Shown here: positions 1-64,000 of the stretch, piece after piece
Position numbering within the stretch: position 1 is the stretch's first letter
Layout: every line of letters starts with the position of its first letter
IMG/VR virus record: IMGVR_UViG_3300024503_000015
Coordinates: 206,182 to 270,181 of that record
DNA length: 64,000 nt
Source of the DNA: a virus
Reading direction: 5' to 3' (one strand)
The notes under the pieces: generated by a model
Told to the model about the DNA's origin: nothing
Database searches by the model: none
The model's input: the letters and a program-made list of their open reading frames with translations, nothing else
Translations under genes and position numbers: made by a program

Positions 1-880
1 GTCCGCCTGGATGATCTGCTAAGTTTAGCACACCAGTCATATCGCCGCCAGTTTTTAATACAACTTCTGCGGCACGTGGTGCTTGGTTACCTGTGGCGTT
101 TGCTGGCACATTTAAGTGACCAGTCATTGTGTCGCCTGTAATGTTTACATATTTGGAGTCGGCATAACCTTTGTTAATAGCAAAGGAATCTATGCTATAA
201 AGAGTTTCGTGCTGTGTGTTGAAACTATTAACAGCAGTTTGGAAATCTGTTTGATTAATAGGACTGCGTAAGCCGCCGATTAATTGATTACGTGCATCCA
301 GCGCATATTGTAATTTTGGTAATGGGTCGTCCTGTAATTTAGAACTTAATGTATCAATTTTAACGGAACCGTAACTGGTAATAGTACCAGTTGCCGCACT
401 AGTTGATAAGTTTGTTCCTGCGTTTGTATATACTAGAACATTGTCTACTGTGCCAGTTAACAATAGGGCAGAAGTAGTGTTAAATGAAGTATTGTCTGTG
501 GACGCGATTGTAACTCGTTGTCCAGGATCTAAATTGTGGTTTGCTGAAAGTGTAATAGTGGCAACGTTGCTACTTCTTGATACACTAACAATATCAAAGG
601 TTTCTTGCTCGGAATAATCAAACTGGATAGTACCGTTAGGACTGAAAAAGTCTTTGAATACTAAACTAGTACCAATAGAATTAACTACTGGAATCTTATT
701 ACCTTGTCCTACTAATGTATCAGGAGTATCGCTAAGGTCAGTGAACTTTAAAAATCCGCCTTGACCGAAAACAGCATATAACTCTTGGAAGTTTTCATTC
801 GTTTTTCTAAACGCTTCACGGATACTATCACCAGTTCCGTCATTACCTGATACGCCGATGTCGACTATTTTACGTGCCAT
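1..880 (-). CDS. tail fibre protein, N-terminal part (gene runs off window start)
   Basis: Open minus frame from ATG 880-878 (GGAG RBS upstream) to the window edge. Translation MARKIVDIGVSGNDGTGDSIREAFRKTNENFQELY... carries phage tail-fibre repeat motifs (GDTMTGHLNV, GGDMTGVLNL). Absent from the ORF track because there is no stop in the window. Confidence 0.6.
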   Translation of the reverse strand, partial: MARKIVDIGVSGNDGTGDSIREAFRKTNENFQELYAVFGQGGFLKFTDLSDTPDTLVGQGNKIPVVNSIGTSLVFKDFFSPNGTIQFDYSEQETFDIVSVSRSSNVATITLSANHNLDPGQRVTIASTDNTSFNTTSALLLTGTVDNVLVYTNAGTNLSTSAATGTITSYGSVKIDTLSSKLQDDPLPKLQYALDARNQLIGGLRSPINQTDFQTAVNSFNTQHETLYSIDSFAINKGYADSKYVNITGDTMTGHLNVPANATGNQAPRAAEVVLKTGGDMTGVLNLADHPGG

Positions 881-950
881 TGAATACTCCAAAAAAGACT
901 TTGTATCCAATATTTAGCAGATAATTTTATAACCTTAATGTAAATAACTG

Positions 951-1238
951 ATGTTCATACGTATAGATACAGAAAAAAGTCAGCATACACGAACTAGTAA
1001 ACTTGGTCGTGAGCATACTTATGAACGTAAAAAAACTATTGTAGTCCTGCGCTGTGATAACTGCGGTGAAACATTTACTAGGACTAAAGGATCAATGGAT
1101 CCTAATAGGTTAAACAATAATTTCTTTCACTGTTGCCCTAGTTGCGATCCTAAGAGATTTGCACAGAAAAAAGGTGCAGAACGCAAAATCATATGGGATA
1201 AGACTGTTTCGAGCCTGGATGATATTAGTAAACTATAA
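951..1238 (+). CDS. hypothetical protein with CxxC...CxxC zinc-ribbon-like motif
   Basis: 95 aa ORF with CDNCGE and CCPSCD pairs. Confidence 0.3.
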   Translation: MFIRIDTEKSQHTRTSKLGREHTYERKKTIVVLRCDNCGETFTRTKGSMDPNRLNNNFFHCCPSCDPKRFAQKKGAERKIIWDKTVSSLDDISKL

Positions 1239-1242
1239 ATAT
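1235..1242 (+). promoter_or_regulatory. T4-type late promoter motif TATAAATA
   Basis: Exact TATAAATA ~20 nt upstream of ATG 1264. Confidence 0.45.
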
Positions 1243-1263
1243 TTGCTCATGGAGGACACTAGA

Positions 1264-1482
1264 ATGTTGTCATTATTAAAAAAACTATTTGGCGGTAAGT
1301 CTCAAGAAACCGTAGCAGAAGCACCATACAAGGTTGAAGCACCTAAAGTGGAAGAAACTAAAGTAGAAGCACCTGCTCCAGTTGCTGAGGCACCTAAAGC
1401 AGAAGCACCTAAGAAAAAGGCCGCTGGCCGTAAACCAGCAGCCGCAAAAAAGGCTCCTGCTAAGAAAGCCCCTAAGAAGTAA
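1264..1482 (+). CDS. histone H1-like / KAP-repeat lysine-alanine-rich DNA-binding protein
   Basis: Internal ATG 1264 preceded by GGAGGA RBS and a TATAAATA motif. Product consists of AEAPK/AAKKAPAKK repeats. Confidence 0.5.
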   Translation: MLSLLKKLFGGKSQETVAEAPYKVEAPKVEETKVEAPAPVAEAPKAEAPKKKAAGRKPAAAKKAPAKKAPKK

Positions 1483-2599
1483 TCGCTTGTTTGTGTAGTG
1501 CAAACGAGGCTAGATTTTTAGCCTTGCTTTCGCACATAATATCAAACTGATCCCAAAAACTCAGTGCCCATTCGTTCACTGCTGTGTTCCAGTAGAAGTT
1601 CGAATGTGCTCTGAGTTTTGCTTTTTTGTGTCCACTTTCCATTAGTGAAAGTAGGGAGGGAGCGGAGTCTGTGGCATGGCCATTAAGATGCTCTTCCCGT
1701 GAAACACTATAATGTATGACAGGGCGCACACCACGCCAACTATCGATAATCCTTTTAACACGGTCGTCAGTTGCTTCAATATATTCTCCAGTATTAATCC
1801 AATGATGGTGTATGTCTAGCACCAAAGCGAGATCTTTGGCAAGTTCGAGGCTTGAGTCGATTCCCCAGGTGATTTCGTCATTTTCGATGGTGATGCAGTT
1901 TCTTGCTTCGGGGGAAAGTCTCGGGAGGGCACTTTTAATACCGGCTGGACCGGCTCTACCGGCGATGTGGACGTTGATCTTAAAGTCCTGAAATCTTTTA
2001 CCATACCCCATCCATCTCGCCATATCCGCATGATACTCAAACTCCTCTATAGAACGCTGAACAATATCAGGATTGTCGCTTGCCAACACAGTAAATTGAC
2101 CAGGATGAAAACTGAGACGAACGTTGCGGGAACGAGCAATATCTCCCACTTCTGCAAAATGTTTTTGGGCGTATGTCTGCACATCATTTTCACGCCAAAA
2201 CCAGCACCAAGTAGGCTCAGTGTAGACAGGAAGAATATCACTGCTAAGGCGTACCATACGTAAGTCATCATCTAATTGCCCTACCCTTTCTACTAATAAT
2301 TTAGTTGAGTTGATATTTTGTTCAAGCAAAGACCACAATTTTTCAACAGCCACATCTTTGGTTTGACGGTTAAGCCAAGCCACAGTTGTTGCTCCTGTAT
2401 TGTATTTCTTACATTCATCTTTGGGTTTAATACCGTCTACTTGATCTGGACGGTCGATCCATTTACAGGCAAAGCCAATACGTTTGTTCACAAAACTCTC
2501 GATAAAGTTACGATAATATATTATAGCATCGTTACTGCCAGTTGTCAACAATGATTTGGTCCTGGACATCTTCGGGATTTGGTGTTCCGTGGAACGCAA
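1472..2599 (-). CDS. uvdE: UV damage endonuclease UvdE
   Basis: Motifs VRLSSDILP, RLSFHPGQFTVLAS, NVHIAG, IENDE, LDIHHHW and FDIMCESKAKNLASFAL match the UvdE/UvsE TIM-barrel family. Start may be the internal ATG at 2569. Confidence 0.85.
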   Translation of the reverse strand: MRSTEHQIPKMSRTKSLLTTGSNDAIIYYRNFIESFVNKRIGFACKWIDRPDQVDGIKPKDECKKYNTGATTVAWLNRQTKDVAVEKLWSLLEQNINSTKLLVERVGQLDDDLRMVRLSSDILPVYTEPTWCWFWRENDVQTYAQKHFAEVGDIARSRNVRLSFHPGQFTVLASDNPDIVQRSIEEFEYHADMARWMGYGKRFQDFKINVHIAGRAGPAGIKSALPRLSPEARNCITIENDEITWGIDSSLELAKDLALVLDIHHHWINTGEYIEATDDRVKRIIDSWRGVRPVIHYSVSREEHLNGHATDSAPSLLSLMESGHKKAKLRAHSNFYWNTAVNEWALSFWDQFDIMCESKAKNLASFALHKQAITS

Positions 2600-3227
2600 T
2601 TACGCTACAATCCGGGTTCATAGACGGGCTACGCACCGTCTTAAACACGTTTTTACCCTGAACCCTAATCAACTCTTCCCGCTGTCTTATTTCCCACTTG
2701 TAGCTCTGTATCCAAGTTTCAGGGAAAAATTTTATAATACTTTTGTGTGACTGCCAAATCCAATCTTGATCACCTGGGAACTTTTTGGTTAACGCTGGAT
2801 TGTTTTCCAAATCGTCCCAAATATTGCTGAAATGGTTACTGGGCCAACGCAGTACAGCACTACCTAATTTTGGTGGCACACGTCTAAACACTCTGCCTAC
2901 ATCTTCCAAACCAACAAAATTTCCAGGCAGGTACGAAACCAATTTGTCTATATTACCTACAATAACCATATCCAAATCAAAGAACAAATTTACATCACCG
3001 TCTGGAAAATGTCCTTGTTTAAAGATATATGGTTTCCACCACCAACCAGAAAACAGTCCTTTGGGCAAGGGTTTAATTTTAATTGCAGGATTTAAGTTTG
3101 TAGGATCTTCAGTAAAGCAATAAAAATCAAAAGGCACAGTTAAGTGCCTTGAGACCATATTGTAAAGTTTGTTTACATATTCCGGACCGTACTTTGTACC
3201 GTGTTTTAAACTAATGACGTTTAGCAT
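2532..3227 (-). CDS. putative glycosyltransferase (DXD motif)
   Basis: N-terminal KHGTKYGPEYVNKLYNMVSRH and DLDMVIV DxD-like motif. Family not resolved. Confidence 0.4.
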   Translation of the reverse strand: MLNVISLKHGTKYGPEYVNKLYNMVSRHLTVPFDFYCFTEDPTNLNPAIKIKPLPKGLFSGWWWKPYIFKQGHFPDGDVNLFFDLDMVIVGNIDKLVSYLPGNFVGLEDVGRVFRRVPPKLGSAVLRWPSNHFSNIWDDLENNPALTKKFPGDQDWIWQSHKSIIKFFPETWIQSYKWEIRQREELIRVQGKNVFKTVRSPSMNPDCSVIAFHGTPNPEDVQDQIIVDNWQ

Positions 3228-3377
3228 TACCAGTGCCTTATTACACCCGCTACAATGAATATGTTAGTTATTATATAAGTCAATACAATAACAGTTCGAA
3301 TCAATGCAATCCTGTCCGCTTCTTGTTTGGTAACACCGGCTTTCTCTCCTAGTGCCTTGGCCCATAGTCTCCAAAAC

Positions 3378-3935
3378 TTACGTACCATCTTTATAAAAAA
3401 CACTACGACTCTTAGGAGTTTCCCACCATTCGATGCTGTGAACTTTGACGCCTAATTTTTTCATTTTGACATCAACTAATTCTGCCATCCAACTACTTAG
3501 GTGTTCCGATGTTGGAACAAAGTCTACTACCATAAATCCTTCGTAGTATTCTTGTTCAGGACCAGACATATTAGCATAATAGATTGGATGAATATGCCAA
3601 CCTGCAACGTATTCGGTTTCTGGAACATACACTGGAATTAGCTCGACTTTTTCTCCCAGCATCTTAGTAAACAGCGGATCGTTTTTATCAATAATAAATT
3701 GATGATCAATATAAGTGTTGATCCATTTCTTTAGCCATTCTAAATGTCTAAAGTCAGTGACCATTCCAGTTTTATCTAATCCGTCGCCTGTTAAATGAAC
3801 CTGCATTTTACCTTCGTGTCCATGTAAATGTCTGCAAGCACATTTCAAGTCTGCCGCATATTCGCCGTTTAGTGTTTGTGTATGAACACGATGTCCATAA
3901 CAAAATTCAAATGTTTTATCAATGATCCAAGTCAT
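3378..3935 (-). CDS. queD: 6-pyruvoyl-tetrahydropterin synthase / QueD-like protein
   Basis: FEFCYGHRVH and CRHLHGHEG match the QueD/PTPS zinc-ligand and Cys motif. Longer than bacterial QueD. Confidence 0.6.
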   Translation of the reverse strand: MTWIIDKTFEFCYGHRVHTQTLNGEYAADLKCACRHLHGHEGKMQVHLTGDGLDKTGMVTDFRHLEWLKKWINTYIDHQFIIDKNDPLFTKMLGEKVELIPVYVPETEYVAGWHIHPIYYANMSGPEQEYYEGFMVVDFVPTSEHLSSWMAELVDVKMKKLGVKVHSIEWWETPKSRSVFYKDGT

Positions 3936-4025
3936 CTCTTGCCCTTTTTAAGTTAAGTTTGATGACACGCAGAGTATTTAAAGAGGGGTGAGCGTCTAGT
4001 CCTCTATTGATACAGTATATAGGTA

Positions 4026-4664
4026 TTACATTATACTGTCAATAGTTTTGAATTTAACATTTGCCAAAAGCCAACTACTGGGCATCTGCCATTCTGTATT
4101 GTTAAAAACTACAAAGTACTTATCGGGGAAACATTCAAACACGCGAGCAATCTGGTATATCCAATACCTTGGATCCACTGCGGGTTTAGTAGCATCTGCA
4201 TAGTTAGCAGTATCTTTGTAAATGTTATTGACAAACTGTGTTGGGCTGTGTAGATCAAAACCAAATAAGTTTACATGGTCGTCTAGCATAGCGGCTAACA
4301 AAACAGCATACGGACCACTGCCCCATTGAAAAGGCTCGTCAGGTCTAGTAGTGCCCTGGTAAGGCAAGTCTGGTAATATTTTTACAGGATTGTTTTTGTA
4401 GAAGTGTGCCCAATCTTTTCTAGTATAGATTGTGCCAGCAAAGTGGCTATCCAGTGCTTCTTGTACCATACGTCTGTCTACACAGACTAAATGGTCGACT
4501 GAGTAGTCTCTATGTATGGCGTTACAGCCAACTTTAGTTTCTGTAAGTGAATTTAAATCTAAATGTTTTCTGGATTCGCCGTTGCCAAATACAGATATCA
4601 TCTTCCGCCAATATAACCGAACGGCTCCCAAGTACCAGGAGTACCGCTCATTACGCAGATCCAT
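4026..4664 (-). CDS. putative GT42-like (CstII-type sialyltransferase-like) glycosyltransferase
   Basis: ISVFGNGES, VCVDRR and GFDLHSPTQFVNNIYKD resemble the CstII IAGNGPS / CNQF / GIDFY motifs. Real start is probably an internal Met. Confidence 0.4.
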   Translation of the reverse strand: MDLRNERYSWYLGAVRLYWRKMISVFGNGESRKHLDLNSLTETKVGCNAIHRDYSVDHLVCVDRRMVQEALDSHFAGTIYTRKDWAHFYKNNPVKILPDLPYQGTTRPDEPFQWGSGPYAVLLAAMLDDHVNLFGFDLHSPTQFVNNIYKDTANYADATKPAVDPRYWIYQIARVFECFPDKYFVVFNNTEWQMPSSWLLANVKFKTIDSIM

Positions 4665-6211
4665 CCAACGTAACTAGTTCTTACTGGACTGCTATTCCAA
4701 ATGATATCGCCTTTGTTCCAGGCTTTTTCTGTAGGAGCACCTACGCCGTGTGCAAAGCGTTTACCATTGATAACCATCATTCCGTCTACGCTGAATGCCG
4801 CATCTTCTTGTGGGTTGGTAATGTTTACACTTAGTTGTCCATAGATGTTTACATTTCTAGTTGTATTATTTTTGTCACCGATACGGATACTGCCAGCGTT
4901 ATCTACTTCAAAGTCTTCGCCAATGCCAAACTTATCTGCTGTAATACCACTGCTGGATAATCTTAATGTGCCCGAGCCGTCTTTGATTGTTACAGAATTG
5001 TTAATTGTAACTACGCTGTCTTGTACAGTAATGCTGTCTGACAAGTTTACTGTTCCAGCAACATCTAATGATGTCAGTGTGCCTAAACGAGTAAGACTAG
5101 AGTTAACAACGCTAACTCCTAGGTCAGTTCTGTTTAATACACTCTTACCGTCGATCCAGAATTCTTTGTTAATTGCTAATTCAAGACTTTCTGAAGAATA
5201 GATTCTGTCAGGGTTTGGAAGCATAATAAACTGACGTGTACCACCTTCGCCCTTCCATTGCATACCCTTGCCAAAAATACTGTTATCCTTACTGGCTATA
5301 AATTCTATTGGACTAGTTTTTTCGATTCTGATGTCAGATACAATGCTGTCTACTTCTAATCTGCCGTGAACTTTGACTATTGCGCCTTTGCTCTTAGCAT
5401 TGCCAAACTCTGTAGTGTTTCCTGATACTGTAATACGTCTTGTGTTATCGGTAACAATACTGAAACTGTTACTGCCCCAAGTACCTACAAAACCCACTGA
5501 GTCTTGATCCGCACCTAAAATTACTTCTACATTATTGTCAACGGCACTGATAACTGCGTTTGGTTCTTCTGTATTGACACCTAGTCTTCCTAGGGCATTA
5601 ACAAAAACTGTGTCACCTAGGTTTGTTTCGCCTGTAACACGTAGTTCTTCTAAAGGACCCACTGTGCGTAGGTTACTGTCACGTACTGAATTACCTAATC
5701 TTGTGCGCTCTAAAACATCTGTGCCTTCAATTTGATACTTAGAACCTTTGTATAAATCAATAGATTCTGTGCTGAAAATTCTTTTTGGGTTTGCTTTAAA
5801 AACAAACTGATAACTTACATCTGGGCTGTCCCATTGCAAGCCTTTACCATCTAAATCGCTGAGTTGTCTGCTGGCAAAAGAAATGGATTTTGTAAATGAT
5901 TCTAGGCTTTGTTCTGAAATAACATTCTTAACTAACAGCGTATCTGCTTCTAATTTGCCGTTAACTTTTAAGTTAGCAAATTCGCTAGTACCTGCGGCAA
6001 CAATTTTTCCAGCGCCAAGAACGCCTTCTACGTGAATGTTTCCGCTAATTCTGTCAGCACTTAATACGCCAACCTGTACACCTTTATCTGTAACAATCAT
6101 CTGCTCACGTGTAGCAGTATCAGAAATGCCCTTAGATAGTGTGCCACCGTTAGCGGCTGATTTTAGTGCGTCACCTAAATCTTGAAGAATTTTGTCGATG
6201 TTTGAGCTCAT
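4598..6211 (-). CDS. tail fibre protein with internal tandem duplication
   Basis: Start trimmed to ATG 6211 (MSSNIDKILQDLGDAL, an N-terminus shared with the other fibre genes). Two ~100 aa repeats (GKGLQW.../GKGMQW...). Beta-rich C-terminus GTPGTWEPFGYIGG. Confidence 0.6.
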   Translation of the reverse strand: MSSNIDKILQDLGDALKSAANGGTLSKGISDTATREQMIVTDKGVQVGVLSADRISGNIHVEGVLGAGKIVAAGTSEFANLKVNGKLEADTLLVKNVISEQSLESFTKSISFASRQLSDLDGKGLQWDSPDVSYQFVFKANPKRIFSTESIDLYKGSKYQIEGTDVLERTRLGNSVRDSNLRTVGPLEELRVTGETNLGDTVFVNALGRLGVNTEEPNAVISAVDNNVEVILGADQDSVGFVGTWGSNSFSIVTDNTRRITVSGNTTEFGNAKSKGAIVKVHGRLEVDSIVSDIRIEKTSPIEFIASKDNSIFGKGMQWKGEGGTRQFIMLPNPDRIYSSESLELAINKEFWIDGKSVLNRTDLGVSVVNSSLTRLGTLTSLDVAGTVNLSDSITVQDSVVTINNSVTIKDGSGTLRLSSSGITADKFGIGEDFEVDNAGSIRIGDKNNTTRNVNIYGQLSVNITNPQEDAAFSVDGMMVINGKRFAHGVGAPTEKAWNKGDIIWNSSPVRTSYVGWICVMSGTPGTWEPFGYIGGR

Positions 6212-6218
6212 AGTGTAG

Positions 6219-6226
6219 TATTTATA
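6219..6226 (-). promoter_or_regulatory. T4-type late promoter motif TATAAATA (minus strand)
   Basis: Exact motif immediately upstream of the tail fibre start at 6211. Confidence 0.4.
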
Positions 6227-6274
6227 TAGAATCCAACATAGCATAAATATTGGTAACACAGGAATATACCTAAA

Positions 6275-8209
6275 ATGCCAGCAGCCTTTTACGATTTTTT
6301 TAGAAAAATAAGATTTAGACCCAGCGAAAGCGTTACAACTATCCCCAACGCAATTACTGTAGATACTGAAATTGAAGCAGACAGCGTCACGGATACTGCT
6401 ACCATTGTTGCTGGGCAGAATATTGCATTTAGCATTGAGGATAGTTCCACAGCAACGCCTGGACAGACAACTGATACCATTACAATTCATGGTCCAGATT
6501 ATCAAACTTATGTACCGTTAGGCACAACAAAGTTACGTTTAGAGCGCGACCTAGGCGCAGAGACTAGCGATATCGAATTATATCCAGATCCACTAAGTCC
6601 AATTCTTATTACTAGAACTGGCGCAAATCAGATTACAATTGGTTCTAACAGTCCTAGTTTACCATTTAGCCAAGAACAAATTGAAGATTTATCTGCTTCA
6701 CTTTTGACTAACGGAACACATACAGAGTTAACAGTTACCTATCAGGATTCCGTTACTTTGCCATCGACATTTGCTCAAAATGCAACTAGCGGCTCGGGCA
6801 TTAATGCTGTATTCAATATTTCAATTATTAACAATACCTATGTGGCCAGCGTTAGCAATGGTGGTACTGGTTTTGCCGCAGGTAATACCGTAACAGTCTA
6901 TGGAACTAATTTCCCAGGCGGATTGAATCCGGCCAACAATGTAACAATTACTGTAGGCTCTGTTGATGGTAGCGGAACAATTTTAACTATTACTTCTGCA
7001 ACAGGAACTCCAATAGCATCAGATAACATAGATTTGGCTGTTACATCTACACTACAAAATGTTACAAGCCGCGGTGCAACAACTACATCAGCAATTACGA
7101 TTAGTAATGCTACAGGCAGTAGTAATACATCTACTGGCGCATTAAAATTAACCGCCGGCGGCCTTGCTGTATTTGAAAATGCTAACATTGGTGGGTATGT
7201 AAAAGCAACAACATTTGAAAGTACTCAGACAACTGGTACTGCTCCATTTACTGTGGCTAGCACTACCGCTGTGGCAAATTTACAAGCCGCCACTGCAAGT
7301 AAATGGCATACTGCTCGTACAGTTACATTCACAGGCGATGTAACAGGTTCATTCAGCATCGATGGATCGGCAGATGTTACTAGCGTAGCATTAACAGTTG
7401 GCAGTGATACAGTTGCACTTGGTACAGATACTACAGGTAACTATGTTGCTACAGCCGGAGTAAGCGGTAACGGTCTATCAGGAAGTTCGAGTTCAGAAGG
7501 TGGAACATTTACAGTTAGTTCAAATGCTACTGCAAACAACACAGCATCAACTATTGTATTCCGTGATACTAACGGCGACTTTAGTGCAGGCACAATTACA
7601 GCCACAGCGTTTACAGGACCAGCAAGTCAGGTAGCATTAACAGCAACATCGACTAATGCCGCACACTATCTAACATTTGTCGATACAACCACAGGTAACG
7701 AAAATATTAGAACTGATGTAGACTTAGCCTACAATCCTAGCACAAATGTTCTTACAGCAGGGACATTCAGTGGTATTATCAGTGGTAGTACAGTCAGTGC
7801 AAGTAGTACACTTAGCATTGGCACTAGCACAATTGAAACGGTTTCAGTTAACCCAGCGGCACTTACTGGCGCAACAACATTAGATTGCAAAACAAATAGT
7901 GTGTTTTACTATTCCTCTAATGCAGCCGCAAACTGGACACTGAACTTCCGTGGTGACGGAAGTACAACAATGAATACATTCTTAACCACAGGACAGAGTG
8001 TAACAGTAGTATTGCTAGCCACACAAGGCGGCACAGCATACTATCCAACAGCGTTTACTGTCGATGGATCTGCCGTTACTCCTAAATGGTTAGGCGGTGC
8101 CGCACCGACAGGCGGTAATGCTAGTAGCATTGACTCATATTCATTTACAATTATTAAAACAGCCGCAAGTACATATACAATTATTGCTAGTCAGGCTAGA
8201 TTTGCTTAA
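6275..8209 (+). CDS. Ser/Thr/Gly-rich fibrous structural or adhesin-like protein
   Basis: 644 aa low-complexity S/T/G/A-rich protein with a distinct C-terminal domain. Divergent from the fibre gene. Confidence 0.45.
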   Translation: MPAAFYDFFRKIRFRPSESVTTIPNAITVDTEIEADSVTDTATIVAGQNIAFSIEDSSTATPGQTTDTITIHGPDYQTYVPLGTTKLRLERDLGAETSDIELYPDPLSPILITRTGANQITIGSNSPSLPFSQEQIEDLSASLLTNGTHTELTVTYQDSVTLPSTFAQNATSGSGINAVFNISIINNTYVASVSNGGTGFAAGNTVTVYGTNFPGGLNPANNVTITVGSVDGSGTILTITSATGTPIASDNIDLAVTSTLQNVTSRGATTTSAITISNATGSSNTSTGALKLTAGGLAVFENANIGGYVKATTFESTQTTGTAPFTVASTTAVANLQAATASKWHTARTVTFTGDVTGSFSIDGSADVTSVALTVGSDTVALGTDTTGNYVATAGVSGNGLSGSSSSEGGTFTVSSNATANNTASTIVFRDTNGDFSAGTITATAFTGPASQVALTATSTNAAHYLTFVDTTTGNENIRTDVDLAYNPSTNVLTAGTFSGIISGSTVSASSTLSIGTSTIETVSVNPAALTGATTLDCKTNSVFYYSSNAAANWTLNFRGDGSTTMNTFLTTGQSVTVVLLATQGGTAYYPTAFTVDGSAVTPKWLGGAAPTGGNASSIDSYSFTIIKTAASTYTIIASQARFA

Positions 8210-8218
8210 GGTTTAACA

Positions 8219-10300
8219 ATGCCATTATTAACTACATTAGGTAGCGCAGGCGTACAATCATATGGAACTTCTGGAATACAGCCGGGAGGAAGTTTGTACT
8301 TTGTTGGCGGCAGTCAGTACTTAACATTTTCGGGAACTAGTTTAACCTACGGTACGGCAAACTTTACCATAGAGTTTTGGTGGAAACCAATTACTAATTT
8401 GACTGGTATTAAAGTTTTATATGCTCAATGGTTTGGTAACAATAATTATCTTTGGATTTATCAACGTGATGGCCAAATTGTATTTGCCACAGTAGGCGGC
8501 GCCATTCGAGCATTTGGTGGAACATTGACATTAAACACTTGGAATCATATTGCTTTAGTTCGAAACAGTGGTAGTGCTAGATTGTTCGTAAACGGTGTAG
8601 CCTATGCTTCTGCAACCTGTACTAATAACTATGCTACTAATACAACATATAATCCGTGTGTGGGGCAATGGTATCCGGGCAATAGTACTTACCCAGCATT
8701 GGGTTACTTAACCAATTTAAGAATTTCTAAGAGTGCGTTATACACTACAGGATTTACTCCTAGCAAAGTTCCTTTTACTAGAACAAGTCAGGGTGCAACC
8801 GCATCTCTATTATTAAATGTAAAATCTAGTGGAACATTTACTACTGATAGTTCAGCCAATGCGATAGCAGTGACAAACAATCTTGTAACATATATTGCTG
8901 AATCTCCATATACTGAAAATTATGTAACGCCGCCAACAGTAACAGTAGTATCTGCTACAGTAACTCCATCTACTCTTACAGGCAGCGAGGGTAGTGCAAT
9001 TACGTTTACTATTGCTGGAACAAACGTTACAGATGGAACATACTACTATACAATTGAACAAGCATCCGGTAGTACAGCAATTACTACATCTGATTTTACC
9101 TCTGCATCCTTGTCTGGTACATTTACAATGACCAGCAATAGCGGATCATTTAATATAACACCTGCAAAGGATTTATTTACAGAAGGTACCGAAACGTTTT
9201 CTGTTGCAGTAAGACAAACATCGATTACAGGAACAATTATTGGCGCCAGTGATGAAATAACTATAACAGATATTTCTATTACACCAACATTAACACCTGA
9301 CGCGGCAACTGTAAACGAAGGAAGTAGTGTATCGTTCACCGCAGCCAATGTTGGCCCAGACGGAACATACTACTGGACAACATCTGGTATTAGTGCAGGC
9401 GATGTAACTGCTACTAGCGGCTCATTTACAATAAGCGGTAGTACTGGTGGAATAGAAAACGGCACGGGCACATTTAGCATCACTACGTCTTCGGATAGAA
9501 CAACCGAAGGATCTGAAACTATGAACGTACAAGTTCGAAGTGGCAGTACTAGCGGAACTATTATTGTATCAACTAGTGTAACGATACTTGATACCTCATT
9601 GACACCATTTACTTCATTTACTGCCAATAGTACTATTGCAGAAATGGCAGGCAACATATCCGGGTATGCTACATCGACTACATTACAAGTAGGAAACCTT
9701 GGGCCTGCTGGAACATATTATTATACATTTAATAACGTATCTGGAACACTATTGACCACAGATATTTCTACAGGAAGTCTATCAGGATCTTTCACAACAA
9801 CTTCATTAAATCAAACAACTACATTAACTATCGGTGCGGCCTCTGATACTGTAGCAGAAACTAATAGTGTCCAAGTGTTTACAGTTCAAATTAGAGAAGG
9901 TTCTATATCAGGAACAGTATTAGTAACTAGTGGACAGATAATATTATACGATTCATCGATGACAATTTCTGCAGTTTCTCCGAACCCTGCTAGTGAAGGT
10001 AACGGATTAAACATTACAGTAACTACACCATTATCGTCTCCTAACGGAATGGTTCAAGGAACATATTGGTTAACATTTGAAAGCACCAGCTCTGCTGTAG
10101 CCGCAGACGTTAGCGGACTACCGTATTCGTTTAATATTACCAGCCAAGGAAACTATTTTATTAACGGTATAGTTTCTATTCGTGCCACGGACGGAGCAGA
10201 AGCCGCAGAAACATTTAGAATTGGTGTGAGACAAGGGTCCACTACCGGAACCCTTGTTGGACTAAGTCCTGTGATTACAATTAACGCTAGTGCTACTTAA
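8219..10300 (+). CDS. LamG/ConA-like lectin domain protein with five ~95 aa tandem beta-sandwich repeats
   Basis: N-terminus FTIEFWWKP...TWNHIALVRNSGSARLFVNGV is LamG-like. Followed by 5 repeats of ...GTYYYT...SGSFT...TEGSETF.V.VR.GS.SGT... Confidence 0.5.
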   Translation: MPLLTTLGSAGVQSYGTSGIQPGGSLYFVGGSQYLTFSGTSLTYGTANFTIEFWWKPITNLTGIKVLYAQWFGNNNYLWIYQRDGQIVFATVGGAIRAFGGTLTLNTWNHIALVRNSGSARLFVNGVAYASATCTNNYATNTTYNPCVGQWYPGNSTYPALGYLTNLRISKSALYTTGFTPSKVPFTRTSQGATASLLLNVKSSGTFTTDSSANAIAVTNNLVTYIAESPYTENYVTPPTVTVVSATVTPSTLTGSEGSAITFTIAGTNVTDGTYYYTIEQASGSTAITTSDFTSASLSGTFTMTSNSGSFNITPAKDLFTEGTETFSVAVRQTSITGTIIGASDEITITDISITPTLTPDAATVNEGSSVSFTAANVGPDGTYYWTTSGISAGDVTATSGSFTISGSTGGIENGTGTFSITTSSDRTTEGSETMNVQVRSGSTSGTIIVSTSVTILDTSLTPFTSFTANSTIAEMAGNISGYATSTTLQVGNLGPAGTYYYTFNNVSGTLLTTDISTGSLSGSFTTTSLNQTTTLTIGAASDTVAETNSVQVFTVQIREGSISGTVLVTSGQIILYDSSMTISAVSPNPASEGNGLNITVTTPLSSPNGMVQGTYWLTFESTSSAVAADVSGLPYSFNITSQGNYFINGIVSIRATDGAEAAETFRIGVRQGSTTGTLVGLSPVITINASAT

Positions 10301-11493
10301 GAACTAGCCTTAAGAAGAATAATCTCTTCGTTAATGCGTCCATTCATACGAGCCTCTGTAGCATTAATCTCGTCTAAGAACTTACGCAACTGCACCTTAC
10401 CAGCGGCTTTGAACTCTTTCATCTTTTCCTCTGGCTTACGCACAGTCTTCATAATGCTGAGTGTTTCGCTAAAGCCGGTAATTGTGGTGCCTTTAACACC
10501 TAATTCCATATATTCGTTGGCAACATACTTGCCCAACTTACGGCTCTTAGTGTTATAAACCCACAACTCCTTGCTACCGATAATGTCAGTAGGATTAATT
10601 GACACCAATTTCAATGGCTCGTCAGTTTTCTTGTACTTGAGTTTAGCAACAAGTTTGTCAACACTGACTGCTTTCTTAGCACGAGGAGCACGATTCACTT
10701 TGGCTTCCTGCATTAACATAGTACAGGCGTTTTGAATCTCCTGCAAAAATGTAATGAAGTTACGAATCTGCTTTTTGCTACGATGACTGTAACCTTCTTT
10801 CAACTGTTCGTCTGCTTTACCGCTGGCAAGCTCTTCTAGTTCTGCCAAATCGCGAGCATAAAAGTCACGAATGATACGAGCGTGTGCGGCTTTGGCCTGC
10901 TGGCTCTTCAACAAATTAAGAACCTTAAATGCTTTTGGATCAAAGTTTTCCGGATCGATTTGAAACGACTCATAGGCCTTTTCAATTTCTTCAGTCATAT
11001 TCAGCGCAACTTCACGCAGACGTTCTTGAATGCTAGGAGTGTACACTTCTTTTTTGACTTCAACTTTTTCTTCGCCCTCGGTATCGTCTTTGCCTTCGAG
11101 GATTACATTGACAATGGCATTACGCAACCAAGCGGCGGTGTCCTTGCCGCTGTTAAAGTCTGCACGTTGCGGAGTCATACCACGTAACAGACAGTGAGCA
11201 ATGGCGCCCATTGTGGTGCTGATACGATTGTCTTTGACTTTCTTAATAGCAACAATGTCTTCTTTAGCACAGCCTGCATCAGTCATCCACTTAACAATAA
11301 TTGGCTTGTAAGTTTTAATGTCGCTTTCTAAACGATAGTAGTCCATGCTACTACGAAAGTGTTTATGGAACTTGTCGGCATCCCAAGATTCGCAACCTTC
11401 CCAATTTGGGCTAGTATCTTTGACTGCACGAGTGCGGTGTGCAATAACTTGCTTTTTGGTTACACGGGTTTTGGTTGCTGTCTTAGTAGCCAT
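10297..11493 (-). CDS. hypothetical protein (basic N-terminus, charged central region)
   Basis: 398 aa ORF with coherent codon usage. Confidence 0.5.
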   Translation of the reverse strand: MATKTATKTRVTKKQVIAHRTRAVKDTSPNWEGCESWDADKFHKHFRSSMDYYRLESDIKTYKPIIVKWMTDAGCAKEDIVAIKKVKDNRISTTMGAIAHCLLRGMTPQRADFNSGKDTAAWLRNAIVNVILEGKDDTEGEEKVEVKKEVYTPSIQERLREVALNMTEEIEKAYESFQIDPENFDPKAFKVLNLLKSQQAKAAHARIIRDFYARDLAELEELASGKADEQLKEGYSHRSKKQIRNFITFLQEIQNACTMLMQEAKVNRAPRAKKAVSVDKLVAKLKYKKTDEPLKLVSINPTDIIGSKELWVYNTKSRKLGKYVANEYMELGVKGTTITGFSETLSIMKTVRKPEEKMKEFKAAGKVQLRKFLDEINATEARMNGRINEEIILLKASS

Positions 11494-11533
11494 TTTTGCT
11501 CCTGTTAATTAACTTAATAAACATATTATATAG

Positions 11534-11824
11534 TCACTCTTCCGAAATGTCAACTCCGCTCCAATACAGAACAAACCAATCCAAATCCTTTTTATTCTTA
11601 AACCAAAATTGGGTATAGCTCATTCTGCGAGCTCTTTTGGGCCAAATATACGTCTTAAACGTATTGTAACACCAATTACTTATATTTTGGTAAGTAGATT
11701 CGCTAAACGGTTCTTCAAACCCGTCCCATTCCGGAAAGAGTTCTTGTTGTCCACTTTGGGTAACATAATAAACGTCAGCAGTCCAAAACCCGTCTCTTTT
11801 GTCGATTCGGAACTGTGGTTTCAT
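11534..11824 (-). CDS. hypothetical protein
   Basis: 96 aa ORF in operon context. Confidence 0.4.
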   Translation of the reverse strand: MKPQFRIDKRDGFWTADVYYVTQSGQQELFPEWDGFEEPFSESTYQNISNWCYNTFKTYIWPKRARRMSYTQFWFKNKKDLDWFVLYWSGVDISEE

Positions 11825-12129
11825 TACAACATGAAATTTATTTTTTGGATGTTCTCAAACTTAAAACTACGCCAATTGCCAATTACGGTATCCCAAACTG
11901 TACAAAGAACTTCTGAAGTTTTTGGGTTCTCTACTGTAGGGCAAATGCCTTCTTTAAGAGTACACTTCATTTCTCTCAGTGTGCCATCAGTTTTTTTGAA
12001 TGTTACTTCCACTGTGTCGTGCATACGTAGAACGTTAATCAACCATTCGCGAAATGACTTGCGTTCATCTTCTGTGGCAGTAGCATACCAATCACTTTGA
12101 AACTCTACTAAATCTGTTACCTGTGTCAT
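11824..12129 (-). CDS. hypothetical protein
   Basis: 101 aa ORF tightly packed with neighbours. Confidence 0.45.
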   Translation of the reverse strand: MTQVTDLVEFQSDWYATATEDERKSFREWLINVLRMHDTVEVTFKKTDGTLREMKCTLKEGICPTVENPKTSEVLCTVWDTVIGNWRSFKFENIQKINFML

Positions 12130-12130
12130 A

Positions 12131-12694
12131 TTAAAACTCCAAATCTGCGGCTAATACATATCTAAATTCTTTACTCTGTGGAGGAGTTGGTCTGTGATAT
12201 ATCTTGCCAGGATATATTAACCAATGATTCTGCACAGGCTCTATGGTGATTCGTTCTGGCTGACCGACACCGTTAGGGGCAAACTCTGTACCACTTGACT
12301 TATAGTCTGCATCGGTGGGTATCTTTAAATACCAAATGCCTGATACAGTAGTTTTCCCTTCGGTATAATGGTGCGTGTGCCAAAGATTATCTCGATCCTC
12401 GGTAATTTCATTGTTAGTCATGAAACTCCAAGCCATTAATTGATTAATCTTTACTTCTTTACCTAAATACATAAACACACTAAAGATAAAACTCATTCTA
12501 AATTTCATCCAAAGCGGGTCAGGCAATCCAAATAAATTAACCTGTGTTTGATACTTGGGACTGTTTTTAAAATACTGTCCAGAATTTACAATGTCTGTAA
12601 TTCGTTGTATAGCATCGGCCTGGTCTTGTTCTGTAATTACAGAACTAAAATTATATTTTTCAAATTGCCCAGTATGGTCTACGTATGTGGTCAT
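12131..12694 (-). CDS. hypothetical protein, possible cupin/oxygenase-like
   Basis: WHTHHYTEG and IYHRP His-rich motifs. Weak assignment. Confidence 0.4.
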
Positions 12695-13314
12695 TCACGT
12701 TTCTCAATTACTTTATCTGCAAGTCCATATTCAACAGCCTGTTGTGCAGATAAGAATGTATCAAACTTCATGTCGCCAAACATTTCGTCATAGGTTTTAC
12801 CTGCCGTATTGTGTTTAACATACAATTCAGTTAGACGTTTGTTGATACGCTGACTTTCCTCGTAAGTACGTTTAGCATCTTCGAACTGTAGTTCTTGTAC
12901 GTGTACGCTACCACGTGTGCCAGGAGTTCCTGAACTAACACGATGAATCATTGTGCGACTTTCTGGCAATACAAATCGTTTACCTTTTGCACCAGCAGAC
13001 GCTAGGAATGATCCCATACTTGCGGCCTGCCCAACTACGTAAGTGGCAACATCTGGTTTGATAAACTGCATGGTATCGTAAATAGCCAGTCCCGCAGTTA
13101 CACTTCCACCAGGACTGTTAATAAACAGACTAATGTCTTTTTCGCTATTCTCACTTTCGAGGAATAGCAGTTGTGCCACAATCACACTGGCTGAATGTTC
13201 ATTGACGTCGGTGTCTAACATAATTACACGATCCTTTAATAGACGTGAATAAATGTCATAGGCACGTTCGCCTTTGTTTGTGGACTCTACTACCATTGGC
13301 ACCAAATGTGGCAT
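12691..13314 (-). CDS. clpP: ATP-dependent Clp protease proteolytic subunit ClpP
   Basis: Canonical ClpP with [14 protein letters not shown], catalytic Ser in GQAASMGSF and His in MIHRVSSG. Confidence 0.85.
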
Positions 13315-13315
13315 C

Positions 13316-13600
13316 TTATTCTACCTTTTCGTAAGTTTGTTCAAAAATATCTGGCTTGCAGGCATAGAACTCGCCCTGCACTCCTTTAATAATCCAATCG
13401 CCTTCGGTGGCAATATGTTTAACTGTTAAACCTATACCGTCTTCTAATGTGCGTATTTCTGCTTCGGCTGGATCATTGTTATGTTCTTTGCGAATGTTGC
13501 CTAGAGATTCTCCGCAGAATTCTTCTAACTGTGCAACAGATTCGTCTGTGTAAAAAAATTGTACAGCCTCGATAATCACAGGCTTCTTACGAAATTTCAT
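13316..13600 (-). CDS. hypothetical protein
   Basis: 94 aa ORF. Confidence 0.45.
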
Positions 13601-14303
13601 TATGTTCCTTTGCTAACGTAAAATTAAAAAGTTTATAAAAATACAATTGATCTATCCTGTCAACTTCATAGAAGGTATCAAACGCAACTTCAGTCTTGTC
13701 AACAACTAACTGCTTAAACATCTCCAATAAAGGATTATCGCTGGCTACTTCGATGTTGTATAGATAACGGTCATCTGTAAACCAAAAACGATTAATATTT
13801 CGCTTCTGTTGTCTGCTAGAAGTAGTCTTCAAATACTTTAATTTTAGTTGACTCTTAACAGGCTTACCCATACCACGAATTATACGTGGAACATCTGTGG
13901 TGTTATATTGTTTTTTGAAATCATCGTATATCATATCTTCTTCGTAAAAGTAAGGAAGTTTATAATATATACCTAGGTCTTTGCCTTCGCAGGTATGAAT
14001 ACGATTTTCTAACAAATAGCAAACACGACTTCTAAAGTCACTGATATTTCTAGCATTAGTAAGATTAGACCAAAAGTATTTCTTACCGTAATATTTTCTA
14101 ATCTTTTCGGCTAATGTTCTAGTTTCATCTTTGATATTATTTTTTACACGGTCGTCTTCCATGGAATAAAAAGAACCTGGATTTCCCTCCATAAGTTCTT
14201 TTAGACTTACAGACAACACCAGTGGATCTTCTTGAAACTCCGTGGCTTTTTCTTTATAAGTTGCGGAAAAAATATTATCAAGATCTGAAACTACAACGTT
14301 CAT
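13587..14303 (-). CDS. hypothetical protein
   Basis: 238 aa ORF. Confidence 0.5.
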   Translation of the reverse strand: MNVVVSDLDNIFSATYKEKATEFQEDPLVLSVSLKELMEGNPGSFYSMEDDRVKNNIKDETRTLAEKIRKYYGKKYFWSNLTNARNISDFRSRVCYLLENRIHTCEGKDLGIYYKLPYFYEEDMIYDDFKKQYNTTDVPRIIRGMGKPVKSQLKLKYLKTTSSRQQKRNINRFWFTDDRYLYNIEVASDNPLLEMFKQLVVDKTEVAFDTFYEVDRIDQLYFYKLFNFTLAKEHNEIS

Positions 14304-14539
14304 TATCTGCCCTCTGTATATTTTTGACCTTTTGGTCCGTTACTAATAAAATCCATTCCGGCCATACGACCTTCGTAAACTCTGCCATTCCAGTTCATTA
14401 ATAGTTTAACACTTTTGTTCATTACCACAGTTAAGTTACGACCTTCATTGAATGCCATAACATCTGCTTGAACAACTCTACCCGAACTTTCCTGTTTAAC
14501 TTCGCAGGTAGCATCGTATCTCACTTTAATATTACTCAT
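14303..14539 (-). CDS. hypothetical protein
   Basis: 78 aa ORF. Start overlaps the upstream stop. Confidence 0.4.
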   Translation of the reverse strand: MSNIKVRYDATCEVKQESSGRVVQADVMAFNEGRNLTVVMNKSVKLLMNWNGRVYEGRMAGMDFISNGPKGQKYTEGR

Positions 14540-14925
14540 GGCGCACTCTGTACTTGTTCTGATTCGGATTCATATTTGCCAGCAATGGCTTCTAATAAAT
14601 CAAAGTTTTCTTCTGCACGTTGAATTGCTTCATATGCTTTCTTCAGTGCGGGATTATTTTCTGCGGCATATTTTCTGGCCTGTTGCTTACTACGCTGTTC
14701 ACGTGCCCACTCTAACAAACTTTCTGCTTCTTGTGTAAGTTCAACAGTGGCATAATTCATGTTTAGTTGTTGCCATGAATTGCCATCGTTGACTTCCATA
14801 GCACTCGTGTTAGGGTTATACCGCAACATACCTGCACCACTGGAGCCAGGACTAATATAGTTACTGCTGGGCTGGCCACCAGATACAGTAACAAATCTTC
14901 CACTAGAATTAATACCTTTAATCAT
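14536..14925 (-). CDS. hypothetical protein
   Basis: 129 aa ORF. Confidence 0.45.
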   Translation of the reverse strand: MIKGINSSGRFVTVSGGQPSSNYISPGSSGAGMLRYNPNTSAMEVNDGNSWQQLNMNYATVELTQEAESLLEWAREQRSKQQARKYAAENNPALKKAYEAIQRAEENFDLLEAIAGKYESESEQVQSAP

Positions 14926-15347
14926 TTATACTCCTTATCTAATTCTACATTAGTTAGTCCAGCCACTGTTTGAAATTTATCCCATGCCGCCTTGGCCGCG
15001 GGATTAGTAGCCAACTCACTGCTAGGCAAAACTGTTTCTAACCAAATCTCTGGGCGACGACTTGGATGTGCGCCAAACTTTCTTGGCTGGTGCATTTTAC
15101 CCGAATCATACAATTCGATGCTAATATCACGAAACTGTTGTTCGTTATGATAACCAGTCCATTCTGGGTTACTCCAGATACTGCCCGCACTACGACCACC
15201 GCCGTAGCCTTCCCAAATATTGCCCCATTGTTCATCGTTATGCGGATCAAAGTCCGTACGAGTAATGAGAACAAGAACATCATTGATATCTACAACACCA
15301 TCAACAATGTCTCGAACACAACGGCTATAACTTAATCCAACTTTCAT
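14922..15347 (-). CDS. hypothetical protein
   Basis: 141 aa ORF. Confidence 0.45.
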   Translation of the reverse strand: MKVGLSYSRCVRDIVDGVVDINDVLVLITRTDFDPHNDEQWGNIWEGYGGGRSAGSIWSNPEWTGYHNEQQFRDISIELYDSGKMHQPRKFGAHPSRRPEIWLETVLPSSELATNPAAKAAWDKFQTVAGLTNVELDKEYK

Positions 15348-16234
15348 TATACTTCCAATACTATGTTAGGGTTCCAGCCACTATCTTCGCTGTAACCATC
15401 TGATTCGTAACCACGTGGATTACACACAACTCTTGTTTCACCAATCATATAATCAAAACAATGATGAGTGTGACCGTGTACCCACAGTTTGATTTGTGGA
15501 CGATCCAAGATGAACTCACTCAAATCACTGTGGTAAGCACCGTTCATTAGTGTTTCACCTCTGTACTGTTCGTGTACACTTTGGAAACTCGGCGAATGAT
15601 GTCCTACTACAACAAACTTTTCGTCAGGGCGTTCTGCTACTACATTTTTGATGTAGCCAAGCATATGACGATGACGGATAACAGTATCATGTGGCTTAAG
15701 GTTAGTGTAACCTTCTTCTTCCTTTTTGATAACACGAAAGTCATTCATCATATCCCGCACAGCATGGAGTGTCAAAGGATCACCTTTGTTCATGTCAGTC
15801 CACAATGTACCACCAATAAATGTTACATCATCAATTTTCTTTGAGCCTGCCTCCAAGAAGTAGACATTAGGGAACTGAGCGCACTCCTCAGATAGTACAG
15901 TAAGTGTACGATTCCATTTACCGTGATAGAATTCATGGTTACCCGCTACGTAAATTGTATTTGGGAATTGGAAACTGCAACGTTTCAAAAAGTCACGAAA
16001 GCGAGCTACCCTTTGTTGTTTACGTCCAAGGTCAGCAAACGCACCATACTCGTAGATGCTGGGCACAACAGGATGGTCGTAGAGTTCCTCTGCAATCATA
16101 ATATCGCCGGCAAGAATAAGCACATCGTAATCCTGATCATTTTGGATATTGATGTCGCTAAACTCTAAATGGAGATCTGACACAAGTTTAATTTTCATAC
16201 TAGTATTATACTTGAAATGTACCGATTCTGTCAA
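15347..16234 (-). CDS. calcineurin-like metallophosphoesterase
   Basis: Motifs VSDLHLEF, LAGDIM, GNHEFY and GHTHH. Confidence 0.7.
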   Translation of the reverse strand: MTESVHFKYNTSMKIKLVSDLHLEFSDINIQNDQDYDVLILAGDIMIAEELYDHPVVPSIYEYGAFADLGRKQQRVARFRDFLKRCSFQFPNTIYVAGNHEFYHGKWNRTLTVLSEECAQFPNVYFLEAGSKKIDDVTFIGGTLWTDMNKGDPLTLHAVRDMMNDFRVIKKEEEGYTNLKPHDTVIRHRHMLGYIKNVVAERPDEKFVVVGHHSPSFQSVHEQYRGETLMNGAYHSDLSEFILDRPQIKLWVHGHTHHCFDYMIGETRVVCNPRGYESDGYSEDSGWNPNIVLEV

Positions 16235-16691
16235 TGCTATTGCCCCATTTTAATATAAAAAATGTAGCATCTTGAGCAGTTAGTTTGGCTGTTATAGCAT
16301 AATCGGTATGATAGTTCATTGGAGCCATATGTCTATGCCATATAGGAGTTTCTACAGCGTGACTCATAACCCATTTACCCGATTCGCTTTCCTGCCATTC
16401 TAATAATGGTTGTGCGGCATACAGGTCTGGATCTTCCACATCTCCCATTTTAAATCGATGTACAATTAGTTCTTTGAACTCTACAACCTTGTCATCGATT
16501 AAATTATATTGATGTTTGTAATGACCCGGAGGATTATTATTGTAATTGTTTGGAGTGGGCATAGTTACAGGCCAATTAAAACGGCCACTTATTGTTCCCA
16601 TTTTCTTCCTGCCATTTTCGAACAGACTCAGCAAGTTCTTCTCTAGTACGTAATTTAACGTTTTCTTCAACAACAGTACCGTCATCTTCAC
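16206..16691 (-). CDS. hypothetical protein
   Basis: 161 aa ORF. Start may be downstream to avoid overlap. Confidence 0.4.
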   Translation of the reverse strand: MKMTVLLLKKTLNYVLEKNLLSLFENGRKKMGTISGRFNWPVTMPTPNNYNNNPPGHYKHQYNLIDDKVVEFKELIVHRFKMGDVEDPDLYAAQPLLEWQESESGKWVMSHAVETPIWHRHMAPMNYHTDYAITAKLTAQDATFFILKWGNSIDRIGTFQV

Positions 16692-17115
16692 AGAGACTGA
16701 CTTGGAAAGGAGCGTCGATAACTAGGTAGTCATCTTCAACTTGCCAATCATGATTGCCTTCAAACAACCAAGCCGCACCACTGCGCTCGTCGTCATCGTC
16801 TGGATCGCCTTCTAGGTAACACTCTTTAATTTGTTCTTGCTCTTCTTCAGTGATATCATCGCTAAATTCAAACCAACAAGCGTGTTGGTCATCTAATTCA
16901 GACCCCCAACCGCAGTCTGTCTTAGCGTGTGCTTGAGCATCGCCTTCTAAAGGCAAGTTACAATCCATGTCTTCTTCAACAAACCCTTGACCCCAACGAT
17001 AGTGATCATCGATGTTGAACCAACTAATTGAACCATCCGCATTTTCGCGGTACATTTCAATGTGCCAGCAGATACTTTTCTTTTCTAACGGTTTGATCAG
17101 ATATACTTTGCTCAT
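16576..17115 (-). CDS. hypothetical acidic protein
   Basis: 179 aa, D/E-rich. Confidence 0.45.
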   Translation of the reverse strand: MSKVYLIKPLEKKSICWHIEMYRENADGSISWFNIDDHYRWGQGFVEEDMDCNLPLEGDAQAHAKTDCGWGSELDDQHACWFEFSDDITEEEQEQIKECYLEGDPDDDDERSGAAWLFEGNHDWQVEDDYLVIDAPFQVSLCEDDGTVVEENVKLRTREELAESVRKWQEENGNNKWPF

Positions 17116-17118
17116 TCT

Positions 17119-17340
17119 TCAACTCCGAAATGTTCTTGCCACATACGCTTGGGTTCGCTGATTATTGGTTGCCTTGCCATGAAACCATTCAGATTCTACC
17201 ATTGCATCCAACACCATTCGTTCCATCAACTCTACATACTTTTCTGCGTATGCTTGACTATACGGCATTGCTGTAGTTTCGTTTTGCTTGACAGCATAGA
17301 TACGAGCCTGTTGCTCAAGTTGTTGAATTCGTTCGTTCAT
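17119..17340 (-). CDS. hypothetical protein
   Basis: 73 aa ORF. Confidence 0.4.
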   Translation of the reverse strand: MNERIQQLEQQARIYAVKQNETTAMPYSQAYAEKYVELMERMVLDAMVESEWFHGKATNNQRTQAYVARTFRS

Positions 17341-17948
17341 TCTTCGTCCTTAAAGTCAATAACATTACCGTCTTCATCTGCACAGATGATGCGTACAGTT
17401 TCGCCGTCTTCGTTTTTAATCTCAATAGGACCCCAAATCCACCATTCAGTTTCATCTTGATACCATGAATCTTCGCGATCTTCTAAATCGTAAATGCTAT
17501 TCTCGTCGATAAACTCTTGCAGTTCTTCTTCCTCTTCTTCTGTTAGGCCATCAAACTCGATATCATACCAGCAACCACCGTCGTCCATACTGATAAGTTC
17601 AACTTCTTCAATATTATTGTATGAGCAGTCTAGCATATTGATGCTGTCTTTTCGGCCATCGCCTCCAGGAACTTCTGTAAATTCAAATTCTGGAGGATTG
17701 TCGTCACTGGTTTCTACTGACCATTCTCCCCAACGGAATCCATTGGTGGTAGTAATTCTGCCTTTACCTTCTCGTTGAACCCAAAATTCAACTTCTTGTA
17801 CACTCTTTTTGTAATAAGTTCTTACTGTCCAGGTTGCCATGCTACTTCTCCTTAAAGTTCTAAACCGTTTTGTTTGGCATAATCCTCGGGTGATTGACGT
17901 TTTTTCTGATACTCTGCTTCGTGCATATCGCATAGCGTACGAATCCAT
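17337..17948 (-). CDS. hypothetical acidic protein
   Basis: 203 aa with a D/E-rich C-terminus. Confidence 0.45.
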   Translation of the reverse strand: MDSYAMRYARSRVSEKTSITRGLCQTKRFRTLRRSSMATWTVRTYYKKSVQEVEFWVQREGKGRITTTNGFRWGEWSVETSDDNPPEFEFTEVPGGDGRKDSINMLDCSYNNIEEVELISMDDGGCWYDIEFDGLTEEEEEELQEFIDENSIYDLEDREDSWYQDETEWWIWGPIEIKNEDGETVRIICADEDGNVIDFKDEE

Positions 17949-18334
17949 CCGCCATCTCTACGTTTGCCAGGAGCACAACATTCTTCGCAACAAGAGTCTG
18001 CCCAGGATTCTGCCATGGTAACCATGCCGTGAATGTATTCGTCACCGCCTTGATAATAGAAACGAAGCCCGCCAAACTTTTCTTTAATTTGTTCTACAAC
18101 TACCTGCGGAATAAGTTCACGAGCAGGTTCTTTTTTATTTTCAACGTCCCAATCGTGTTGCTTCTTTGCCCAATCAATCCTGCCCTGTATATTGGCACAG
18201 AGATTTTCTAGGATAGGCCACCAACCTTTACCTACAGCAAATCCGCCGTAGCGTTCCGCAAACATTAATGGAAATCTTTCTTCCATACGTTTAGCAAAGG
18301 CTTCGTATTCGTTATACTCTTGATCTTCTGTCAT
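17852..18334 (-). CDS. hypothetical protein (Cys-rich C-terminus)
   Basis: 160 aa with a CCEECCAPG motif. Confidence 0.45.
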   Translation of the reverse strand: MTEDQEYNEYEAFAKRMEERFPLMFAERYGGFAVGKGWWPILENLCANIQGRIDWAKKQHDWDVENKKEPARELIPQVVVEQIKEKFGGLRFYYQGGDEYIHGMVTMAESWADSCCEECCAPGKRRDGGWIRTLCDMHEAEYQKKRQSPEDYAKQNGLEL

Positions 18335-18585
18335 TTTATATCATCCGAGGTTTCAGGGAAATGGCTAATAATTAAATCTAATGCTTCAATGGTACGCATA
18401 TTGATTACAACATCTTCAGGGTGTAACCAATAGCCGTCTGGATTTGATTCTGTTTTAGGATTCTTTTTCCATTGACGTAATTCTTTTTTCAAGTAAGCAC
18501 GATAGTCTTTTAGATTAAGACTAGTAATTCGATCCGCAGTTTCGCCATCAATCCATTGATAAGGTTTATGCTTTGCTTTACTCAC
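18331..18585 (-). CDS. hypothetical protein
   Basis: 84 aa ORF. Confidence 0.4.
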   Translation of the reverse strand: MSKAKHKPYQWIDGETADRITSLNLKDYRAYLKKELRQWKKNPKTESNPDGYWLHPEDVVINMRTIEALDLIISHFPETSDDIK

Positions 18586-18887
18586 GACTTCAGTCCTTCT
18601 AACGTTTGACGTTTGGCTTCTTCTTTGACTTCTTGTTTATGAATTGTCTGCAATCCGCGAAACATTTCTTCGACTACATGAATAATAGCATTCTTACCGT
18701 CTTCAGTTAAGTGACTGTATTCAGGACTTACAGTACTTTCGTGCCAGACTCTACCGTTTTGGCTAAGTTCTAGTAATGCTCCATAGAGCATATCCTTGTG
18801 CATACTTCTGCGGATATCAAATTTTCTCGCCACTTTGGAACCCTCTAAAATGTAAGAAGCGCGGAAAGCGTAAAGAGTAACTTCCAT
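18582..18887 (-). CDS. hypothetical protein (start uncertain)
   Basis: The track ORF overlaps the ligase 3' end. Trimmed to an internal Met. Confidence 0.3.
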   Translation of the reverse strand: MEVTLYAFRASYILEGSKVARKFDIRRSMHKDMLYGALLELSQNGRVWHESTVSPEYSHLTEDGKNAIIHVVEEMFRGLQTIHKQEVKEEAKRQTLEGLKS

Positions 18888-20139
18888 CCTGGTTTTGTGT
18901 GATAGCGTCAGCACGTACCTCAACGATTTTGCCAACCACCTCTTCACGACCGGACCAATAAGCATCGCGATCAGCATCAGTAAAACCGCTACCAACATTA
19001 ACAATGATATCACGTCCATCGTCTCTGCCTTCGCAAACAAAAGCGCCAAGTTTTCCGACATTTTTACCTGTTCCTTCTTCTACTGCTGTAACAGCCAATG
19101 ACACTTCGATAAATGGCTTTAGTTTAAGCCAAGCCACACTACGTTTACATTCATATCCAGCATTAGGATCTTTGATCATAATACCTTCGTAACCGCCATC
19201 GATTGCCTTTTGATTAATTTCTTTGAAACGTTTTTTACCTGCATCAGTATCGAGATCGACAAGTTCGTGTCCAACAACTGCTACATTAGGTAACGCATCT
19301 TTATGTTTCTTGTGCCAGTAGTAGACCATATCGCTACGATCCGATTGGCTTTTATCCCAAGAGCCTTGTTCAAAGTTTGACAAAGGTAGTACGTCAAACA
19401 AATTAAGTACAGCATCATCGCTTTGTACATCACTCTTGCGGTGTACCTGCTTCATCAAATCTTGGAAACTGCTAGACATAACTTCGCCGTCTAGCACCAA
19501 ATCATATGGCGGAGGATCTTGTTTAACTACTGCACTAATCTGCTCTGCTATGTGAGGAAAATTGACAAGCTCTTTGCCGTTACGACTAAACATATCAACA
19601 CGCCCGTCGGCCCTGACGATAGTAATAACTCGTACTCCATCAAGTTTGACTTCGATAAGTTTCTTTCCAACCACCTTAGCCTCATGATTTGCGCTATCGT
19701 GAGCGAGCTGGCAACTAAACACAGGCACACTATAGTGAGCATATTTCTTCTCCACAACTTTGTTGATTGTTTTTTCGCTTACGCCACAACGCAAGTCTTT
19801 AATAAGGATACGACGATACCAGCCATTCCACTGTTTCTTAGTGGCTGACTTTATCATTGTTTGAATCATATCCCTCGCTGTATTACCGGTGACATTGCGA
19901 GTGACAAAGCCAGTAATAGCGAGAGTAAAACTGCCCCAGTCTAAGCCTGGACCGTCTGCATCTGTTTTCTCTGGGATTTGTTTAAGTCCAAAGGTAATCA
20001 TTGGATCTAATGCAAGACGCACACCTTCGAAGAATTCGTTGTTACCTGCCTCCGCTTGTGCAAGAATGATTGCTTCTTTGTTCAAACGACTAGGATGATC
20101 TTCTAGTGTACTAATAACATTTTGGCATGGATCGCTCAC
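18817..20139 (-). CDS. ATP-dependent DNA ligase
   Basis: KxDG adenylation motif in IEVKLDGVRV, plus downstream nucleotidyltransferase and OB-fold motifs. Confidence 0.85.
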   Translation of the reverse strand: MSDPCQNVISTLEDHPSRLNKEAIILAQAEAGNNEFFEGVRLALDPMITFGLKQIPEKTDADGPGLDWGSFTLAITGFVTRNVTGNTARDMIQTMIKSATKKQWNGWYRRILIKDLRCGVSEKTINKVVEKKYAHYSVPVFSCQLAHDSANHEAKVVGKKLIEVKLDGVRVITIVRADGRVDMFSRNGKELVNFPHIAEQISAVVKQDPPPYDLVLDGEVMSSSFQDLMKQVHRKSDVQSDDAVLNLFDVLPLSNFEQGSWDKSQSDRSDMVYYWHKKHKDALPNVAVVGHELVDLDTDAGKKRFKEINQKAIDGGYEGIMIKDPNAGYECKRSVAWLKLKPFIEVSLAVTAVEEGTGKNVGKLGAFVCEGRDDGRDIIVNVGSGFTDADRDAYWSGREEVVGKIVEVRADAITQNQDGSYSLRFPRFLHFRGFQSGEKI

Positions 20140-20171
20140 AATATCTCCTAAAATTTAACTATGCTATTATT

Positions 20172-20885
20172 TTACTGCCAAATTAACTCTTTGTCAATTG
20201 GTTTGACATAATTTAATTGGGTTTCAATGGATTTGGTTGTGTAATTTACACCGTGTGCTTTGACTCTGGCACGTATAGTTTGAGTCTCTCCAGTCTTACC
20301 TAGTGCAGACTTATTCAAAAAGTTTACCAAATGACCGCCATCTGTGACAGCATCGTGGGCATAGCAGTTAAGTTTTTTGACATATCTAGTATTAACATAT
20401 CTAATATTCAGTAAAATTGGCTCACCTACTACTCCGATATGCTCTTGTTTGGCAGTTTTGGACTCTGTGATAATACGTTTCTTTTCCATTTCTTTGAAAT
20501 ACAAACTAGGAACGCTGGCCAAAATACCAAAGTCTTTAAAAATTACTTCAGGTTTTTGAGTACTAGAAAACACTCGTTGCATATAGTCGTTGAGATTGTC
20601 TGCAATAACACCAAATGTCAGTCTACGATAATAATGTATAATAGCACTGGCTGTATCTGTATCTTCCTGAGTAACTTTGACCAGTACTTTATAATCTTTA
20701 TTCAAGTCCGGAACCATTTGATAACTCAAATGTTCTTTGCTATTCCAGCGTTCATCGCTGTCAGGATCTGCATTGGTAAAAGCACTAACGCTGGTATAGC
20801 CTTTAGTTCTAAAAATAGCACAGGCCATAGCCAAAACATTTTCAGCAGGCCATGTACGTTCATTTAATGGAGTAAAATCATTCAT
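20172..20885 (-). CDS. hypothetical protein
   Basis: 237 aa ORF. Confidence 0.5.
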   Translation of the reverse strand: MNDFTPLNERTWPAENVLAMACAIFRTKGYTSVSAFTNADPDSDERWNSKEHLSYQMVPDLNKDYKVLVKVTQEDTDTASAIIHYYRRLTFGVIADNLNDYMQRVFSSTQKPEVIFKDFGILASVPSLYFKEMEKKRIITESKTAKQEHIGVVGEPILLNIRYVNTRYVKKLNCYAHDAVTDGGHLVNFLNKSALGKTGETQTIRARVKAHGVNYTTKSIETQLNYVKPIDKELIWQ

Positions 20886-21123
20886 AATCGATCATCGTTT
20901 GTTGTTGAATAAGAATGTTTTTGCCTATTTCAAATAAGCCTACCCCGCCAATAAGGTCTTTAACGCTGGCGTGAATGTTTACTTCGCCATCTTTGTCTAT
21001 ACTGGCCATGACAAATTCTTCCATGCTACCTTCTTCGATACGCTTACGCACTTCTTCGATAACATCCAGCATATTTTCTTTGCGACGTTTTTCGTTGCGG
21101 TCGTTGATGTTAATTACTTCCAT
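20878..21123 (-). CDS. hypothetical protein
   Basis: 81 aa ORF. Confidence 0.4.
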   Translation of the reverse strand: MEVININDRNEKRRKENMLDVIEEVRKRIEEGSMEEFVMASIDKDGEVNIHASVKDLIGGVGLFEIGKNILIQQQTMIDYE

Positions 21124-21604
21124 TAGATTCTCCTTTATTACCCTTAAGATAATCTTTTTCTTTGTAAGTCTTAATCATGTGACAACGACAGCAGAGTGTT
21201 TGAATATTTTCTGCAACATCTTTACCACCATCGCTTTGACGTTCTAAGTGGTCGCCGTGCATTACACCACGCATACAACGTAATTTATGGAACGGATCTT
21301 CGATATCGTCAAACTGCGGATCAACACGAGGATCGTATCCACACTTCTCGCACACCCACCCACGATAGAATGTGTGTGGACGATCCGCTTTGCCCATACC
21401 ACCGTACTCTGTTAATTGCAGTTGGTGTTCACGACAGTAACCATCGCTACCAGGACCATCGAAGATTGTAAGGTCATTGTCACAATCTTCTAACTTACAT
21501 TTGCATTGTAAGCGATATTGTTCCTTAAGGATACTCTGTCCTTTGAGTTTATCCTTATTAGGATCTCTGAGCTTGGACATATTACCACAAGTCTTTCTTA
21601 GCAA
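21110..21604 (-). CDS. HNH endonuclease
   Basis: HGDHLERQSDGG...NIQTLCCRCHMIKT HNH motif, plus CxxC pairs. Confidence 0.6.
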   Translation of the reverse strand: MLRKTCGNMSKLRDPNKDKLKGQSILKEQYRLQCKCKLEDCDNDLTIFDGPGSDGYCREHQLQLTEYGGMGKADRPHTFYRGWVCEKCGYDPRVDPQFDDIEDPFHKLRCMRGVMHGDHLERQSDGGKDVAENIQTLCCRCHMIKTYKEKDYLKGNKGESNGSN

Positions 21605-22727
21605 CAGTAAAACCGTTGTTAGCAGAATATTCTGGTGTCTTCAATTTAGTACTCTTCTTAACCTGTGCAATCAAGAACGGAATACCTGTACGCATTTCTG
21701 AAGTAAAGCCACGCAATCCTGACTCTGCGTATGACTCTGGGTTGGCCTTCTTGTACCATTCTTCATAGGCCATCTTAACCTTATCCCAGAACGGACCGTT
21801 GGGGCCAAAGTCACCATCGAAGTATTCTTTTGTAAATGCCGCAAAGTCTAGCAAGTATTTGTCATCAACAGTAATGCCTTGTTCAAAACACAGATTAAAG
21901 TATTCGTATAACTGACGTGCTTCCTTAGGTTCTACAGGACGTTGTTGGTTTAAGTAAGTCCAGTACTGAGCAAACATACGGGTGACTTCCGGATCCTTAC
22001 GAGTCTTCAGACTCTTGCTCATAAGTGTGTCAGCCAACAAACTGAACGCACCAGGTTGGTCTTCGTCACCAAACTTGCTGTGTGTGGCAAACAAGCCAGC
22101 GGCCGCAAGATAATCGTTCTTCTTGGCTGTGTCAGTCCATTCGGTGTCATCTGCACCGTCAACCTTAGAGCCATAAACCATTTGCTTGTACTTGTCAATG
22201 AAGTCAAGTTCTTCTTTAGCATCGCCGTTTAACAAAATAAAGTTACGACGAATTTCTAATTTGTGTTTTACATTATACACAACCACTGGCACCATTGTTT
22301 GTGCTGTGCGTTCACCGAACACTTTGGTAAGAATAATGTAAAGAGTAATTGCGGTGTGCTGTCCGTCCCAGGCAATGTAATAACCAGGCTTGTCTTCGTC
22401 AATATAAACTTGAATAGCCATAGTCATTGTGCTACGGAAGTGTTGAAGAATGTTTAGAACATGTCGCAGATTAAGACTGCGTTGCATCGTGGAGTCAATT
22501 AGGATCTTGTCCATTGGCACCATGATTGCTTGGCACAACAGCAGGTCGGTAAAGGTTGTCCATTCTTTGTGACGACGTTTAAATTCGTCAACTACTCCGG
22601 TGAGTAGTCCAACAAACATAGGAGCGGTTTTGAGTGCTTCAGCCAAACGTTCTTGTAGAGTTACAAAATGGCTATCCGATTTGAGATATTGCTCGTTGAT
22701 AATCTGAGCATGGGTTTTTTGTGTCAT
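21582..22727 (-). CDS. DGQHR/ParB-like (DndB-like) nuclease-fold domain protein
   Basis: IAWDGQHTAITLYII matches the DGQHR/DUF262 core motif. Confidence 0.5.
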   Translation of the reverse strand: MTQKTHAQIINEQYLKSDSHFVTLQERLAEALKTAPMFVGLLTGVVDEFKRRHKEWTTFTDLLLCQAIMVPMDKILIDSTMQRSLNLRHVLNILQHFRSTMTMAIQVYIDEDKPGYYIAWDGQHTAITLYIILTKVFGERTAQTMVPVVVYNVKHKLEIRRNFILLNGDAKEELDFIDKYKQMVYGSKVDGADDTEWTDTAKKNDYLAAAGLFATHSKFGDEDQPGAFSLLADTLMSKSLKTRKDPEVTRMFAQYWTYLNQQRPVEPKEARQLYEYFNLCFEQGITVDDKYLLDFAAFTKEYFDGDFGPNGPFWDKVKMAYEEWYKKANPESYAESGLRGFTSEMRTGIPFLIAQVKKSTKLKTPEYSANNGFTVAKKDLW

Positions 22728-22822
22728 ATAATTTCCTTTCTAGGCCTTCTCTTGGCCACCTACACACAACATTATTATTGTGTATATGGAATATTATACA
22801 GTCAAATTATTTAAAAGTCAAG

Positions 22823-23038
22823 TCAAAGGCGGTATGTAATTCGGCCTTTGGACAAATCGTAAGGGCTCATTTCAATCCGAACTTTGTCGCCCAAGATGAT
22901 TTTGATTTTATTTTGGCGCAGTCGGCCATTAGTGTAGCAAGTAAGAACATGCCCATTTTCCAAAGTTACCCTAAACATATTGCTAGGTAATACTTCAGAA
23001 ATGGATCCTTCCATTTCTAATAAATCGCTTTTGCTCAT
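22823..23038 (-). CDS. infA: translation initiation factor IF-1
   Basis: 71 aa. [71 protein letters not shown] aligns along its full length with bacterial IF-1 (S1/OB fold). Confidence 0.85.
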
Positions 23039-23208
23039 TCTTTAGTAAAGATCATACGACCATCGGTTACGGAGATATGAATTTTATCTCCTTCTTTCCA
23101 TCCCATTTTTTCACAGATTTCAGGAGGAATTTTGAACATGACATTATCTGGATCTCCAGGTATGTCTTCGAATATTTCCTCTACCGTGTACGTTTTTGAT
23201 TCGTTCAT
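23035..23208 (-). CDS. small hypothetical protein, translationally coupled to infA
   Basis: 57 aa ORF ([18 protein letters not shown]...). Its stop overlaps the infA start as ATGA. Below the ORF-track size cutoff. Confidence 0.3.
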
Positions 23209-23247
23209 AATCCTTAGTTTATTATATTAGTTTAAAAATGTCAACTT

Positions 23248-25902
23248 TTAGTTTACCGATATATTGACATTTGGTGCAGGAAATATCCCCAAACGCACAT
23301 TCATAGTCAGCGCCGATTGGGTGTTAATAGTTATTGGTAATGATGCGGTATTACTGCTAACCGTCATTACTCCAGTTAATGGAACACTAACATCACCAGC
23401 CGCAAATGGATATGTTGCTACAGTAGTAGACCAACGAGCGTTAACTCCTGTATGTACATCAACTTGATTAGGAGTGGCTTCGTAAAAGACTGCTTCGTAA
23501 ACCATATTAGGTGAACCTAGTGTGCCAGATGTAGACGCTGTTCCCTCCCAGCGAACACGGAAAGTTCTGTTAGGTGCTGTGCCTTCTGCACCATAATAGA
23601 TTCGTTGACAACTATTGTCTGCAGAACTTATCATTATCTTTGGATAAGGAGGGTTAGTACCATTTAACTGACTCCAGTTTGATGAACCAGCACCAAATGT
23701 GATATATGTATTTGTTCCAATATAAATTGTATTGTATGTTGTACCACAGAATGTTACATTGAACGGCAGTGGAACAGTCCAGTATCCATCGTCTTGACTG
23801 CCAACAAAGGTCAACGCTCCAGGCACAGTAGGTGTTGAACTAGACAATGCTAGGGCACCTAATATACTATTTGTAATAACACTACTGGAACCGTTAGGTA
23901 AACCAGTAGTTAAGAATCTATTTCCGCTGTTAGGTCTTGTATCTAAAGTTATACCAGTAACTATAGCATCAGCAGTATAAACACCAGAGAACGCAGTAGT
24001 AGTCAATGAACCGGACGGCGCAGGCTTTGCTGTAATAATATAAGGAACCTGTGTACCATTAGCAACGTTAGTAGTAGTTAATGTTACTGTAGCAGTTTGA
24101 GTATTTGATACTGTTGAATCGTCTACTGCTAGACTAAATGTTGCGGCCTTATTATAACTGTTAAGAGTTTTCTTTCTTGGATATACTTGTCCACTGGTAG
24201 GTCTGTACCAGTTGTTTACTGTTGGGAAAGGTGTTGGATAATATCCACCGACTTCTTGACCTGGATGTCTTGTTCCTTGAAAGAACAACATCTTTCTACA
24301 ACTATTTGGATTGTAAGTAAACCCAGCATCTTTACCATCAAACGTTCCGCCGTTGGTACTTAATACTGTGTCTGTACTAATTGCGGCTATTAATGCACGA
24401 GCATCTGCCTGTGTCATACGAGGATATTTTTCTGCATAACAGGCAATTACACCTACGGTATTAGGACAACTCATACTAGTGCCAGGACACTTTTTAAAAT
24501 TATTATTAATTGAGTCAGATCCGCCTAATGCAGTAACTCTTGGATCAGTAGCGGCAGTCCCATCATACAACGATGCTCCACTATTCCAAACACTTTGAAC
24601 ACCAGAACCGGGTGCATATACATCAATGCGAGGACCGTAGTTACTAAATTCTGCTTTGTAGTCGCCGACCTCAATACCAGTCGAGGCGTAGATACTAGCA
24701 TTTGTTGCTTCGTTGTGTTGTCCTATTGCTCCGCTACAGATAATTTTTGTATCTTCTGTGCCACCATTTGCCGAGCCAGGACTACTACCTCGGTGAATAT
24801 AGTAACTAACTCCTCCGTAGACCATATAATTGTCATAGTCAGGACCTCCAGGAACATCTATATACCAATAACTATTTCCTGCGCTGGCTACAATGATGAC
24901 GCCTTCGCTCATCGCCTCAATCATATCTATATCCGTTGCGGAACTTTGTGTTGGCAATGCCGCACCAGTACGGATCCTAAATGTGTCTAAATCTGCTGTA
25001 GTCCATCCTGTACTAGGACGATTATATGTAACACCTCTATAATACACAGAACTAATGCTAGACTCTGTAATTCCATTTAAACGATATCCCCAACTGTTAT
25101 TCATAACTGTTGGATTTTTAACACCAGTCAACGGATTGATTGGTTTATTTTTATGAAATTCTCTTACATAATCTATGCTATCGTAGAATGTAATATTATA
25201 GATATTAGCATCGCGAGCAAACCCTTGTGTGTTACCTGCACAGTTTCCAGTAGTATGTCCACCATGTTCTTGTAATCGGTAACCCGGATAACTGTATTCG
25301 CCTGCCGCACCACCAGTTACTACAGGATTGTGTTGCTCCCAGTTGTATTCAACCATTCGGCTATAACCAGTACCATCTGGATTCTGTGCATATTCGTACA
25401 CAGTAGGGTACGGAGTTCCATCGTCCATAACAACTACGTCAACATTTTTACCACTGGCATCCATAATAATAGTTGCCGCTTGATTAACTGTGCCAGTAAT
25501 ACCCCAATTACTAATATCTGTTTTTCTGTTTAGTCGTAACAGGCCCCAGTTGATATCGACGCTGTCGCTGGCCACACGTTTGTCAAAGTTTGAACTAGTT
25601 TGAGTAAACCCGTCACAGCCGATAACCATACCAAGATCTGTATGATTTAATTCAACAGTAAAAACTCTAGGATCGTTTCTAACCTGTGCCGCTTCGTCAT
25701 AGGTCAACATATAATGTGTATTTCGACTAATAGGTCGTCTGTTAACACACTCTACCATTCGATCAGGAATGTATAAATTTCCGCTAGGTGTTTCCATATC
25801 TTTATAAAACTCTTCCGAGTCTTTAAAGTCTTTTAAGGTAACAATGTATTCTTTAAGACTTTGATCTTCTGGATTCCCTAGATGAGGAATTGGTGTTGTC
25901 AT
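23248..25902 (-). CDS. subtilisin-like (S8) peptidase fused to a Ser/Thr-rich fibre-like C-terminal region
   Basis: I9-like propeptide N-terminus. HGGHTTGNCAGN (His) and GTSMSCP (Ser) subtilase motifs. C-terminal ~350 aa is T/S-rich. Confidence 0.6.
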   Translation of the reverse strand: MTTPIPHLGNPEDQSLKEYIVTLKDFKDSEEFYKDMETPSGNLYIPDRMVECVNRRPISRNTHYMLTYDEAAQVRNDPRVFTVELNHTDLGMVIGCDGFTQTSSNFDKRVASDSVDINWGLLRLNRKTDISNWGITGTVNQAATIIMDASGKNVDVVVMDDGTPYPTVYEYAQNPDGTGYSRMVEYNWEQHNPVVTGGAAGEYSYPGYRLQEHGGHTTGNCAGNTQGFARDANIYNITFYDSIDYVREFHKNKPINPLTGVKNPTVMNNSWGYRLNGITESSISSVYYRGVTYNRPSTGWTTADLDTFRIRTGAALPTQSSATDIDMIEAMSEGVIIVASAGNSYWYIDVPGGPDYDNYMVYGGVSYYIHRGSSPGSANGGTEDTKIICSGAIGQHNEATNASIYASTGIEVGDYKAEFSNYGPRIDVYAPGSGVQSVWNSGASLYDGTAATDPRVTALGGSDSINNNFKKCPGTSMSCPNTVGVIACYAEKYPRMTQADARALIAAISTDTVLSTNGGTFDGKDAGFTYNPNSCRKMLFFQGTRHPGQEVGGYYPTPFPTVNNWYRPTSGQVYPRKKTLNSYNKAATFSLAVDDSTVSNTQTATVTLTTTNVANGTQVPYIITAKPAPSGSLTTTAFSGVYTADAIVTGITLDTRPNSGNRFLTTGLPNGSSSVITNSILGALALSSSTPTVPGALTFVGSQDDGYWTVPLPFNVTFCGTTYNTIYIGTNTYITFGAGSSNWSQLNGTNPPYPKIMISSADNSCQRIYYGAEGTAPNRTFRVRWEGTASTSGTLGSPNMVYEAVFYEATPNQVDVHTGVNARWSTTVATYPFAAGDVSVPLTGVMTVSSNTASLPITINTQSALTMNVRLGIFPAPNVNISVN

Positions 25903-25903
25903 A

Positions 25904-28063
25904 TTATGCTTCCAATTGTAGTAGTTTTACTGTAACAGTAATAGCCGCTGTTGAGCCGCTTCTGTTAACTACTTTAATTTGTATATCTGTAGTTGGACTA
26001 GATTCATCGTTATAGCCAAATACACCAGGAGTAAATGTTTGTGTTTGTGCTCCGGTAGTAATTACCTCAGCAATTACTCCACTACCTGGTACTGGATCAT
26101 CTGTAATTGCACGACTAGCATCTGCTGTACGTGCCGCAGAAGATGTATAAACAGTTACCCAAGCCGCCGCACTAGTTTGAATACTTAATAACGCATAACC
26201 ACTGAAGCCTGTAATTGTAGCATTAGCACTGGCTAAGTTTGCTATCGAAGAAGTAGTAACAGAACGTGTTGTTCTGGTCGATAGTGTACCACCGCCGCCC
26301 CCGCCACCAGTTGCATCGGTATCATTAACCCATGCACTACCATTCCATTTTAAAACTTGCCCAACACTTGGACTAGAAACAGTCACATCTGCCAGGTCAT
26401 TAATACTGGCCGTAGAAATATCTGTGCCACCACCTCCGCCGCTAATTGTTGTCCATGCCAATGTTCCTGAACCGTTTGTTGCTAGAACTTGTCCACTGGT
26501 TCCGTCTGTGGCTGGGAATGTGAACCCTGGAAATCTTGTTGTGCCGTTTTCTTTGAATACCCATGTAGGCTTGGTAATATCGTTGAACGTTTGAATATAG
26601 ATATCGTTCTCAGCATATAGCCCCCAACCAATAGTTGGACCTGCTAGGAATTCTTTCCAACCAACTGATGCTTGTCCATTGGCAGCACTGCCTGCATTAA
26701 TAATACCGTTGTTAGGTAGTGTTACTGAACCGTCTGTATTAAATGTAAAATCTTTAGTACCGTTTGTAGTTAATTTAACACCGGTATTATTTAAAATAAT
26801 TTTATTAGTATATGCGCTATGACTTACACCCCAGTTAAGTGTAATGCTACCTGCGGTATCGGCAACATTAATGGCAAACGGGTCGTTAGTATTTCTTGTA
26901 TATCCGTCCACAGCCAATGTACCGTTGTCAAATGCAATAGTGCCACCTGCTGGTAATGTTAGAGTACCATCGTCTCCAAATATCCAACCATGCACGGTTG
27001 CACCATAGTTACCAGTTGAAATCTTTACTGCCTTTAATCCATCGGAATCAGAATTAAAGCCAATGGTCGCCAAATCGAGACCGTTAGAAGATGTCCAGCC
27101 TACTAATATCTGAGAATTATTACCCGGTGCCGCAATATGTATTGATTCATTTAGTGCCTGAATCATCATCGTTCCGAGACTTGGGCTATAGTCGCCTAAC
27201 TTAGCAATTTTTAAATTAGTAGGAAAATCTAACGCACCGTCTGTACCAAATGACCAAGTATTAGTACTATTAGTAATCGAAGGAGTTGTGACGTCTGCAA
27301 ATTCTACGCTATCTGTTGTGTTTAAATTTTGATTAGGTGCATCTAACAAATCGTTATAACTTACACTCTGACCAATAGTTGCACTTAAAGTGGTAGCAGT
27401 TGCTTGACAGCGAACAGCGAAAGGAATCTGTTGCCAATCGGACGCTACAAAGGAGGCAAACGGATCAGTTACGCCACCGATGTAAACATACATATAATCT
27501 GTACAGATTGTAGCAACATCAACAACTCCATTGATATCGCTGTCAGAATAGTGGTTACCGCCAGTGTCTACGGTGGCGCCGCTGATATAACCATCAGCAT
27601 CTAATGTTGCAGAATACGTTGCTCTGATCCATCCATAGGGAACAGTTAGTTGTGTACCACCTAATACTGCCCATGCAAAAGCATCGATTAATTTAACATT
27701 TAAAGCGTTCCCCCATGTTCTGTCTTGTACTGGACCTGCTTTGGGATAGACTTCAACTGCTTGGTGTCCAGTAGGATCATAAACACCAGGAAGAATAACC
27801 TGTCCATTAGTAGTTGCTGATAGTTTGGCATCGCCAATATACACAGATCCAGAACCAACATATAAACTGTGCCAACGATTTGTAGGGCTACCTAAGTTGT
27901 ATGTTAAATCACTGTCTGGAACAATATTTTGTGATACTGCTGAAAAGTCACCTTCTGGAATTGTAGTGTACAATTCTCCGATCATTGTATCAATCTTTTT
28001 TAAGGCTGATCCTAACGGTTCTCTACTAATGCCGTCGCCTAAATTTAATGGTGTATATGCCAT
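25904..28063 (-). CDS. tail fibre-like structural protein with poly-Gly linkers
   Basis: N-terminus MAYTPLNLGDGISREPLGSALKKIDTMIGELY is related to the other fibre N-termini. Beta-rich with GGGGG / GGGGGGG runs. Confidence 0.5.
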   Translation of the reverse strand: MAYTPLNLGDGISREPLGSALKKIDTMIGELYTTIPEGDFSAVSQNIVPDSDLTYNLGSPTNRWHSLYVGSGSVYIGDAKLSATTNGQVILPGVYDPTGHQAVEVYPKAGPVQDRTWGNALNVKLIDAFAWAVLGGTQLTVPYGWIRATYSATLDADGYISGATVDTGGNHYSDSDINGVVDVATICTDYMYVYIGGVTDPFASFVASDWQQIPFAVRCQATATTLSATIGQSVSYNDLLDAPNQNLNTTDSVEFADVTTPSITNSTNTWSFGTDGALDFPTNLKIAKLGDYSPSLGTMMIQALNESIHIAAPGNNSQILVGWTSSNGLDLATIGFNSDSDGLKAVKISTGNYGATVHGWIFGDDGTLTLPAGGTIAFDNGTLAVDGYTRNTNDPFAINVADTAGSITLNWGVSHSAYTNKIILNNTGVKLTTNGTKDFTFNTDGSVTLPNNGIINAGSAANGQASVGWKEFLAGPTIGWGLYAENDIYIQTFNDITKPTWVFKENGTTRFPGFTFPATDGTSGQVLATNGSGTLAWTTISGGGGGTDISTASINDLADVTVSSPSVGQVLKWNGSAWVNDTDATGGGGGGGTLSTRTTRSVTTSSIANLASANATITGFSGYALLSIQTSAAAWVTVYTSSAARTADASRAITDDPVPGSGVIAEVITTGAQTQTFTPGVFGYNDESSPTTDIQIKVVNRSGSTAAITVTVKLLQLEA

Positions 28064-28114
28064 GGGAAATCCTCGCTTATCCTATATTTAGCGAGTTTTG
28101 GTATAGATACAATA

Positions 28115-28145
28115 GTCAAAAAAATACCCGCCGAAGCGGGTAAAG
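28115..28145 (-). terminator. rho-independent terminator
   Basis: ACCCGCTTCGGCGGGT hairpin followed by ATTTTTTT on the minus strand. Confidence 0.6.
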
Positions 28146-28153
28146 TTTGTAGT

Positions 28154-28747
28154 TTATTCGTCTTCCCAGGGTACAGGAATCCAACCTAGTTTAAGTAAAT
28201 CTGCTTCTATTTCTTCTGTAACAATGCCTTCGGGCACATATCCTGTACGCTTTTGCCATTGTTCATTAGTTTCTTTAGCATCGTACTCTTGATTAAGTCC
28301 GCCCATACCTGAACAGTACCAATCAATGTAATCACCTTCTTGACGCATATCTGCAACAATGCCGCCAGCACTACGCCAACTAGCACTCCACAAATCTTTG
28401 TCAGGATCTTGTCGCAGATAAGGAAACATTTCTTTACGAACAAAACGCATATTACACATAGCCGCATAAAGATTCTGTGCATAGGCATCGCTGTTACGAA
28501 CCTTGGCTAGAATCCAATCTGTACTACGTAGGTCGTATTCTAAATTATTTTCCTGCCATTCGGGGTTAGACATGTTTTCTTCGTCTTGTTCACGAAAGGT
28601 TTTAAAAAGATTTAAGTAATCTTCTCTAGGCTCTTTACCTTCTTCCGCACAACGTTCGATATATCCGTTTAATTGAAAACTATGACGCTCTGGGCTTGAG
28701 CTTATTTTAACGTTTGTATCCGGTGAATCCGAGTTTTCTGTAGGCAT
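28154..28747 (-). CDS. hypothetical protein
   Basis: 197 aa ORF followed by a strong terminator. Confidence 0.45.
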   Translation of the reverse strand: MPTENSDSPDTNVKISSSPERHSFQLNGYIERCAEEGKEPREDYLNLFKTFREQDEENMSNPEWQENNLEYDLRSTDWILAKVRNSDAYAQNLYAAMCNMRFVRKEMFPYLRQDPDKDLWSASWRSAGGIVADMRQEGDYIDWYCSGMGGLNQEYDAKETNEQWQKRTGYVPEGIVTEEIEADLLKLGWIPVPWEDE

Positions 28748-29240
28748 TACGCACTCCTATAGCCTGTCGTTTAGCATCTTCTAACGCATTGTGTTTTGCA
28801 TCCTGCGGCATTTCAGGATCTGCTAGTTCAAACAATGTACGTGTGTCACGCATTTCCCAGAAGTTCCAAGGATATGCACGACCTAATTTTTCGTAGATAT
28901 TCTGCAAAATCATTAAGTCAAAAGTAGCACCGTGACTCCAAAAATGACTGCACCCCCATGCTAGTGCATGAAACTGATTAATAACTTCATGGATTGGAAT
29001 ACGATCCCTTGGATCAAATGCTTCCTCCATGATGTTAGTATCCTGCTGATTCCACCATTTTAGTGTGTCGTCGCTTACAGTACAACCTAGAGCATCTTGG
29101 CTGTCTATCTCCACACGCAGATAAAGTTCTTTCATGGGTGCATTTGTAAACGGATCAAACCTTACTGCGCCCAAGGTAAGAATAGTTGCTGTAGTCTTTG
29201 TGTCAAGAGTTTCCAAGTCGACCATTAAGTGTTGTGCCAT
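28707..29240 (-). CDS. dexA: DEDDh 3'-5' exonuclease, DexA-like
   Basis: VDLETLDT and ILTLGAV (Exo I) and HNALEDAKRQA (Exo III H-x4-D) motifs. Confidence 0.6.
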   Translation of the reverse strand: MAQHLMVDLETLDTKTTATILTLGAVRFDPFTNAPMKELYLRVEIDSQDALGCTVSDDTLKWWNQQDTNIMEEAFDPRDRIPIHEVINQFHALAWGCSHFWSHGATFDLMILQNIYEKLGRAYPWNFWEMRDTRTLFELADPEMPQDAKHNALEDAKRQAIGVRNAYRKLGFTGYKR

Positions 29241-29243
29241 ATA

Positions 29244-29606
29244 TTATACCAGAATGAAAATGATTAAAAGATAACCTAGTTGATGAGCCATTTGATCTAG
29301 GCCTAAATGATTCCAAAATTCCTTAGTAGTAATATCTCTATTACCCCAATTCATTTTAGCCCAGTCTATGTGGTAGTGCATTATAAAATCTAACGCACCC
29401 ATAGCCAGTGCTACATTAAGATTGGCCACAGTTAGCACGACTACGGTTGTACCAAAGCCGTGTTTTAGACTGTGTTTAATGCCACGCCAGTCGAGATAAA
29501 TTCCTTTATGCTTGACCTCTTCGTCACTTTGATTAACAAAGTCAATGTACCAATGCTTAACCTGAAGTAAAGCCAATAGAATGAGTGCAATAGTTAGATA
29601 GTCCAT
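29244..29606 (-). CDS. hypothetical membrane protein
   Basis: 120 aa with several hydrophobic helices. Confidence 0.45.
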   Translation of the reverse strand: MDYLTIALILLALLQVKHWYIDFVNQSDEEVKHKGIYLDWRGIKHSLKHGFGTTVVVLTVANLNVALAMGALDFIMHYHIDWAKMNWGNRDITTKEFWNHLGLDQMAHQLGYLLIIFILV

Positions 29607-29644
29607 GCTTATGATTATACTATCTTATTAATGTAAAGTCAAGT

Positions 29645-29830
29645 TTACTTCTTGGGTTTATCGTTCGATTCGTCCAAATCGTAGTATTCGTTTTTCATTA
29701 TTGCTTCATCAAACTTTTCTGCATCTGTCTTTTTATTTTTTCGAAAAATGTTATCGTAATTATTACGATAGTTGTCAGTGACTCCTTTGGTTTGAATAGA
29801 GTCGCCTGTGATGTCGTTTCTTGCTACCAT
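29645..29830 (-). CDS. small hypothetical protein
   Basis: 61 aa ORF. Confidence 0.3.
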   Translation of the reverse strand: MVARNDITGDSIQTKGVTDNYRNNYDNIFRKNKKTDAEKFDEAIMKNEYYDLDESNDKPKK

Positions 29831-29866
29831 ACCACACTCCTTAAAAGTATAGTTATCTGGAGAAGG

Positions 29867-30325
29867 TCAAGTTCTCCAGATTTCCTTAAAGCCTTCGTCT
29901 TCGGTTGGCATTTCAAAAGTATCAATCATGCTACGCATAACTGAATCTGGAATGTTCTTGCCTGGACGACTGGCTAAACGTCGATCCAATTCTTCCTTTT
30001 TAGGAGTTGGAAATACCACAGCAATATGTTCATAGTTAGGCAACATATTGAACTTACGCTTACGGCTCTTAATCGAAACACTGGTCTGATCCCAGATGAT
30101 ATCTAAATTATTTGCCTTACAAATTTCGACTTGGTTAGCCATCAACTTTACGGCAATAGGCATATATTCATCAAAAACTTCGTTGTAGGTTTTACCCATT
30201 TTTTCAGCGTATTCTTCCACAAACTTATCTGTGCTAACCACAGGAATATCCTTAGCCCAGTCTTGATTCTTAATCCAAGTGCTCTTACCTGCACCTGGCA
30301 CTCCGATTAATTGATAACACTTCAT
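29867..30325 (-). CDS. pseT: polynucleotide 5'-kinase (T4 Pnk kinase domain only)
   Basis: LIGVPGAGKSTW P-loop, DIIWDQTSVSIKSRKR and IPDSVMRSMIDTFEMP align with the T4 Pnkp kinase domain. No HAD phosphatase domain is present. Confidence 0.8.
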   Translation of the reverse strand: MKCYQLIGVPGAGKSTWIKNQDWAKDIPVVSTDKFVEEYAEKMGKTYNEVFDEYMPIAVKLMANQVEICKANNLDIIWDQTSVSIKSRKRKFNMLPNYEHIAVVFPTPKKEELDRRLASRPGKNIPDSVMRSMIDTFEMPTEDEGFKEIWRT

Positions 30326-30582
30326 GGTTGAAAGTTGTCCCTTCCTTTTGTATGCTTACTGATTTCGGCTAAGGTTGCCCTTAGCATTTGAATTTCCATT
30401 GCGGCTTCTTCTAACAAGTTAGCAATCTTGTCGGGCTTACCTTCTGTGACTGCTAACCTGCCAGGAATCTGCCTACGTATCTCTGCTCGTTTATACAAGC
30501 GGAACACTAGGCTTTGCTCTGCTACAGGCAAATGACTTTCATCTTCACATCTCATACTGTCTCCATATAGTTGCGTACCCAA
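30322..30582 (-). CDS. hypothetical protein
   Basis: 86 aa ORF between the kinase and ligase genes. Confidence 0.4.
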   Translation of the reverse strand: MGTQLYGDSMRCEDESHLPVAEQSLVFRLYKRAEIRRQIPGRLAVTEGKPDKIANLLEEAAMEIQMLRATLAEISKHTKGRDNFQP

Positions 30583-31436
30583 GATAAACGAGCTTGCTCG
30601 TCCATAGCAGTATACTCCTCAATGTTAGCACGGATAGCATCCACTAGTGGATAGTATTCTTCGTCTAAATTGTGCTTGATGTCTTTGTTCAAGTCTACTA
30701 ACTTGTCTGTGCGTGGATTGCGAGCAACCCACTTTGAAGTCAAGTAGTAAGGTGACTTGATCTTAGAACCAACGCCGTCCTTAGTATAGAATACAAAACC
30801 TTCGTGCTTAACAGTCTTTACTAGAGCCTTTAACTCGCCTACTGTAGTAGTAAAGATATCCACAGGGAGGCATCCAAGATGCTTGCCCAAAGGTTCTAGC
30901 GTAAACTTTTCGTAGTATAACTTACCGTTCCAGTCTTTGTGACGGAATCCGATAAAGTACAGTCCAGGTTCTTCAGGTATGATGTGTGGGTCAGTTGGAT
31001 GAACGCACTCAAACATAAAAGTAAAATCTGGGGCACATCTTAGTACATCACGGAAGTTATCAGTGATATATTCCTTTGCCATATCGACAAACTCGCCTGA
31101 AGTAGAACCTGTTGTTGAAACTAGGATATCTCCATTGTGCCAAGTCATAGCAACCATAAAGCCGTTAACTTTACGAAGTGCTGTGATCTCAGTATCGTCG
31201 GATAGCACTGGTGCTTCCTTTTCAATACCATAGTTATAGATCTTTGTGAATGGTCGTTGTACTACATTAAACTCAGAGTCTACAATAGTACCTCGACATT
31301 CGGCGATGTATTCGTTCCACAAGTTATCGTAGAACACTTTCTTCTTGTACTTTAGCACATAGATACCATCGCCACATTCTTTCATGTTGACTAGGTTACT
31401 AGTGTTTACATACTCCTTCAATTCATCTTTAAACAT
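30552..31436 (-). CDS. rnlA: RNA ligase, T4 Rnl1 (RnlA) family
   Basis: Start trimmed to MFKDEL. ECRGTIV, LRKVNGFMV (KxNG motif I) and FMFECVHPTD parallel T4 Rnl1 ECRGIMF / TKEDGS / FEFVAPTN. Confidence 0.8.
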   Translation of the reverse strand: MFKDELKEYVNTSNLVNMKECGDGIYVLKYKKKVFYDNLWNEYIAECRGTIVDSEFNVVQRPFTKIYNYGIEKEAPVLSDDTEITALRKVNGFMVAMTWHNGDILVSTTGSTSGEFVDMAKEYITDNFRDVLRCAPDFTFMFECVHPTDPHIIPEEPGLYFIGFRHKDWNGKLYYEKFTLEPLGKHLGCLPVDIFTTTVGELKALVKTVKHEGFVFYTKDGVGSKIKSPYYLTSKWVARNPRTDKLVDLNKDIKHNLDEEYYPLVDAIRANIEEYTAMDEQARLSWVRNYMETV

Positions 31437-31977
31437 GATGACCCTTAATTTCGTTGTTTTTAATTCTGCCAATCGCATATTCCATTGACACAACAATCTC
31501 ACCGGTTGAATCCATACCTACATCGAATGCACGATACTTTTCTAATCCACTAACACCTCCGTGTAAGTGACCATGAAAATGTAATGCTCCTCTGTGCATT
31601 TGATCCCACTCAGCAATCGGATAGTGAAACATGACAATCTTGTGACCATCATATGTAATATCCAAATACTCGTGTACTTCTGCAAACGCACCACGGAACG
31701 TTTCGTCCATCAATGTCTTACGGTCATGATTTCCTCTAATTAAAATCTTTGTGCCATTCAAACGCTTTACCATTCTACCAGCATCACTACCTGACATGAA
31801 CGCTACATCGCCTAAGATGTAGACTGTGTCTTCAGGTTTGACTTTATGGTTCCATTCTTCGGCCATGGCGTTGTTCATATATGCAACGTCGTCTTTAAAT
31901 CGTGCTCTCGTCACTGGACAGAACTTCATGATGTTCTTATGTCCAAAGTGTAAGTCGCTTGTAATCCATGTTTTCAT
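31429..31977 (-). CDS. calcineurin-like metallophosphoesterase (candidate RNA 2',3'-end healing phosphatase)
   Basis: Start trimmed to MKTWITSDLHFGH. GDVAF, GNHD and GHLHGG motifs. Overlaps the rnlA start by 8 nt. Confidence 0.7.
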   Translation of the reverse strand: MKTWITSDLHFGHKNIMKFCPVTRARFKDDVAYMNNAMAEEWNHKVKPEDTVYILGDVAFMSGSDAGRMVKRLNGTKILIRGNHDRKTLMDETFRGAFAEVHEYLDITYDGHKIVMFHYPIAEWDQMHRGALHFHGHLHGGVSGLEKYRAFDVGMDSTGEIVVSMEYAIGRIKNNEIKGHHV

Positions 31978-32057
31978 TTTTTCGCTCTTCTTTCTTGTTA
32001 TATTATACAGCCAAAAGAACGCCCTGTCAACTCTCGAAGACAGGGCAAATGTTGTTT

Positions 32058-32525
32058 TTATACAACGGGCTTGTATGTGCGCCAATCGTCGATGTTGGGC
32101 TTTTCGTCCGCATCGTAGGTCCAACCCAAGGCTCGCATCATTCTGTGCTTAACGAGCAGATTAGGGCTTCTAAACCGCCCTGTATCCTGAAAGCCCAGCA
32201 TTACGCCTACTTCGCATACAGCACCGCTACGACAAATTCCAGCAAAACAATGAACAACAACGTTCATTTTGTTATCCAAAGCGTGTTGTAAAAGAGCCAC
32301 AAGTTGATTGGCTTGTTCTTGACTACACTTCATTGCTTCGTCGTCTACGTGGTCGTTTTCCTCCACGTCCAAAAATTCAAAGTTATGAATTTCCTTGAAC
32401 TTATGGGCAGGAGTAGGACGCCAGCTCGCCGGGTCAACGATACTAATCAGCATACTATTTTCGCCTGCTTCGTGATGAAATCTTTTTGGGATATCATCGG
32501 CGGCTACATTTTCAATCCAAGGCAT
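32058..32525 (-). CDS. Cys-based protein-tyrosine / dual-specificity phosphatase
   Basis: HCFAGICRSG CX5R P-loop. Confidence 0.7.
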   Translation of the reverse strand: MPWIENVAADDIPKRFHHEAGENSMLISIVDPASWRPTPAHKFKEIHNFEFLDVEENDHVDDEAMKCSQEQANQLVALLQHALDNKMNVVVHCFAGICRSGAVCEVGVMLGFQDTGRFRSPNLLVKHRMMRALGWTYDADEKPNIDDWRTYKPVV

Positions 32526-32534
32526 AATGCCTCC

Positions 32535-32903
32535 TTATTTTTTCATTGCTTCCATCATTCCGAAAAGTTCAGCCCATTGTTCACTAGGCTTTTGACCTTC
32601 GTTAAGATTCATAATAGCAAGAAAATCCTTGTAGTTTTCTGGAACCTTGAAATAGATGTTAGCATAAGTGCAGTCAAATGAGTCGTCCTCATCATGACTG
32701 TACCAAGGATGTTCTGACATTTCATCAAAAACATCTTCGTAGTCTTCACGGTTACCACCACCATTACGTGTATGAACAACAATGTAACCTTCATCCATAT
32801 AGACATTACGGAAACGACCAAAGTCGCTTGCAGTTTTGCCTAGAATTTCAAGTAACTTTCCGCTATCGGGATTCATGCCAAATATCATGTTGTACATTGA
32901 CAT
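32535..32903 (-). CDS. hypothetical protein
   Basis: 122 aa ORF. Confidence 0.45.
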   Translation of the reverse strand: MSMYNMIFGMNPDSGKLLEILGKTASDFGRFRNVYMDEGYIVVHTRNGGGNREDYEDVFDEMSEHPWYSHDEDDSFDCTYANIYFKVPENYKDFLAIMNLNEGQKPSEQWAELFGMMEAMKK

Positions 32904-32905
32904 AA

Positions 32906-33277
32906 TTACTCCTTTACAAAATCAACTCTTTCACTGTAATAGCCATTCGATTGACCTAGCCAACGAATGTCCACATAACCCTTGCGAGTTGCAAACTTGT
33001 AGAAAGTCCATGTGTAAGACTCGTATGCTTCGAAGTCGGCTGGGCTTTCGCCATCAACTTCTTCTGCTATTAGAATCTCTGAACCTACTAAGTCCTGCAA
33101 ATCGCCGACTATGCTTTCTATGCTTACGCTTTCGCAACAGTCTTGCTCGTGATACATACGATAGCGTTCGCCATCTGTGGTTTCAAAAACGATCTCGTCG
33201 CCACTCTCGTTGATGTTGGACAAAGTCTTGCCCTTCAACACATCAACGTTACAATATTCTCTGTCCCAATATCCCAT
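32906..33277 (-). CDS. hypothetical protein
   Basis: 123 aa ORF. Confidence 0.45.
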   Translation of the reverse strand: MGYWDREYCNVDVLKGKTLSNINESGDEIVFETTDGERYRMYHEQDCCESVSIESIVGDLQDLVGSEILIAEEVDGESPADFEAYESYTWTFYKFATRKGYVDIRWLGQSNGYYSERVDFVKE

Positions 33278-33286
33278 GATATCTCC

Positions 33287-33505
33287 TTACTGCTTTCGCC
33301 GTTTCATCCAGGTGTAATCTACACCGTCTGGACACTTTCCATCTACAATGCTGTCAGCACCAAACATGCCAACAATTTCGTATTCGCTACTTTTGATAGT
33401 TACAAATACTGCCAATGTTTTTGCCCAATCCATTGCTGGGCCAAGATTATCAAAATCTCGTTCGTAAACATTCTTGTTTACATCTTTCCATATTACTTTA
33501 TACAT
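33287..33505 (-). CDS. hypothetical protein
   Basis: 72 aa ORF. Confidence 0.4.
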   Translation of the reverse strand: MYKVIWKDVNKNVYERDFDNLGPAMDWAKTLAVFVTIKSSEYEIVGMFGADSIVDGKCPDGVDYTWMKRRKQ

Positions 33506-33541
33506 TCAATTATTATATCTTCACTTCAATATTTTGTCAAT

Positions 33542-33616
33542 TGGTCCCGCTACTACGAATCGAACGTAGACTTACTCTTTAGGAGAGAGTCGTTCTATCC
33601 ATTGAACTATAGCGAG
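33542..33616 (-). tRNA. tRNA-Arg (anticodon CCT)
   Basis: Hand-folded cloverleaf. Acceptor CTCGCTA/TAGCGGG, T-arm CTACG-TTCGATT-CGTAG, anticodon loop CTCCTAA, encoded CCA. Confidence 0.6.
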
Positions 33617-33626
33617 GGAGGGAATT

Positions 33627-33734
33627 TGGTGTGACCGGGAGGGTTCGAACCTCCAAGGACGGCATATCGCCTAGTCCCGACCCACGGAGTGTTTCACAAC
33701 AGTCCTGGAGCTCTGCCTATTCGCTCACGGTCAC
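33627..33734 (-). tRNA. atypical 108 nt tRNA-like gene with ~50 nt structured insert in the anticodon/variable region
   Basis: Perfect acceptor GTGACCG/CGGTCAC, D-arm, T-arm GGAGG-TTCGAAC-CCTCC and CCA. Middle has AGGAC...GTCCT enclosing GNRA-capped hairpins. No canonical anticodon loop. Confidence 0.35.
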
Positions 33735-33765
33735 ATACTAAGTATATAACCTTTTCAGCAGTTTG

Positions 33766-34221
33766 TCAACGGGTTATGAGGTATTCGTAGTTCACTGTGT
33801 TGTCGTTTTCTTGCAACACACAGGCACCATTTCTGATATGGAACTTGTAGGCCATTTCAGTTTTTGGGCTAAGTGTTACAAAACGATTAACAGTTGGGAA
33901 AAGTTCTTTTATTTGATCCACTACACCAAAAAGTAGCTCTGCGGCCGCACCCGGCGCATAACTCCAAATTGTATAGAAGATTGCTGTAGTTGGTTCTGTG
34001 GGTGTTTTAGCCAAATCTTCAACAGTTGTTGGCACAAAATCGTGCAGACTAACACAGACCATTGCACGTGGTTTTTCGCCTTCTACAGTGGTGGCGACAA
34101 ATCTGCTACCGCTAACACGAAATTCTTTGGGAATTTCTGGACGTACTGGATCATCCTTGATATAGTCAAGTAATGGATTAGTAGTTTCTCTGATTAATGT
34201 TAGCATATAACTATTTAGCAT
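33766..34221 (-). CDS. hypothetical protein embedded in tRNA array
   Basis: 151 aa ORF between tRNA genes. Confidence 0.45.
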   Translation of the reverse strand: MLNSYMLTLIRETTNPLLDYIKDDPVRPEIPKEFRVSGSRFVATTVEGEKPRAMVCVSLHDFVPTTVEDLAKTPTEPTTAIFYTIWSYAPGAAAELLFGVVDQIKELFPTVNRFVTLSPKTEMAYKFHIRNGACVLQENDNTVNYEYLITR

Positions 34222-34244
34222 TTAGTGGGCAGATTATGGTGTTA

Positions 34245-34319
34245 TGGTGGTAACGGTGAGATTCGAACTCACACCTTGCTCCGTATGAAGGAGGTGCACG
34301 ACCATTATGCTACGTTACC
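34245..34319 (-). tRNA. tRNA-Met (anticodon CAT; Met or lysidine-Ile not distinguishable)
   Basis: Acceptor GGTAACG/CGTTACC, T-arm GTGAG-TTCGAAT-CTCAC, anticodon loop TTCATAC, CCA. Confidence 0.6.
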
Positions 34320-34858
34320 AGATTATTAGTAAGATGTCCCGAGAGTTTTGGTTTGGGTAAGGCCATCCGACGGTGCGATTCGTCCCTCTCTTTGTCTAGC
34401 CCAACATGAAGTTCTTGTAGTCTCAATCCGCTCACCTTGCACCGGCGCTTGATACATATACTCTACAGCATTAAAGTTTATAACTTCAATTAACAAAAAC
34501 TTCCGATCTTTGTTAACTCCTTGCGGATGCTTTTAGAACCTTAACTACTTACTAATAAAAGGGGTGGAGAGAGAAAGGCAAGTAATAGACTGGACAATGT
34601 ACAAGCGGGCTCTATAAAGATACCCTTAACAAGTCACAAGGCGCAAAGCACAGGGACCTGTATATTTCCAGTTAGCAACTCACAAAGTCGATTAATATAT
34701 AGAACTGGTTCACACAAGCACGAAACGTTTTCAAGACGTTTTGCCAGTAGTTGATGTTCGGTCTCTATAAGAGATCAAACCTTAGGCATGTAGCCTAAGT
34801 CTGTCTATCCTAATCTCCTTCTCTACTCCAGGCTCGGGCTTTCGCCTTTGCCAAAACT

Positions 34859-34932
34859 TGGTTGCGGGACCTGGAATCGAACCAGGATCTAGAGCTTATG
34901 AGACTCTTGAGTTACCGTTTCTCTATCCCGCG
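34859..34932 (-). tRNA. tRNA-Met (anticodon CAT) with C1-A72 mismatch, initiator-like
   Basis: Acceptor CGCGGGA/TCCCGCA with an unpaired 1-72, anticodon stem-loop AGAGT-CTCATAA-GCTCT, T-arm CCTGG-TTCGATT-CCAGG, CCA. Confidence 0.55.
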
Positions 34933-35269
34933 ATAACTTTATAGGTGCTCTCTGTTCGACTCGAACGAAACCTGCTGAGCTCCTTATCTTCCTGGCACTT
35001 TCGGTGGGTAGTCGACTTAGCACCTAACTCGTGTTATCCAGTGTAGTTCAGCTCAGAGAGCATTTATAAAGTGTCTAGCCACTCCCACCACAGGAGCCCT
35101 AAACCGAGCTGTTACTCTGTCCACTAGCCTTTCCATTTAGACGGTGCTGAGGTCCGCCTTTGTGATTTCTCAAGTCGCTTTAAACAAGCCTTGCGGTAGA
35201 TCCAATGCACCGAGCCATTAAGGTGTAGCAATTACCTAACTCTATCACGCTGAGTTAACGCGGGGTCTG

Positions 35270-35842
35270 TTACAGTAAACCTTCTGCTTGCAGAACTGCT
35301 TCTGTTTTGTCAGACAATTGGATAGTTGTCTGAACATTTAACTCTAGGATTTCATCCTGAAGTTTTTGTTTCTGCTTTTTAGCAGTTGCCACTCTACGAC
35401 GGAATCCGTCTAGATCTTCACGAGTGAGCACACTAGTGTCTACTGTGTCGTTGTAGCCATAGATGCTACGACGGTTTTCGCTTTTGTCGTTACGGATCTT
35501 GTCCAAACGACCTGCTACAACCTTTGCGCTTTCGCGAACGGTCTTACTAGCCAATCCGTTGTAGAATTGGATTTGTTTTTCTAGATGTGCAACATCGGCC
35601 AATCTAGTGTCGATTCTAACTTCTGTGTTAGCACCGCTGACACTTTTACGAATCTCGTAAAGTGCTTCCACTAACGCATCTCTGCGTGTAAGGTTGTCGC
35701 AGAGTGTTCCTGCAACTTTGGAAATTTCTTGTTCCGCTTCTTGGAACTCGTTGATTTTTACTGTGGTCTCAAACTGGAAACCTTTGACGGTATCGTTGAT
35801 ACTGTTCTGAAGTGCATTTGCCTTACGTAGGGAGATATTCAT
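35270..35842 (-). CDS. hypothetical coiled-coil protein
   Basis: Trimmed to ATG 35842 so it does not overlap tRNA-Gly. Confidence 0.45.
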   Translation of the reverse strand: MNISLRKANALQNSINDTVKGFQFETTVKINEFQEAEQEISKVAGTLCDNLTRRDALVEALYEIRKSVSGANTEVRIDTRLADVAHLEKQIQFYNGLASKTVRESAKVVAGRLDKIRNDKSENRRSIYGYNDTVDTSVLTREDLDGFRRRVATAKKQKQKLQDEILELNVQTTIQLSDKTEAVLQAEGLL

Positions 35843-35908
35843 TTGTTTTTCCTTTAATGTTTCTATTATACAATCTTTTAAATCTAAATCAATGCCTTTT
35901 GGCAAAAC

Positions 35909-35984
35909 TGGAGCGGGAGACGAGGTTCGAACTCGCGACATTTACCTTGGCAAGGTAATGCTCTACCAACTGAGCTACTCCCGC
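35909..35984 (-). tRNA. tRNA-Gly (GCC)
   Basis: GCGGGAG/CTCCCGC, D-arm GCTCAGTTGGTAGAGC, anticodon TTACC-TTGCCAA-GGTAA, CCA. Confidence 0.7.
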
Positions 35985-36032
35985 ATATGAAGAACCTAAG
36001 GCAAAGTTTATAACTTATCCAAAGGCCATATA

Positions 36033-36108
36033 TGGTACACGGTACGGGAATCGAACCCGTCTTACTGACGTGAAAGGCCAGTGTCCTAAACCGATAGACG
36101 AACCGTGC
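36033..36108 (-). tRNA. tRNA-Glu (TTC)
   Basis: Acceptor GCACGGT/ACCGTGT, anticodon loop CTTTCAC, T-arm ACGGG-TTCGATT-CCCGT, CCA. Confidence 0.65.
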
Positions 36109-36114
36109 ATTACT

Positions 36115-36190
36115 TGGCTCCCCAGGGTGGGATCGAACCACCGACACCCTGATTAACAGTCAGGTGCTACTACCGCTGAGCTACTAGGGA
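36115..36190 (-). tRNA. tRNA-Asn (GTT)
   Basis: TCCCTAG/CTGGGGA, anticodon loop CTGTTAA, T-arm GGTGG-TTCGATC-CCACC, CCA. Confidence 0.7.
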
Positions 36191-36197
36191 ATAAACT

Positions 36198-36272
36198 TGG
36201 TACCTGGTGACAGTTTCGAACTGCCGACCCTCTCGGTGTAAACGAGACGCTCTACCACTGAGCTAACCAGGC
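36198..36272 (-). tRNA. tRNA-Val (TAC)
   Basis: GCCTGGT/ACCAGGT, anticodon loop TTTACAC, CCA. Confidence 0.7.
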
Positions 36273-36282
36273 AAACTAACAT

Positions 36283-36359
<77 letters not shown>

Positions 36360-36364
36360 AATGA

Positions 36365-36440
36365 TGGAGCGGGAGGCGAGAGTTGAACTCGTCTATTTCA
36401 GTTTGGAAGACTGACGTGTAACCACAAACACTTCACCCGC
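36365..36440 (-). tRNA. tRNA-Gly (TCC)
   Basis: GCGGGTG/CTCCCGC (one mismatch), anticodon TCAGT-CTTCCAA-ACTGA, CCA. Confidence 0.6.
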
Positions 36441-36446
36441 ATATTT

Positions 36447-36530
36447 TGGTGCCCCAGGAGAGACTCGAACTCTCACGGCTCTCGCCACTGGCTTCTAAGA
36501 CCAGCGTGTCTACCATTCCACCACCAGGGC
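36447..36530 (-). tRNA. tRNA-Leu (TAG), type II
   Basis: Anticodon loop CTTAGAA, 13 nt variable arm, T-arm GAGAG-TTCGAGT-CTCTC, CCA. Confidence 0.65.
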
Positions 36531-36531
36531 A

Positions 36532-37335
36532 TTAACTGACAATACTATTTAAGTATTCCTGAATTGTCGTTGCAATTTTTTCTTGCACAGACAATTTAAT
36601 TTTTGCATTCTCACCATTAGCACTCATATACTGTTTTCCGTATTCAGTACAATCTATACCAGTGTGCATAAACTCTTTAAAAATTTCTGAGTTGTCAGGA
36701 TTAGGATCTCCAAACCTAACAGTCGTCCATTTAATATTTTGAGAATCTAAAAACTTAATTAACATATTGTAACCATTTCTATGTCTACGAATATGCCAAT
36801 CTTTGCTTTGACTTTTTTGAAAAGCAATACCGTTTAATCGCTTTTTATGAACTTCAATTGGATATCTATCTGGATTCCATTCTCCGTCTACATAATTTTC
36901 ACGTTCAAATACATATCGTTGATTGTTATATTTGAAACTGTGTGCTATATGACTAAACGTGTAATCTGTAACTAATACATGATCCGGTTTAGGATTCTCT
37001 GCTAGGTACTGTTTTAATCTTTTGTGATGACCTATAAAATGTCCACCGTTAATAGATATATTAACTACATTGGAAACATTTAAGAAATTAGGCCATGCGG
37101 CTTTTTGTTCTTCTTCCCATAGATAATGCCAAACAACATTTTCCATATTGCCATTGGGCATAGGTGTTGTAACATTGTTTTCTTTTCTATGTTTTAGATA
37201 CCATTTAAAAACACTTCTAAAATCATTATGGAAACGTAGACTCCAAGTCCTCGGAGCATCGTCGTTGACTATGTCACCAGCCAAACAATTATTGCCATTA
37301 CTTTGGCAATCTCCTAAAATTAAAAGTGTTTTCAT
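36532..37335 (-). CDS. hypothetical protein embedded in tRNA array
   Basis: 267 aa ORF. LLILGDCQSNG N-terminus, possibly SGNH-like. Confidence 0.5.
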   Translation of the reverse strand: MKTLLILGDCQSNGNNCLAGDIVNDDAPRTWSLRFHNDFRSVFKWYLKHRKENNVTTPMPNGNMENVVWHYLWEEEQKAAWPNFLNVSNVVNISINGGHFIGHHKRLKQYLAENPKPDHVLVTDYTFSHIAHSFKYNNQRYVFERENYVDGEWNPDRYPIEVHKKRLNGIAFQKSQSKDWHIRRHRNGYNMLIKFLDSQNIKWTTVRFGDPNPDNSEIFKEFMHTGIDCTEYGKQYMSANGENAKIKLSVQEKIATTIQEYLNSIVS

Positions 37336-37349
37336 ATTAATAGTTATCT

Positions 37350-37426
37350 TGGCGCACCGTAGGGGACTTGAACCCCTGGCCTCCGACGTGACAGGCCGGC
37401 GCTCTGACCAACTGAGCTAACGGTGC
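37350..37426 (-). tRNA. tRNA-Asp (GTC)
   Basis: GCACCGT/ACGGTGC, anticodon CCGGC-CTGTCAC-GTCGG, T-arm AGGGG-TTCAAGT-CCCCT, CCA. Confidence 0.7.
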
Positions 37427-37564
37427 AAATTCTATTCTGAAACACACTAACCAACTACCAGAAGCATTTATAATGCCGTTATTCGGTTCGAGCTAATGTG
37501 TTTTAGAATAGTGCTAACGCTGAGATTATACGTTAGCCAATAGTGCCTCTAGCATTATAGTCAG

Positions 37565-37798
37565 CCTTGCGAGCCAACCTTCTCTAGACATCCACATAAG
37601 CCATTACTGTACCTATGTCCACTATCAGCATCGCCGTTTTTAAAGACAGGCAGTAGTCTTGTCGCCATATGCTATTCTACGCTATCTACTCCGTTGACCT
37701 TGCGAGCCATTCAGCGGCGCTAACCACTTACGAAACTTCCAGCATAAACAGATTTCACCTTGCGAGCTACGTCTGACTCGATTACCTTGCGGCTCGAG
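37565..37798. repeat. four dispersed copies of CCTTGCGAGC(C) motif in an ORF-free spacer
   Basis: Copies at 37565, 37698, 37758 and 37785. Related CCTTGCGG copies at 34521, 35180 and 38183. Confidence 0.5.
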
Positions 37799-37844
37799 TA
37801 TTAGATGCTTTTCACATATGACCGAGGCAGTCTTTGCATTTTAT

Positions 37845-37916
37845 AATCGATAGTTGGGATCGAACCAACAGTCCATTGCTTAAGAGGCAATTGCGTTACC
37901 ATTACGCTATATCAAA
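37845..37916 (-). tRNA. tRNA-Lys (CTT)
   Basis: Anticodon ATTGC-CTCTTAA-GCAAT, T-arm GTTGG-TTCGATC-CCAAC. No encoded CCA. First acceptor pair weak. Confidence 0.55.
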
Positions 37917-38566
37917 CCTACCGCGATGAGCTGCCTCTGTTGCTCAATAACCTTTTGGATTACTGAATACAACTCACCACATACCTTTTGTCTCGCGGAC
38001 TACTCAGTGATATTTCACGATCAATGTCCTGCATCAAAACAGTCCACTAACCATTAATATTGCATACAAGCCCTTAGGAGCGACCCCTTGGACAAATACA
38101 CTACCCTTTCTCATACCAATTCGCAAGTTGGTTTTGTTAGGAAGTCAGCACCACCCGTTACTTTTCATGCACCCTGGTTCCCTTGCGGGCCAGTCGATAC
38201 ACATTCTTTCCCTAACACTTGCTTCATTGTTACATCCACCGGTCTTCTCAGTGAACGCTACCTCGCGGTAGTGAGCAGGCTTGTTTACATGAACCATTAC
38301 TGGCGGAGTTGCGTAGGCTTACCTCCTTTGGGTTGATCACTCAACTTATTCTTCGTCAACGGCGAACCGCCAACAGGATAATAAACTACCCTTAAATTTT
38401 TACCATTAAAAAATAACATTACACCCTATGGGATGAAACGTATTTCTGAGTGGAGTTCGATTCTCCTCATAAGCCATTGTTCACGGTTTTCTCAGAAGGG
38501 TAAGATGGCCTTATCCTTCATAAGTCTATGCGTCCATAGACGATACCCGTCAATGCTATTTCTTAA

Positions 38567-38652
38567 TGGTGGATGCGGCTGGAGTCGAACCAGCAGTGCC
38601 GTAAGGCGGCGGATTTACAGTCCACTGGGGTTACCAATTTTCCTACACATCC
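38567..38652 (-). tRNA. tRNA-Tyr (GTA), type II
   Basis: GGATGTG/CGCATCC, anticodon GTGGA-CTGTAAA-TCCGC, long variable arm, CCA. Confidence 0.6.
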
Positions 38653-38739
38653 ATATCTGCTTGAAATTTTTAAAGAACTAGGTTAATTTCTTAACTAGTC
38701 TCTATTGTATATGAACTTTAGAAACTAGTCAAGACATTT

Positions 38740-38834
38740 TGGCAGTGAGTAAGGGATTCGAACCCTTGATCCCCGTTTTTGCAGGAATGCCTTCTTAGCA
38801 GGAAGGTGCCTTCGACCAGCTCGGCCAACTCACT
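38740..38834 (-). tRNA. tRNA-Ser (GCT), type II
   Basis: AGTGAGT/ACTCACT, anticodon CCTTC-CTGCTAA-GAAGG, long variable arm, CCA. Confidence 0.65.
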
Positions 38835-38878
38835 ATATTTGTATTATACGATCAACTGTTAAACAAGTCAACACCTTT

Positions 38879-38968
38879 TGGCCGAAGCGGTGAGATTCGA
38901 ACTCACGGACCCTTTCGGATCGTCTGTTTTCAAGACAGGTGCAATAAACCGGACTCTGCCACGCTTCG
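38879..38968 (-). tRNA. tRNA-Ser (TGA), type II
   Basis: CGAAGCG/CGCTTCG, anticodon CCTGT-CTTGAAA-ACAGA, long variable arm, CCA. Confidence 0.65.
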
Positions 38969-39014
38969 TTGTTTTACTTGTATAATTCGTTGTAGATAGA
39001 ATCTGCTACAAATG

Positions 39015-39092
39015 TGGTACCCCTGCTCCGATTCGAACGGAGAGAACTTCTCCTTTTGAGAGAGACGACTTTACCAATTTGTCCACAGGGGT
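39015..39092 (-). tRNA. tRNA with anticodon CAA (Leu-decoding) but short type-I variable loop
   Basis: ACCCCTG/CAGGGGT, anticodon TCTCT-CTCAAAA-GGAGA, 6 nt variable loop, CCA. Identity uncertain. Confidence 0.45.
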
Positions 39093-39097
39093 ATATC

Positions 39098-39171
39098 TGG
39101 TGCTCAAGGAAAGAATCGAACTTTCGATTGTGTCGTACCAAGACACTGGTATACCATTTACCTACAAGAGC
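39098..39171 (-). tRNA. tRNA-Thr (GGT)
   Basis: Anticodon GTGTC-TTGGTAC-GACAC. Acceptor stem has two U-U mismatches. CCA. Confidence 0.5.
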
Positions 39172-39173
39172 CT

Positions 39174-39245
39174 TGGCGCCTCTGAGTAGATTCGAACTAC
39201 TATAACCTGGTTTAGAAGACCTGGCACTGCTCCATCAGCAGAGGC
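39174..39245 (-). tRNA. tRNA-Arg (TCT)
   Basis: GCCTCTG/CAGAGGC, anticodon loop CTTCTAA with one A-A mismatch in the stem, CCA. Confidence 0.5.
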
Positions 39246-39246
39246 A

Positions 39247-39323
39247 TGGTACCCTTGGTTGGATTCGAACCTACACACAACGGATTTTAAATCCATTCGC
39301 ATTACCAATTAGCGTACAAGGGC
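39247..39323 (-). tRNA. tRNA with anticodon TAA (Leu-decoding) but type-I architecture
   Basis: GCCCTTG/CAAGGGT, anticodon ATGGA-TTTAAAA-TCCGT, 5 nt variable loop, CCA. Confidence 0.45.
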
Positions 39324-39330
39324 ATAATTA

Positions 39331-39406
39331 TGGTGCCGCCCCTTGGGATCGAACCAAGTTCCTCGGTGCTTCAAACCGGTGCAATGACCACATTTGCTAA
39401 AGCGGC
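39331..39406 (-). tRNA. tRNA-Phe (GAA)
   Basis: GCCGCTT/GGGCGGC (G-U pairs), anticodon loop TTGAAGC, T-arm CTTGG-TTCGATC-CCAAG, CCA. Confidence 0.6.
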
Positions 39407-39412
39407 GATATT

Positions 39413-39487
39413 TGGGGTGAAGCCGGGAATCGAACCCTGCCTTACTGTTTCACAGACAGCCGTGCGGACCACTACACTAGCAACACC
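39413..39487 (-). tRNA. tRNA-His (GTG) with extra 5' G-1
   Basis: G-1:C73 pair, anticodon GCTGT-CTGTGAA-ACAGT. Acceptor has two U-U mismatches. Confidence 0.6.
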
Positions 39488-39489
39488 AT

Positions 39490-39566
39490 TGGCCGGCCCT
39501 GAGAGACTCGAACTCCCAACCTCCAGTTTCGAAGACTGGCACTCTAATCCATTGAGTTAAGGACCG
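39490..39566 (-). tRNA. tRNA-Arg (TCG)
   Basis: CGGTCCT/AGGGCCG, anticodon CCAGT-CTTCGAA-ACTGG, CCA. Confidence 0.6.
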
Positions 39567-39573
39567 TTAAAAT

Positions 39574-39647
39574 TGGCAGGCCTACCAGGACTCGAACCTG
39601 GAACGACTGAGTCAAAGTCAGTTGTGTTACCATTACACCATAGGCCA
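39574..39647 (-). tRNA. tRNA-Gln (TTG)
   Basis: Anticodon ACTGA-CTTTGAC-TCAGT, T-arm CCAGG-TTCGAGT-CCTGG, weak 1-72 pair, CCA. Confidence 0.6.
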
Positions 39648-39873
39648 ACAGATTGAATTTGTAAGTAGTTGCCCCATCGTTATAGCAACCATTCACCCAT
39701 GTATATAAAGCCGGCTGGGACTCGGTACGTCACTTGGGATACTAGTCCAGTTAGCAACCAATCTGCAGGGATCTTCCGATCCCCCGGGAGTTGAACCCGT
39801 CCCCTTTTACTATTAAGGTAGTTCGAACTTACCTACAATAGCGTGACATTCTCTTGCTGACACTTACAAAACT

Positions 39874-39946
39874 TGGTGCCCCAGGATGGAATCGAACCAC
39901 CACACCCTGCTTACAAAACAGGACCTCTACCACTAAGGATACAAGG
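39874..39946 (-). tRNA. tRNA-Thr (TGT)
   Basis: GCCCTTG/CTGGGGC, anticodon CCTGT-TTTGTAA-GCAGG, CCA. Confidence 0.6.
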
Positions 39947-39953
39947 GCAAAAT

Positions 39954-40031
39954 TGGTCTCCACGGTACGATTCGAACGTACAGCCTCCTGACTCCAGATC
40001 AGGCCGTCTACCAGATTGACATTACGCAGAG
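39954..40031 (-). tRNA. tRNA of uncertain identity (loop TCTGGAG, C at position 33)
   Basis: Good acceptor CTCTGCG/CGTGGAG and T-arm GTACG-TTCGAAT-CGTAC with CCA. Anticodon loop is non-canonical. Confidence 0.35.
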
Positions 40032-40041
40032 ATAAAAATAA

Positions 40042-40117
40042 TTGCGACCGAAGGACTCGAACCTTCGCGGTAATCTAGAATGCCCCGGCAAGGCCGGTTA
40101 ACCCACCATTGTCGCAA
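40042..40117 (-). tRNA. tRNA-like element whose anticodon arm is replaced by a 5 bp/3 nt hairpin
   Basis: Perfect acceptor TTGCGAC/GTCGCAA, D-arm and T-arm CGAAGG-TTCGAGT-CCTTCG. Middle CCGGC-CTT-GCCGG hairpin. No CCA. Confidence 0.35.
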
Positions 40118-40120
40118 ATT

Positions 40121-40195
40121 TGGTGGAGGCCGAGGAAATCGAATCCTTCTAGACATCTTCCTTGCAAGGGAAGACCGTAGCCCACTACTGCCCCC
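40121..40195 (-). tRNA. tRNA-Ala-like (TGC) with truncated D-arm and degenerate T-arm
   Basis: Anticodon CTTCC-CTTGCAA-GGAAG, T-loop TTCGATT with a stem mismatch, D region only 12 nt, CCA. Confidence 0.35.
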
Positions 40196-40280
40196 AAATT
40201 GGTGTTAGTTTCTATACCACCCATTGAAACTAACAAACATTGAGAGAACATGGATGAACCCACAAGATCTCTATTTGCTC

Positions 40281-40355
40281 TGGTATAGCGTACGGGGATC
40301 GAACCCGCCTAGTCACCTTGAAAGGGTGATGACCTCCCCAGAAGTCGAACGCTAT
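40281..40355 (-). tRNA. tRNA-Glu (TTC), second copy
   Basis: ATAGCGT/ACGCTAT, anticodon TCACC-CTTTCAA-GGTGA, CCA. Confidence 0.55.
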
Positions 40356-40361
40356 GTAAAT

Positions 40362-40435
40362 TGGTTCCTGGACCGAGAATTGAACTCAGAATGACCGGTT
40401 ATCAGCCGATTGTTATACCATTTAACTATCCAGGA
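40362..40435 (-). tRNA. tRNA-Ile (GAT)
   Basis: TCCTGGA/TCCAGGA, anticodon ATCGG-CTGATAA-CCGGT, CCA. Confidence 0.65.
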
Positions 40436-40617
40436 ATAATACTATACAAAAAGAAACTAACGACAATGCGCTATGCACCCAGAGTCTATAGTTCCTGGCT
40501 GTGGTTAGTTTGTTTTTATACACTACCATATGGAAGCACTCTTATGCCTTTTTCGTCATAAGATGGTGGCCCGTCCTTACTACTGACGCTATGCGACCAG
40601 TTAAGAATGCTTTCATA

Positions 40618-40692
40618 TGGTAGGGGCACAGAGAATCGAACTCTGATTTACGGGTTAAAAGCCCGCTACTTTAACCATTAAGTTATACCCCC
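40618..40692 (-). tRNA. tRNA-Lys (TTT)
   Basis: GGGGGTA/TGCCCCT, anticodon GCGGG-CTTTTAA-CCCGT, CCA. Confidence 0.65.
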
Positions 40693-40695
40693 ATA

Positions 40696-40771
40696 TGGTC
40701 CCTGCTGTGAGATTCGAACTCACACCTCATTGATTAAGAGTCAAGTGCGCTACCATTGACGCTAAACAGGG
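40696..40771 (-). tRNA. tRNA-Lys (CTT), second copy
   Basis: CCCTGTT/AGCAGGG, anticodon loop CTCTTAA, T-arm GTGAG-TTCGAAT-CTCAC, CCA. Confidence 0.5.
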
Positions 40772-40942
40772 TTGTACGTATTGATTTGATTTTACGTGCC
40801 AACCCTAGACCATACGGGAGATCTAGAGTGACACTAACGTTTAGCACGTTTCATGCTACTCTCCTTTTAATATTTTTTCAAAACTTGATACAACACGAAC
40901 ATTATAACTAACACTACAAGTACTGCCATAATATTCTCCTTA

Positions 40943-41032
40943 TGGTCCCCCGTTGAGGAATCGAACCTCATCCTGGACCTTATCTAGATTAATCGGTTAT
41001 AAGCCGACCTGCTCTCCATGAGCTAACGGGGG
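40943..41032 (-). tRNA. type II (long variable arm) tRNA with anticodon TAT
   Basis: Perfect acceptor CCCCCGT/ACGGGGG, anticodon GTCGG-CTTATAA-CCGAT, ~21 nt variable arm, CCA. Confidence 0.45.
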
Positions 41033-41040
41033 ATATAACC

Positions 41041-41118
41041 TGGAGCAACGGGTCAGATTTGAACTGACGGTTTTACGGATTTGCAATCCGTTGCATTGGG
41101 CCTCTCTGCCACCGTTGC
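41041..41118 (-). tRNA. tRNA-Cys (GCA)
   Basis: GCAACGG/CCGTTGC, anticodon ACGGA-TTGCAAA-TCCGT, T-arm GTCAG-TTCAAAT-CTGAC, CCA. Confidence 0.65.
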
Positions 41119-41123
41119 ATTAT

Positions 41124-41198
41124 TGGCGTACCCCCAGGGACTCGAACCCCGACTAGCAGTTTTGGAGACTGTCGTGCTGCCATTAACACTAGGGATAC
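41124..41198 (-). tRNA. tRNA-Trp (CCA)
   Basis: GTATCCC/GGGGTAC, anticodon loop CTCCAAA, CCA. Confidence 0.65.
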
Positions 41199-41203
41199 AT
41201 AAC

Positions 41204-41282
41204 ACTCTCTTTCGAAAGTGTGTATTAAAGCATACTACTCATCGGCTACTGCCATTTGATTGTTCGGCAGTATGCTTTAATA
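41204..41282. repeat. palindrome plus 15 bp perfect inverted repeat (nested hairpin) at tRNA-array boundary
   Basis: CTTTCGAAAG palindrome. GTATTAAAGCATACT...AGTATGCTTTAATAC enclosing inner stem TACTGCC/GGCAGTA. Confidence 0.5.
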
Positions 41283-41398
41283 CGCTACCTTTTTACACAT
41301 TCTAGTTATCGCCTAGAACTTACCATCCGGTAGGCCGCCCACATTAAGCCCATGTTTTACGTGCAGGCAGGGTCGCGTTCCCTATAACACGTTTGAGA

Positions 41399-41569
41399 TT
41401 AGTCTTGCTCTACGAGCTCAACTTCTCTCTTGTAAAGTGCTGTGTGATAAGCACGAGCACGATTAAACTTTTCTTCGATGAGTTTTTCAAAAGCATCGTC
41501 GTCCAGTTCATGCTCACTTAGCACTTTGGCACTTTTCTGTTTTCTAAAATCTTCAAAATTCATTTTCAT
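41399..41569 (-). CDS. small hypothetical protein
   Basis: 56 aa ORF (MKMNFEDFRKQKSAKVLSEHELDDDAFEKL...) just past the tRNA array. Below the track cutoff. Confidence 0.2.
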   Translation of the reverse strand: MKMNFEDFRKQKSAKVLSEHELDDDAFEKLIEEKFNRARAYHTALYKREVELVEQD

Positions 41570-41584
41570 TTCCAAATCTTACAA

Positions 41585-41620
41585 AACAAAAAACCCTGGG
41601 TTTTTAGTCCAGGGTTCTTA
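41585..41620 (-). terminator. rho-independent terminator
   Basis: CCCTGG...CCAGGG hairpin followed by TTTTTTGTTTTG on the minus strand. Confidence 0.6.
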
Positions 41621-41642
41621 AAAGTTATTGTGTATGTTACTG

Positions 41643-41804
41643 TTAACTTACACGATCCTCCAAGAACCCTACGATAATCTCAGGTGTACGATCATTACCT
41701 AGACCTAGCCCGACATTACTAAACTGTGACCAATAGGCGGACATACATGCCGGCGCTTTGGCTTGTTTAGATATCGTTTGTCTATGTAAACTAATCGTTT
41801 GCAT
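41643..41804 (-). CDS. small hypothetical protein
   Basis: 53 aa ORF directly upstream of a minus-strand terminator. Confidence 0.2.
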   Translation of the reverse strand: MQTISLHRQTISKQAKAPACMSAYWSQFSNVGLGLGNDRTPEIIVGFLEDRVS

Positions 41805-42041
41805 TTTGTTTCTCTTTTTCTTACCTTCTTAAAAGTTGTAGCGGAATTGCTACTGTCTTTGTATTGTAATGCCTTTCAACATCTTTGTCAACATCTTTTT
41901 GTCTTTTTTGGACAACCTAATGTTTTGTGGAAAGTGATTGCTTTACAATATTTGTATTATATGAGTATTTATAAAACTTGTCAATACCTATGTTGAAATG
42001 TGGCGATTTTGCAACATTTTGAAAACCGCCACACTTTTGTA

Positions 42042-42560
42042 TTAACCGTTTAGTACTTTTGCTAGACTATTGATCACTGCGGCAATACGTCCGATGTCAC
42101 GAAGTTGTTCTACGGTGTAGCCTTCCTTCTTCAATGTTTCGTAGTGCGCCTTAACACAGAAATGACACTTGCCAACAATACTTGCGGCAAGACTGTATGC
42201 TTCAAAGCGAGCCTTGGTAGTTCCGCCATGGCTTGCGATAGCGTTCATGCGTAACTGTGCTGGCAAGCCCTTTAGTTGCTCATCGTCTGCCATCTCAACA
42301 TATGGATACCAAACGTTGTTCTGTGCCATAATTGAACCAGCGGTCATCGCGGCATCACGTTCTTTTTCGTCTGTGATGTTGCTCATGATGAAACTAATCA
42401 ATTTTCCATTGCCGGTGCTCATAGCCGCGGCCAATGCACAACCTTCTGCTTCTACAACATCTGATAGTGTACTACGCTTGATTACTGCATCCAGATTTAG
42501 TTTTGTGTCCTTGGCGTATTCTGGTAAACCTTCTTTTAATTGATCAACCCATTGTGTCAT
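42042..42560 (-). CDS. ahpD: alkylhydroperoxidase AhpD (carboxymuconolactone decarboxylase family)
   Basis: KCHFCVKAH CxxCxxxH catalytic motif. Confidence 0.8.
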   Translation of the reverse strand: MTQWVDQLKEGLPEYAKDTKLNLDAVIKRSTLSDVVEAEGCALAAAMSTGNGKLISFIMSNITDEKERDAAMTAGSIMAQNNVWYPYVEMADDEQLKGLPAQLRMNAIASHGGTTKARFEAYSLAASIVGKCHFCVKAHYETLKKEGYTVEQLRDIGRIAAVINSLAKVLNG

Positions 42561-42994
42561 AGTGTGTCTCCTTTAGTTGCTTTGGCTATGCTTTTATAGC
42601 CTTTGTAAGTTGGGTGTACGTGATCCGGGCTAGTTTCGTGCTTTCTAGCATCTATTACAAAGTCCTTGTATTTTTCTGCTACTGCAAGAACTGCCCGTCT
42701 CTTATCGTCCTTGATATTAGGTACAATCCAATAAACACGAGTGGCGTCTACTAGTTGTCTTAGACTGTCTAGTTCCTCCACTGTGTTTATTTTTGCTGTA
42801 TCGTTTGACCCTAGACTAATGATTACATTTTTTGCCTGTGTAGTGCCCTGAGTGTGTAACACATGACGATTAACATAGTCATAACTGTTAATGCCACTCT
42901 TAGCACGAGTAACACATTCTGTACGAACTTGTCCTACTCCTACTGCTAGGCTATCGCCTAGGATTAAACAATCAAGCATAATTGATCCTATCAA
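42557..42994 (-). CDS. SGNH/GDSL hydrolase
   Basis: LILGDSLAVG block I and DHVHP DxxH block V. Confidence 0.55.
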   Translation of the reverse strand: MIGSIMLDCLILGDSLAVGVGQVRTECVTRAKSGINSYDYVNRHVLHTQGTTQAKNVIISLGSNDTAKINTVEELDSLRQLVDATRVYWIVPNIKDDKRRAVLAVAEKYKDFVIDARKHETSPDHVHPTYKGYKSIAKATKGDTL

Positions 42995-43530
42995 AGAGTT
43001 TCGCCGCCTACTGTACGGTTACAAGCGCACAACTCACCAGTTTGTAGCGCATCAAGAATACGTAAAGTTTCTTCTGGGCTACGACCAACGTTCAAGTTGT
43101 TGACAGTAACGTGCTGGATAACGTTCTCTGGGTCAACAATAAATGTAGCACGTAGAGCCGCACCTGCTGGAGCATAAAATACACCCAACTGCTCAATCAA
43201 TGACAACTCGCCACGCTGTGTGTCTGCAAATTGTGTATGTGTAATTTTCTGTAAGTCTGGGTGTGCTTTTTGCCATGCGATTTTACAAAACTCGTTATCT
43301 GTGCTACCTGTTAGCAATACTGCGTCACGGTCAGCAAAGTCACCTGCTAGTTTATCGTAGGCTACAATCTCTGTAGGGCAAACGAATGTGAAGTCCTTTG
43401 GGTAGTAAACGATTACTTTCCACTTGCCAGCAAAACTTTCATCTGTAATGTCAAAGAAAGCATCTTCTGGTTGTCCTGGCTTAACACCAGTAATTGCGAA
43501 TTTTTCTAATTTATGTCCAACTGTTTTCAT
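42991..43530 (-). CDS. ahpC: peroxiredoxin AhpC/Prx
   Basis: FTFVCPTE peroxidatic Cys motif and C-terminal GELCAC resolving Cys. Confidence 0.85.
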   Translation of the reverse strand: MKTVGHKLEKFAITGVKPGQPEDAFFDITDESFAGKWKVIVYYPKDFTFVCPTEIVAYDKLAGDFADRDAVLLTGSTDNEFCKIAWQKAHPDLQKITHTQFADTQRGELSLIEQLGVFYAPAGAALRATFIVDPENVIQHVTVNNLNVGRSPEETLRILDALQTGELCACNRTVGGETL

Positions 43531-43659
43531 TTGTTTCTCCTTGTGTGTGTTTGAAAACTATAACAACTCTTCGTTGTATGTGTATATTATATATCCTATT
43601 AAAATGCAAAATCAATAGGTTTTTCCAATAATTATTTTAATAACGCTTATAGGTTTTTT

Positions 43660-43695
43660 CAATAACAAAAGGGCCCGAAGGCCCTTTATTAATTT
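43660..43695. terminator. bidirectional terminator hairpin GGGCCCGAAGGCCC
   Basis: GC hairpin with T-runs on both strands. Same hairpin recurs at 52114. Confidence 0.55.
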
Positions 43696-43703
43696 TGGTT
43701 TGA

Positions 43704-44264
43704 TTAGAAACCGTACTTGTAACCAACACTTACTACGTTACTGTTGATATCACCTTCCTGGCGATCAAATCCAAGAAAGGCTGTACCATTTTTAGTAACA
43801 CCGTAGTCAGCACCAATTCTCCAAGTGCGTGTCATGTAGTTGTCGCCACTGGAGAAACCAGTACGATAACGATAACCAGCTCTTAGACCAAAACGATCAT
43901 TAACTGCAATCTTAACACCTGGTTCAACAGAGTAGTAATCGAAACGATTACCAACTTGCCATTTCTCACCGACTGCACCGCGAACATATCCGCTTAGTTT
44001 GTCTGTAATACCAACTGTTGGAGTAACACCAACTTCTAGTTTACTAGAGTTTGCACCGTTACCATTTGTGTACATGTTTTCACCTTTTAGGTCAACACCA
44101 ACATTTGATGCGGCTTGTGTACCGATAGTAAACTCATAACCTTGTTGGTTGGCTCCTGTGCCACGTGGATCTTCGAATTTATATTCCAATCCAACTACGT
44201 TACCTGCCGCAGAAGCGACACCGGCAACAGCGGCAAACAGAGTTGCAATAACAAATTTTTTCAT
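43704..44264 (-). CDS. outer-membrane beta-barrel protein with signal peptide
   Basis: Signal peptide MKKFVIATLFAAVAGVASA. Alternating amphipathic beta-strands and a C-terminal aromatic (YKYGF). Confidence 0.6.
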   Translation of the reverse strand: MKKFVIATLFAAVAGVASAAGNVVGLEYKFEDPRGTGANQQGYEFTIGTQAASNVGVDLKGENMYTNGNGANSSKLEVGVTPTVGITDKLSGYVRGAVGEKWQVGNRFDYYSVEPGVKIAVNDRFGLRAGYRYRTGFSSGDNYMTRTWRIGADYGVTKNGTAFLGFDRQEGDINSNVVSVGYKYGF

Positions 44265-44399
44265 TTTAAATTTTCCTTATGTGTAAACCGTACGGCAAAT
44301 TTACATACCTTCCGTACGGCAATTAAAAGCGATTATACTAAATCACTTTGTATAGTATATATAAGTGTAAATCAGTAGTCAATATATTTTAGTGCCAAA

Positions 44400-44939
44400 T
44401 CAACTATATTCAAACGGTGTACTTGGGTGTCCATAGTCGACATGTAAATTGGATCCTTTAGTGTCATCGTATTGTGTGTAGTACGACTCGTTTGGTTTAA
44501 CTTCTCTCCAATCATCATACTTGAGTTGGGCGAACGTTACTTGTTTCCTATCCAAAAGATCACAAATAATAAATGTACTAGTACATCTACCTTGAATGTA
44601 TTTCATAGGACCGTGCTTGTATTCGTTAGCCAACAATGCTTTGTGCATTTCGCTATGAGGTCTAAACATAATTCTAGTAATACCTAACTTTTGGTTACGT
44701 AGTCTAAATTTATCTATTAACGTGAGTTCGGAGATTTGAGCATTGTTTTCATCGTCGACACGTAATAGTACGTTCTTGACTTTAATGCTACCTTTTGTAT
44801 GACTGTTGTCTGGTGTTTCCTTGGTGCTCCAAGCAACTGTACAGTCTACGTGATTGACATATAATGTCTCCCCATGAAATTTTAAGACCCACATAGGTAT
44901 GGTCTGATCTTCTAAGTGTTTTTTGTTAAAATGGAACAC
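44400..44939 (-). CDS. hypothetical protein
   Basis: 179 aa ORF. Confidence 0.45.
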   Translation of the reverse strand: MFHFNKKHLEDQTIPMWVLKFHGETLYVNHVDCTVAWSTKETPDNSHTKGSIKVKNVLLRVDDENNAQISELTLIDKFRLRNQKLGITRIMFRPHSEMHKALLANEYKHGPMKYIQGRCTSTFIICDLLDRKQVTFAQLKYDDWREVKPNESYYTQYDDTKGSNLHVDYGHPSTPFEYS

Positions 44940-45020
44940 TAGGTCCTTACAAGCATATTCAATCTATTTCATTTTCGTTTCCTTTAGTTAAAGGGGGACT
45001 TTCACCCCCCGTGTTTTTAT

Positions 45021-45779
45021 TTACGCAAATATTTCTAATGCAGTACCGCATTCTGAACAGAACTTAGCGTGAGCTTTATTCTGCTTGCCGCAAGTTACGC
45101 ATTTTGGTTTGGCTTTAACTGTCACTGCCTTTTCAACAGGTTTGTTATCTCCCAAGTCGCCTACTAGTCTCAGCACAATATTGTGTACTGTAGATTCTAG
45201 TGCGCCAACTGTGACATGTTGGAATGACTGAGTGGACTTGCTACCTGGAACAGTAATGCCGGTTTCATTTTTAAAACTTGCGGCACTTGCTGTTACATTC
45301 ATACTGTTAAGACTGGCATTGGTAGAGTAAGTAGCACCCATCGGGCTTGCCCAATCTCCTGTACTACCACTAATACCCCTAGTAAGAGTAGTTGAGCTCC
45401 AAGTAGGAATGTTTAGAATAGGGCGTGGAATTTCAAATTGATATTCAACACGGATTAACCCGTCTTCTAGTTTGATACCACGTGGACCATCTTCAATTGC
45501 ACTTGTGCGTTCGATAAACTTAAACTTGTTACCTTCGGAGAGATTGCCGTTTTTAATCCAACGCTCTAAGTCGACAGTCCGACCCGGGTCAATGACCAAT
45601 CCGCCAGGGACGACATTCTCTCCGTCGATAAACACATTTACGACAGCACGAGTTGTATTAAGATTTTTGAGTAAGATACTATATTCGCTAGCGAACGGAA
45701 TATAGACTGTGTCCTTGAATTCACGGAGCACTTTGCCTTTTGATTTGATAGAGGCTACTAGTTTTTGATTATACATCAT
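45021..45779 (-). CDS. hypothetical protein with C-terminal zinc ribbon
   Basis: C-terminal CVTCGK...CSECG motif. TATAAATA motif upstream on the minus strand. Confidence 0.5.
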   Translation of the reverse strand: MMYNQKLVASIKSKGKVLREFKDTVYIPFASEYSILLKNLNTTRAVVNVFIDGENVVPGGLVIDPGRTVDLERWIKNGNLSEGNKFKFIERTSAIEDGPRGIKLEDGLIRVEYQFEIPRPILNIPTWSSTTLTRGISGSTGDWASPMGATYSTNASLNSMNVTASAASFKNETGITVPGSKSTQSFQHVTVGALESTVHNIVLRLVGDLGDNKPVEKAVTVKAKPKCVTCGKQNKAHAKFCSECGTALEIFA

Positions 45780-45855
45780 GGTTCTTCCTTTTTACGGCGT
45801 ACACTCTAAACGCCTAGTTATTAAAGAGTGTTAGTGTAGGACCACCCTACAAATT

Positions 45856-45863
45856 TATTTATA
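45856..45863 (-). promoter_or_regulatory. T4-type late promoter motif TATAAATA (minus strand)
   Basis: Exact motif ~75 nt upstream of the gene starting at 45779. Confidence 0.35.
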
Positions 45864-46083
45864 TCGGCACTTCGATCAGTTGAAAAATTCTCCAATCTCT
45901 GCGATCAGCCACTTTTTTCTTCTTGTTCTCTTCCTGAACATACTTCAAGAAGCTCTGTGCCTGTTCCATAGTACCGTAGAAGATGTCATTACCGTAAGCA
46001 TAAGTTCCTACCGAGCCGGTTTCGCCTTCCCAGTAATGTCCTACTGCGTAGTTAAACTGTTTTGCTTGTTTCTTCTTTGCCAT
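45859..46083 (-). CDS. hypothetical protein
   Basis: 74 aa ORF. Confidence 0.4.
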   Translation of the reverse strand: MAKKKQAKQFNYAVGHYWEGETGSVGTYAYGNDIFYGTMEQAQSFLKYVQEENKKKKVADRRDWRIFQLIEVPI

Positions 46084-46300
46084 GATTGTCTTTCATATAT
46101 GGCGGAATCTTTTCAGATTCTTCTTGTGTCATAAACCGTTGTGGTTCATGTGCCCAATGTGGCATCCATGACCAACCCCACGACTTCCAATATTTGGCAA
46201 CTAAGTTATTAGCGATAAGAATACCGCCTAGGATTATCAAGAATCCTAAAACTGTTAAAACTGATCCGGCTAAAAATACTGCCGCCTGATCCATATCCAT
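46052..46300 (-). CDS. hypothetical membrane protein
   Basis: 82 aa with an N-terminal transmembrane helix. Confidence 0.4.
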   Translation of the reverse strand: MDMDQAAVFLAGSVLTVLGFLIILGGILIANNLVAKYWKSWGWSWMPHWAHEPQRFMTQEESEKIPPYMKDNHGKEETSKTV

Positions 46301-46321
46301 ACTACTTCTCTTTCTTAAAAA

Positions 46322-46395
46322 TGGTGCGCTAGACAGGAATCGAACCTGCTATCGGGAGTTTAGAAGTCCCTGCCTATCCATTGAGCTTCAAGCGC
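46322..46395 (-). tRNA. isolated tRNA, best fold gives anticodon CTA (amber-suppressor-like); alternative register TCT
   Basis: Acceptor GCGCTTG/CTAGCGC, T-arm GCAGG-TTCGATT-CCTGT, CCA. Anticodon stem GGGA/TCCC with loop TTCTAAA. Confidence 0.4.
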
Positions 46396-46396
46396 A

Positions 46397-46606
46397 TTAT
46401 CGTTCCCAAATTGTAGTCATGTTGAGCCAACGTGCTACGGGTTTAACTACCAGCGGAATCATTAAGCAAAGAATCCAAACCATTTGGATGTATTCTGCTT
46501 CTGTAAATTTGTAGGCAATGTTAGCAAAGCCAACTACTAGATAAATGGCGGACAGCCAAAAGAGGTAATGTCCGCCACTGCGTTGCCAAAGTAAACGTTT
46601 TAACAT
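46397..46606 (-). CDS. hypothetical membrane protein
   Basis: 69 aa with two predicted transmembrane segments. Confidence 0.4.
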   Translation of the reverse strand: MLKRLLWQRSGGHYLFWLSAIYLVVGFANIAYKFTEAEYIQMVWILCLMIPLVVKPVARWLNMTTIWER

Positions 46607-46607
46607 A

Positions 46608-47408
46608 TTACTTACCGTTGGTAGTAACAGTAGGAGTTACAACACCGTTGATAACCAAAGTTTGACCTTTGAAGTTGGCAATAGCATCGGGCAACTTACG
46701 CATGGCTTCTGCTTCTGCCTCCGCCTTCAACAATGGAATTGCCATCGGATTGGCCTGCATCGATTCGTTACGTTTCTTAGCAGTAGCAACTTTGACTTCT
46801 TCGGTCTTGTACTCGTTCTTGGCTTTGACCAATTCGTTGGCGCTGGCTACAACAGAGTCTGCAGGCACAATGTTACGAATAAGAACTTGTCCAATTACAA
46901 TAGTACCATCCAACTTTTCTTCAGCCAGTGTACGAGTAACTTGTTCTTTGATTTCAGTTTCCATTGCTTGACGTGCATCACCCATTTCCAATGCTTCATA
47001 CTTACGTGCGGCTTTGTAGATAGCATTACGTGAAGCATTAAAGATGTAATTATACATCAAGTAAACATCGCCATTATGACTAGCGTGGAATGATTTATTT
47101 TTTGTATTATAAATCTCGGCCACTTGTGCTTGATTGATATTATAAGTAACCAACGCATCAAAGTCCTTCATTGTGCTATTATCTTTAGCCAATGGAGTCA
47201 TGTCTTCAACTTTGACACTAATTTCCTTAGTTGGGAATGTAAGTACATCGCCGATAATAGTTTGGTTAAACGAACCAGGAAGCAATTCCTCATTCTTGAC
47301 CTGCTTGTCAAAACCGACACGGAGACCAACTTCACCAGTTTCGATACGAGTACAACCCGTTGCCAAAACTGCGGCGGCAAGAATAGAGAGAGTTAAAATA
47401 CGCTTCAT
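46608..47408 (-). CDS. SPFH/band-7 (stomatin-prohibitin-like) lipoprotein
   Basis: Signal peptide with lipobox-like LATGC. SPFH core followed by an AEAEAEA coiled coil. Confidence 0.7.
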   Translation of the reverse strand: MKRILTLSILAAAVLATGCTRIETGEVGLRVGFDKQVKNEELLPGSFNQTIIGDVLTFPTKEISVKVEDMTPLAKDNSTMKDFDALVTYNINQAQVAEIYNTKNKSFHASHNGDVYLMYNYIFNASRNAIYKAARKYEALEMGDARQAMETEIKEQVTRTLAEEKLDGTIVIGQVLIRNIVPADSVVASANELVKAKNEYKTEEVKVATAKKRNESMQANPMAIPLLKAEAEAEAMRKLPDAIANFKGQTLVINGVVTPTVTTNGK

Positions 47409-47590
47409 TGTTTTTCCTTAAAATAAAATTACGATTGCTGTCATCACCATTAGTGCTAACAGTGAAACAATTATACTATAGGCCAATGACTTTGTCAATG
47501 ACCAACGCTCCTTGCCCTCCATTTTCCTCCAGGTAGTAATACCTAAATGGATCAGGACGGCAAGGATTGCAAAGACTAGCCAAAGTCTAA

Positions 47591-48412
47591 TCATTGTGTT
47601 ACCTTAAGAGCGGCATCGACTGCGGCCTTAACAGCGGCATCCAACTGCTCTTGTGTGTAGGCTTCATCCTGGACAGGTGCTTTGAAAGCATCGTCTGGAT
47701 GTACGCCCAATTCACCAATAACTTCGTAGCGGCAAGCACGACCCTTAGACGCATTGTAGTCAGTAGGAATGCTTACAACATCACGTGGATTGATCTTAAG
47801 GATCACTGTACGTTCACCACCAAAGTGGTCCAAGTACTCACGTGAGCAGAAGTGCAGACCAGAACTACAAGTGTTTTCGGCCTTGTCGTCAACTTGGTTG
47901 CGCTCCATTTCAACAATCTGTCCAACAGAGTTATCCATTGTACCACTGTGGCAATCCTTATAGTCCTTACGAACTTTCTTGTATGCCAAGAAGTGACCGT
48001 CATTGGTAATTGGCAAATTACCCTTTTCCAAAAACTTGTACAGTTCTGTAACAGCACGATGACTTGGGTTGCTCATCAAGTTCTCCATAAACTGAACCAT
48101 AGGCTCAATTGGGAAACCATCTTGGTACATAGAAATAATTCTATCTGCCAATGTGTTGTGGAACTCTTGTCCCTTCCAGTAGAACTTGTCTCCTTGGATA
48201 GCGATGTTACCAGCACCATATTCGAGCACAATTTTCTTTGGCTCAATTACTTCCTGTACTGTGTCCCAGTCACCTGTCTTAATTGCTTCTTTGACTTTCT
48301 CATAGGCAATATGAGTAGAAGTAATTGTATGTGGATTGTTGTTAATTACAACAACAATATTTTTGCCTTGAATCAAATATGGAAACATTTTAAACACCTT
48401 TCTGTGTGTCAA
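47591..48412 (-). CDS. rIIB: rIIB lysis-inhibition protein
   Basis: FMENLMSNPSHRAVTELYKF...CSSGLHFCSREYLDHFGG...INPRDVVSIPTDYNASKGRACRYEV parallels the T4 rIIB C-terminal half. Confidence 0.85.
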   Translation of the reverse strand: MTHRKVFKMFPYLIQGKNIVVVINNNPHTITSTHIAYEKVKEAIKTGDWDTVQEVIEPKKIVLEYGAGNIAIQGDKFYWKGQEFHNTLADRIISMYQDGFPIEPMVQFMENLMSNPSHRAVTELYKFLEKGNLPITNDGHFLAYKKVRKDYKDCHSGTMDNSVGQIVEMERNQVDDKAENTCSSGLHFCSREYLDHFGGERTVILKINPRDVVSIPTDYNASKGRACRYEVIGELGVHPDDAFKAPVQDEAYTQEQLDAAVKAAVDAALKVTQ

Positions 48413-50552
48413 TCAAATTAACGTACTCAGCAACTTCATGATTTGGCGCACTACGCAAGTATGCCAACAACGGATAACGCTTACTAATGGTTGCACATTC
48501 ATCAGTAAACTTCTGCACTTGAGCTTCTGGACTAAAGGTTACACCAGGAGCATAACGATTGCACAAACGCTTCAAACTTTGTTCACTGTACTTAATCTTT
48601 TCATAGCCCTTGAACTGTTTTACCAATTCAACATACGGACTATTTTTGTTAGTAACATTAAACATGATGCTTTCATTATACTGCAACAGGTTGAAATTGT
48701 CAACAGCCTGCAATACCAAACTCATAACAAGTTTATTATCAATTGGCTTGCTCAAAACACTAACAATGTGCTCTTCAATGTTGACCCAATTCTTTTGAGT
48801 CTTAATAAACTCAATGTCGCCTTTACGCACACCGTAGATTGTAGTCTTCAAACCAGTTAAACCACAGTCTTTCAAATCGTTGTAAAACTCTTTGACGTTG
48901 CTCATACCATACTTACTTTGAACTTCAAAACCGCTCAAAGGCAAGTAGTAGTAAGTAGTAGCATCATCAAAACTGTCAGCCTTACCAGCATCACGCCAAA
49001 CCATTTCGCGTTCACGATAGTAGCCACCTGTGCCACGTTCTTGCAAACACAAGATTGTAACGTTCTTTGCCAAACCAACTTGACGTTCTTTCTTCGACAA
49101 CGAACTGGCTTTTACAATACGATCCTCTGGAGGATTAGCAATAGCCTTAAAGAACGCCTTAGTGTTCATGACTTTGTCTTTGTTTAATTTATCTAAGACA
49201 AAGACTGTAGCACTATTGTCTGGCTTAGTTTCACGATAGTGGAACTTGGCACGTTCAAGGGCACCGATATTGGTATCATTAACGATAAACTGTACACGGT
49301 CCTCTACAGTAATGCCCCAGTAGGCAAACATATCGTAATGCCCTTGAGCGTTCTTGTTATCACTGTATTGTGTGTCAGCCTTACGGTTAGGATATGCCTT
49401 AGTGTGCTTGGCATAGTTAAAACCTCTGATAACGATGTTGTATTTCTTAGCAAGATCTTCAACACCCATTTTGAAAGTCTTAGTACCGCCGTAACGGCTG
49501 TCATCGAATGTAGACAGGTTAGTGTCTGCTACATACTTCTTAACCGCCGCTTGCCACAAACCATTATGATACTTCTTAGTCAAGAAGATAGCACGATCCC
49601 ACAGGTTAGGAATAGCATCTGCTTCTTTGGCTACGTGAACAGCCAACTGAGCATTTACTGCCTCTAACTTGCGCTTGATGGCATCTACAGTCTGAGGAAT
49701 GTATGACAAACCTTCACGGCTTGCTTGGAAGTCTAATTCGCCAATAGCAAAGTGCATTTCCAAACCACAGTTCAACAACAGGCGCAATTCGCCCATAGCC
49801 TGTTCTGTGTTAGGAACATCTATAGGATAGGCAATATTGCCCATGATGGCTACAGCACGACGGTGTCCGTCTGTGTATGAGTGAACGCCTGGAATGATAT
49901 CCTTAGCATCATATTCTACATCACGGAAACGGAAGTCGCTGACACCGCTGATAACTGGGCGCAGAGCAAAATAAGTGTAGACATATCGTGCTTCTTCTTG
50001 GAACTTACTAAAGTCCCAACGGTCACTGACTGAGAATTTAACTTCGACACCGTCGGGTTCGCTGGTTTGTTCTTCACCCATCTTGGCAATACTAGGCACA
50101 CCTGCTTCGTTAATAAAAGCAGAGTAAACACCTTTAACGCCGTCTTTGATTGCGGTTACCGTGAAGTTATCTGTATAACTAAAAGGACTCTTAGAACCCA
50201 AACCTAATGCGCCGATAAAATCGTTGCTGTTGGTCTTAGTACTTTCAAAGTATGTGGTATAGATGTTTGTAACTTGTTCGTGGCTCAAACCAGTACCATA
50301 GTCACGAATACTAAACCAAGGTTCCAATTGGTTGGGCAAGTGTACATCAAAAGGAGTATCTTGTTTGCCTGCGGCAGTATGGCTATCTACTGCGTTACAA
50401 CTCAGTTCACGGATGATAGCACGGATCTTGTTAGCATACAAGCCTGAACTCAAAATGTTAAATGCCTTAGCAGAGTTGCGAATACGGAACTCGCCCACTT
50501 CACTTACATTACTCAAAATTGCTTCGTTTTGCGGAGCATTGTTAATAATCAT
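48390..50552 (-). CDS. rIIA: rIIA protein (GHKL ATPase-like N-terminus)
   Basis: Start trimmed to MIINN. AKAFNILSSGLYANKIRAIIRELSCNAVDS, DYGTGLSH and GALGLGSKSPFSYTD match the T4 rIIA N-terminus. Confidence 0.85.
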   Translation of the reverse strand: MIINNAPQNEAILSNVSEVGEFRIRNSAKAFNILSSGLYANKIRAIIRELSCNAVDSHTAAGKQDTPFDVHLPNQLEPWFSIRDYGTGLSHEQVTNIYTTYFESTKTNSNDFIGALGLGSKSPFSYTDNFTVTAIKDGVKGVYSAFINEAGVPSIAKMGEEQTSEPDGVEVKFSVSDRWDFSKFQEEARYVYTYFALRPVISGVSDFRFRDVEYDAKDIIPGVHSYTDGHRRAVAIMGNIAYPIDVPNTEQAMGELRLLLNCGLEMHFAIGELDFQASREGLSYIPQTVDAIKRKLEAVNAQLAVHVAKEADAIPNLWDRAIFLTKKYHNGLWQAAVKKYVADTNLSTFDDSRYGGTKTFKMGVEDLAKKYNIVIRGFNYAKHTKAYPNRKADTQYSDNKNAQGHYDMFAYWGITVEDRVQFIVNDTNIGALERAKFHYRETKPDNSATVFVLDKLNKDKVMNTKAFFKAIANPPEDRIVKASSLSKKERQVGLAKNVTILCLQERGTGGYYREREMVWRDAGKADSFDDATTYYYLPLSGFEVQSKYGMSNVKEFYNDLKDCGLTGLKTTIYGVRKGDIEFIKTQKNWVNIEEHIVSVLSKPIDNKLVMSLVLQAVDNFNLLQYNESIMFNVTNKNSPYVELVKQFKGYEKIKYSEQSLKRLCNRYAPGVTFSPEAQVQKFTDECATISKRYPLLAYLRSAPNHEVAEYVNLIDTQKGV

Positions 50553-50660
50553 CTTTAGCCTTTCTGCGCCTAGTTGTTTACTGTATGTGTATATTATAGC
50601 AAATGAACTGTGGTCTGTCAACTGTCGATGAGTCCAAAATATGAACCCATCGACACAAGA

Positions 50661-50852
50661 TTAACCAATTTGATCTATGCGGGCTCTCCAATAGATCTCA
50701 TAAGTGCCTTGATTACAGGCTTCTGCGTAGGTTTCGGCCTCTTCGCGGGTAGTGAAGAATTTGGTTTCTTCTGGGCAAGGACGCTGTCCCCATCCTGCTT
50801 CGTACTCAGTTACGGTGACTTTGTACAGGGTGCTAACTCTAACTTCGGACAT
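50661..50852 (-). CDS. hypothetical protein
   Basis: 63 aa ORF. Confidence 0.4.
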   Translation of the reverse strand: MSEVRVSTLYKVTVTEYEAGWGQRPCPEETKFFTTREEAETYAEACNQGTYEIYWRARIDQIG

Positions 50853-50947
50853 TTTGGGCTCCTTTCTTACTAGGCTTTTAGTATAAGCGATCTAGTAAGA
50901 AATGTCAATCGTAAAAAAGGTGTTGTATTTCTACAACACCCTTGCGC

Positions 50948-52027
50948 TTAAAAAGCGTCCCAGTAAGAGTAAGTCTTCTCTTTAACTTTGGTAAGGATAA
51001 GGCTTGCACCTTCCTTGTTAGTGAACACGTACTTGGTACCATTGTCATCAATCTTCTTCAACTCGTCCGGAGTGAATCGGATACCCTGCCAATCCCAATC
51101 TTCGTCACCAGTTTCTTCGTCACGTTCAATAACCTTGTAAGAAATGTTGACATTCTTGTTAAGAGGATTGCCTTCCCATTCCTTGTCTTCAAAATTGTTT
51201 TCTTTGACTTCTTCGCCATTGATAACCAACTTGATTGCATAACGAGAAGTCGAACCGTATTCTGGTTTGGCATTCAGCATAGTCATTGCTTCCTGCGGAG
51301 TTTCGTCGAAACGATTCATTTCTTCAACCAATGCCTTCAGCATGTCAAAGTTGAATTGGTCAAACGTACCAGCAATACCTACAATCTTTTCAATGTGTTC
51401 TTTGTTTTGAAGATTGTCCATGCAGTATTCACGAATGAAGTCTGCATCCAAGCCCTTATACTCAAGGCTGTAATAAACACGACCAGGACGATTACGCATA
51501 TGGCTATTAACACGCCATTTGTCGTTACAAGTAAGCACAAACAACTTTTTGGTTGGGTACACACCGTCCAGCAGAGTCAGCATCTGTTCTTGCTCGTGTT
51601 CATCATAGACTTTTTCAAATTCATCAAACACTACAATTACAGGTTGTTCAATACTTTGAATGAACGCATTGAATTGGTCTCCACACCAAGGAGCATTGAT
51701 TACAATAGTAGGAATACCTTTGTCATATCCCTTGACAGAAAGCATCTTAGCCAATAGTGTTTTGCCAGAACCTTTTTCACCAGTAAGCATTACGCCAGTA
51801 GTACTGGGACGATCCTCAAACGCATAAAGAATACGGTCGGCACGTTTGTTTGTATCGCCGTAAATCTTGCCTTTGATTTCGAACTTGTCAATTGTTTCAA
51901 GAAACAACTGCCCAGACATCTCGTCCTTTTTAACGACATAGTTACCAGCCGGCAACTTCTCTTGAATATCAAGTGCTTCTTTTTTGGATACTCGGTAAGT
52001 GCTACCTTGCTTTAGGAAATAGGTCAT
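50948..52027 (-). CDS. AAA+ ATPase
   Basis: Walker A GEKGSGKT and Walker B VVFDEFEK. Confidence 0.6.
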   Translation of the reverse strand: MTYFLKQGSTYRVSKKEALDIQEKLPAGNYVVKKDEMSGQLFLETIDKFEIKGKIYGDTNKRADRILYAFEDRPSTTGVMLTGEKGSGKTLLAKMLSVKGYDKGIPTIVINAPWCGDQFNAFIQSIEQPVIVVFDEFEKVYDEHEQEQMLTLLDGVYPTKKLFVLTCNDKWRVNSHMRNRPGRVYYSLEYKGLDADFIREYCMDNLQNKEHIEKIVGIAGTFDQFNFDMLKALVEEMNRFDETPQEAMTMLNAKPEYGSTSRYAIKLVINGEEVKENNFEDKEWEGNPLNKNVNISYKVIERDEETGDEDWDWQGIRFTPDELKKIDDNGTKYVFTNKEGASLILTKVKEKTYSYWDAF

Positions 52028-52104
52028 GTGATCTTTCTATGAAATAAAACTGCGATACTGTGTATTATAGGCTCGGACAGGGCATCTGTCAATGTGTTTG
52101 GTAA

Positions 52105-52135
52105 AATAAAAAAGGGCCCGAAGGCCCTTTGGTTG
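52105..52135 (-). terminator. rho-independent terminator (second copy of GGGCCCGAAGGCCC hairpin)
   Basis: Hairpin followed by TTTTTTATTTT on the minus strand. Confidence 0.55.
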
Positions 52136-52395
52136 TTTGGGTTACAAGGTAAGTCCTACCCCGGAGTTGCAGTTTCTTAGGCTGCTACTAGACCATTGTC
52201 GGCTGTGAAGCCTTCAACAGTGAAGTACTCAAATGTAGATGCGTTTGCATTTACTAGTTTTGCTTGATTTACGGTCATCGCCTACCGTGTTGCCGTCTCT
52301 ACTATCTACCCCTGTCGAAACCATGGCAGGCCCATCATAAAAACACAATACCAAAGTAAATTTACAATGAATACCAAAGTAAATTTATGTCCTTA

Positions 52396-52435
52396 TGGTG
52401 GACCTGGCGGGAGTCGAACCCGCGTCCAGAAGTCC
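52396..52435 (-). other. tRNA 3'-half-like minihelix (T-arm + acceptor + CCA) lacking D and anticodon arms
   Basis: GCGGG-TTCGACT-CCCGC T-arm, then CAGGTCC-A-CCA, with a complementary GGACTTC only 5 nt upstream. Confidence 0.3.
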
Positions 52436-52463
52436 TTCGCTTTGAAGGGATTACAACAATTCT

Positions 52464-53042
52464 TTAAACGCCTGCCTTTGCTAATGTGCCAAATATCCAA
52501 GGTTTTGGATCTAAGTCAATTGTCCAAGATGTCGGTTCATTTCTCATATCTTTTTTGTACACAATATTTATTTGGTCGTGTGTTAGTTTGACTAAGAAGC
52601 CGTCTGTTAATTGTTTTAGATTAGCCTTAACTGTTGCGTAATCTACAAAGGCAACAGCGAATGTTCCTTTAATTTGGACTATCATTAAATGATTAAAAAC
52701 TTTGTCTAGTGTAGTTCTTTGATTCTTACTTTCGTAAACATTTTTTAATTTAAGACTGATTGTCTTTTTAGGAGTTCCTGACTTTGCGTAGAACAAAGGT
52801 TCGTTGCCAGTTTTAACTTCTACGTCGCCATTGGTCCAATCGGTAAATTTTATATCGTAATCGCGAACGTCAGTCCACTCGATGTTCTTTTTATGATTAG
52901 ATAATTGCATTGCCGCAATAATGAATTTTTCTTTCATCATTCGATTTGTGGATTCATTTAATACTGTCTGATGACAGATGTTATTACAAGCATCTGAAAA
53001 CTTGTCAATATCTACCCAATCTAAAAATTCATTGTACTGCAT
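52464..53042 (-). CDS. hypothetical protein
   Basis: 192 aa ORF. Confidence 0.5.
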   Translation of the reverse strand: MQYNEFLDWVDIDKFSDACNNICHQTVLNESTNRMMKEKFIIAAMQLSNHKKNIEWTDVRDYDIKFTDWTNGDVEVKTGNEPLFYAKSGTPKKTISLKLKNVYESKNQRTTLDKVFNHLMIVQIKGTFAVAFVDYATVKANLKQLTDGFLVKLTHDQINIVYKKDMRNEPTSWTIDLDPKPWIFGTLAKAGV

Positions 53043-53136
53043 TGTTATTCGCCATCTGGAAATTTATCGTGCCAGTCCATGATCCACCAAATGACCCAAC
53101 CGACCACTGCGGCGATAATTAACCAGAACAGCAACG

Positions 53137-53322
53137 TCATAATAAATCTAAGTCCTTCTTAAATTTTTCAATTTCATCTTTAAGATGTAATTTTTCTTTT
53201 TTAAGATTACTTACTGCTTTGTCGTCTTGGTATCTATTAAACTCTTCTTGAATTAAACGATCCAATTCGTCGTGCTTCTTTTGTAAATGCTTAATGTGGT
53301 GTTGAATTTTTTCACGATCCAT
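53137..53322 (-). CDS. small coiled-coil protein
   Basis: 61 aa, heptad-rich. Confidence 0.35.
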   Translation of the reverse strand: MDREKIQHHIKHLQKKHDELDRLIQEEFNRYQDDKAVSNLKKEKLHLKDEIEKFKKDLDLL

Positions 53323-53521
53323 TGCTACTCCTATTCATTGCATTTCTAATTATATCAAGTTCGCTTTTTAAACGACTGCGTTCTCGATTTATATACTCAA
53401 CGCTTTCCTGTAACAGTCGAACCTGCTCTTGAAGTTGTCGAACCTGTTGCTCCAGCGGAAGAAGATTTGGATCTTTTTCATGTACATGAATCTTTACTTC
53501 TTCACTGTATGCTGGAATCAT
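53312..53521 (-). CDS. small coiled-coil protein
   Basis: 69 aa, heptad-rich. Confidence 0.35.
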   Translation of the reverse strand: MIPAYSEEVKIHVHEKDPNLLPLEQQVRQLQEQVRLLQESVEYINRERSRLKSELDIIRNAMNRSSNGS

Positions 53522-53901
53522 TGTGCTACTTCCTCTTTTGCTGGCTCTTCTGCCGGTGCTTCTGTATTTACTTCAGGCTTAGGAGCTCTTGCTTCAAATC
53601 CACTGAGTAAGTTGGCTCTTGCAGTTTGGACTATTGTATCTAATTCTGCATCACTAACACGACCTCTAGTAAATTCTTTTAGTACATCAGCAAAGGCCGC
53701 CCCAACTACTGCGGCAATATCTGCTACTGTACCAATTGGCTTGCCTTCATTATGTTTTACTAATACTGCGGTTCTGCCATAGATGAAATGCTGAATGTCG
53801 CGATCCAATGTTACTAGTACATCTGGTGTAGGATCGTTCATTAACTCCTTGAGCATATGAGCGAATGTTGCTACATCGCGTTTGATTTCTTTTTTATCCA
53901 T
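53518..53901 (-). CDS. hypothetical protein
   Basis: 127 aa ORF. Confidence 0.45.
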   Translation of the reverse strand: MDKKEIKRDVATFAHMLKELMNDPTPDVLVTLDRDIQHFIYGRTAVLVKHNEGKPIGTVADIAAVVGAAFADVLKEFTRGRVSDAELDTIVQTARANLLSGFEARAPKPEVNTEAPAEEPAKEEVAQ

Positions 53902-54101
53902 TACTTACCTGCGGATTCTTTACGTTCGTTCTTTACTGCGGTTACATCGTTACGAACTTCTTTACATAGTTTGGCTAACTCTTGTAAGTGCTTGCGAACA
54001 CGAGTACCTGCGGCATTAACACCCTTGTCATAGAACTTTTCAAAGTCACCTTCTGCGGCTTCGATTAGTTTTGAAAAATCTTGAAATCTGTTTGTTGCCA
54101 T
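53901..54101 (-). CDS. small hypothetical protein
   Basis: Trimmed to the internal ATG preceded by GGAG (MATNRFQDFSKLIEAAEG...). Confidence 0.4.
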   Translation of the reverse strand: MATNRFQDFSKLIEAAEGDFEKFYDKGVNAAGTRVRKHLQELAKLCKEVRNDVTAVKNERKESAGK

Positions 54102-54291
54102 AATGTTTCTCCTTGTTATTATGTTTATTACTTTTAGCCAACTTGGCTGGGCTTTTCTGGCCGTGTAGTACAGAATTGACACTCTGGATCCTTGCACGGT
54201 TCTTCTAGCCACTTATTACACAACTCGCAAAAATACGCATCGTACTTGTTGCTATATTGTTTCTCACTTTCACAGACAGGACACTTATAAC

Positions 54292-55128
54292 TTATGTCCA
54301 TAATCCGTGCCTCACTTTGATTAGGCGAATCATCATAGCCTCATCTTCTTTTTCATAGTCTGCTTCGATTTTACGAAGTAACTTGTGTGCTTTATCGCTC
54401 ATCTTTCTAAGTTCAGGAGTCTTGTCATTACTGAAACTTAATTTGCCACCGTTGGCTAAACGTGCGGCTTCACAGTAAGCAGTCCAGCCACTTGCTTCCA
54501 TCGGCTCTGGACGATTACGATATACCTGTGTCCACCATGTGTACAAGTCTAAGATTTCCTGCGCTTTGACTGCCTGCGGAGTAAGTTCGCCAAGGTTCTT
54601 ACTGTCTGGTCCAACTTCGTCTTCTTTCCAACGTAGATTACGTTGCCATTCAAGGTTGTCAAGTCCGGCTTGAGGACAACGCCAAGTGCGCCATCTGAAC
54701 CAACCAGTAGCCCAAAACGGTGCTTTGTATTTTTCTCTTTCACTCTTGTCACTCCATGCTATGTGCCACCAGGCTAGTTCAACCTCGACAAAATCTTGAA
54801 GTTCATTAAAGAGACAAGGTAAAAAACGATTACCAACATCGTGCCAATCACCGGGCTTGATATCACGAGGATGAGCGGTAAGGGCATGAGTTTTAGTAAC
54901 CCAACGGTTGTTAATGTAATATTTGAGAGCATGTAGTTTATCCGGAATAAAAAATACAACTGTTTGTAAATGATCCAATCCTTCTTCTGCTAACCACCAA
55001 CGGATAGGATACGCGGCTTTAGCACGAGATTCCCACTCGTCCCACTCTTCGCTAGTCCCACACTTTAGTTTAGTAGTACCACGAAGCCAATCTGCAAATT
55101 TTGAACAAGTCCAATAATGATTACGCAT
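54292..55128 (-). CDS. hypothetical Trp-rich protein
   Basis: 278 aa ORF. Confidence 0.5.
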   Translation of the reverse strand: MRNHYWTCSKFADWLRGTTKLKCGTSEEWDEWESRAKAAYPIRWWLAEEGLDHLQTVVFFIPDKLHALKYYINNRWVTKTHALTAHPRDIKPGDWHDVGNRFLPCLFNELQDFVEVELAWWHIAWSDKSEREKYKAPFWATGWFRWRTWRCPQAGLDNLEWQRNLRWKEDEVGPDSKNLGELTPQAVKAQEILDLYTWWTQVYRNRPEPMEASGWTAYCEAARLANGGKLSFSNDKTPELRKMSDKAHKLLRKIEADYEKEDEAMMIRLIKVRHGLWT

Positions 55129-55266
55129 TTTAATCTATCTTATCTATTCCGTAGAGTTGCATGAAGCCGACCTTGTACACCGAAAACTCTATTGCCTCAC
55201 TTAGTGTAGCAAACGTTCTCGATGAAAGTGTTCCAGCAGTCATGTAGTATCTTACCTTATACATCA

Positions 55267-55830
55267 CTATACTATATGATCCGCTACCCCAAAGTCAACC
55301 ACTTCTTGTGCAGTTAGGTAAACATCGCTGGCTGGTAGTAGTTTTGCTTTAACTCTACTTTTAACCAAGCCTGTTGTTTCGGTTAGAATTGTTATCATCT
55401 TTTCATTTAACAATTCGGTTTCTTTCATTTCTGCTTTTAGGTCGTGATACTTAGCATCCATTCCGGATGTAAATTGGTGACACATAAAACTAGTATTACT
55501 AGCCGCATAACGATGCTTTTTATCACCGCAGGCAAAAATTAAAAATGCCGCACTCATGACAGCACCAATTCCAATAGTTCTTACAATATGTGGACTGCTA
55601 CGCATTACATCAATTAACGCTAGAGCCTGATACAAATCTCCGCCCGTGCTGTTAATATACAAGGTCAAAGTTCTACCTTCGCCTTGTAAATTTTCATAGA
55701 GAATCCATTTGATGGCTTCGCCTACTGTATCTTCATCTATCTCTCCATTCAAATAAAAAGTAGAATTTTCCAGTAATCTAAGATCAATTCTATCTTCCGC
55801 ATTGAACTCATCAATTTTTTTCATTTTCAC
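55267..55830 (-). CDS. divergent ClpP-like serine protease (second Clp paralog)
   Basis: Clp-fold motifs INSTGGDLYQALALIDV, Ser in GAVMSAAF and His in FMCHQF. Diverged from canonical ClpP. Confidence 0.6.
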   Translation of the reverse strand: MKMKKIDEFNAEDRIDLRLLENSTFYLNGEIDEDTVGEAIKWILYENLQGEGRTLTLYINSTGGDLYQALALIDVMRSSPHIVRTIGIGAVMSAAFLIFACGDKKHRYAASNTSFMCHQFTSGMDAKYHDLKAEMKETELLNEKMITILTETTGLVKSRVKAKLLPASDVYLTAQEVVDFGVADHIV

Positions 55831-56114
55831 TCCGGTATATATTGTCCAAAGCCGTTCTCTTGGAAGTGTGTGTATACGGCATCTTTATCTATTTCATCTA
55901 ATGCTTTTACTTCTTGTGCAAATGTATTAATGTTAATAGTTCCGTTTGAACTTTTAGAACTTTTTAACATTTGGAGTATATCTGCTAAATGGCCTAATCT
56001 TTCCAATCCAACATCTACTTCTCCATCTTCAAATAACTTGTATGCCCTTTCGGCATGGTCCGAGCAATACTCAAACATAGATGCTTCGAACTTCTGAACG
56101 TGTGCTTGTGACAT
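55827..56114 (-). CDS. hypothetical protein
   Basis: 95 aa ORF. Confidence 0.4.
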   Translation of the reverse strand: MSQAHVQKFEASMFEYCSDHAERAYKLFEDGEVDVGLERLGHLADILQMLKSSKSSNGTININTFAQEVKALDEIDKDAVYTHFQENGFGQYIPE

Positions 56115-56220
56115 GATTCCTTACTTTATTAAGTGCTACTATTATAACACATTTATTTAACCTGTCAAATACTTATCTACTCAGTTAACATAAATACACG
56201 TATAAAGAGCGGAGCGTAAA

Positions 56221-56502
56221 ATGGGTGATATATTCAAAATAATTGGTGATTTGGGTATGCCGGTAGCGGCGGCATTGGCAGGTGGATACTTTGTTTACCT
56301 AACAATCAAATTACTACTACAAGGTGTTTTGGGAAGTATCAAAGGTATGGCCGGTATTATTACTGCGTTAGACAATCGTGTAAAAACAATGAACCACGAT
56401 GTTGTACGTATTGATACTATTGTGTCCAACGCATTAGGTTTACGCCCTGACGTAGATCGTATTGCTAGAGCAGATGGTAAGAACGATGCTAGACGAGACT
56501 AA
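56221..56502 (+). CDS. small membrane protein (holin-like topology)
   Basis: 93 aa with two hydrophobic helices and a charged C-terminus. CATAAATA motif ~25 nt upstream. Confidence 0.4.
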   Translation: MGDIFKIIGDLGMPVAAALAGGYFVYLTIKLLLQGVLGSIKGMAGIITALDNRVKTMNHDVVRIDTIVSNALGLRPDVDRIARADGKNDARRD

Positions 56503-56656
56503 TACAAAATTACAAGATGCAATTATAACGTTGCATGACATAGCCAGACTAATTGAACAAGAAGTTGGCCGAGGTAACCTTAGTGACGATATTAGAAACT
56601 GTGCTAATAGAGTCAATGTATTGATTAAGGAAAGAGTCGAAAATGCTGTATGTTGA
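56462..56656 (+). CDS. small hypothetical protein
   Basis: 64 aa ORF overlapping its neighbours in the plus-strand block. Confidence 0.3.
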   Translation: MLEQMVRTMLDETNTKLQDAIITLHDIARLIEQEVGRGNLSDDIRNCANRVNVLIKERVENAVC

Positions 56657-56840
56657 TTACAGTTGGGATTTAAATCCTAGCGGTATCATATTCGATGAAG
56701 AACTTGATATTGATAAGTTAGGTTGGAAGCACGGCGATTGCTTTAGAATTACCAACGTTAATGGTAAGGCAATGCTGGTTAAAATGCACCCAGTAGAGCA
56801 ATTTGTAAAAGGATACCCAGTAAATGTTCAAGAAGAATAA
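56643..56840 (+). CDS. small hypothetical protein
   Basis: 65 aa ORF. Confidence 0.3.
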   Translation: MLYVDYSWDLNPSGIIFDEELDIDKLGWKHGDCFRITNVNGKAMLVKMHPVEQFVKGYPVNVQEE

Positions 56841-56924
56841 ATGGCAGTTGTGGTATGATGCACAACCCCAACACATCAAAGATTGGATGGATCAGCCAAG
56901 AGCAATTTGGTATGACAGCGATAT

Positions 56925-57359
56925 GTGGAAGGCTGGCATTACTGGATTAGTTGTTGGTTTAATAATAGGGATGATTATATAATGGATGTCGTAGAGTTAG
57001 TCAATAAGTATGGGTTTCCAATCGTTATGGCGGTTGGTATGGGTTTCATTATCAAATACGTTTGGGAATGGGCCACAAAAGAAGTTAAGCCAGTTATCAG
57101 CGATGCTAATACTGTGTTGATTGCTCTTATCGACCGTATCCGTATGCTAGACAATGACTTGATTCGTCTTAACCAAAAAGTTAATACAGTCTTACACCTA
57201 CGTGGTAAGATGATTGAATCGGATCGTGTTATGGAAACTGCACTTGTAGAAGCACAGGCTAACAAGAAGTTCCACGAAGCAATGGAAGAAGCAGACAAGA
57301 TTGGCGCAAAGAAAGTTGACCCGGACGATAAAAAGACTGCGGCCGCTGGCGAGAGTTAA
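56925..57359 (+). CDS. membrane-anchored coiled-coil protein (i-spanin-like topology)
   Basis: N-terminal transmembrane helix FPIVMAVGMGFII, then coiled coil. Real start probably the internal MDVVEL. Confidence 0.4.
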   Translation: MEGWHYWISCWFNNRDDYIMDVVELVNKYGFPIVMAVGMGFIIKYVWEWATKEVKPVISDANTVLIALIDRIRMLDNDLIRLNQKVNTVLHLRGKMIESDRVMETALVEAQANKKFHEAMEEADKIGAKKVDPDDKKTAAAGES

Positions 57360-57361
57360 TA

Positions 57362-58066
57362 ATGTCAACAATTATAGCCACCTTGGTGATGGTTCAAATC
57401 ACCATAGCCTGTGTTACCCTTTATCTTCATAGAGGACAAACACACAGAGCAGTAACATTCCATCCAGCAGTAAATCACTTCATGCGTTTTTGGCTTTGGC
57501 TTACAACAGGTATGGTTACCAAGCAATGGGTAGCAATACATCGCAAACATCATCAAGCCAGCGATACAGATTTAGATCCGCACAGTCCACAAGTTTACGG
57601 TATTAAAACTGTGCTATTCAAAGGCTGGAGTTTATATCACTCTGCCAGTAAAGATACCGCAATGGTTGAAAAGTTAGGAGTAGGTACTCCTGATGATTGG
57701 CTAGAGCGTAATGTTTACACCCTACACAGCCGCCTTGGAATTCTCTTAATGTTAGTCATAGACTTATTGTTCTTTGGTCCTTGGGGTATTCTTGTGTGGG
57801 GCATTCAAATGATATGGATTCCATTCTGGGCCGCTGGTGTTATTAATGGACTGGCACATTGGTGGGGATATCGTAATACTGACACCAAAGACACTAGCCG
57901 TAACTTATGGCCTTGGGCTATTTGGATCGGTGGTGAGGAACTACATAACAATCATCATGCCGATGGGGCCAATGCTAGTTTCCGTCAACGTTGGTTTGAA
58001 TTAGATATCGGTTGGATCTATATTAAGGTACTACGCTTCTTTAACCTTGCACAGGTTAGGAATTAA
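57362..58066 (+). CDS. membrane fatty-acid (acyl-CoA/acyl-lipid delta-9-like) desaturase
   Basis: Three His boxes HRGQTH, HRKHH and HNNHH, with multiple transmembrane helices. Confidence 0.8.
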   Translation: MSTIIATLVMVQITIACVTLYLHRGQTHRAVTFHPAVNHFMRFWLWLTTGMVTKQWVAIHRKHHQASDTDLDPHSPQVYGIKTVLFKGWSLYHSASKDTAMVEKLGVGTPDDWLERNVYTLHSRLGILLMLVIDLLFFGPWGILVWGIQMIWIPFWAAGVINGLAHWWGYRNTDTKDTSRNLWPWAIWIGGEELHNNHHADGANASFRQRWFELDIGWIYIKVLRFFNLAQVRN

Positions 58067-58805
58067 CAGCAATAAACTCTGCTTCAGGAATACGTGTCTT
58101 AGTATTCTTACTTCCTAGTACTACTACAATTCTGCGTCCTATTTCTGTATCCAACATCATTACTATGCAACCTCCACTGGCTCTTATGTAGCCAGTTTTG
58201 CTGACAATAAATTCATGACGCTTGCCAATAATTGGATTAGTATTATTAAAGATAAACCACTTTTTCTTTATCTTAATTTTAACCTGCGGTGTGCGTGATG
58301 CTTCAATAATCTCTGCGTAGTTCTTTGCCGCTAGAACTAGTTTAATTAAATCAGTGGCTGTGCTTACATTAAACACACTAAGCCCTGTAGGTTCGACATA
58401 CTTTGTGTCGTGCATACCTAACAGATGTGCTTTAGTATTCATTGCTCTAACACAGGCATCCTTACCATTAGGATAGTATTGACACAGTAGATCAGCCGCT
58501 TTGTTGTCGCTGTGTACTAATGCTAGTTGTATTGTTTCGGCTCGGGTATACTTACCGATTTGTTCATCTAAGTTTTGATTAGCATCTAACACAACCATTG
58601 CCGTCATTAGTTTAGTAATGCTGGCAATACTACGCTGTTGATCTATGTTTTCGCTTTGAATAATTCTGCCGGATTCATCGGCCACGAGCCAGCTCTGAGC
58701 GGTGATAGACAGAGGTTTGGCAGTGGCGGCGCTTGTTTGCCCATGATGTAAAAAGGCAAAAAATACCAATATAGATATAACTCTACACATCTGTCTATTG
58801 TACAC
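58056..58805 (-). CDS. D-alanyl-D-alanine carboxypeptidase (S11, PBP5/DacA-like) with signal peptide
   Basis: SITK (SxxK), SDN and KTG motifs. N-terminal signal peptide. Confidence 0.8.
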   Translation of the reverse strand: MYNRQMCRVISILVFFAFLHHGQTSAATAKPLSITAQSWLVADESGRIIQSENIDQQRSIASITKLMTAMVVLDANQNLDEQIGKYTRAETIQLALVHSDNKAADLLCQYYPNGKDACVRAMNTKAHLLGMHDTKYVEPTGLSVFNVSTATDLIKLVLAAKNYAEIIEASRTPQVKIKIKKKWFIFNNTNPIIGKRHEFIVSKTGYIRASGGCIVMMLDTEIGRRIVVVLGSKNTKTRIPEAEFIAVNS

Positions 58806-58826
58806 TCTGCTATAATCTCTGTCAAA

Positions 58827-60878
58827 TTATTTTTCATGTGCTATGAATTCACCATTCCAATTATCTGGAAGGTTCTGTTCTTTCATAAACTCGCAACGTT
58901 CAATCCAGATTTTGTAGTACTTGTCCATTTGTCCACCAAAGTTGCCTTTTAGTTTTTTACACATAGCGGCTGCTTCGTCGAACTTCTTTTGTTTATACAA
59001 GGCATGCATCAACTCGTGCTGTACTTTATCTTTACTGTAATCTTCACCTTTGGTTCTTAATGCTGTATAGATTAAGTCTGCTACAGTTTTGCCTTTAGGT
59101 TGTAAGTTATCTAGCATTAGATAGAAGAAGTCATCTTTAGTACGGTTGTAAGTTTCAGCACCGATGATACATAACACGCCATAGGCCTTACAACGTGCTT
59201 CTAAACGAGCGGCGGTTGAAACCATGTCACCTAAGATGTCGTAACTATGTCTGTCAGTTGATCCCATCTCACCAATAAAGCCAATACCTGAGTTACAACC
59301 CCAACCCATTGCGGCTGGTGGTAAGCCTTGTGCTTCCATTAGTTTAGTATACTCATCAACAGCATCTAACATCTGTAAACCAACAGCAACAATAGTACGG
59401 GCATGATTAGGATCTTCAATCGGAGCACCGTGTATGTGCATACTTGCGTCACCTACATACTTTATGACCATACCCTTGTTGTCCATGATAGGCTGACTAA
59501 TAGCATCCATGTAACCGTTCATATACTTGCCTAATCCAGCAACATCATCACCGTAGTGTTCTCCAATGGGTGTAAAGCCACGCAAGTCACTGAACATAAC
59601 GGATACGTCTTTACGCACACCACGCTTGATTAGGTCTGGATCTTTTTGTAGCATTTCTACTACTTCCTTACTACAGTATCCAGCGAACTGTTTCTTAATT
59701 GCCTGTTTCTGTAAAAACTCGCTTATAAACTTAACGCCATAACAATGAAGAGCAACGATAATAAGGCCAAACGCGATCGCAGTCGCGTCTCCCAAGACGA
59801 GCCAATTATTGAAAGCGTAGATAGTACCAGGAACGATGGCACCAACAATAACCACAGTAGCACCAATGCCAACATAAGTCCACCTCGATAAGAAAATTAA
59901 TAATATGCCAAGTGATACTAATGCTAAAATTTCAACCCCGTCGGCATAGTCGGGACGTTGAATAACAATGCCGTTAACCATTGTACCAATTACTGCGGCC
60001 TGCACTTCGTGAGGAAATACAGCACCTTTGCTTGTCGGTAACGGATTACTAATACCAGCGGCAGTAGGACCTACAATAACGACGGCGCCACCTAAATCTT
60101 TTGGAAGTTTAACAGCACTAACGCTATGAGCTTCTTGGCTCCAATCGATCCAAATTCTTCCTAAACTATCTGTAGCAATAGGACCAAACTTTGGAATACG
60201 CATTTTCTCAACGCCGCCTTCAAAAAGTTTTACTTGGAAGGTAGAGTCTCCTGCGGCGACTCTAAGTGTCTCTAAACTCAATGCTGGATATAATTTGCCG
60301 TCTACAGTAACAATTAACGGCATGCGGCGATTAACACCATCTACTTCTGGAAGTGTTCCTGTAATGCCAACACCTGCGGCATTTTGTTCTAGTTGAGGAA
60401 CGTTGGCGATTAGTCCCGGGTATTGAATAATTTGATCTAGATGTTCTGGACCTAGTACAGCCGATCCTGGAACACGTGGTGTATTCTTTGTTTTCTGTGC
60501 TGGCGCACTTCCTAGTACTACAGGGAACTCTTTTAGAGTTTGTCCTAGCGCACCATCTCCACCAGTACGATCTGTCTCTGGCATAAGAACATTAAGTACA
60601 ACAAGTCCTGCATTTCTTTGGTATAGTTCCTTCACAAGTTTAGCATATTCTGCTCTTGGTAAGGGCCACTGACCATATTTGTCTAACGTGGCTTCGTCGA
60701 TATTTACAGTAACTATGTTGTTAACTGTAACTTCTTTACTTGTAATTAATGTGTCAAAATAACGTAGTCTTACGCTTTCAACAAATGTAGGATCTGCAAC
60801 TCTGACACCAACAACTAGTGCTAGAGTTAGTAAAGCAGTCCATGGACTTACTAGTATTTTTTTGAATTGTATTTTCAT
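58827..60878 (-). CDS. CHASE2 sensor domain fused to class III adenylate/guanylate cyclase
   Basis: N-terminal transmembrane plus periplasmic CHASE2-like region and further transmembrane helices. Cyclase core FSDLRGFTPIGE...GDASMHIHG. Extra C-terminal ~100 aa. Confidence 0.8.
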   Translation of the reverse strand: MKIQFKKILVSPWTALLTLALVVGVRVADPTFVESVRLRYFDTLITSKEVTVNNIVTVNIDEATLDKYGQWPLPRAEYAKLVKELYQRNAGLVVLNVLMPETDRTGGDGALGQTLKEFPVVLGSAPAQKTKNTPRVPGSAVLGPEHLDQIIQYPGLIANVPQLEQNAAGVGITGTLPEVDGVNRRMPLIVTVDGKLYPALSLETLRVAAGDSTFQVKLFEGGVEKMRIPKFGPIATDSLGRIWIDWSQEAHSVSAVKLPKDLGGAVVIVGPTAAGISNPLPTSKGAVFPHEVQAAVIGTMVNGIVIQRPDYADGVEILALVSLGILLIFLSRWTYVGIGATVVIVGAIVPGTIYAFNNWLVLGDATAIAFGLIIVALHCYGVKFISEFLQKQAIKKQFAGYCSKEVVEMLQKDPDLIKRGVRKDVSVMFSDLRGFTPIGEHYGDDVAGLGKYMNGYMDAISQPIMDNKGMVIKYVGDASMHIHGAPIEDPNHARTIVAVGLQMLDAVDEYTKLMEAQGLPPAAMGWGCNSGIGFIGEMGSTDRHSYDILGDMVSTAARLEARCKAYGVLCIIGAETYNRTKDDFFYLMLDNLQPKGKTVADLIYTALRTKGEDYSKDKVQHELMHALYKQKKFDEAAAMCKKLKGNFGGQMDKYYKIWIERCEFMKEQNLPDNWNGEFIAHEK

Positions 60879-61411
60879 TTTTTAAATCCTGGCTTTGGTA
60901 AGTGGTTGCGGCCGTAACTAATTCTACTGCCTATAATTTGTTCTAATGCTGTATGTAAGGCTTGTCCTGATAAATGTTTACGCAACCATTTTTCTGCTAA
61001 GTTGTTAATAATCTTTTCATTAGCGTGTGCAAAGCCGCCTTTACTTTTAGCGTGTACATAAGCGTGATATGCTTCGTGGGCCGCAACAGCAACGTCTCGT
61101 GCCGCGGTGCTGTCTAGATTTGGTAAGTTGATACTGCCAACGCCGTCGCCTGTATCCCTAAACATTGGATCTCCGCTACTCTGGTAGACATAATACATTC
61201 CAGGACCTAATTCGTCATCATCGTCAGTTACTCTATCTCTACCTAGAATATTTCTAACTACATCATATGCTGTCCAAAGCGTGGCTGCAGGTTCTCTGCT
61301 TAATTTTGTAGTTGGAAGCATTATTTTATCTTCAGGATCGAAGTCACCATATCTTGCTTTTAAATCGGCGTCACTTGCTTCTGCTTCTTTTATAAATTCT
61401 TTTGCTCTCAT
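60875..61411 (-). CDS. putative HExxH zinc metallopeptidase
   Basis: AAHEAYHAYVH motif. Start trimmed to MRAKEF. Confidence 0.4.
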   Translation of the reverse strand: MRAKEFIKEAEASDADLKARYGDFDPEDKIMLPTTKLSREPAATLWTAYDVVRNILGRDRVTDDDDELGPGMYYVYQSSGDPMFRDTGDGVGSINLPNLDSTAARDVAVAAHEAYHAYVHAKSKGGFAHANEKIINNLAEKWLRKHLSGQALHTALEQIIGSRISYGRNHLPKPGFKK

Positions 61412-61569
61412 GATCTTGGTGCCGCGCCGTTTCGAGTAGCAGGATCCCATGAGTGGCAACCCTTGGGTCGTCCGTCTTTGTCGCAAAATGCTATTCCGGC
61501 GCAGCCTGCTAAGGTTGTAATAATTGCTAATATTAAGATGTTTTTCAGCATCCAATATTTAGTTAGATT

Positions 61570-63963
61570 TTATTGGCGAACAACTGTGCTACAACCCGCT
61601 GGATTTGTACAACTTTGAATGATGCTAAATGATTTGCCGCCTGTTTGTTGCAGGTCAACACTGGCTGGGCCACCTGCGTTAGTTACATCAATAACTGCTC
61701 TGTTAGCAGTATTTCCTGTTTGTGTCACTAGTGCTGAGTTGTTATTTCCTGTTAGTGTAATATCAGCGAAATGGCCAGCACCGCCAGACTGTGTAGTGTT
61801 TACAGTATTAATATCGCCTGTAACTTTACTGAACAATATGTGATTACCGGTTTGTGTATGATTTACAGTATTACCATTTCCTTGTATTTTAGTTTCAGCA
61901 TAATTTGAACCACTAGCATTTGACTGATTAGTAGTTATGTTATTGCCCCACCCAGGCACTTCTTGCTTTAAGTAGTTACTGCCAGTTTGAGTATTATTAA
62001 CAATATTGTTGTTTCCTTCTAAGGTAAATTCGATTTTGTTCTTAGTACCACTTTGTGTAATAGTTACATTATTGTTAGTACCGTATGTTTGTGTGATGTA
62101 CAATTCGTTATTGTAGTTTTGTGTACCGTTGTTCCAAGTATTAATTCTAGTTTGTTTAACATCTATATCTGCTGGAGGAACGTATGAGCCACCGCTACCT
62201 ATAACTTGATCACCAGGCGCATTTGTTTGTGTAATTGTTCCACCTTCAACTACTGGTCCTAATAAAACTGTTGTACCCGACACGTCAACTACTGCGCTGT
62301 TAGAATAAACAAATCCACTAGTGTCAATTGTATTTGTTTCAGTAATCCACCCTGTAGTAAATGCAGAGTTAGGTACGTTCATACGGCCTGCACCGTAGTC
62401 CCATTGAAAACGTAGTCCATAGCCGCCGGTGTCGTTCCAGTACCATGCTTCAAAATTATAAGTCTGTCCTGCTACTATGTCTATCCAGCCAGACGCTGTA
62501 TAGCCACCTATACTCTGAAGTTGGAATGTAGATCTATCGTTGATAACTGTTTGTCCGTTTACACTCATAACAAATCCGTCATCGCTGTTGCTATAGAAGT
62601 ATAATCTATATACAGTACCTGCAGGATAATTTTGTGTCGTCGGAGCAGTAATCGTTCCGTTGAATCTAACTAAGGTACCAGTGTCCATATTTGGAAAACT
62701 GCCGTTAGTCGGAACATAAACTCCGTTACTAGTTGTACCAATACTAACAGGCTGTCCACCAGGTGGCATATCAGGTACACGATATGGCCCTAACCAGTTT
62801 TTAATACAACCTAACCAACCGCAGTTATAAGTGTAAGGATCGAATTTGTAGACTTTATAGTTTAATCCCTGCTGTATGTTTTGTGTTGTAGTTGTTGCTG
62901 TGCCGTTTGCTTCTATGGTGCTGCCATTAACGCCGGTTGTAGTAACTGTATTAATTGGTGTTGTAGTTGTTGTCAGAACACCGTTTACAATTTTTGTAGT
63001 TACTACGTTAGACGCAACCTTAGTTTGATATACTGCTTCAGTACCATTTGTACTTGTGCTAGTTCCGTCGCTGTAAGTTGTTGTAGTTACAGGTGTGCGA
63101 TAAACAGTAGTTGTATTACCATTAACCACAGTTCTAGTTGTATAAGTTACACTAGTTCCTGTTACTGTAGGAGTCGGAGCAGGAGCCGCACCGGCAGTTG
63201 CGCCCGTGCCAGCATTGGTCACTGACATTGTGTTATTATATCCACCAGCAGTACCACTAGTAGTACCACCAGTAGCACTAGGGCCGCCACCGTTAGCGTT
63301 AGCAACTAAGCCAACTGTACTCGAACCAGGCACTCCATCGCTGTTAACGATACAGGCATTTGATCCGCCCCATGCACCTTGACAAGCACCGAACCCTGGA
63401 TTTGATACCCAACCTTGTGCTGTTATATTATTATAAGGCCCAAACTCCGGGTTATACAATAAGTTGCCGCCGCCATTAAGTTGGAATGTAGGAGCACGAT
63501 ACCAAGGACCATAATCACCTGCCCAGTAACTTCCATCAATACCGTACATACTGACTGTGGCATAGGCTACTTGGCTTGCTTGTGCCGCAGTAAGCGTTGC
63601 ACTGATAGTTACTGTAGTCCAAGGTACCGCAGTATCAATACAAGGATTACCACACACAGCATTTGGGTTTGGTAAGTTAGCAGAGTTAGTTGAGTTTACG
63701 CTAGTGATTAATCCACCACTGCTGTTATAGAACTGTATCTTTACGTTAGCCGTATCACTTTGTCCTGCACGGCCGCCGCCGTTGTGTGCTAGTACACTCA
63801 TTGTAAATGTACCGCCTTGTTGCATATTACTATCAAACACTACTTGTTGACTAATTGTAGTAGTAACATAAGCAGTAGCAATAGCATTATAAGTCACAGC
63901 CTGACTATGTGCGCTAATGCACACAGTTAAAAACACAAGGAACTGTAATAAACGTTTTATCAT
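61570..63963 (-). CDS. secreted PA14-domain protein, Thr/Gly/Asn-rich
   Basis: Signal peptide MIKRLLQFLVFLTVCISAHSQA. PA14-like block GTVYRLYFYSNSDDGFVMSVNGQTVINDRS...GLRFQWDYG. Confidence 0.6.
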   Translation of the reverse strand: MIKRLLQFLVFLTVCISAHSQAVTYNAIATAYVTTTISQQVVFDSNMQQGGTFTMSVLAHNGGGRAGQSDTANVKIQFYNSSGGLITSVNSTNSANLPNPNAVCGNPCIDTAVPWTTVTISATLTAAQASQVAYATVSMYGIDGSYWAGDYGPWYRAPTFQLNGGGNLLYNPEFGPYNNITAQGWVSNPGFGACQGAWGGSNACIVNSDGVPGSSTVGLVANANGGGPSATGGTTSGTAGGYNNTMSVTNAGTGATAGAAPAPTPTVTGTSVTYTTRTVVNGNTTTVYRTPVTTTTYSDGTSTSTNGTEAVYQTKVASNVVTTKIVNGVLTTTTTPINTVTTTGVNGSTIEANGTATTTTQNIQQGLNYKVYKFDPYTYNCGWLGCIKNWLGPYRVPDMPPGGQPVSIGTTSNGVYVPTNGSFPNMDTGTLVRFNGTITAPTTQNYPAGTVYRLYFYSNSDDGFVMSVNGQTVINDRSTFQLQSIGGYTASGWIDIVAGQTYNFEAWYWNDTGGYGLRFQWDYGAGRMNVPNSAFTTGWITETNTIDTSGFVYSNSAVVDVSGTTVLLGPVVEGGTITQTNAPGDQVIGSGGSYVPPADIDVKQTRINTWNNGTQNYNNELYITQTYGTNNNVTITQSGTKNKIEFTLEGNNNIVNNTQTGSNYLKQEVPGWGNNITTNQSNASGSNYAETKIQGNGNTVNHTQTGNHILFSKVTGDINTVNTTQSGGAGHFADITLTGNNNSALVTQTGNTANRAVIDVTNAGGPASVDLQQTGGKSFSIIQSCTNPAGCSTVVRQ

Positions 63964-64000
63964 TTTTGTATCAAGATAATAATAGTATTACCTCCCTGAT

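What the first reader, a model, noticed from the sequence alone, without database searches (positions are those of the whole stretch)
37430..38566. ORF-free spacers carrying a repeated CCTTGCGAGC motif and a lone plus-sense T-arm-like element
Four copies of CCTTGCGAGC(C) occur within 230 nt (37565-37798), with further copies at 34521, 35180 and 38183. About 1.1 kb here, split by tRNA-Lys at 37845-37916, has no credible ORF. A GGAG-TTCGATT-CTCC T-arm-like hairpin is present in plus orientation at 38449-38467, opposite to every tRNA gene. The motif may be a processing or endonuclease site, a promoter element for tRNA transcription or part of a structured RNA.
Basis: seen in the sequence. Interest (0 to 1): 0.6.

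Follow-up and report, generated by a model that had tools for sequence, protein, structure and literature searches.

The report
GOLLD RNA gene carrying embedded tRNA-Lys
The "ORF-free spacers" are one large, already-known phage non-coding RNA (GOLLD) read on the opposite strand with a tRNA-Lys gene inside it, and the repeated motif is the cap of several of its hairpins, so the finding is real but belongs to a known family.

Summary
All tRNAs are on the minus strand, where CCTTGCGAGC reads GCUCGCAAGG. Rfam places a full-length GOLLD RNA match at 37517-37980 (207 bits, gathering score 150, E 4e-57), with tRNA-Lys(CUU) in GOLLD's variable internal linker. The 414 nt upstream (37981-38394) are its 5' domain: in 12 related sequences, 63 of 93 pairs show compensatory changes, and 95.8% of cells pair against about 39% in slid controls. 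Three motif copies are an invariant CU-CGCAA-GG cap on helices whose outer stems covary. The fourth copy, and the copy at 38181, are GCAA tetraloops. CUCGCAAGG is about 300-fold enriched inside GOLLDs on the sense strand only, so it is not a promoter or processing signal. The plus-strand "T-arm" is the tip of a minus-strand hairpin in a separate conserved leader, and its T-loop look is not conserved. The copy at 35189 lies in a different RNA, and the copy at 34519 is not conserved in related contigs. GOLLD in phage tRNA islands with an embedded tRNA is already described, so this is a new member of a known kind. Side result: a roughly 205-nt structured RNA (35062-35270) with no Rfam family recurs in about 95 uncultured viral contigs.

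The parts
37517..38394 (-). GOLLD RNA gene (5' domain, 3' domain and embedded tRNA), about 878 nt
   Evidence: Rfam RF02032 covers 37517-37980. Homology in 12-21 related sequences starts at about 38394-38427 and ends at about 37490-37524.
37981..38394 (-). GOLLD 5' domain, 414 nt; not covered by the Rfam model
   Evidence: RNAalifold on alignment A3 gives 93 pairs, 63 with compensatory changes. 95.8% of cells pair against 38-42% when slid; covariation score 0.573 against 0.07-0.10; 0 of 500 shuffles reach the observed values. The solved env-38 GOLLD has a 5' domain of the same size, 416 nt.
37517..37980 (-). GOLLD conserved 3' domain
   Evidence: 207.2 bits against a gathering score of 150, E 4e-57, model positions 1-416 of 416. 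An independent RNAalifold fold of 12 relatives gives 87 pairs, 55 with compensatory changes, and the same architecture.
37844..37917 (-). tRNA-Lys(CUU) embedded in the GOLLD internal linker
   Evidence: ARAGORN; Rfam tRNA 62.5 bits. It lies in the unpaired stretch of the GOLLD model, about positions 60-145. A tRNA at the same position is present in all 13 homologs checked.
37560..37579 (-). Motif copy 1: hairpin GGUUGGCU-CGCAA-GGCUGAC
   Evidence: The outer stem covaries (UUGGCU/GGCUGA, UAUGCU/GGUGUA, CAGACU/GGUCGG) while the cap CUCGCAAGG is invariant in 10 of 12 sequences.
37695..37709 (-). Motif copy 2: hairpin UGGCU-CGCAA-GGUCA
   Evidence: Model positions 250-264. The stem covaries: GGAC/GUUC in L054 and GGUU/GAUC in L003.
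37749..37775 (-). Motif copy 3: hairpin CAGACGUAGCU-CGCAA-GGUGAAAUCUG. The CUCGCAAGG cap is part of the family consensus.
   Evidence: The Rfam consensus reads 'ggcuCGCAAggcc' at model positions 190-202. CGCAAG is invariant in all 12 relatives and the outer stem covaries.
37776..37799 (-). Motif copy 4 (7-mer only): hairpin ACUCGAGCC-GCAA-GGUAAUCGAGU, a plain GNRA tetraloop
   Evidence: Stems and loops vary together: GCC-GCAA-GGU, GGC-GCAA-GCU, CAC-GCAA-GUG, GUG-GUAA-CAC, GGC-GAAA-GCU, and GCC-UUCG-GGU in CcrMagneto.
38175..38193 (-). 5'-domain copy (7-mer only): hairpin CUGG-CCC-GCAA-GGG-AACCAG
   Evidence: It forms helices 11 and 12 of alignment A3, which covary. The GCAA-capped hairpin is present in most homologs.
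37432..37511 (-). Long imperfect stem-loop directly 3' of GOLLD (CUAUUCUAAAACACAUUAG / UUAGUGUGUUUCAGAAUAG), before tRNA-Asp
   Evidence: MFE -31.1 kcal/mol, z -4.2, 0 of 200 shuffles fold as well. The same stem occurs in L070 (z -6.4) and L064, and the 5' arm is conserved in 9 of 12 relatives. A role in processing or termination is inferred only.
38395..38566 (-). Leader between tRNA-Tyr and GOLLD: a separate conserved module, not part of GOLLD. It ends in a terminator-like hairpin at 38422-38435.
   Evidence: It is conserved in L197, L135 and L217 beside tRNAs and without a GOLLD. Terminator-like site.
38452..38466 (-).
   Evidence: Homologs have GGG-AAGCA-CCC or CUGG-UAGC-CUAG at this position. 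The outer tier changes from UGAG/CUCA to GGAG/CUCC. There is no plus-strand tRNA.

Best explanation

Shown here:
- It has a 414-nt structured 5' domain and the conserved 3' domain.
- tRNA-Lys(CUU) sits in the variable single-stranded linker that follows the first hairpin of the 3' domain.
- The fourth copy, and the one in the 5' domain, are ordinary GCAA tetraloops.

Inferred from solved GOLLD structures, not shown here:
- The adenosine-rich GNRA-type caps act as donors for A-minor or tetraloop-receptor contacts.
- Those contacts fix the tertiary fold and join protomers into the 10-14-mer RNA nanocage.
- The linker, and so the tRNA, faces the cage interior.

The biological role of GOLLD is unknown. 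The leading idea in the literature is sequestration or timed release of the embedded tRNA or other cargo during lytic growth.
For: - Rfam match: 207.2 bits against a gathering score of 150, E 4e-57, full model 1-416.
- The tRNA lies in the model's unpaired linker.
- 5' domain: 63 of 93 pairs compensatory; 95.8% paired against about 39% when slid.
- 3' domain: 55 of 87 pairs compensatory, with all four motif copies on helix caps. Covariation fixes the loop register.
- CUCGCAAGG: 53 sense copies in 21 GOLLDs (2.7/kb), 0 antisense, 4 in 461 kb outside.
- The same arrangement, GOLLD with an embedded tRNA inside a tRNA array, occurs in Sinorhizobium phage Phosso, Caulobacter CcrMagneto and at least 11 IMG/VR contigs.
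- Phage context: RIIA (E 2e-138), baseplate and tail fibre proteins.
- Literature: GOLLD lies in phage tRNA islands, tRNAs sometimes occupy the linker, and the linker is inside a 14-mer cage (PMC12286853). The interfaces are minor-groove contacts, kissing loops and one tetraloop-receptor contact, and a tRNA-Phe is embedded in Mycolicibacterium GOLLD (PMC12990946). A Mycobacterium '32 tRNA cluster' holds a GOLLD gene with a pseudo-tRNA inside it (PMC6582537).
Against: - No expression data, RNA ends or structure exist for this sequence.
- The role of the CGCAA caps in assembly is extrapolated. I could not map them to the numbered loops (L14-L27) of the solved structures.
- The 5' domain cannot be aligned to the solved env-38 5' domain. 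nhmmer gives no hit, and threading gives 28 of 66 pairs (35 of 71 in the second alignment mode) against 24-32 pairs in shifted controls. Its homology to the canonical P1-P13 is therefore unproven.
- The window lacks the consensus sigma-70 promoter that three homologs have at the 5' edge. Whether it is transcribed on its own or cut out of the array transcript is open.
Confidence: 0.93

Rival explanations
1. The motif is a DNA or RNA signal used across the tRNA island: a promoter element, or a site for an RNase or homing endonuclease.
For: It is repeated within 230 nt in an ORF-free stretch next to tRNA genes. Weaker 7-mer matches occur in two other spacers.
Against: All copies lie in hairpin loops of covarying helices of one RNA. 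The motif is strand-specific and about 300-fold enriched inside GOLLD, with almost none beside the other 30 tRNAs or elsewhere. It does not resemble sigma-70 boxes, and the promoter scan finds nothing at these sites. The 7-mer at 35189 is a helix strand in a different RNA.
Confidence: 0.03
2. GOLLD here works mainly in cis as a holder for its own tRNA. The cage keeps tRNA-Lys(CUU) away from RNase P and RNase Z until a trigger opens it, which would time the supply of that tRNA. This is the 'inhibited storage' idea. It is a rival about function, not about identity.
For: A tRNA occupies the linker in the window and all 13 homologs checked. The linker faces the cage interior in solved structures, and the idea is raised in PMC12990946. 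The window also carries a second, free tRNA-Lys(CUU) at 40696-40771, so the embedded copy is not needed simply to supply that tRNA.
Against: Many GOLLDs, including the solved env-38 and Streptococcus agalactiae RNAs, have no embedded tRNA. In Mycobacterium no expression of the embedded pseudo-tRNA was detected. The anticodon drifts among Lys, Asn, Arg and Thr in this clade, which argues against a codon-specific role.
Confidence: 0.25
3. The plus-strand T-arm-like hairpin is the remnant of an inverted tRNA gene or a tRNA-like element used on the plus strand.
For: There is a perfect 4-bp stem with a TTCGATT loop, and a 13-nt identity to the T-arm of tRNA-Lys(UUU).
Against: Similarity ends at 13 nt. 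ARAGORN and Rfam (E<=1) find no plus-strand tRNA. Two other such plus-strand hairpins occur by chance in the window. In homologs the position holds a hairpin with other stems and loops that makes sense on the minus strand.
Confidence: 0.03

Closest known systems
GOLLD RNA family (Rfam RF02032; Weinberg et al. 2009, recalled from memory; cryo-EM of env-38, PDB 9MEE, PMC12286853)
   Same: Full-length match to the conserved 3' domain. A 5' domain of about 415 nt. A variable internal linker. Location in a phage tRNA island. A CGCAA-capped helix that is part of the family consensus.
   Different: The 5' domain cannot be aligned with that of env-38 by sequence. This RNA carries four (C)GCAA caps in its 3' domain, one of them on an insertion relative to the Rfam model, and lacks the consensus GCAA loop at model positions 237-244. 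It has an additional long 3' stem-loop. env-38 has no embedded tRNA.
Mycobacterium/Mycolicibacterium GOLLD inside a '32 tRNA cluster' with an embedded (pseudo-)tRNA (PMC6582537; Morgado et al. 2020 as cited in PMC12990946)
   Same: A GOLLD gene inside a cluster of about 32 tRNAs, with tRNA genes on both sides and a tRNA within the GOLLD linker.
   Different: Actinobacterial chromosome or prophage context, and a tRNA-Phe or pseudo-tRNA. Here the context is a T4-like phage and the tRNA is an intact-looking tRNA-Lys(CUU) scoring 62.5 bits.
GOLLD of Caulobacter phiCbK-like phages (CcrMagneto and relatives) and of Sinorhizobium phage Phosso
   Same: Same sub-clade. They align across both domains and carry a homologous tRNA at the same linker position: Lys-CUU in CcrMagneto. 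The phiCbK group is already listed in Kretsch et al.'s GOLLD alignment.
   Different: About 67-69% identity over the blastn-aligned stretches only. The GenBank records annotate the tRNA but not the GOLLD. Phosso's embedded tRNA reads as anticodon UCU and is missed by ARAGORN.
ROOL RNA (RF03087)
   Same: A large ornate phage RNA near tRNA islands that also forms a homo-oligomeric cage with an internal disordered linker.
   Different: Unrelated sequence and fold. No ROOL match appears in 33600-41400, even at E<=1.

Membership tests
GOLLD RNA (RF02032) | Covariance-model match to the conserved 3' domain at or above Rfam's gathering score | tested here: met
   207.2 bits against 150, E 4e-57, model 1-416 of 416, not truncated.
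GOLLD RNA (RF02032) | 3'-domain secondary structure maintained by compensatory changes | tested here: met
   RNAalifold on 12 relatives gives 87 pairs, 55 with double changes. It includes the long-range helix and the multi-branch core of the Rfam model.
GOLLD RNA (RF02032) | Variable single-stranded linker after the first 3'-domain hairpin, which may hold a tRNA | tested here: met
   tRNA-Lys at 37844-37917 falls in the unpaired model region, about positions 60-145. The same holds in all 13 homologs checked.
GOLLD RNA (RF02032) | Large structured 5' domain of about 400 nt upstream of the 3' domain | tested here: met
   414 nt; 93 pairs, 63 compensatory; 95.8% paired against about 39% when slid.
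GOLLD RNA (RF02032) | 5' domain homologous to the canonical P1-P13 of the published consensus | tested here: inconclusive
   nhmmer profiles give no hit to env-38. Threading gives 28 of 66 pairs (35 of 71 in the second alignment mode) against 24-32 pairs in shifted controls. Only a shared 11-mer, ACGGGUGGUGC, follows a GNRA hairpin in both. The literature calls the 5' region less conserved.
GOLLD RNA (RF02032) | Encoded in phages or prophages, usually beside tRNA islands | tested here: met
   33 ARAGORN genes in the window (32 tRNAs and a tmRNA), 31 of them in the island. RIIA, baseplate and tail-fibre ORFs. The homologs are IMG/VR viral contigs with tRNA arrays.
GOLLD RNA (RF02032) | Self-assembly into a closed homo-oligomeric nanocage (10-14 protomers) | not testable with these tools
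   Needs cryo-EM or mass photometry of the transcript.
ROOL RNA (RF03087) | Covariance-model match | tested here: not met
   No ROOL match at E<=1 in 33600-41400, nor at E<=10 in 34300-35290.
tRNA or tRNA-like element on the plus strand (for the T-arm-like hairpin) | Cloverleaf, or at least acceptor plus T-arm, detectable by ARAGORN or the Rfam tRNA model | tested here: not met
   No plus-strand call at 38400-38500. Similarity to tRNAs is limited to 13 nt.
Sigma-70 promoter element (for the motif) | -35 and -10 hexamers with 16-18 nt spacing at the motif sites | tested here: not met
   The promoter scan of 37300-38750 finds no minus-strand site at any motif copy.

The most novel reading that the evidence does not exclude
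The GOLLD itself is a known kind. The more novel reading concerns the rest of this phage lineage's tRNA island, which looks like a mosaic of further conserved structured RNAs with no Rfam family.

The clearest is a roughly 205-nt element at 35062-35270 on the minus strand:
- It has 95 copies in 94 uncultured viral contigs, 70 of them non-redundant.
- 28 of 39 predicted pairs are compensatory.
- It always lies co-oriented inside tRNA arrays.
- It is absent from 50,697 deposited phage genomes.
- It is practically absent from cellular genomes.

It may be an undescribed class of phage RNA that travels with tRNA arrays, often within 15 kb of this GOLLD clade. In addition, this GOLLD clade appears always to carry a tRNA whose anticodon drifts among Lys, Asn, Arg and Thr. 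That offers a natural test set for the idea that GOLLD cages store tRNAs.
Probability: 0.5. Interest if true: 0.6.

Novelty: new member of a known kind. Interest (0 to 1): 0.28.

Why it matters
For the finding itself the value lies in correct annotation. About 1.1 kb of apparently empty phage DNA is explained as a GOLLD RNA, plus a leader and a 3' stem-loop. The eye-catching repeat turns out to be a structural signature, the CU-CGCAA-GG helix cap, and not a regulatory signal.

GOLLD is one of the few natural RNAs known to form protein-free nanocages, and its function is unknown. This clade has at least 14 sequences that always carry a tRNA in the cage-facing linker, and its cap motif is invariant. 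That gives concrete constructs for two tests: whether the caps are assembly contacts, and whether the cage controls tRNA maturation.

The additional unannotated RNA modules in the same tRNA island suggest that phage tRNA arrays hold more structured RNAs than current libraries list.

Tried and rejected
- Thermodynamic folding of the spacers alone gave only weak z-scores: -2.9 for the minus strand of 37981-38566, -1.8 and +0.7 for the tRNA-Met spacers. It could not decide anything, and comparative data were needed.
- Megablast of 20 kb of the window against GenBank phages gave no match, so there is no close cultured relative.
- The 14-base scan AAAANGCAAAGACTG returned mostly chance hits and had to be filtered with nhmmer.
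- The inverted-repeat finder with seed 9 missed the 3' tail stem because of mismatches. Folding showed it.
- I tried to prove homology of the 5' domain to env-38 by nhmmer and by threading. Neither gave a signal.
- I tried to assign the motif hairpins to the numbered loops L14-L27 of the cryo-EM papers. This is not possible from text without the figures, so it is left unassigned.
- A promoter at the window's GOLLD 5' edge was not found, although three homologs have one.
- Morgado et al. 2020 (PMC7549688) could not be read because it is not held.
- Pfam and PHROGs gave nothing useful for the two ORFs inside the tRNA island, at 35270-35941 and 36532-37335.

Full report
**What is in the sequence.**
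ARAGORN finds 33 RNA genes in the window, all on the minus strand. They include a 31-tRNA island at 33542-41198, and tRNA-Lys(CUU) at 37844-37917.

The exact 10-mer occurs three times (37565, 37698, 37758) against 0.07 expected. The 'fourth copy' (37785) and the 'further copies' (34519, 35189, 38181) share only the 7-mer CCTTGCG. That 7-mer is not significantly enriched in the window: 9 found against 4.45 expected. No ORF longer than 82 aa lies in 37430-38566.

**Identity.**
Rfam at gathering thresholds reports a full-length GOLLD match (RF02032) at 37517-37980 on the minus strand. It scores 207.2 bits against a gathering score of 150, E 4e-57, model positions 1-416. In the alignment, tRNA-Lys lies in the long unpaired linker that follows the first hairpin of the model. 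All four clustered motif copies lie on hairpin loops.

The window is phage DNA. Its large ORFs match RIIA (E 2e-138), baseplate wedge and tail fibre families. It has no close relative among deposited phages.

**Relatives.**
A distant blastn search found the same region in two groups:
- Sinorhizobium phage Phosso.
- The Caulobacter phiCbK-like phages.

Both carry a GOLLD above the gathering score with a tRNA inside it. A pattern scan of IMG/VR, filtered with nhmmer, gave 11 viral contigs with GOLLD above the gathering score, ten of them full-length. Every one holds a tRNA inside the match and sits in a large tRNA array. After a later scan, 21 sequences (the window included) with GOLLD-length homology were in hand.

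Homology consistently begins at about window 38394-38427 and ends at about 37490-37524.

**The upstream 'spacer' is the GOLLD 5' domain.**
The Rfam model covers only the conserved 3' half. The 414 nt from 38394 to 37981 align across 12 sequences.
- RNAalifold predicts 93 pairs, 63 of which keep pairing through changes on both sides.
- 95.8% of cells are paired, against 38-42% when partners are slid.
- The covariation score is 0.573 against 0.07-0.10, and 0 of 500 shuffles reach the observed values.

The solved env-38 GOLLD has a 5' domain of residues 1-420 and a 3' domain of 421-833, so the sizes agree. Direct homology to the env-38 5' domain could not be shown:
- nhmmer gives no hit.
- Threading gives 28 of 66 pairs (35 of 71 in the second alignment mode), against 24-32 pairs in shifted controls.

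This fits the literature's description of a 'less conserved 5' region', but I record it as inconclusive.

**What the motif is.**
An independent fold of the 3' domain of 12 relatives gives 87 pairs, 55 of them compensatory. It reproduces the Rfam architecture and places all four copies on helix caps.

Covariation fixes the register:
- Copies 1-3: the outer stems vary in a compensatory way. Examples are UUGGCU/GGCUGA, UAUGCU/GGUGUA and CAGACU/GGUCGG, and GGAC/GUUC or GGUU/GAUC in copy 2. The cap CU-CGCAA-GG stays nearly invariant. The same cap is part of the family consensus ('ggcuCGCAAggcc').
- Copy 4: an ordinary GNRA tetraloop whose stem and loop change together (GCAA, GUAA, GAAA, and UUCG in CcrMagneto).
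- The 38181 copy: a CCC-GCAA-GGG tetraloop in the 5' domain.

Across 21 GOLLDs, CUCGCAAGG occurs 53 times on the sense strand (2.7/kb), never antisense, and 4 times in 461 kb outside.

**How it probably works.**
This part is inferred. Cryo-EM of other GOLLDs shows closed 10-14-mer cages held together by three kinds of contact (PMC12286853; PMC12990946):
- kissing loops.
- loop-to-helix minor-groove (A-minor) contacts.
- one tetraloop-receptor contact.

The disordered linker faces the cage interior. GNRA-type loops are the classical donors of such contacts, which is established RNA structural knowledge. The invariant caps are therefore most likely tertiary or quaternary contact points. I could not assign them to the numbered loops of those papers.

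The function of GOLLD is unknown. The literature suggests storage or shielding of the embedded tRNA.

**Ends.**
- 5' end: three homologs have 11/12 sigma-70 promoters whose -10 box ends 6-7 nt before the first conserved base. This supports a 5' end near window 38394. The window has no such match, and instead has a terminator-like hairpin at 38422-38435.
- 3' end: directly after the last GOLLD hairpin comes a long imperfect stem at 37511-37432 (z -4.2). It is shared with L070 (z -6.4) and L064. It may be a processing or termination structure, but that is inference only.

**The T-arm-like element.**
GGAG-TTCGATT-CTCC at 38452-38466 lies outside the GOLLD. It sits in a 170-nt leader that is itself conserved beside tRNAs in L197, L135 and L217.

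At that position the homologs have GGG-AAGCA-CCC or CUGG-UAGC-CUAG, within an outer tier that changes from UGAG/CUCA to GGAG/CUCC. So this is a minus-strand hairpin, and the plus-strand T-loop look is peculiar to the window.

It is one of three such plus-strand hairpins in the window. Its similarity to tRNAs is limited to 13 nt, and no tRNA is called there.

**The two distant 'copies'.**
They lie in other ORF-free spacers around tRNA-Met (34859-34932).

The one at 35189 sits in a roughly 205-nt element at 35062-35270:
- Its exact 21-mer CGACTTGAGAAATCACAAAGG occurs in 101 IMG/VR contigs.
- 70 non-redundant copies give 39 pairs, 28 of them compensatory. 96% of cells pair against about 39% when slid.
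- In this element ACCG is the 3' strand of a helix with CGGU, so the 7-mer match to the GOLLD motif is coincidental.
- Rfam has nothing there, even at E<=10.

The one at 34519 is a UCC-GCAA-GGA hairpin that is not conserved in relatives.

**Comparison with what is known.**
All of the following are already published:
- GOLLD in phage tRNA islands.
- tRNAs in its linker.
- A '32 tRNA cluster' containing a GOLLD gene with an internal pseudo-tRNA.

The phiCbK-group GOLLDs are also in Kretsch et al.'s own alignment. The finding is therefore a new member of a known family, detectable by a standard Rfam scan.

**Verdict.**
The novelty is low and the interest modest. The more novel material is the side observation of further conserved RNA modules in the same tRNA island.

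Noticed in passing
window 35062-35270 (minus strand): A roughly 205-nt conserved structured RNA element ('B1') with no Rfam match, even at E<=10. Its exact 21-mer occurs in 101 IMG/VR contigs. There are 95 copies in 94 loci, 70 of them non-redundant. 28 of 39 pairs are compensatory, and 96% of cells pair against about 39% when slid. All 1261 tRNAs in those loci are on the same strand as B1. The nearest downstream tRNA lies within 300 nt in most cases and is mostly Gly-UCC (37) or Met-CAU (21). It is absent from 50,697 GenBank phages, and only a 558-nt MAG scrap matches among cellular genomes.
   Followed up: partly
window 34940-35064 (minus strand): A segment between B1 and tRNA-Met with a T-arm-like hairpin (TTCG-TTCGAGT-CGAA at about 34969) and possible acceptor-like pairing (GGUGCU...AGCACC). 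It is conserved in L032 and in many contigs as a B1, this segment, tRNA-Met unit. ARAGORN and Rfam do not call it a tRNA.
   Followed up: no
window about 34545-34830 (minus strand): A second conserved non-coding module of about 280 nt, between the two tRNA-Met genes. It recurs in about 12 viral contigs, not always next to B1. Its structure was not analysed.
   Followed up: no
window 39648-39873 (minus strand): A 225-nt spacer in the tRNA island conserved in L046 (E 1e-44), L085 and L019. It contains a T-arm-like hairpin at about 39799. No family was assigned.
   Followed up: no
window 37844-37917 and the same position in L070, L085, L004, L019, L064, L054, L003, L032, L008, L046, L038, L001, L002: The GOLLD-embedded tRNA is homologous across the clade, but its anticodon differs. 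Lys-CUU: window, L070, L032, CcrMagneto. Asn-GUU: six contigs. Asn-AUU: L046. Thr-UGU: L008. Arg-UCU: L038, and Phosso by eye. The window also has a second, free tRNA-Lys(CUU) at 40696-40771.
   Followed up: partly
L064 1974-2002, L004 3959-3987, L008 12161-12133: Near-consensus sigma-70 promoters (11/12) end 6-7 nt before the first conserved GOLLD base in three homologs. This implies independent transcription there. The window has no equivalent.
   Followed up: yes
window 46322-46395 (minus strand): A tRNA with anticodon CUA, outside the main island. ARAGORN labels it 'Pyl'; it is effectively an amber-suppressor tRNA. This could indicate TAG read-through or recoding in this phage.
   Followed up: no
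window 52086-52549 (minus strand): A phage-encoded permuted (two-piece type) tmRNA: Rfam tmRNA_permuted 138 bits, beta_tmRNA 129 bits. Permuted tmRNAs also lie beside the GOLLD in CcrMagneto and L085.
   Followed up: no
window 39958-40030, 40065, 40147 (minus strand): A weak extra tRNA-like match (Rfam 31.6 bits, not called by ARAGORN) and two further T-arm-like hairpins in the 39949-40280 spacer. They may be degenerate tRNAs.
   Followed up: no
L001 (Sinorhizobium phage Phosso PV764938, 33.0-34.0 kb): The GenBank record annotates nothing under its GOLLD and embedded tRNA. ARAGORN also misses that tRNA, while Rfam scores it at 54 bits.
   Followed up: partly
window about 38140-38160 versus env-38 GOLLD (supplement of PMC12286853): An 11-mer, ACGGGUGGUGC, preceded by a GNRA-capped hairpin, is shared between this 5' domain and the env-38 5' domain. 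About 0.04 such matches are expected by chance. It hints at a conserved 5'-domain core, but the two occurrences are not at the same relative position.
   Followed up: partly

Follow-up and report, generated by a model that had tools for sequence, protein, structure and literature searches.

A predicted AhpC-AhpD peroxide reductase pair, split by an SGNH-type gene, in an uncultured freshwater jumbo phage

The closest described counterparts of the locus reported here are the AhpC/AhpD/SucB(DlaT)/Lpd systems of Mycobacterium tuberculosis and Burkholderia thailandensis, in which ahpC and ahpD are likewise linked (mechanism: PMC6626918, PMC3141380). The AhpC/AhpD/SucB/Lpd/NADH chain of B. thailandensis has been shown biochemically, with Cys57 and Cys171/173 as well as AhpD Cys131/134 as the cysteines concerned, and in the characterized systems AhpD is recharged by lipoylated SucB/DlaT together with Lpd and NADH (PMC6626918). 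A resolving role is assigned to the C-terminal C-x-C pair of the peroxiredoxin (PMC6626918). The proton-relay residues of M. tuberculosis AhpD are Cys130, Cys133, His137, and Glu118, and the AhpD-type protein PA0269 tolerates Tyr at the His132 position (PMC3141380). Peroxiredoxin genes are already known as phage auxiliary metabolic genes (prxU, Microcystis phage MaAM05); like the genes described below, they are virus-borne thiol peroxidase genes of cellular origin that presumably limit oxidative damage. Virus-encoded ahpC has also been found in Microcystis viral populations of Lake Erie (PMC12542629).

The DNA that we analyzed (the window) covers 64 kb of the genome of an uncultured freshwater jumbo phage, the genome size being 264-355 kb or more. 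It contains three minus-strand ORFs at 43530-42991 (179 aa), 42994/42979-42557 (145/140 aa), and 42560-42042 (172 aa), confirming the original prediction that a peroxiredoxin with FTFVCP and an AhpD with CxxCxxxH flank an SGNH-type hydrolase on the minus strand of a phage genome. An 11-nt gap separates ahpC from the SGNH gene, with AGGA ahead of the SGNH ATG, and the SGNH stop overlaps the ahpD start as ATGA; judged from the sequence, the SGNH gene is co-transcribed with ahpD and translationally coupled to it. The mechanical ORF start of the SGNH gene (TTG at 42994) was rejected in favor of the ATG at 42979, to which the metagenome gene calls, all homologues, and the AGGA spacing point. The features of the locus, in the direction of transcription, are as follows.

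43663..43691, minus strand: terminator-like hairpin, AAAGGGCCTTCGGGCCCTTT plus TGTTATT (dG -14.6 kcal/mol, z -3.0)
43662-43634, minus strand: second sigma70-type match 5' of ahpC, from the consensus scan
43586..43615, minus strand: best sigma70-type promoter match 5' of ahpC, TTGATT-18-TATAAT, 10/12
43595..43619, minus strand: dyad CCTATT-N13-AATAGG, which shares bases with the -35 element and the spacer
43563..43577, minus strand: small hairpin, ACAAC-gaaga-GTTGT, where the ahpC leader is predicted to begin
42991..43530, minus strand: ahpC, predicted 2-Cys peroxiredoxin, 179 aa, with an AAGGAG ribosome-binding site upstream
42557..42979, minus strand: predicted hydrolase or acyltransferase of the SGNH/GDSL type, with 140 aa when read from the ATG at 42979, putative inserted cargo
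42042..42560, minus strand: ahpD, predicted alkylhydroperoxidase D, CMD fold, 172 aa
41996..42036, minus strand: strong hairpin right after the ahpD stop (dG -20.5 kcal/mol, z -6.1)
41585..41984, minus strand: separate downstream unit with two promoter matches, a 53-aa ORF, and a terminator-like hairpin

The ahpC product is predicted to be a typical 2-Cys peroxiredoxin of the Prx1/AhpC subfamily and of the AhpD-dependent (M. tuberculosis/Burkholderia) type. It matched AhpC-TSA (PF00578) with an E value of 3e-20 (72.8 bits versus the 26-bit cut-off), its best PDB match was M. tuberculosis AhpC (2bmx, 1e-40), and it is 67% identical to a Cupriavidus peroxiredoxin. As in M. tuberculosis and B. 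thailandensis, the protein has one N-terminal peroxidatic cysteine, C51, in FTFVCP and a C-terminal C-x-C pair, with C168/C170 in ELCACN as the resolving cysteines. The PxxxTxxC motif and the conserved Arg are present and align with the active site of M. tuberculosis AhpC, and ELC168AC170N aligns with ELCA(C/S)N of 2bmx and ELCPCN of Cupriavidus. None of the residues P44, T48, C51, R127, C168, and C170 varies among 79 distinct phage homologues, and the gene has a dN/dS of 0.08. A score of 111.5 bits against the AhpF-type equivalog TIGR03137 (cut-off 272) places the protein outside that family, and the PHROGs match was weak and function-less. The AhpC of Escherichia coli and Salmonella likewise belongs to the Prx1/AhpC subfamily and uses 2-Cys chemistry; unlike those AhpC/AhpF systems, the phage has no AhpF, and its predicted reductase is AhpD. 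The accompaniment of AhpC by this dedicated reductase also sets the locus apart from the known phage peroxiredoxins, to which identity is ∼30%.

The ahpD product is predicted to be alkylhydroperoxidase D of the CMD superfamily. It matched PF02627 (CMD; E 1.6e-9, 38 bits versus a cut-off of 23) and the NCBIfam core domain TIGR00778 (32.3 bits, cut-off 27.8). Against the full-length model TIGR00777 it scored 115.4 bits, below the trusted cut-off of 191.95, with an E value of 2e-33 and coverage of residues 5-171 of 172; that model appears to be tuned to closer relatives. An end-to-end match was obtained with M. tuberculosis AhpD (1gu9, 4e-23). At ∼170-177 aa, with a C-terminal CxxC and a proton-relay Glu and His, the phage protein resembles the AhpD of M. 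tuberculosis and B. thailandensis. Its active site reads C132-H-F-C135-V-K-A-H139, and C132, C135, H139, and E120, which are invariant in 86 distinct phage homologues, align with Cys130, Cys133, His137, and Glu118 of the M. tuberculosis enzyme. The site differs in that the phage has CHFC where M. tuberculosis has CSHC, so that the histidine corresponding to M. tuberculosis His132 lies one position off; H133 is present in 83 of the 86 homologues. A Cupriavidus AhpD with 51% identity has the same VGKCHFCV site; it is annotated just as a carboxymuconolactone decarboxylase family protein and adjoins the Cupriavidus peroxiredoxin mentioned above. The dN/dS of ahpD is 0.11. There was no matching AhpD family in PHROGs, and our literature search found no paper describing a phage-encoded AhpD. 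Conservation of the catalytic cysteines, on which the original prediction depended, was borne out in both proteins.

With a probability of roughly 0.7, we consider the locus to be an auxiliary metabolic operon that combines a lipoyl-dependent alkyl hydroperoxide reductase pair, of the Burkholderiales/M. tuberculosis type, with independent SGNH cargo. By homology, Cys51 of AhpC would reduce H2O2, organic hydroperoxides, and peroxynitrite, and the sulfenic acid so formed would react with Cys168/Cys170, the resolving cysteines, of the partner subunit. The AhpC disulfide would then be reduced by Cys132-x-x-Cys135 of AhpD with the participation of Glu120 and His139, and AhpD would be recharged via a host lipoylated 2-oxoacid dehydrogenase E2, Lpd, and NADH, with host thioredoxin as a possible second route. 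Unlike in M. tuberculosis and B. thailandensis, the pair is phage-encoded and split by the SGNH insert, and no cognate lipoyl carrier (SucB/DlaT) or Lpd was found among the annotated ORFs of the window, so the presumed reductant step would depend on the host. For the same reason, the claim of a complete peroxiredoxin/reductase pair was overstated: AhpC and AhpD are both present, but AhpD would still need the host lipoyl-E2, Lpd, and NADH, because its recharge in the characterized systems requires lipoylated SucB/DlaT, Lpd, and NADH (PMC6626918).

Purifying selection (dN/dS ∼0.1) and the invariant catalytic residues argue that the pair is kept functional in phages. The genes are of a cellular metabolic type, lie in a viral genome, and are under selection (dN/dS 0.08-0.19 across the locus), as is expected of phage auxiliary metabolic genes. 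If they are expressed during phage replication, AhpC and AhpD would hold down peroxide damage in the infected cell, the setting probably being a betaproteobacterial host in sunlit, peroxide-containing fresh water. Enzymes that work as predicted would let these phages tap the host lipoyl/NADH pool for peroxide detoxification during infection, and the presumed benefit bears on how, in sunlit lake water that contains H2O2, cells survive infection until the large virion burst. What is added to the known phage peroxiredoxins is the whole AhpC-AhpD couple, a peroxiredoxin with its own reductase, under purifying selection. The pair is a sound but unsurprising case of host stress genes being taken up by a virus, with no new kind of biology.

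The operon would be transcribed from a sigma70-like promoter. On its 5' side, the hairpin at 43663..43691 is predicted to close an upstream OMP beta-barrel-like ORF and to form the boundary of the ahp unit. The sigma70 consensus scan gave 13 matches in the region versus 9.7 expected, so the ahpC promoter match alone is weak evidence; the promoter region is conserved in relatives. The dyad at 43595..43619 is a possible operator. When 53 distinct upstream regions from close relatives were compared, 27 had its general form, CTAT-N15/16-ATAG, versus 2.2 in shuffles, these counts being non-independent because the sequences are related. The OxyR consensus is ATAG-N7-CTAT. As an OxyR site the CTAT/ATAG dyad is doubtful, because its N13-N16 spacing misfits that consensus, and with regard to OxyR-type control this dyad is all that the phage locus shows. 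The B. thailandensis paper prints no OxyR site sequence for comparison (PMC6626918). The leader hairpin in the window is weak (dG -4.0 kcal/mol); folding of each sequence separately placed a 5-7 bp hairpin at the same position in 40/40 relatives, with 36 different sequences. The ahpC leaders were misregistered in the MAFFT alignment, and for this reason RNAalifold returned no consensus structure.

On the 3' side, the hairpin at 42036-41996, which none of 200 shuffles matched in folding energy, is probably the 3' end or a stabilizer of the operon transcript; intrinsic termination at this site is inferred only, since a clear U-tract is lacking. The original prediction had bounded the operon by a terminator at 41585-41620. 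A hairpin with a U-run does lie there (∼41618-41585; dG -17 kcal/mol, z -2.7), but it bounds a separate small unit, beyond two near-consensus sigma70-type matches 3' of ahpD (41984-41956, 12/12, and 41891-41863, 11/12) and a 53-aa ORF. The operon end is more likely at 42036-41996, where the stronger hairpin directly follows the ahpD stop. Position 41643, previously taken as the edge of the cassette, takes in this 53-aa ORF (41804-41643) and is not an end of AhpD. Outside near-identical contigs, the small ORF had only weak matches, in other loci (L037/L099), and we rejected it as a cassette member on the basis of its own promoters, poor conservation, and lack of a family match.

The middle gene is predicted to encode a protein with the three-layer alpha/beta/alpha SGNH fold. 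Confirmation by HMM, which was obtained above gathering for AhpC and AhpD, fell short for this protein: its scores against Lipase_GDSL_2 (5e-6, 27.5 versus a gathering cut-off of 32.9) and Lipase_GDSL (22.5 versus 23.6) lie below gathering. There were no NCBIfam matches, no significant sequence match among solved PDB structures, and nothing usable from PHROGs. The motifs G8-D9-S10-L11, G57-S-N59-D, and D119-H-V-H122 are invariant in 70 homologues, including ones 44-54% identical, and besides the catalytic residues S10, G57, N59, D119, and H122, two cysteines (C4 and C22) are invariant. For the block II oxyanion-hole Gly, G45 is unconserved, and G29, a candidate for the structurally equivalent residue, is invariant in close homologues. 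An AF2 model (pLDDT 80, pTM 0.79; 1 of 5 models confident) gave 19 Foldseek matches in the PDB at E ≤ 1e-3, 18 of them SGNH enzymes and one a designed scaffold. The top match was the C-terminal SGNH domain of OatA (6vjp, TMq 0.75), and perhydrolytic acyltransferases and PAF acetylhydrolase were also among the matches. Fold comparison with viral SGNH proteins agreed, the best there being the GDSL-like lipase of Providencia phage PS3; sequence identity to Proteus phage esterases is 28-30%. The protein thus resembles OatA-C and the GDSL esterases of Proteus/Providencia T7-like phages in size (∼140-155 residues), GDS Ser, GxND, and DxxH, but unlike them it has two invariant cysteines and no membrane or secretion signal. 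It is presumably cytoplasmic, because it lacks such a signal and its GDS motif begins at residue 8. We regard it as a probable minimal cytoplasmic SGNH esterase/acyltransferase inserted into the ahpC-ahpD junction; its dN/dS is 0.19.

Synteny was compared across 160 related viral loci. Among the best 80 AhpD loci, ahpC lies directly upstream on the same strand in 79, the remaining locus being cut at its end. The two genes abut in ∼50, the SGNH gene lies between them in 19, and other inserts occupy the junction in ∼10. This other cargo includes a class II aldolase, TerC, Bax-inhibitor-1, an IscS-like cysteine desulfurase, cytochrome c, a DOPA-dioxygenase-like protein, and a homing-endonuclease-like protein, and the junction, as judged from these arrangements, is a place where cargo genes of these phages preferentially insert and where other stress-related genes have been acquired repeatedly. 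The orders seen in 80 SGNH loci were AhpC-SGNH-AhpD, AhpC-AhpD-SGNH, SGNH with AhpCD several kb off, and SGNH alone, and the stand-alone genes have heterogeneous neighbors. Because its position varies and most AhpCD loci are without it, the SGNH gene is no fixed part of the ahp system; we take it to be a variable insert of independent origin and not an obligatory peroxidase-system component, and the view of the three genes as one cassette did not survive the comparison.

It is nevertheless conceivable, although unlikely, that SGNH (joined in certain relatives by the class II aldolase), AhpC, and AhpD form one functional module, in which SGNH frees hydroperoxy-acyl chains from oxidized lipids or hydrolyzes peracids, AhpC reduces the products, and AhpD recycles AhpC, by analogy with eukaryotic peroxiredoxin 6 and its combined phospholipase and peroxidase activities. 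The ATGA overlap that couples SGNH to ahpD translation would fit such a module, as would the purifying selection on SGNH, its invariant C4 and C22 besides the catalytic triad, its fold matches to perhydrolytic acyltransferases and PAF acetylhydrolase, and the fatty-acid desaturase that is also encoded in the window. SGNH is within or beside the AhpC-AhpD pair in about half of the 80 SGNH loci and in 19/79 AhpD loci, but most phage AhpC-AhpD pairs abut without it, many phages carry it alone, and every homologue ≤54% identical is without AhpCD nearby. Its varying position, the unrelated cargo at the same junction in other relatives, and the peptidoglycan O-acetyltransferase domain as best structural match also argue against a module. 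So do the bacterial relatives: our genome scan, which covers matches to two short peptide patterns, found them at five MAG loci only (Acetobacteraceae/Rhodospirillales; 44-46% identical), and the flanks fetched there, 4 kb to either side (for L018, ∼0.5 kb on the downstream side), hold no match to AhpC/AhpD. At the one such locus that was read (L014), SGNH lies beside other GDS-motif and long membrane-protein-like ORFs. Quite improbable is the broader proposal that SGNH, along with the class II aldolase in certain relatives, removes or repairs oxidized esters as a partner of AhpC/AhpD and that the junction is a dedicated "stress-gene islet" for redox and membrane-stress cargo such as TerC, Bax-inhibitor-1, and the IscS-like, cytochrome c, and DOPA-dioxygenase-like proteins; if true, the resulting oxidized-ester module (lipid hydroperoxides, peracids) would be a prokaryotic-virus counterpart of peroxiredoxin 6. 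The ATGA overlap, the tight packing, and the recurrence of SGNH near AhpCD are what a real functional link would also produce, and with the data used, shared ancestry and selection for SGNH-AhpCD linkage are inseparable.

It is also improbable that AhpC-AhpD serves a phage-specific role in place of general peroxide detoxification, such as guarding oxidant-sensitive phage enzymes, blunting a host ROS-based abortive response, using AhpD as a general disulfide reductase, or using AhpC as a redox-regulated chaperone, an activity of which 2-Cys peroxiredoxins are capable. The IscS-like cysteine desulfurase, cytochrome c, TerC, and Bax-inhibitor-1 among the junction cargo are compatible with such a role, as are radical-SAM genes near the ahp locus in one relative (L011/L012). 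The sequences hold no pointer to a new partner, PADLOC gave no defense-system match for any gene of the ahp locus, and the locus conserves the complete set of peroxidatic and resolving residues, as well as the pairing of AhpC with AhpD, exactly as in the characterized bacterial peroxide reductases (PMC6626918).

Viral peroxide detoxification by the pair, the reading that we prefer, presupposes that the DNA is phage DNA. That the region is instead bacterial (chromosome, prophage flank, or mis-binned contig), with ahpC-ahpD as host genes, is hardly credible: in the "Ralstonia phage YO375_1" record (flagged UNVERIFIED_ORG), the distance between AhpC-AhpD and one record end is ∼1.5-2.6 kb, as in a host flank, but the window holds rIIA/rIIB, tail-fiber and baseplate-like proteins, a phage-type DNA ligase, 31 clustered tRNAs, a GOLLD RNA, and mostly ORFans, G+C is uniform (∼0.40-0.42) over cassette and flanks, many independent metagenome contigs, 78-264 kb long, show identical synteny, and the pair is found on hundreds of IMG/VR contigs. 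The rIIA/rIIB genes and the jumbo myovirus-like character make a lytic lifestyle plausible, although the original prediction stated it too firmly for 64 kb of the genome. YO375_1 is the sole close match in the deposited phage collection, a megablast search of deposited phages with the 3.1-kb locus as query gave no match, and the best match of rIIA was XacN1 (29.5%); the phage appears to have no sequenced close relative among deposited phages.

The AhpC-AhpD couple is widespread in what is a very abundant uncultured freshwater jumbo phage group: AhpD is carried by at least 577 IMG/VR viral contigs, contigs with AhpD homologues reach 330-355 kb, and metagenome proteins of the couple number in the thousands. 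A permuted tmRNA of betaproteobacterial type in the window hints at a betaproteobacterial host. In a search for the AhpD donor among representatives of 1.84 billion proteins, with cluster look-up, only metagenome proteins of ≤56% identity were recovered. Among plasmid-borne AhpD proteins, those of Burkholderiaceae were nearest (47-50% versus 34-37% for others), and these plasmid matches are the only taxonomic hint on the donor.

Three closely packed ORFs were found on the minus strand of the window, running from 43530 to 42042:

43530-42991, minus strand: ahpC ORF, 179 aa
42994-42557, minus strand: middle (SGNH) ORF, 145 aa when counted from TTG
42560-42042, minus strand: ahpD ORF, 172 aa

The ahpD start codon and the stop codon of the SGNH ORF overlap (ATGA), and the G+C content (~0.40-0.42) was flat over the locus and its flanks. 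The middle gene more probably starts at the ATG at 42979, giving 140 aa, rather than at the TTG at 42994, because AGGA is located 7 nt upstream of this ATG and the same start is used in the metagenome gene calls and in all homologues. The original prediction had extended an AhpD-GDSL hydrolase-AhpC cassette to 41643; ahpD ends at 42042, and the 41643-42041 portion of that interval is not AhpD. The signals surrounding the three genes were as follows:

43691-43663, minus strand: terminator-like hairpin closing the gene before ahpC (terminator scan and RNA fold)
43615-43586, minus strand: better ahpC promoter match, TTGATT-18-TATAAT (sigma70-like consensus scan)
42036-41996, minus strand: strong hairpin directly 3' of the ahpD stop codon (dG -20.5 kcal/mol, z -6.1)
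41984-41956, minus strand: near-perfect sigma70 promoter match (12/12) downstream of ahpD
41891-41863, minus strand: second near-perfect sigma70 promoter match (11/12) downstream of ahpD
41804-41643, minus strand: 53-aa ORF downstream of both promoter matches, no family match
about 41618-41585, minus strand: hairpin plus U-tract (dG -17, z -2.7)

The promoter scan gave two sigma70-like matches between the upstream hairpin and ahpC, which is preceded by an AAGGAG ribosome-binding site. The hairpin and U-tract that had been proposed to bound the operon are real, but they close a separate small unit, since the ahpD-proximal hairpin, the two promoter matches, and the 53-aa ORF intervene. This ORF matched no family and was only slightly conserved beyond near-identical contigs; instead of a protein gene, the tandem promoters, ORF, and terminator could represent a small RNA or a unit with a strong early promoter.

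HMM searches upheld the names given to the two outer genes. AhpC scored above the Pfam AhpC-TSA threshold (3e-20), and its closest solved structures were those of Mycobacterium tuberculosis AhpC (2bmx, 1e-40; 7bz6, 8e-40), with C51 of the FTFVCP motif aligning with the peroxidatic cysteine and ELC168AC170N with the C-terminal C-x-C of that protein. An E. coli-type (AhpF-type) AhpC was ruled out by a score of 111 bits, far under the equivalog cut-off of 272. AhpD exceeded the thresholds for Pfam CMD and the NCBIfam AhpD core domain and aligned end-to-end with the full-length AhpD model (E 2e-33), but with 115 bits against a trusted cut-off of 192. Its only strong solved-structure matches were M. 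tuberculosis AhpD entries (4e-23, residues 5-170 versus 3-168). Residues C132, C135, H139, and E120 aligned with Cys130, Cys133, His137, and Glu118, the proton relay of the M. tuberculosis enzyme (PMC3141380), whereas the inter-cysteine His is shifted by one position (CSHC in M. tuberculosis, CHFC in the phage).

We compared the distinct coding sequences from 180 fetched loci (AhpC, n = 79; SGNH, n = 70; AhpD, n = 86). P44, T48, C51, R127, C168, and C170 of AhpC were invariant, as were E120, C132, C135, and H139 of AhpD and G8-D9-S10, G57, N59, D119, and H122 of the SGNH protein. Because all catalytic positions are invariant in the phage homologues, an objection to the original prediction on the grounds of non-conserved cysteines fails. 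The median pairwise dN/dS values, which are approximate with dS near saturation, were 0.08 for AhpC, 0.19 for SGNH, and 0.11 for AhpD. The genes are thus maintained in phages.

The closest counterparts with biochemical characterization are AhpC and AhpD of Burkholderia thailandensis, in which AhpC uses peroxidatic Cys57 and resolving Cys171/Cys173, AhpD Cys131/Cys134 reduce AhpC, and NADH supplies the electrons, which are passed on by Lpd and SucB or, less well, by TrxC (PMC6626918). By analogy with the homologous bacterial systems, phage AhpC would reduce H2O2, organic hydroperoxides, and peroxynitrite, AhpD would recycle it, and host dihydrolipoyl-E2, Lpd, and NADH would supply AhpD; no gene for dihydrolipoyl-E2 or Lpd was present among the annotated ORFs of the window. 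The operon would be expressed from the predicted sigma70-like promoter, and the phage may gain protection of the infected cell.

The assignment of the middle gene as a GDSL hydrolase was borne out in part: the Pfam GDSL scores were below threshold and no solved structure was significantly matched by sequence, but the SGNH motifs of blocks I, III, and V were present. An AF2 model (pLDDT 80, pTM 0.79; one of five models confident) gave a fold whose matches were nearly all SGNH enzymes. The top match was the C-terminal domain of the Staphylococcus aureus peptidoglycan O-acetyltransferase OatA (155 residues, TMq 0.75), followed by GDSL esterases, perhydrolytic acyltransferases, and PAF acetylhydrolase; among viral models, SGNH domains of tail proteins ranked behind the best hit, a stand-alone GDSL-like lipase from a Providencia phage. 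The protein should be cytoplasmic, because the GDS motif already at residues 8-10 makes a signal peptide impossible. C4 (42968-42970) and C22 (42914-42916) were invariant in 70/70 homologues, including bacterial ones at 44-46% identity; they could serve as a redox switch, make up a metal site, or be joined in a structural disulfide. Bacterial relatives, at that same identity, were found only in Acetobacteraceae/Rhodospirillales MAGs (loci L014-L018, match at 4001-4400). They are 190 aa long and have a Pro-rich tail, and their fetched flanks yielded no AhpC or AhpD match. In L014, the neighbors of the homologue are two larger GDS-motif ORFs, a long ORF resembling a membrane protein, and a further large ORF, a neighborhood that by eye resembles an envelope O-acylation cluster.

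The proposed three-gene cassette holds for the window, where the genes are tightly coupled, but the SGNH gene is optional. Among the best 80 viral AhpD loci, ahpC was directly upstream of ahpD in 79 (the exception is a locus truncated at its end), abutting it (-3 to +20 nt) in about 50; an SGNH gene separated the two in 19, and other inserts occupied the junction in about 10. A class II aldolase recurred there, with or without SGNH, and further inserts were a DOPA-dioxygenase-family protein, TerC, Bax-inhibitor-1, an IscS/NifS-like aminotransferase, cytochrome c, a NUMOD3 homing-endonuclease-like protein, and unknowns. The relatives with junction inserts were:

L011-L013, L020-L028, L103, L115, L116, L123, L125, L138, L140-L149, L157, L172

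When AhpCD was sought within 5 kb of 80 viral SGNH loci, the arrangements seen were AhpC-SGNH-AhpD, AhpC-X-SGNH-(X)-AhpD, AhpC-AhpD-SGNH, AhpCD 3-4 kb away, and SGNH without AhpCD; the last class took in all SGNH homologues of ≤54% identity, and the neighbors in this class were heterogeneous. SGNH is therefore not obligatory for the peroxidase system. On the simplest reading, ahpD came directly after ahpC in the ancestral phage, as in bacteria, and their junction is an insertion hot spot with SGNH as one of several cargo genes. A functional link between SGNH and AhpC/AhpD is improbable, keeping some weight since the tight coupling in the window guarantees co-expression. In a 299-kb relative (L011/L012, 8300-12423), an AhpC-aldolase-SGNH-AhpD block has an HNH endonuclease just upstream and an Asp/Arg-hydroxylase-like gene plus two radical-SAM genes just downstream.

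As for cellular relatives, a peroxiredoxin gene adjoins a CMD-family gene on a plasmid of Cupriavidus gilardii, with 67% and 51% identity to phage AhpC and AhpD and an identical VGKCHFCV site. The nearest plasmid-borne AhpDs were from Burkholderiaceae (47-50%), with those of Actinobacteria and Alphaproteobacteria at 34-37%. An adjacent AhpC-AhpD pair (65% and 50% identity) close to the end of an "unverified" Ralstonia prophage record is probably host flank.

The window is phage DNA, encoding rIIA, rIIB, an ATP-dependent DNA ligase, and tail-fiber and baseplate-like proteins, along with the following:

33542-41198, minus strand: 31-tRNA array directly downstream of the ahp locus
37517-37980, minus strand: full-length GOLLD RNA (Rfam RF02032, 207 bits versus gathering score 150)
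46322-46395, minus strand: separate tRNA, CUA anticodon, amber-suppressor-like ("Pyl" by ARAGORN)
52107-52549, minus strand: permuted (two-piece) tmRNA, scoring as betaproteobacterial type (RF01850, 129 bits; RF04321, 138 bits)
1472-2599, minus strand: UvdE UV-damage endonuclease
3378-3935, minus strand: PTPS/QueD-like enzyme
12691-13314, minus strand: ClpP protease
57362-58066, plus strand: fatty-acid desaturase
58056-58805, minus strand: D-Ala-D-Ala carboxypeptidase

The GOLLD RNA sits within the tRNA array and encloses tRNA-Lys(CTT) at 37844-37917. UvdE fits a sunlit-water lifestyle. The tmRNA type (tag peptide ANASTFEYFTVEGFTADNGLVAA, ARAGORN), the Burkholderiaceae affinity of AhpC and AhpD, and a TctC-family gene in one relative suggest a betaproteobacterial host. 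The ahp locus had no nucleotide match to deposited phages, and the nearest rIIA relative was that of Xanthomonas jumbo phage XacN1 (29.5%). The identical AhpC protein occurred on many freshwater metagenome contigs (78-264 kb) with gene order unchanged, AhpD homologues of ≥81% identity on contigs of up to 330-355 kb, and an AhpD relative on at least 577 IMG/VR viral contigs.

Virus-encoded ahpC has been reported from Lake Erie (PMC12542629). Other phage peroxiredoxin genes are already known, such as prxU of Microcystis phage MaAM05. Full-text literature searches turned up no description of an AhpD or AhpC-AhpD pair encoded by a phage, ahpC/ahpD are absent from the text of some recent surveys of freshwater jumbo phages, and PHROGs has no AhpD family; proteins of this kind already carry the name "alkyl hydroperoxide reductase subunit D" or "lipoyl-dependent peroxiredoxin subunit D" in JGI automatic annotation.

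A dyad, CCTATT-N13-AATAGG (43595-43619, minus strand), overlaps the ahpC promoter, and CTAT-N15/16-ATAG was present in 27/53 close relatives versus about 2 in shuffles. A short hairpin (43563-43577, minus strand), placed where the ahpC leader is predicted to begin, was kept in 40/40 relatives despite 36 different sequences, a pattern that looks like covariation. Among remoter relatives, such as L122, L138, L147, and L176, ahpC begins right after tRNA genes. Adjoining ahpC upstream is a 186-aa protein (43704-44264, minus strand) with a signal-peptide-like N-terminal stretch and a below-threshold OMP beta-barrel match (26.2 versus 28.7 bits); its homologues (30-43% identity) are found near AhpC in some relatives.

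Follow-up and report, generated by a model that had tools for sequence, protein, structure and literature searches.

Why should a phage that uses the standard genetic code carry a tRNA gene for a stop codon? Natural amber suppressors in phages that make no sense use of UAG are an unsolved puzzle, and a single gene in the 64,000-nt stretch of DNA analysed here (the window), which is part of an uncultured jumbo-phage genome, raises the question again. An initial annotation had placed a tRNA at 46322–46395, isolated from the tRNA array, read its anticodon loop as TTCTAAA with the anticodon CUA, and pointed to UAG read-through or alternative codes in related phages. We consider it about 90% probable that this gene encodes a functional-type tRNA with anticodon CUA that belongs to a phage-borne amber-suppressor family common to XacN1-like jumbo myoviruses and a large clade of uncultured relatives. 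The kind of tRNA is already known from XacN1; new here are the breadth and covariation of the family, its signature at position 31:39, its synteny, and a clade-wide negative result on recoding that includes a control. The purpose of the tRNA is unexplained, as in XacN1, since the genome has almost no UAG codons to decode.

The CUA tRNA gene and its fold

The gene, its anticodon loop and the tRNA array of the window are located as follows.

46322–46395, minus strand: tRNA gene of 74 nt with anticodon CUA (amber/UAG-reading), encoded CCA and A73 (ARAGORN; Rfam RF00005, 38.4 bits; family model R1, 74.3 bits)
46359–46365, minus strand: anticodon loop UUCUAAA, with the anticodon CUA at 46361–46363 and a C31.C39 mismatch closing the loop (covariance-model alignment; structure-anchored parse of 38 family members)
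33542–41198, same strand as the CUA tRNA: array of 31 tRNA genes (ARAGORN)

ARAGORN and Rfam both returned the tRNA at exactly the positions first reported and placed it on the minus strand, which had not been specified, and its description as isolated is correct, with 5.1 kb separating it from the nearest gene of the array. In ARAGORN, the anticodon of the tRNA at 46322–46395 is CTA at position 33. The minus-strand sequence of the gene, GCGCUUGAAGCUCAAUGGAUAGGCAGGGACUUCUAAACUCCCGAUAGCAGGUUCGAUUCCUGUCUAGCGCACCA, scores 38.4 bits with RF00005, the gathering score of which is 29 (E = 6e-5 in a 26-kb search and 4e-7 in a local one). Alignment to this covariance model gives the anticodon stem GGGAC/CUCCC with a single C.C mismatch at 31:39, enclosing the 7-nt loop UUCUAAA with U33, C34-U35-A36 and A37; the loop and anticodon originally proposed are therefore upheld by the RF00005 model, by ARAGORN and by an alignment of 38 family members.

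G18G19, U33, A37 and the T-loop GTTCGA are present, the T-arm, anticodon loop, first three acceptor pairs, A73 and CCA are intact, and there is a 4-nt variable region, a 7-nt D-loop with GG and an anticodon stem of 4–5 bp. The non-canonical points are A8, where U8 is usual, and the mismatches U6.U67, C13.A22 and C31.C39, which place the window copy among the less canonical members of its family. Minimum-free-energy folding of the single sequence gave no cloverleaf and was not better than shuffled sequences (z = -0.89); this result was left unused because such failure is usual for lone tRNA sequences.

Reading register and amino-acid identity

Two other identities for the gene have to be weighed, namely a tRNA-Arg(UCU) read in an alternative register and the pyrrolysine tRNA named by ARAGORN, and we find them hardly credible. 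The Arg reading has several points of resemblance behind it. The loop sequence of tRNA-Arg(UCU), CUUCUAA, occurs in the window copy, whose acceptor, D-arm (GCUCAAUGGAUAG, with A20) and T-arm are like those of phage tRNA-Arg genes, with 76% full-length identity to an E. coli phage tRNA-Arg of loop CUUCUAA; the tRNA-Arg of Bas90 reaches 67.2 bits with the family model. However, the UCU register forms only three of the five anticodon-stem pairs, leaves no nucleotide 26, and, in the 27 of 38 family members with the loop CUCUAAA, has C where U33 is universally conserved. Covariance folding, which the initial annotation had named as able to favour Arg(TCT), puts CUA in the loop instead.

A tRNA-Pyl is marked by a variable loop of 3 nt, a D-loop that is very short and lacks GG, and an anticodon stem of 6 bp, with pylS/pylBCD genes nearby. 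These structural hallmarks are absent from the window tRNA, and no pyl genes were found among the scanned window ORFs. ARAGORN gave the label 'tRNA-Pyl' to every CUA tRNA in this analysis, and it appears to be a generic label for CUA anticodons.

Family model R1 was built from the window clade, with the XacN1 copies outside the training set. It scores the window copy at 74.3 bits, as against at most 56.5 bits for canonical tRNAs in the window and at most 67.2 bits for those elsewhere; among the canonical tRNAs, Arg(UCU) comes nearest with 67.2 bits, followed by Lys(UUU) with 64.3 and Gly(GCC) with 56.5, and family members lie at 74–80. The resemblance to Arg may reflect shared ancestry, and the family-model scores are decisive for neither origin nor amino-acid identity. 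In studies of E. coli amber suppressors, charging by GlnRS and LysRS was favoured by U35, and Arg identity could come from A20, a nucleotide that the window copy has but the family does not conserve.

A conserved family in related jumbo phages

Related contigs number in the hundreds in IMG/VR and reach 384 kb; those that bear the CUA tRNA include some of 330–384 kb, for example IMGVR_UViG_3300021963_000021. In the related uncultured jumbo-phage contigs, which we take to be of freshwater origin (an assumption, with sample sources unchecked), 44 copies of the CUA tRNA were found, 36 of them distinct. RNAalifold analysis of the family alignment showed compensatory double changes at 17 of 19 stem pairs. 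In a structure-anchored parse that includes XacN1, U33-C34-U35-A36-A37 is invariant (38/38). A38 is found in all or all but one of the 38: in all by the same parse, and at 90% or more in a MAFFT alignment (A1) in which the window copy is mis-registered. The discriminator is A73 in 36/38, and CCA is encoded in every family member parsed.

The loop-closing position 31:39 is non-Watson-Crick in 33/38 members (C.A in 23, C.C in 6 and A.C in 4). The loop is CUCUAAA in 27/38, the same as that of E. coli supF and of engineered efficient amber suppressors. The variable region of 4–6 nt marks the family as class I tRNA, A8 occurs in 10/38, and Rfam scores range from 34 to 63 bits. Near-identical copies of the window tRNA are present in two other contigs, and a near-identical copy in the related locus L002 retains G6-C67. 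When 185,579 bacterial and archaeal genomes were searched with a 21-nt variant of the anticodon arm, there was one chance match, inside a protein-coding gene. With its compensatory changes and with U33-CUA-A37, A73 and CCA retained, the family pattern, as read from sequence comparison, shows purifying selection on a predicted amber-reading tRNA.

Genomic neighbourhood

The features of the window that bear on the tRNA are listed below in order of position.

6275–10300: tail-fibre or baseplate-like genes
45021–45779, minus strand: 252-aa protein with a C-terminal zinc ribbon (Pfam Zn_Ribbon_1), the conserved downstream syntenic partner of the CUA tRNA (41 of 57 loci)
46052–46300, minus strand: ORF of 82 aa with a hydrophobic segment at its N-terminus; its start is 21 nt downstream of the tRNA (ORF list and sequence; no family match)
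46397–46606, minus strand: ORF of 69 aa, predicted membrane protein, with its TAA stop 1 nt before the tRNA 5′ end (ORF list and sequence; no family match)
46608–47408, minus strand: Band 7/SPFH lipoprotein gene (Pfam Band_7, phrog_200)
47470–47498, minus strand: promoter-like sigma-70 site TTGACA-17-TATAAT, 12/12 matches to the consensus (consensus scan)
47591–50621: rIIA and rIIB
52086–52549, minus strand: permuted (two-piece) tmRNA gene, 5.7 kb upstream of the tRNA (ARAGORN and Rfam)

The close spacing of the 69-aa ORF and the tRNA suggests that they may be co-transcribed, and the sigma-70 site at 47470–47498 is a candidate promoter for a transcript comprising the Band 7 gene, the 69-aa ORF, the tRNA-CUA and the downstream ORFs. 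The Band 7 gene is a cassette inserted here between rIIB and the tRNA: the homology of relatives ends at 46604, and in the relative L085 the tRNA directly follows rIIB.

Among 57 viral loci fetched through the 252-aa protein, 41 have a CUA tRNA upstream on the same strand, and this synteny persists even where the neighbour is only about 48% identical; in loci fetched through the upstream Band 7 lipoprotein, the CUA tRNA is mostly missing. The 252-aa protein was considered as a tRNA-related enzyme and dropped, the zinc ribbon being the only domain detected. In about a quarter of the syntenic loci there is no CUA tRNA within 6 kb, an absence that counts against the mechanism favoured below. As context only, about a third of the related loci have a tmRNA no more than about 6 kb away from the CUA tRNA.

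The window also encodes an ATP-dependent DNA ligase, two ClpP homologues, GOLLD RNA, and a T4-style tRNA-repair set of RNA ligase, PNK-like kinase and exoribonuclease. Among about 60 window ORFs scanned, there was no Pfam or PHROG match to a release factor, a synthetase, a tRNA-modifying enzyme or another gene for code change. Megablast of the locus against cultured phages gave no match, and the best match of rIIA among annotated phages is that of Xanthomonas phage XacN1, at 29.5% identity.

UAG within and at the end of genes

Under the standard code, the coding density of the window is 88% outside RNA genes, uninterrupted ORFs reach 884 aa, and operon spacing is tight. In-frame UAG was sought by translation with TAG as X in the window and 231 fetched sequences (3.01 Mb), covering rII, tRNA, replication and tail-fibre regions. 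Reading through TAG materially lengthens just 12 ORFs in 3.0 Mb, and all 12 extensions are separate same-frame neighbour genes or non-coding leaders. No homology-supported in-frame TAG was found within the 64-kb window. Under strict filters, the 3.0 Mb contain one TAG-interrupted gene and, as a control, one TAA-interrupted gene, so that amber interruptions are not enriched over ochre; with one amber against one ochre interruption in 3.0 Mb, tolerance of amber mutations is invisible, which is a further point against the favoured mechanism. The sole TAG-interrupted gene is a DNA ligase in locus L139, where 20 of 27 homologues have Lys at the site and the same contig carries a CUA tRNA; it is the one hint of an amino acid being inserted at UAG. 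One gene family has three TGA sites, which seem to lie in leader sequence upstream. TAG is absent from tail-fibre genes as long as 2,744 and 3,091 codons, the former of which shares a 364-kb contig with a CUA tRNA (L052 and L185).

Several apparent signals were discarded on inspection. Stop-to-stop ORF totals under alternative codes do not discriminate, because removal of any stop codon inflates them. An unfiltered all-frame search for TAG spanned by homology returned 2,609 'sites', nearly all of them antisense or off-frame translations of conserved DNA, and apparent TAG-to-Trp sites at 31520 and 31544 of the window and in L024, L025 and L041 were off-frame sequence upstream of true start codons.

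In the regions sampled, the phage genome shows no recoding and uses the standard code. Since in-frame TAG usage, the defining property of code 15, was looked for there and is virtually absent, this is not a code-15 system. The suggested link to alternative code usage consequently found no support, with no in-frame UAG in the window and essentially none in 3.0 Mb of relatives.

As a terminator, TAG is rare: it closes 4.7% of the 1,129 non-redundant genes, 4.4% of those in the 135 conserved families and 2/52 in the window. When the three stop trinucleotides are counted in every frame, its share is 26%. In 44 loci, the ORFs on either side of the tRNA end with TAA or TGA. Of the biased or internal UAG usage on which the initial annotation had made its suggestion depend, internal usage is thus absent and bias is present, as depletion of TAG stops. 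However, TAG at about 4% of stops is within the ordinary range for proteobacteria and their phages, and the depletion is therefore weak evidence.

None of the 135 conserved gene families has a fixed TAG stop; one candidate, an endonuclease family, proved to have four TAG, two TGA and one TAA stops. Backup stops in conserved TAG-terminated genes are not closer after TAG (p = 0.26–0.59), although closer ones might be expected under efficient suppression, and this too counts against the favoured mechanism. An apparently longer distance to the next stop after TAG arose from spurious antisense ORFs and same-frame neighbours and was gone in conserved families. With no in-frame TAG and about 4% TAG stops, the phage is largely insulated from its own suppressor. 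This 'insulation' may not be the product of selection by the suppressor.

Comparison with known stop-reading tRNAs

BLAST of a typical family member against cultured phages matched the annotated tRNA-Sup of XacN1. The tRNA-Sup(CUA) genes of this phage have already been described, together with 18 amber stops among 592 proteins; in-silico read-through of these stops added no similarity, and the authors were unable to identify any genes as targets (Yoshikawa et al., 2018; PMC5852040). The tandem CUA tRNAs of XacN1 lie at 36047–36122 and 36130–36205 of its record, with a Band 7 gene (ORF080) upstream of the pair and a permuted tmRNA, unannotated in the record, about 1 kb downstream. The family model gives them 79.6 and 78.8 bits, more than any of the canonical tRNAs tested. 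They share with the window family a CUCUAAA-type loop and a non-Watson-Crick 31:39 (C31.A39 in XacN1, as in the family), and the two phages have in common the Band 7 gene upstream, the permuted tmRNA nearby, the standard code and few amber stops. In contrast, XacN1 has two tandem copies per terminal repeat, which differ in acceptor stem and discriminator (A73 and G73), whereas the single copy of the window has U32, C31.C39 and A8 and lies between small ORFs, and protein identity between the phages is only about 30%. By sequence, structure and context alike, the window tRNA is a member of the XacN1-type jumbo-phage tRNA-Sup family. The structural part of the initial annotation, a phage-borne suppressor tRNA, thus stands, its type being known from XacN1 since 2018, and the recoding part found no support.

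Other phages offer more distant parallels. The related Ralstonia jumbo phage RsoM2USA is reported to have one CUA suppressor (PMC8504454). Jumbo phage phiKp24 is reported to have a tRNA-Sup-TTA with 'arginine identity' (PMC8386662); it too is a standard-code jumbo phage whose stop-reading tRNA has no explained purpose and an Arg-like body, and the best canonical matches of the window copy are also tRNA-Arg, but its anticodon differs and its lineage is unrelated. Borges et al. described recoded phages, crAss-like ones among them, in which in-frame stops are found chiefly in structural and lysis genes while replication genes keep to the standard code; they also saw a relative of recoded phages that uses the standard code and has a TGA suppressor (bioRxiv 10.1101/2021.08.26.457843). 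The code-15 phages (Lak megaphages and crAss-like phages) resemble the present case in carrying a stop-reading tRNA in a standard-code host, and the tRNA(UUA) of Lak-B1 has the same D-arm, an A31.C39 mismatch and 65.6 bits with the family model. They differ in having many in-frame TAG codons in late genes and sometimes RF2, whereas no in-frame TAG or release factor was found in the window, and the Lak anticodon is UUA in place of the CUA of the window family.

Laboratory suppressors form a separate group. E. coli supF tRNA-Tyr CUA and T4 psu1+ tRNA-Ser are laboratory mutations of sense tRNAs, with class II bodies and long variable arms. The anticodon CUA is common to these suppressors and the window family, and the CUCUAAA loop of most family members is identical to the supF loop. 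Unlike these mutants, the window family is a natural and conserved class I tRNA with a variable region of 4–6 nt.

Possible functions

The reading that we favour, tentatively and at somewhat less than even odds, is that the tRNA causes UAG read-through in the infected cell and mainly affects mRNAs other than those of the phage, namely those of the host or of competitors. These targets are preferred because the phage itself offers almost no UAG codons. The tRNA would be transcribed with its minus-strand neighbours, possibly from the sigma-70 site at 47498–47470, and excised by host tRNA-processing enzymes, its CCA end being already encoded. A host synthetase would then charge it, with Gln, Lys or Arg as candidate amino acids, and the charged tRNA would compete with release factor 1 at UAG. 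The steps of transcription, excision, charging and competition rest on general tRNA biology. With the phage mostly protected by its standard code, the lack of in-frame TAG and TAG ends on only about 4% of its genes, the tRNA would mainly encounter UAG codons that terminate the mRNAs of the host or of co-resident mobile elements. Proteins extended at the C-terminus, or non-stop products, would result, and the effect would be one of host takeover or of action against competitors. The window copy, with three stem mismatches and A8, may work poorly.

A more elaborate version, which we regard as a long shot, joins the CUA tRNA, the permuted tmRNA of the phage and the two ClpP homologues into a module that reprograms termination. 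If so, UAG read-through would push ribosomes past the stops of host mRNAs, the phage tmRNA would mark what they produce with a tag that ends in ...LVAA or ...ALAA, and degradation by Clp proteases would follow. Proteins of the host or of competitors from UAG-ending genes would be selectively lost, and the phage would avoid TAG stops.

Alternatively, the suppressor may have no dedicated target and either buffer a very large genome against amber nonsense mutations or represent the stage 'suppressor acquired, recoding not yet begun' of Borges et al., an explanation that is rather unlikely. Rare TAG stops together with a suppressor tRNA and no in-frame TAG make up the intermediate step of their model, which has a precedent in the standard-code relative with a TGA suppressor (bioRxiv 10.1101/2021.08.26.457843). 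The essential DNA ligase of L139, interrupted by one in-frame TAG in a contig that bears the CUA tRNA, fits as well, as do the D-arm and 31:39 mismatch shared with the UUA tRNA of the TAG-recoded Lak megaphages (65.6 bits). However, the tRNA is conserved with compensatory evolution among relatives whose neighbour protein is only about 48% identical, and in XacN1, which argues for long-term selection and not for a passing stage; amber interruptions are no commoner than ochre ones, and selection to keep one gene as a buffer against rare mutations is weak. A role in decoding a handful of in-frame UAGs, in late genes for capsid or lysis beyond the sampled regions, as a partial code-15-type recoding that times late expression, is distinctly unlikely. 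It would agree with the late-gene concentration of in-frame stops in recoded phages (bioRxiv 10.1101/2021.08.26.457843), with a sample of rII, tRNA, replication and tail-fibre regions that lacks capsid and lysis cassettes, and with the location of the tRNA among small membrane-protein ORFs beside rIIA/rIIB. On the other side, the late virion genes that were sampled (tail-fibre and baseplate-like, many thousands of codons) have no in-frame TAG, one of them on a tRNA-bearing contig; in the complete genome of XacN1, read-through of 18/18 amber stops gave no continuing homology (PMC5852040); and no release factor, synthetase or other code-change gene was found in the window.

It is also improbable that the window copy is decaying and non-functional here while the family functions elsewhere. 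With 38.4 bits in Rfam, it scores close to the lower end of the family, and A8 replaces the near-universal U8 in addition to U6.U67, C13.A22 and C31.C39, with G6-C67 kept in the near-twin of L002. Nevertheless, the tRNA passes both tRNA finders with T-arm, anticodon loop, first three acceptor pairs, A73 and CCA intact, A8 is a variant of the family (10/38 members) and not a lesion, and near-identical copies occur in two further contigs. Still more doubtful is a non-decoding role, either as a decoy or substitute for a host anticodon nuclease or other tRNA-targeting defence, or as a structural or regulatory tRNA-like element. The T4-style tRNA-repair set suggests that tRNA-targeting defences matter to this phage, and no decoding target was found; but conservation is strongest on the features for UAG decoding (U33, CUA, A37, A38, acceptor end and CCA), and no anticodon nuclease is known to target a CUA tRNA.

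Implications

XacN1 is not an oddity but one tip of a widespread, selectively maintained jumbo-phage family, which can be recognized by a CUCUAAA-type loop, a mismatched 31:39, A73, conserved synteny and a tmRNA that is often nearby. For annotation, the presence of a tRNA-Sup is insufficient ground for switching a phage genome to code 15. The findings bear on models of how stop-codon reassignment begins in phages, and they strengthen the case for a function other than the decoding of recoded phage genes, for which XacN1 on Xanthomonas citri is a tractable system.

In-frame and terminal TAG codons

A 9-kb contig from a related virus, L139 (IMGVR_UViG_3300034198_007309), carries a CUA tRNA, that is, an amber (UAG)-reading tRNA gene, at 5708-5783, and on the same contig a single in-frame TAG at position 3498 interrupts the gene for an ATP-dependent DNA ligase. 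The homologues have Lys at this site in 20 of 27 cases, and the TAG may be suppressed, may vary within the population or may reflect a sequencing error. In the window, the following gene ends on TAG:

1472-2599, minus strand, endonuclease-like gene (phrog_8420)

The same stop is used in the related sequences L140, L143, L144 and L145; in L144, L145 and the window, a second in-frame TAG follows the first by 3-4 codons. The endonuclease-like family as a whole has four TAG, two TGA and one TAA stops.

The tRNA array and neighboring genes

Several elements lie in or beside the array of tRNA genes, and others are scattered through the window:

37517-37980, minus strand, full-length GOLLD RNA (Rfam RF02032, 207 bits)
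37844-37917, tRNA-Lys(CUU)
40943-41032, minus strand, tRNA-Ile(UAU) call
39954-40031 and 33627-33705, both minus strand, tRNA-like matches
28707-31502 and 15347-16234, both minus strand, T4-like tRNA-repair genes
3378-3935 (minus strand), 42991-43530 (minus strand) and 57362-58805, auxiliary genes
58827-60878, minus strand, 683-aa phage protein

The GOLLD RNA lies within the array and contains the tRNA-Lys(CUU) embedded in it, and the tRNA-Ile(UAU) call is unusual in its length of 90 nt. The two tRNA-like matches score 26 and 19 bits with the family model, a covariance model built from the CUA tRNAs of the window's clade, and ARAGORN makes no call at either of them. The tRNA-repair set, located beside the array, consists of an RNA ligase (phrog_562), a PNK-like AAA_33 kinase, an Rv2179c-like 3'-5' exoribonuclease and a metallophosphoesterase. 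The auxiliary genes encode a QueD/PTPS-like enzyme, an AhpC/TSA peroxiredoxin, a fatty-acid desaturase and an S11 D-Ala-D-Ala carboxypeptidase, and in the 683-aa protein a CHASE2 sensor domain is fused with an adenylate/guanylate cyclase domain.

Permuted tmRNA and ClpP

The window also encodes a tmRNA and two ClpP protease homologues:

52086-52549, minus strand, permuted (two-piece) tmRNA
12691-13314, minus strand, ClpP homologue (Pfam, 221 bits)
55267-55830, minus strand, second ClpP homologue (Pfam, 115 bits)

The tag predicted for this phage-encoded tmRNA, ANASTFEYFTVEGFTADNGLVAA, is unusually long; those in relatives (L087, L089, L108 and others) are in some cases long and in others short, such as ANDSSFALAA. 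About one third of the related loci have a tmRNA no more than about 6 kb away from the CUA tRNA. The second ClpP gene stops at TAG, with TGA directly after it. Because tmRNA-tagged proteins are substrates for degradation by ClpP, its co-occurrence with a phage tmRNA and an amber suppressor in the window is suggestive.

Stop-reading tRNAs in other large phages

The cultured Xanthomonas jumbo phage XacN1 (AP018399.1) has two tRNA-Sup copies, at 5912-5987 and 5995-6070 of the retrieved sequence L232, and a permuted tmRNA, unannotated in the GenBank record, 1 kb downstream of the pair at 7066-7486 of L232. The D, anticodon and T arms of the two copies are identical, whereas their acceptor stems and discriminators differ (A73 versus G73), so that they could be charged differently. 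In Lak-B1 (MK250020.1), a TAG-recoded Lak megaphage, a tRNA at 394-466 of the retrieved sequence L234 has the anticodon UUA; it shares with the CUA family the D-arm and a mismatched 31:39 pair, which closes the anticodon loop, and the family model scores it at 65.6 bits. From this likeness, the stop-reading tRNAs of phages may form a wider group.
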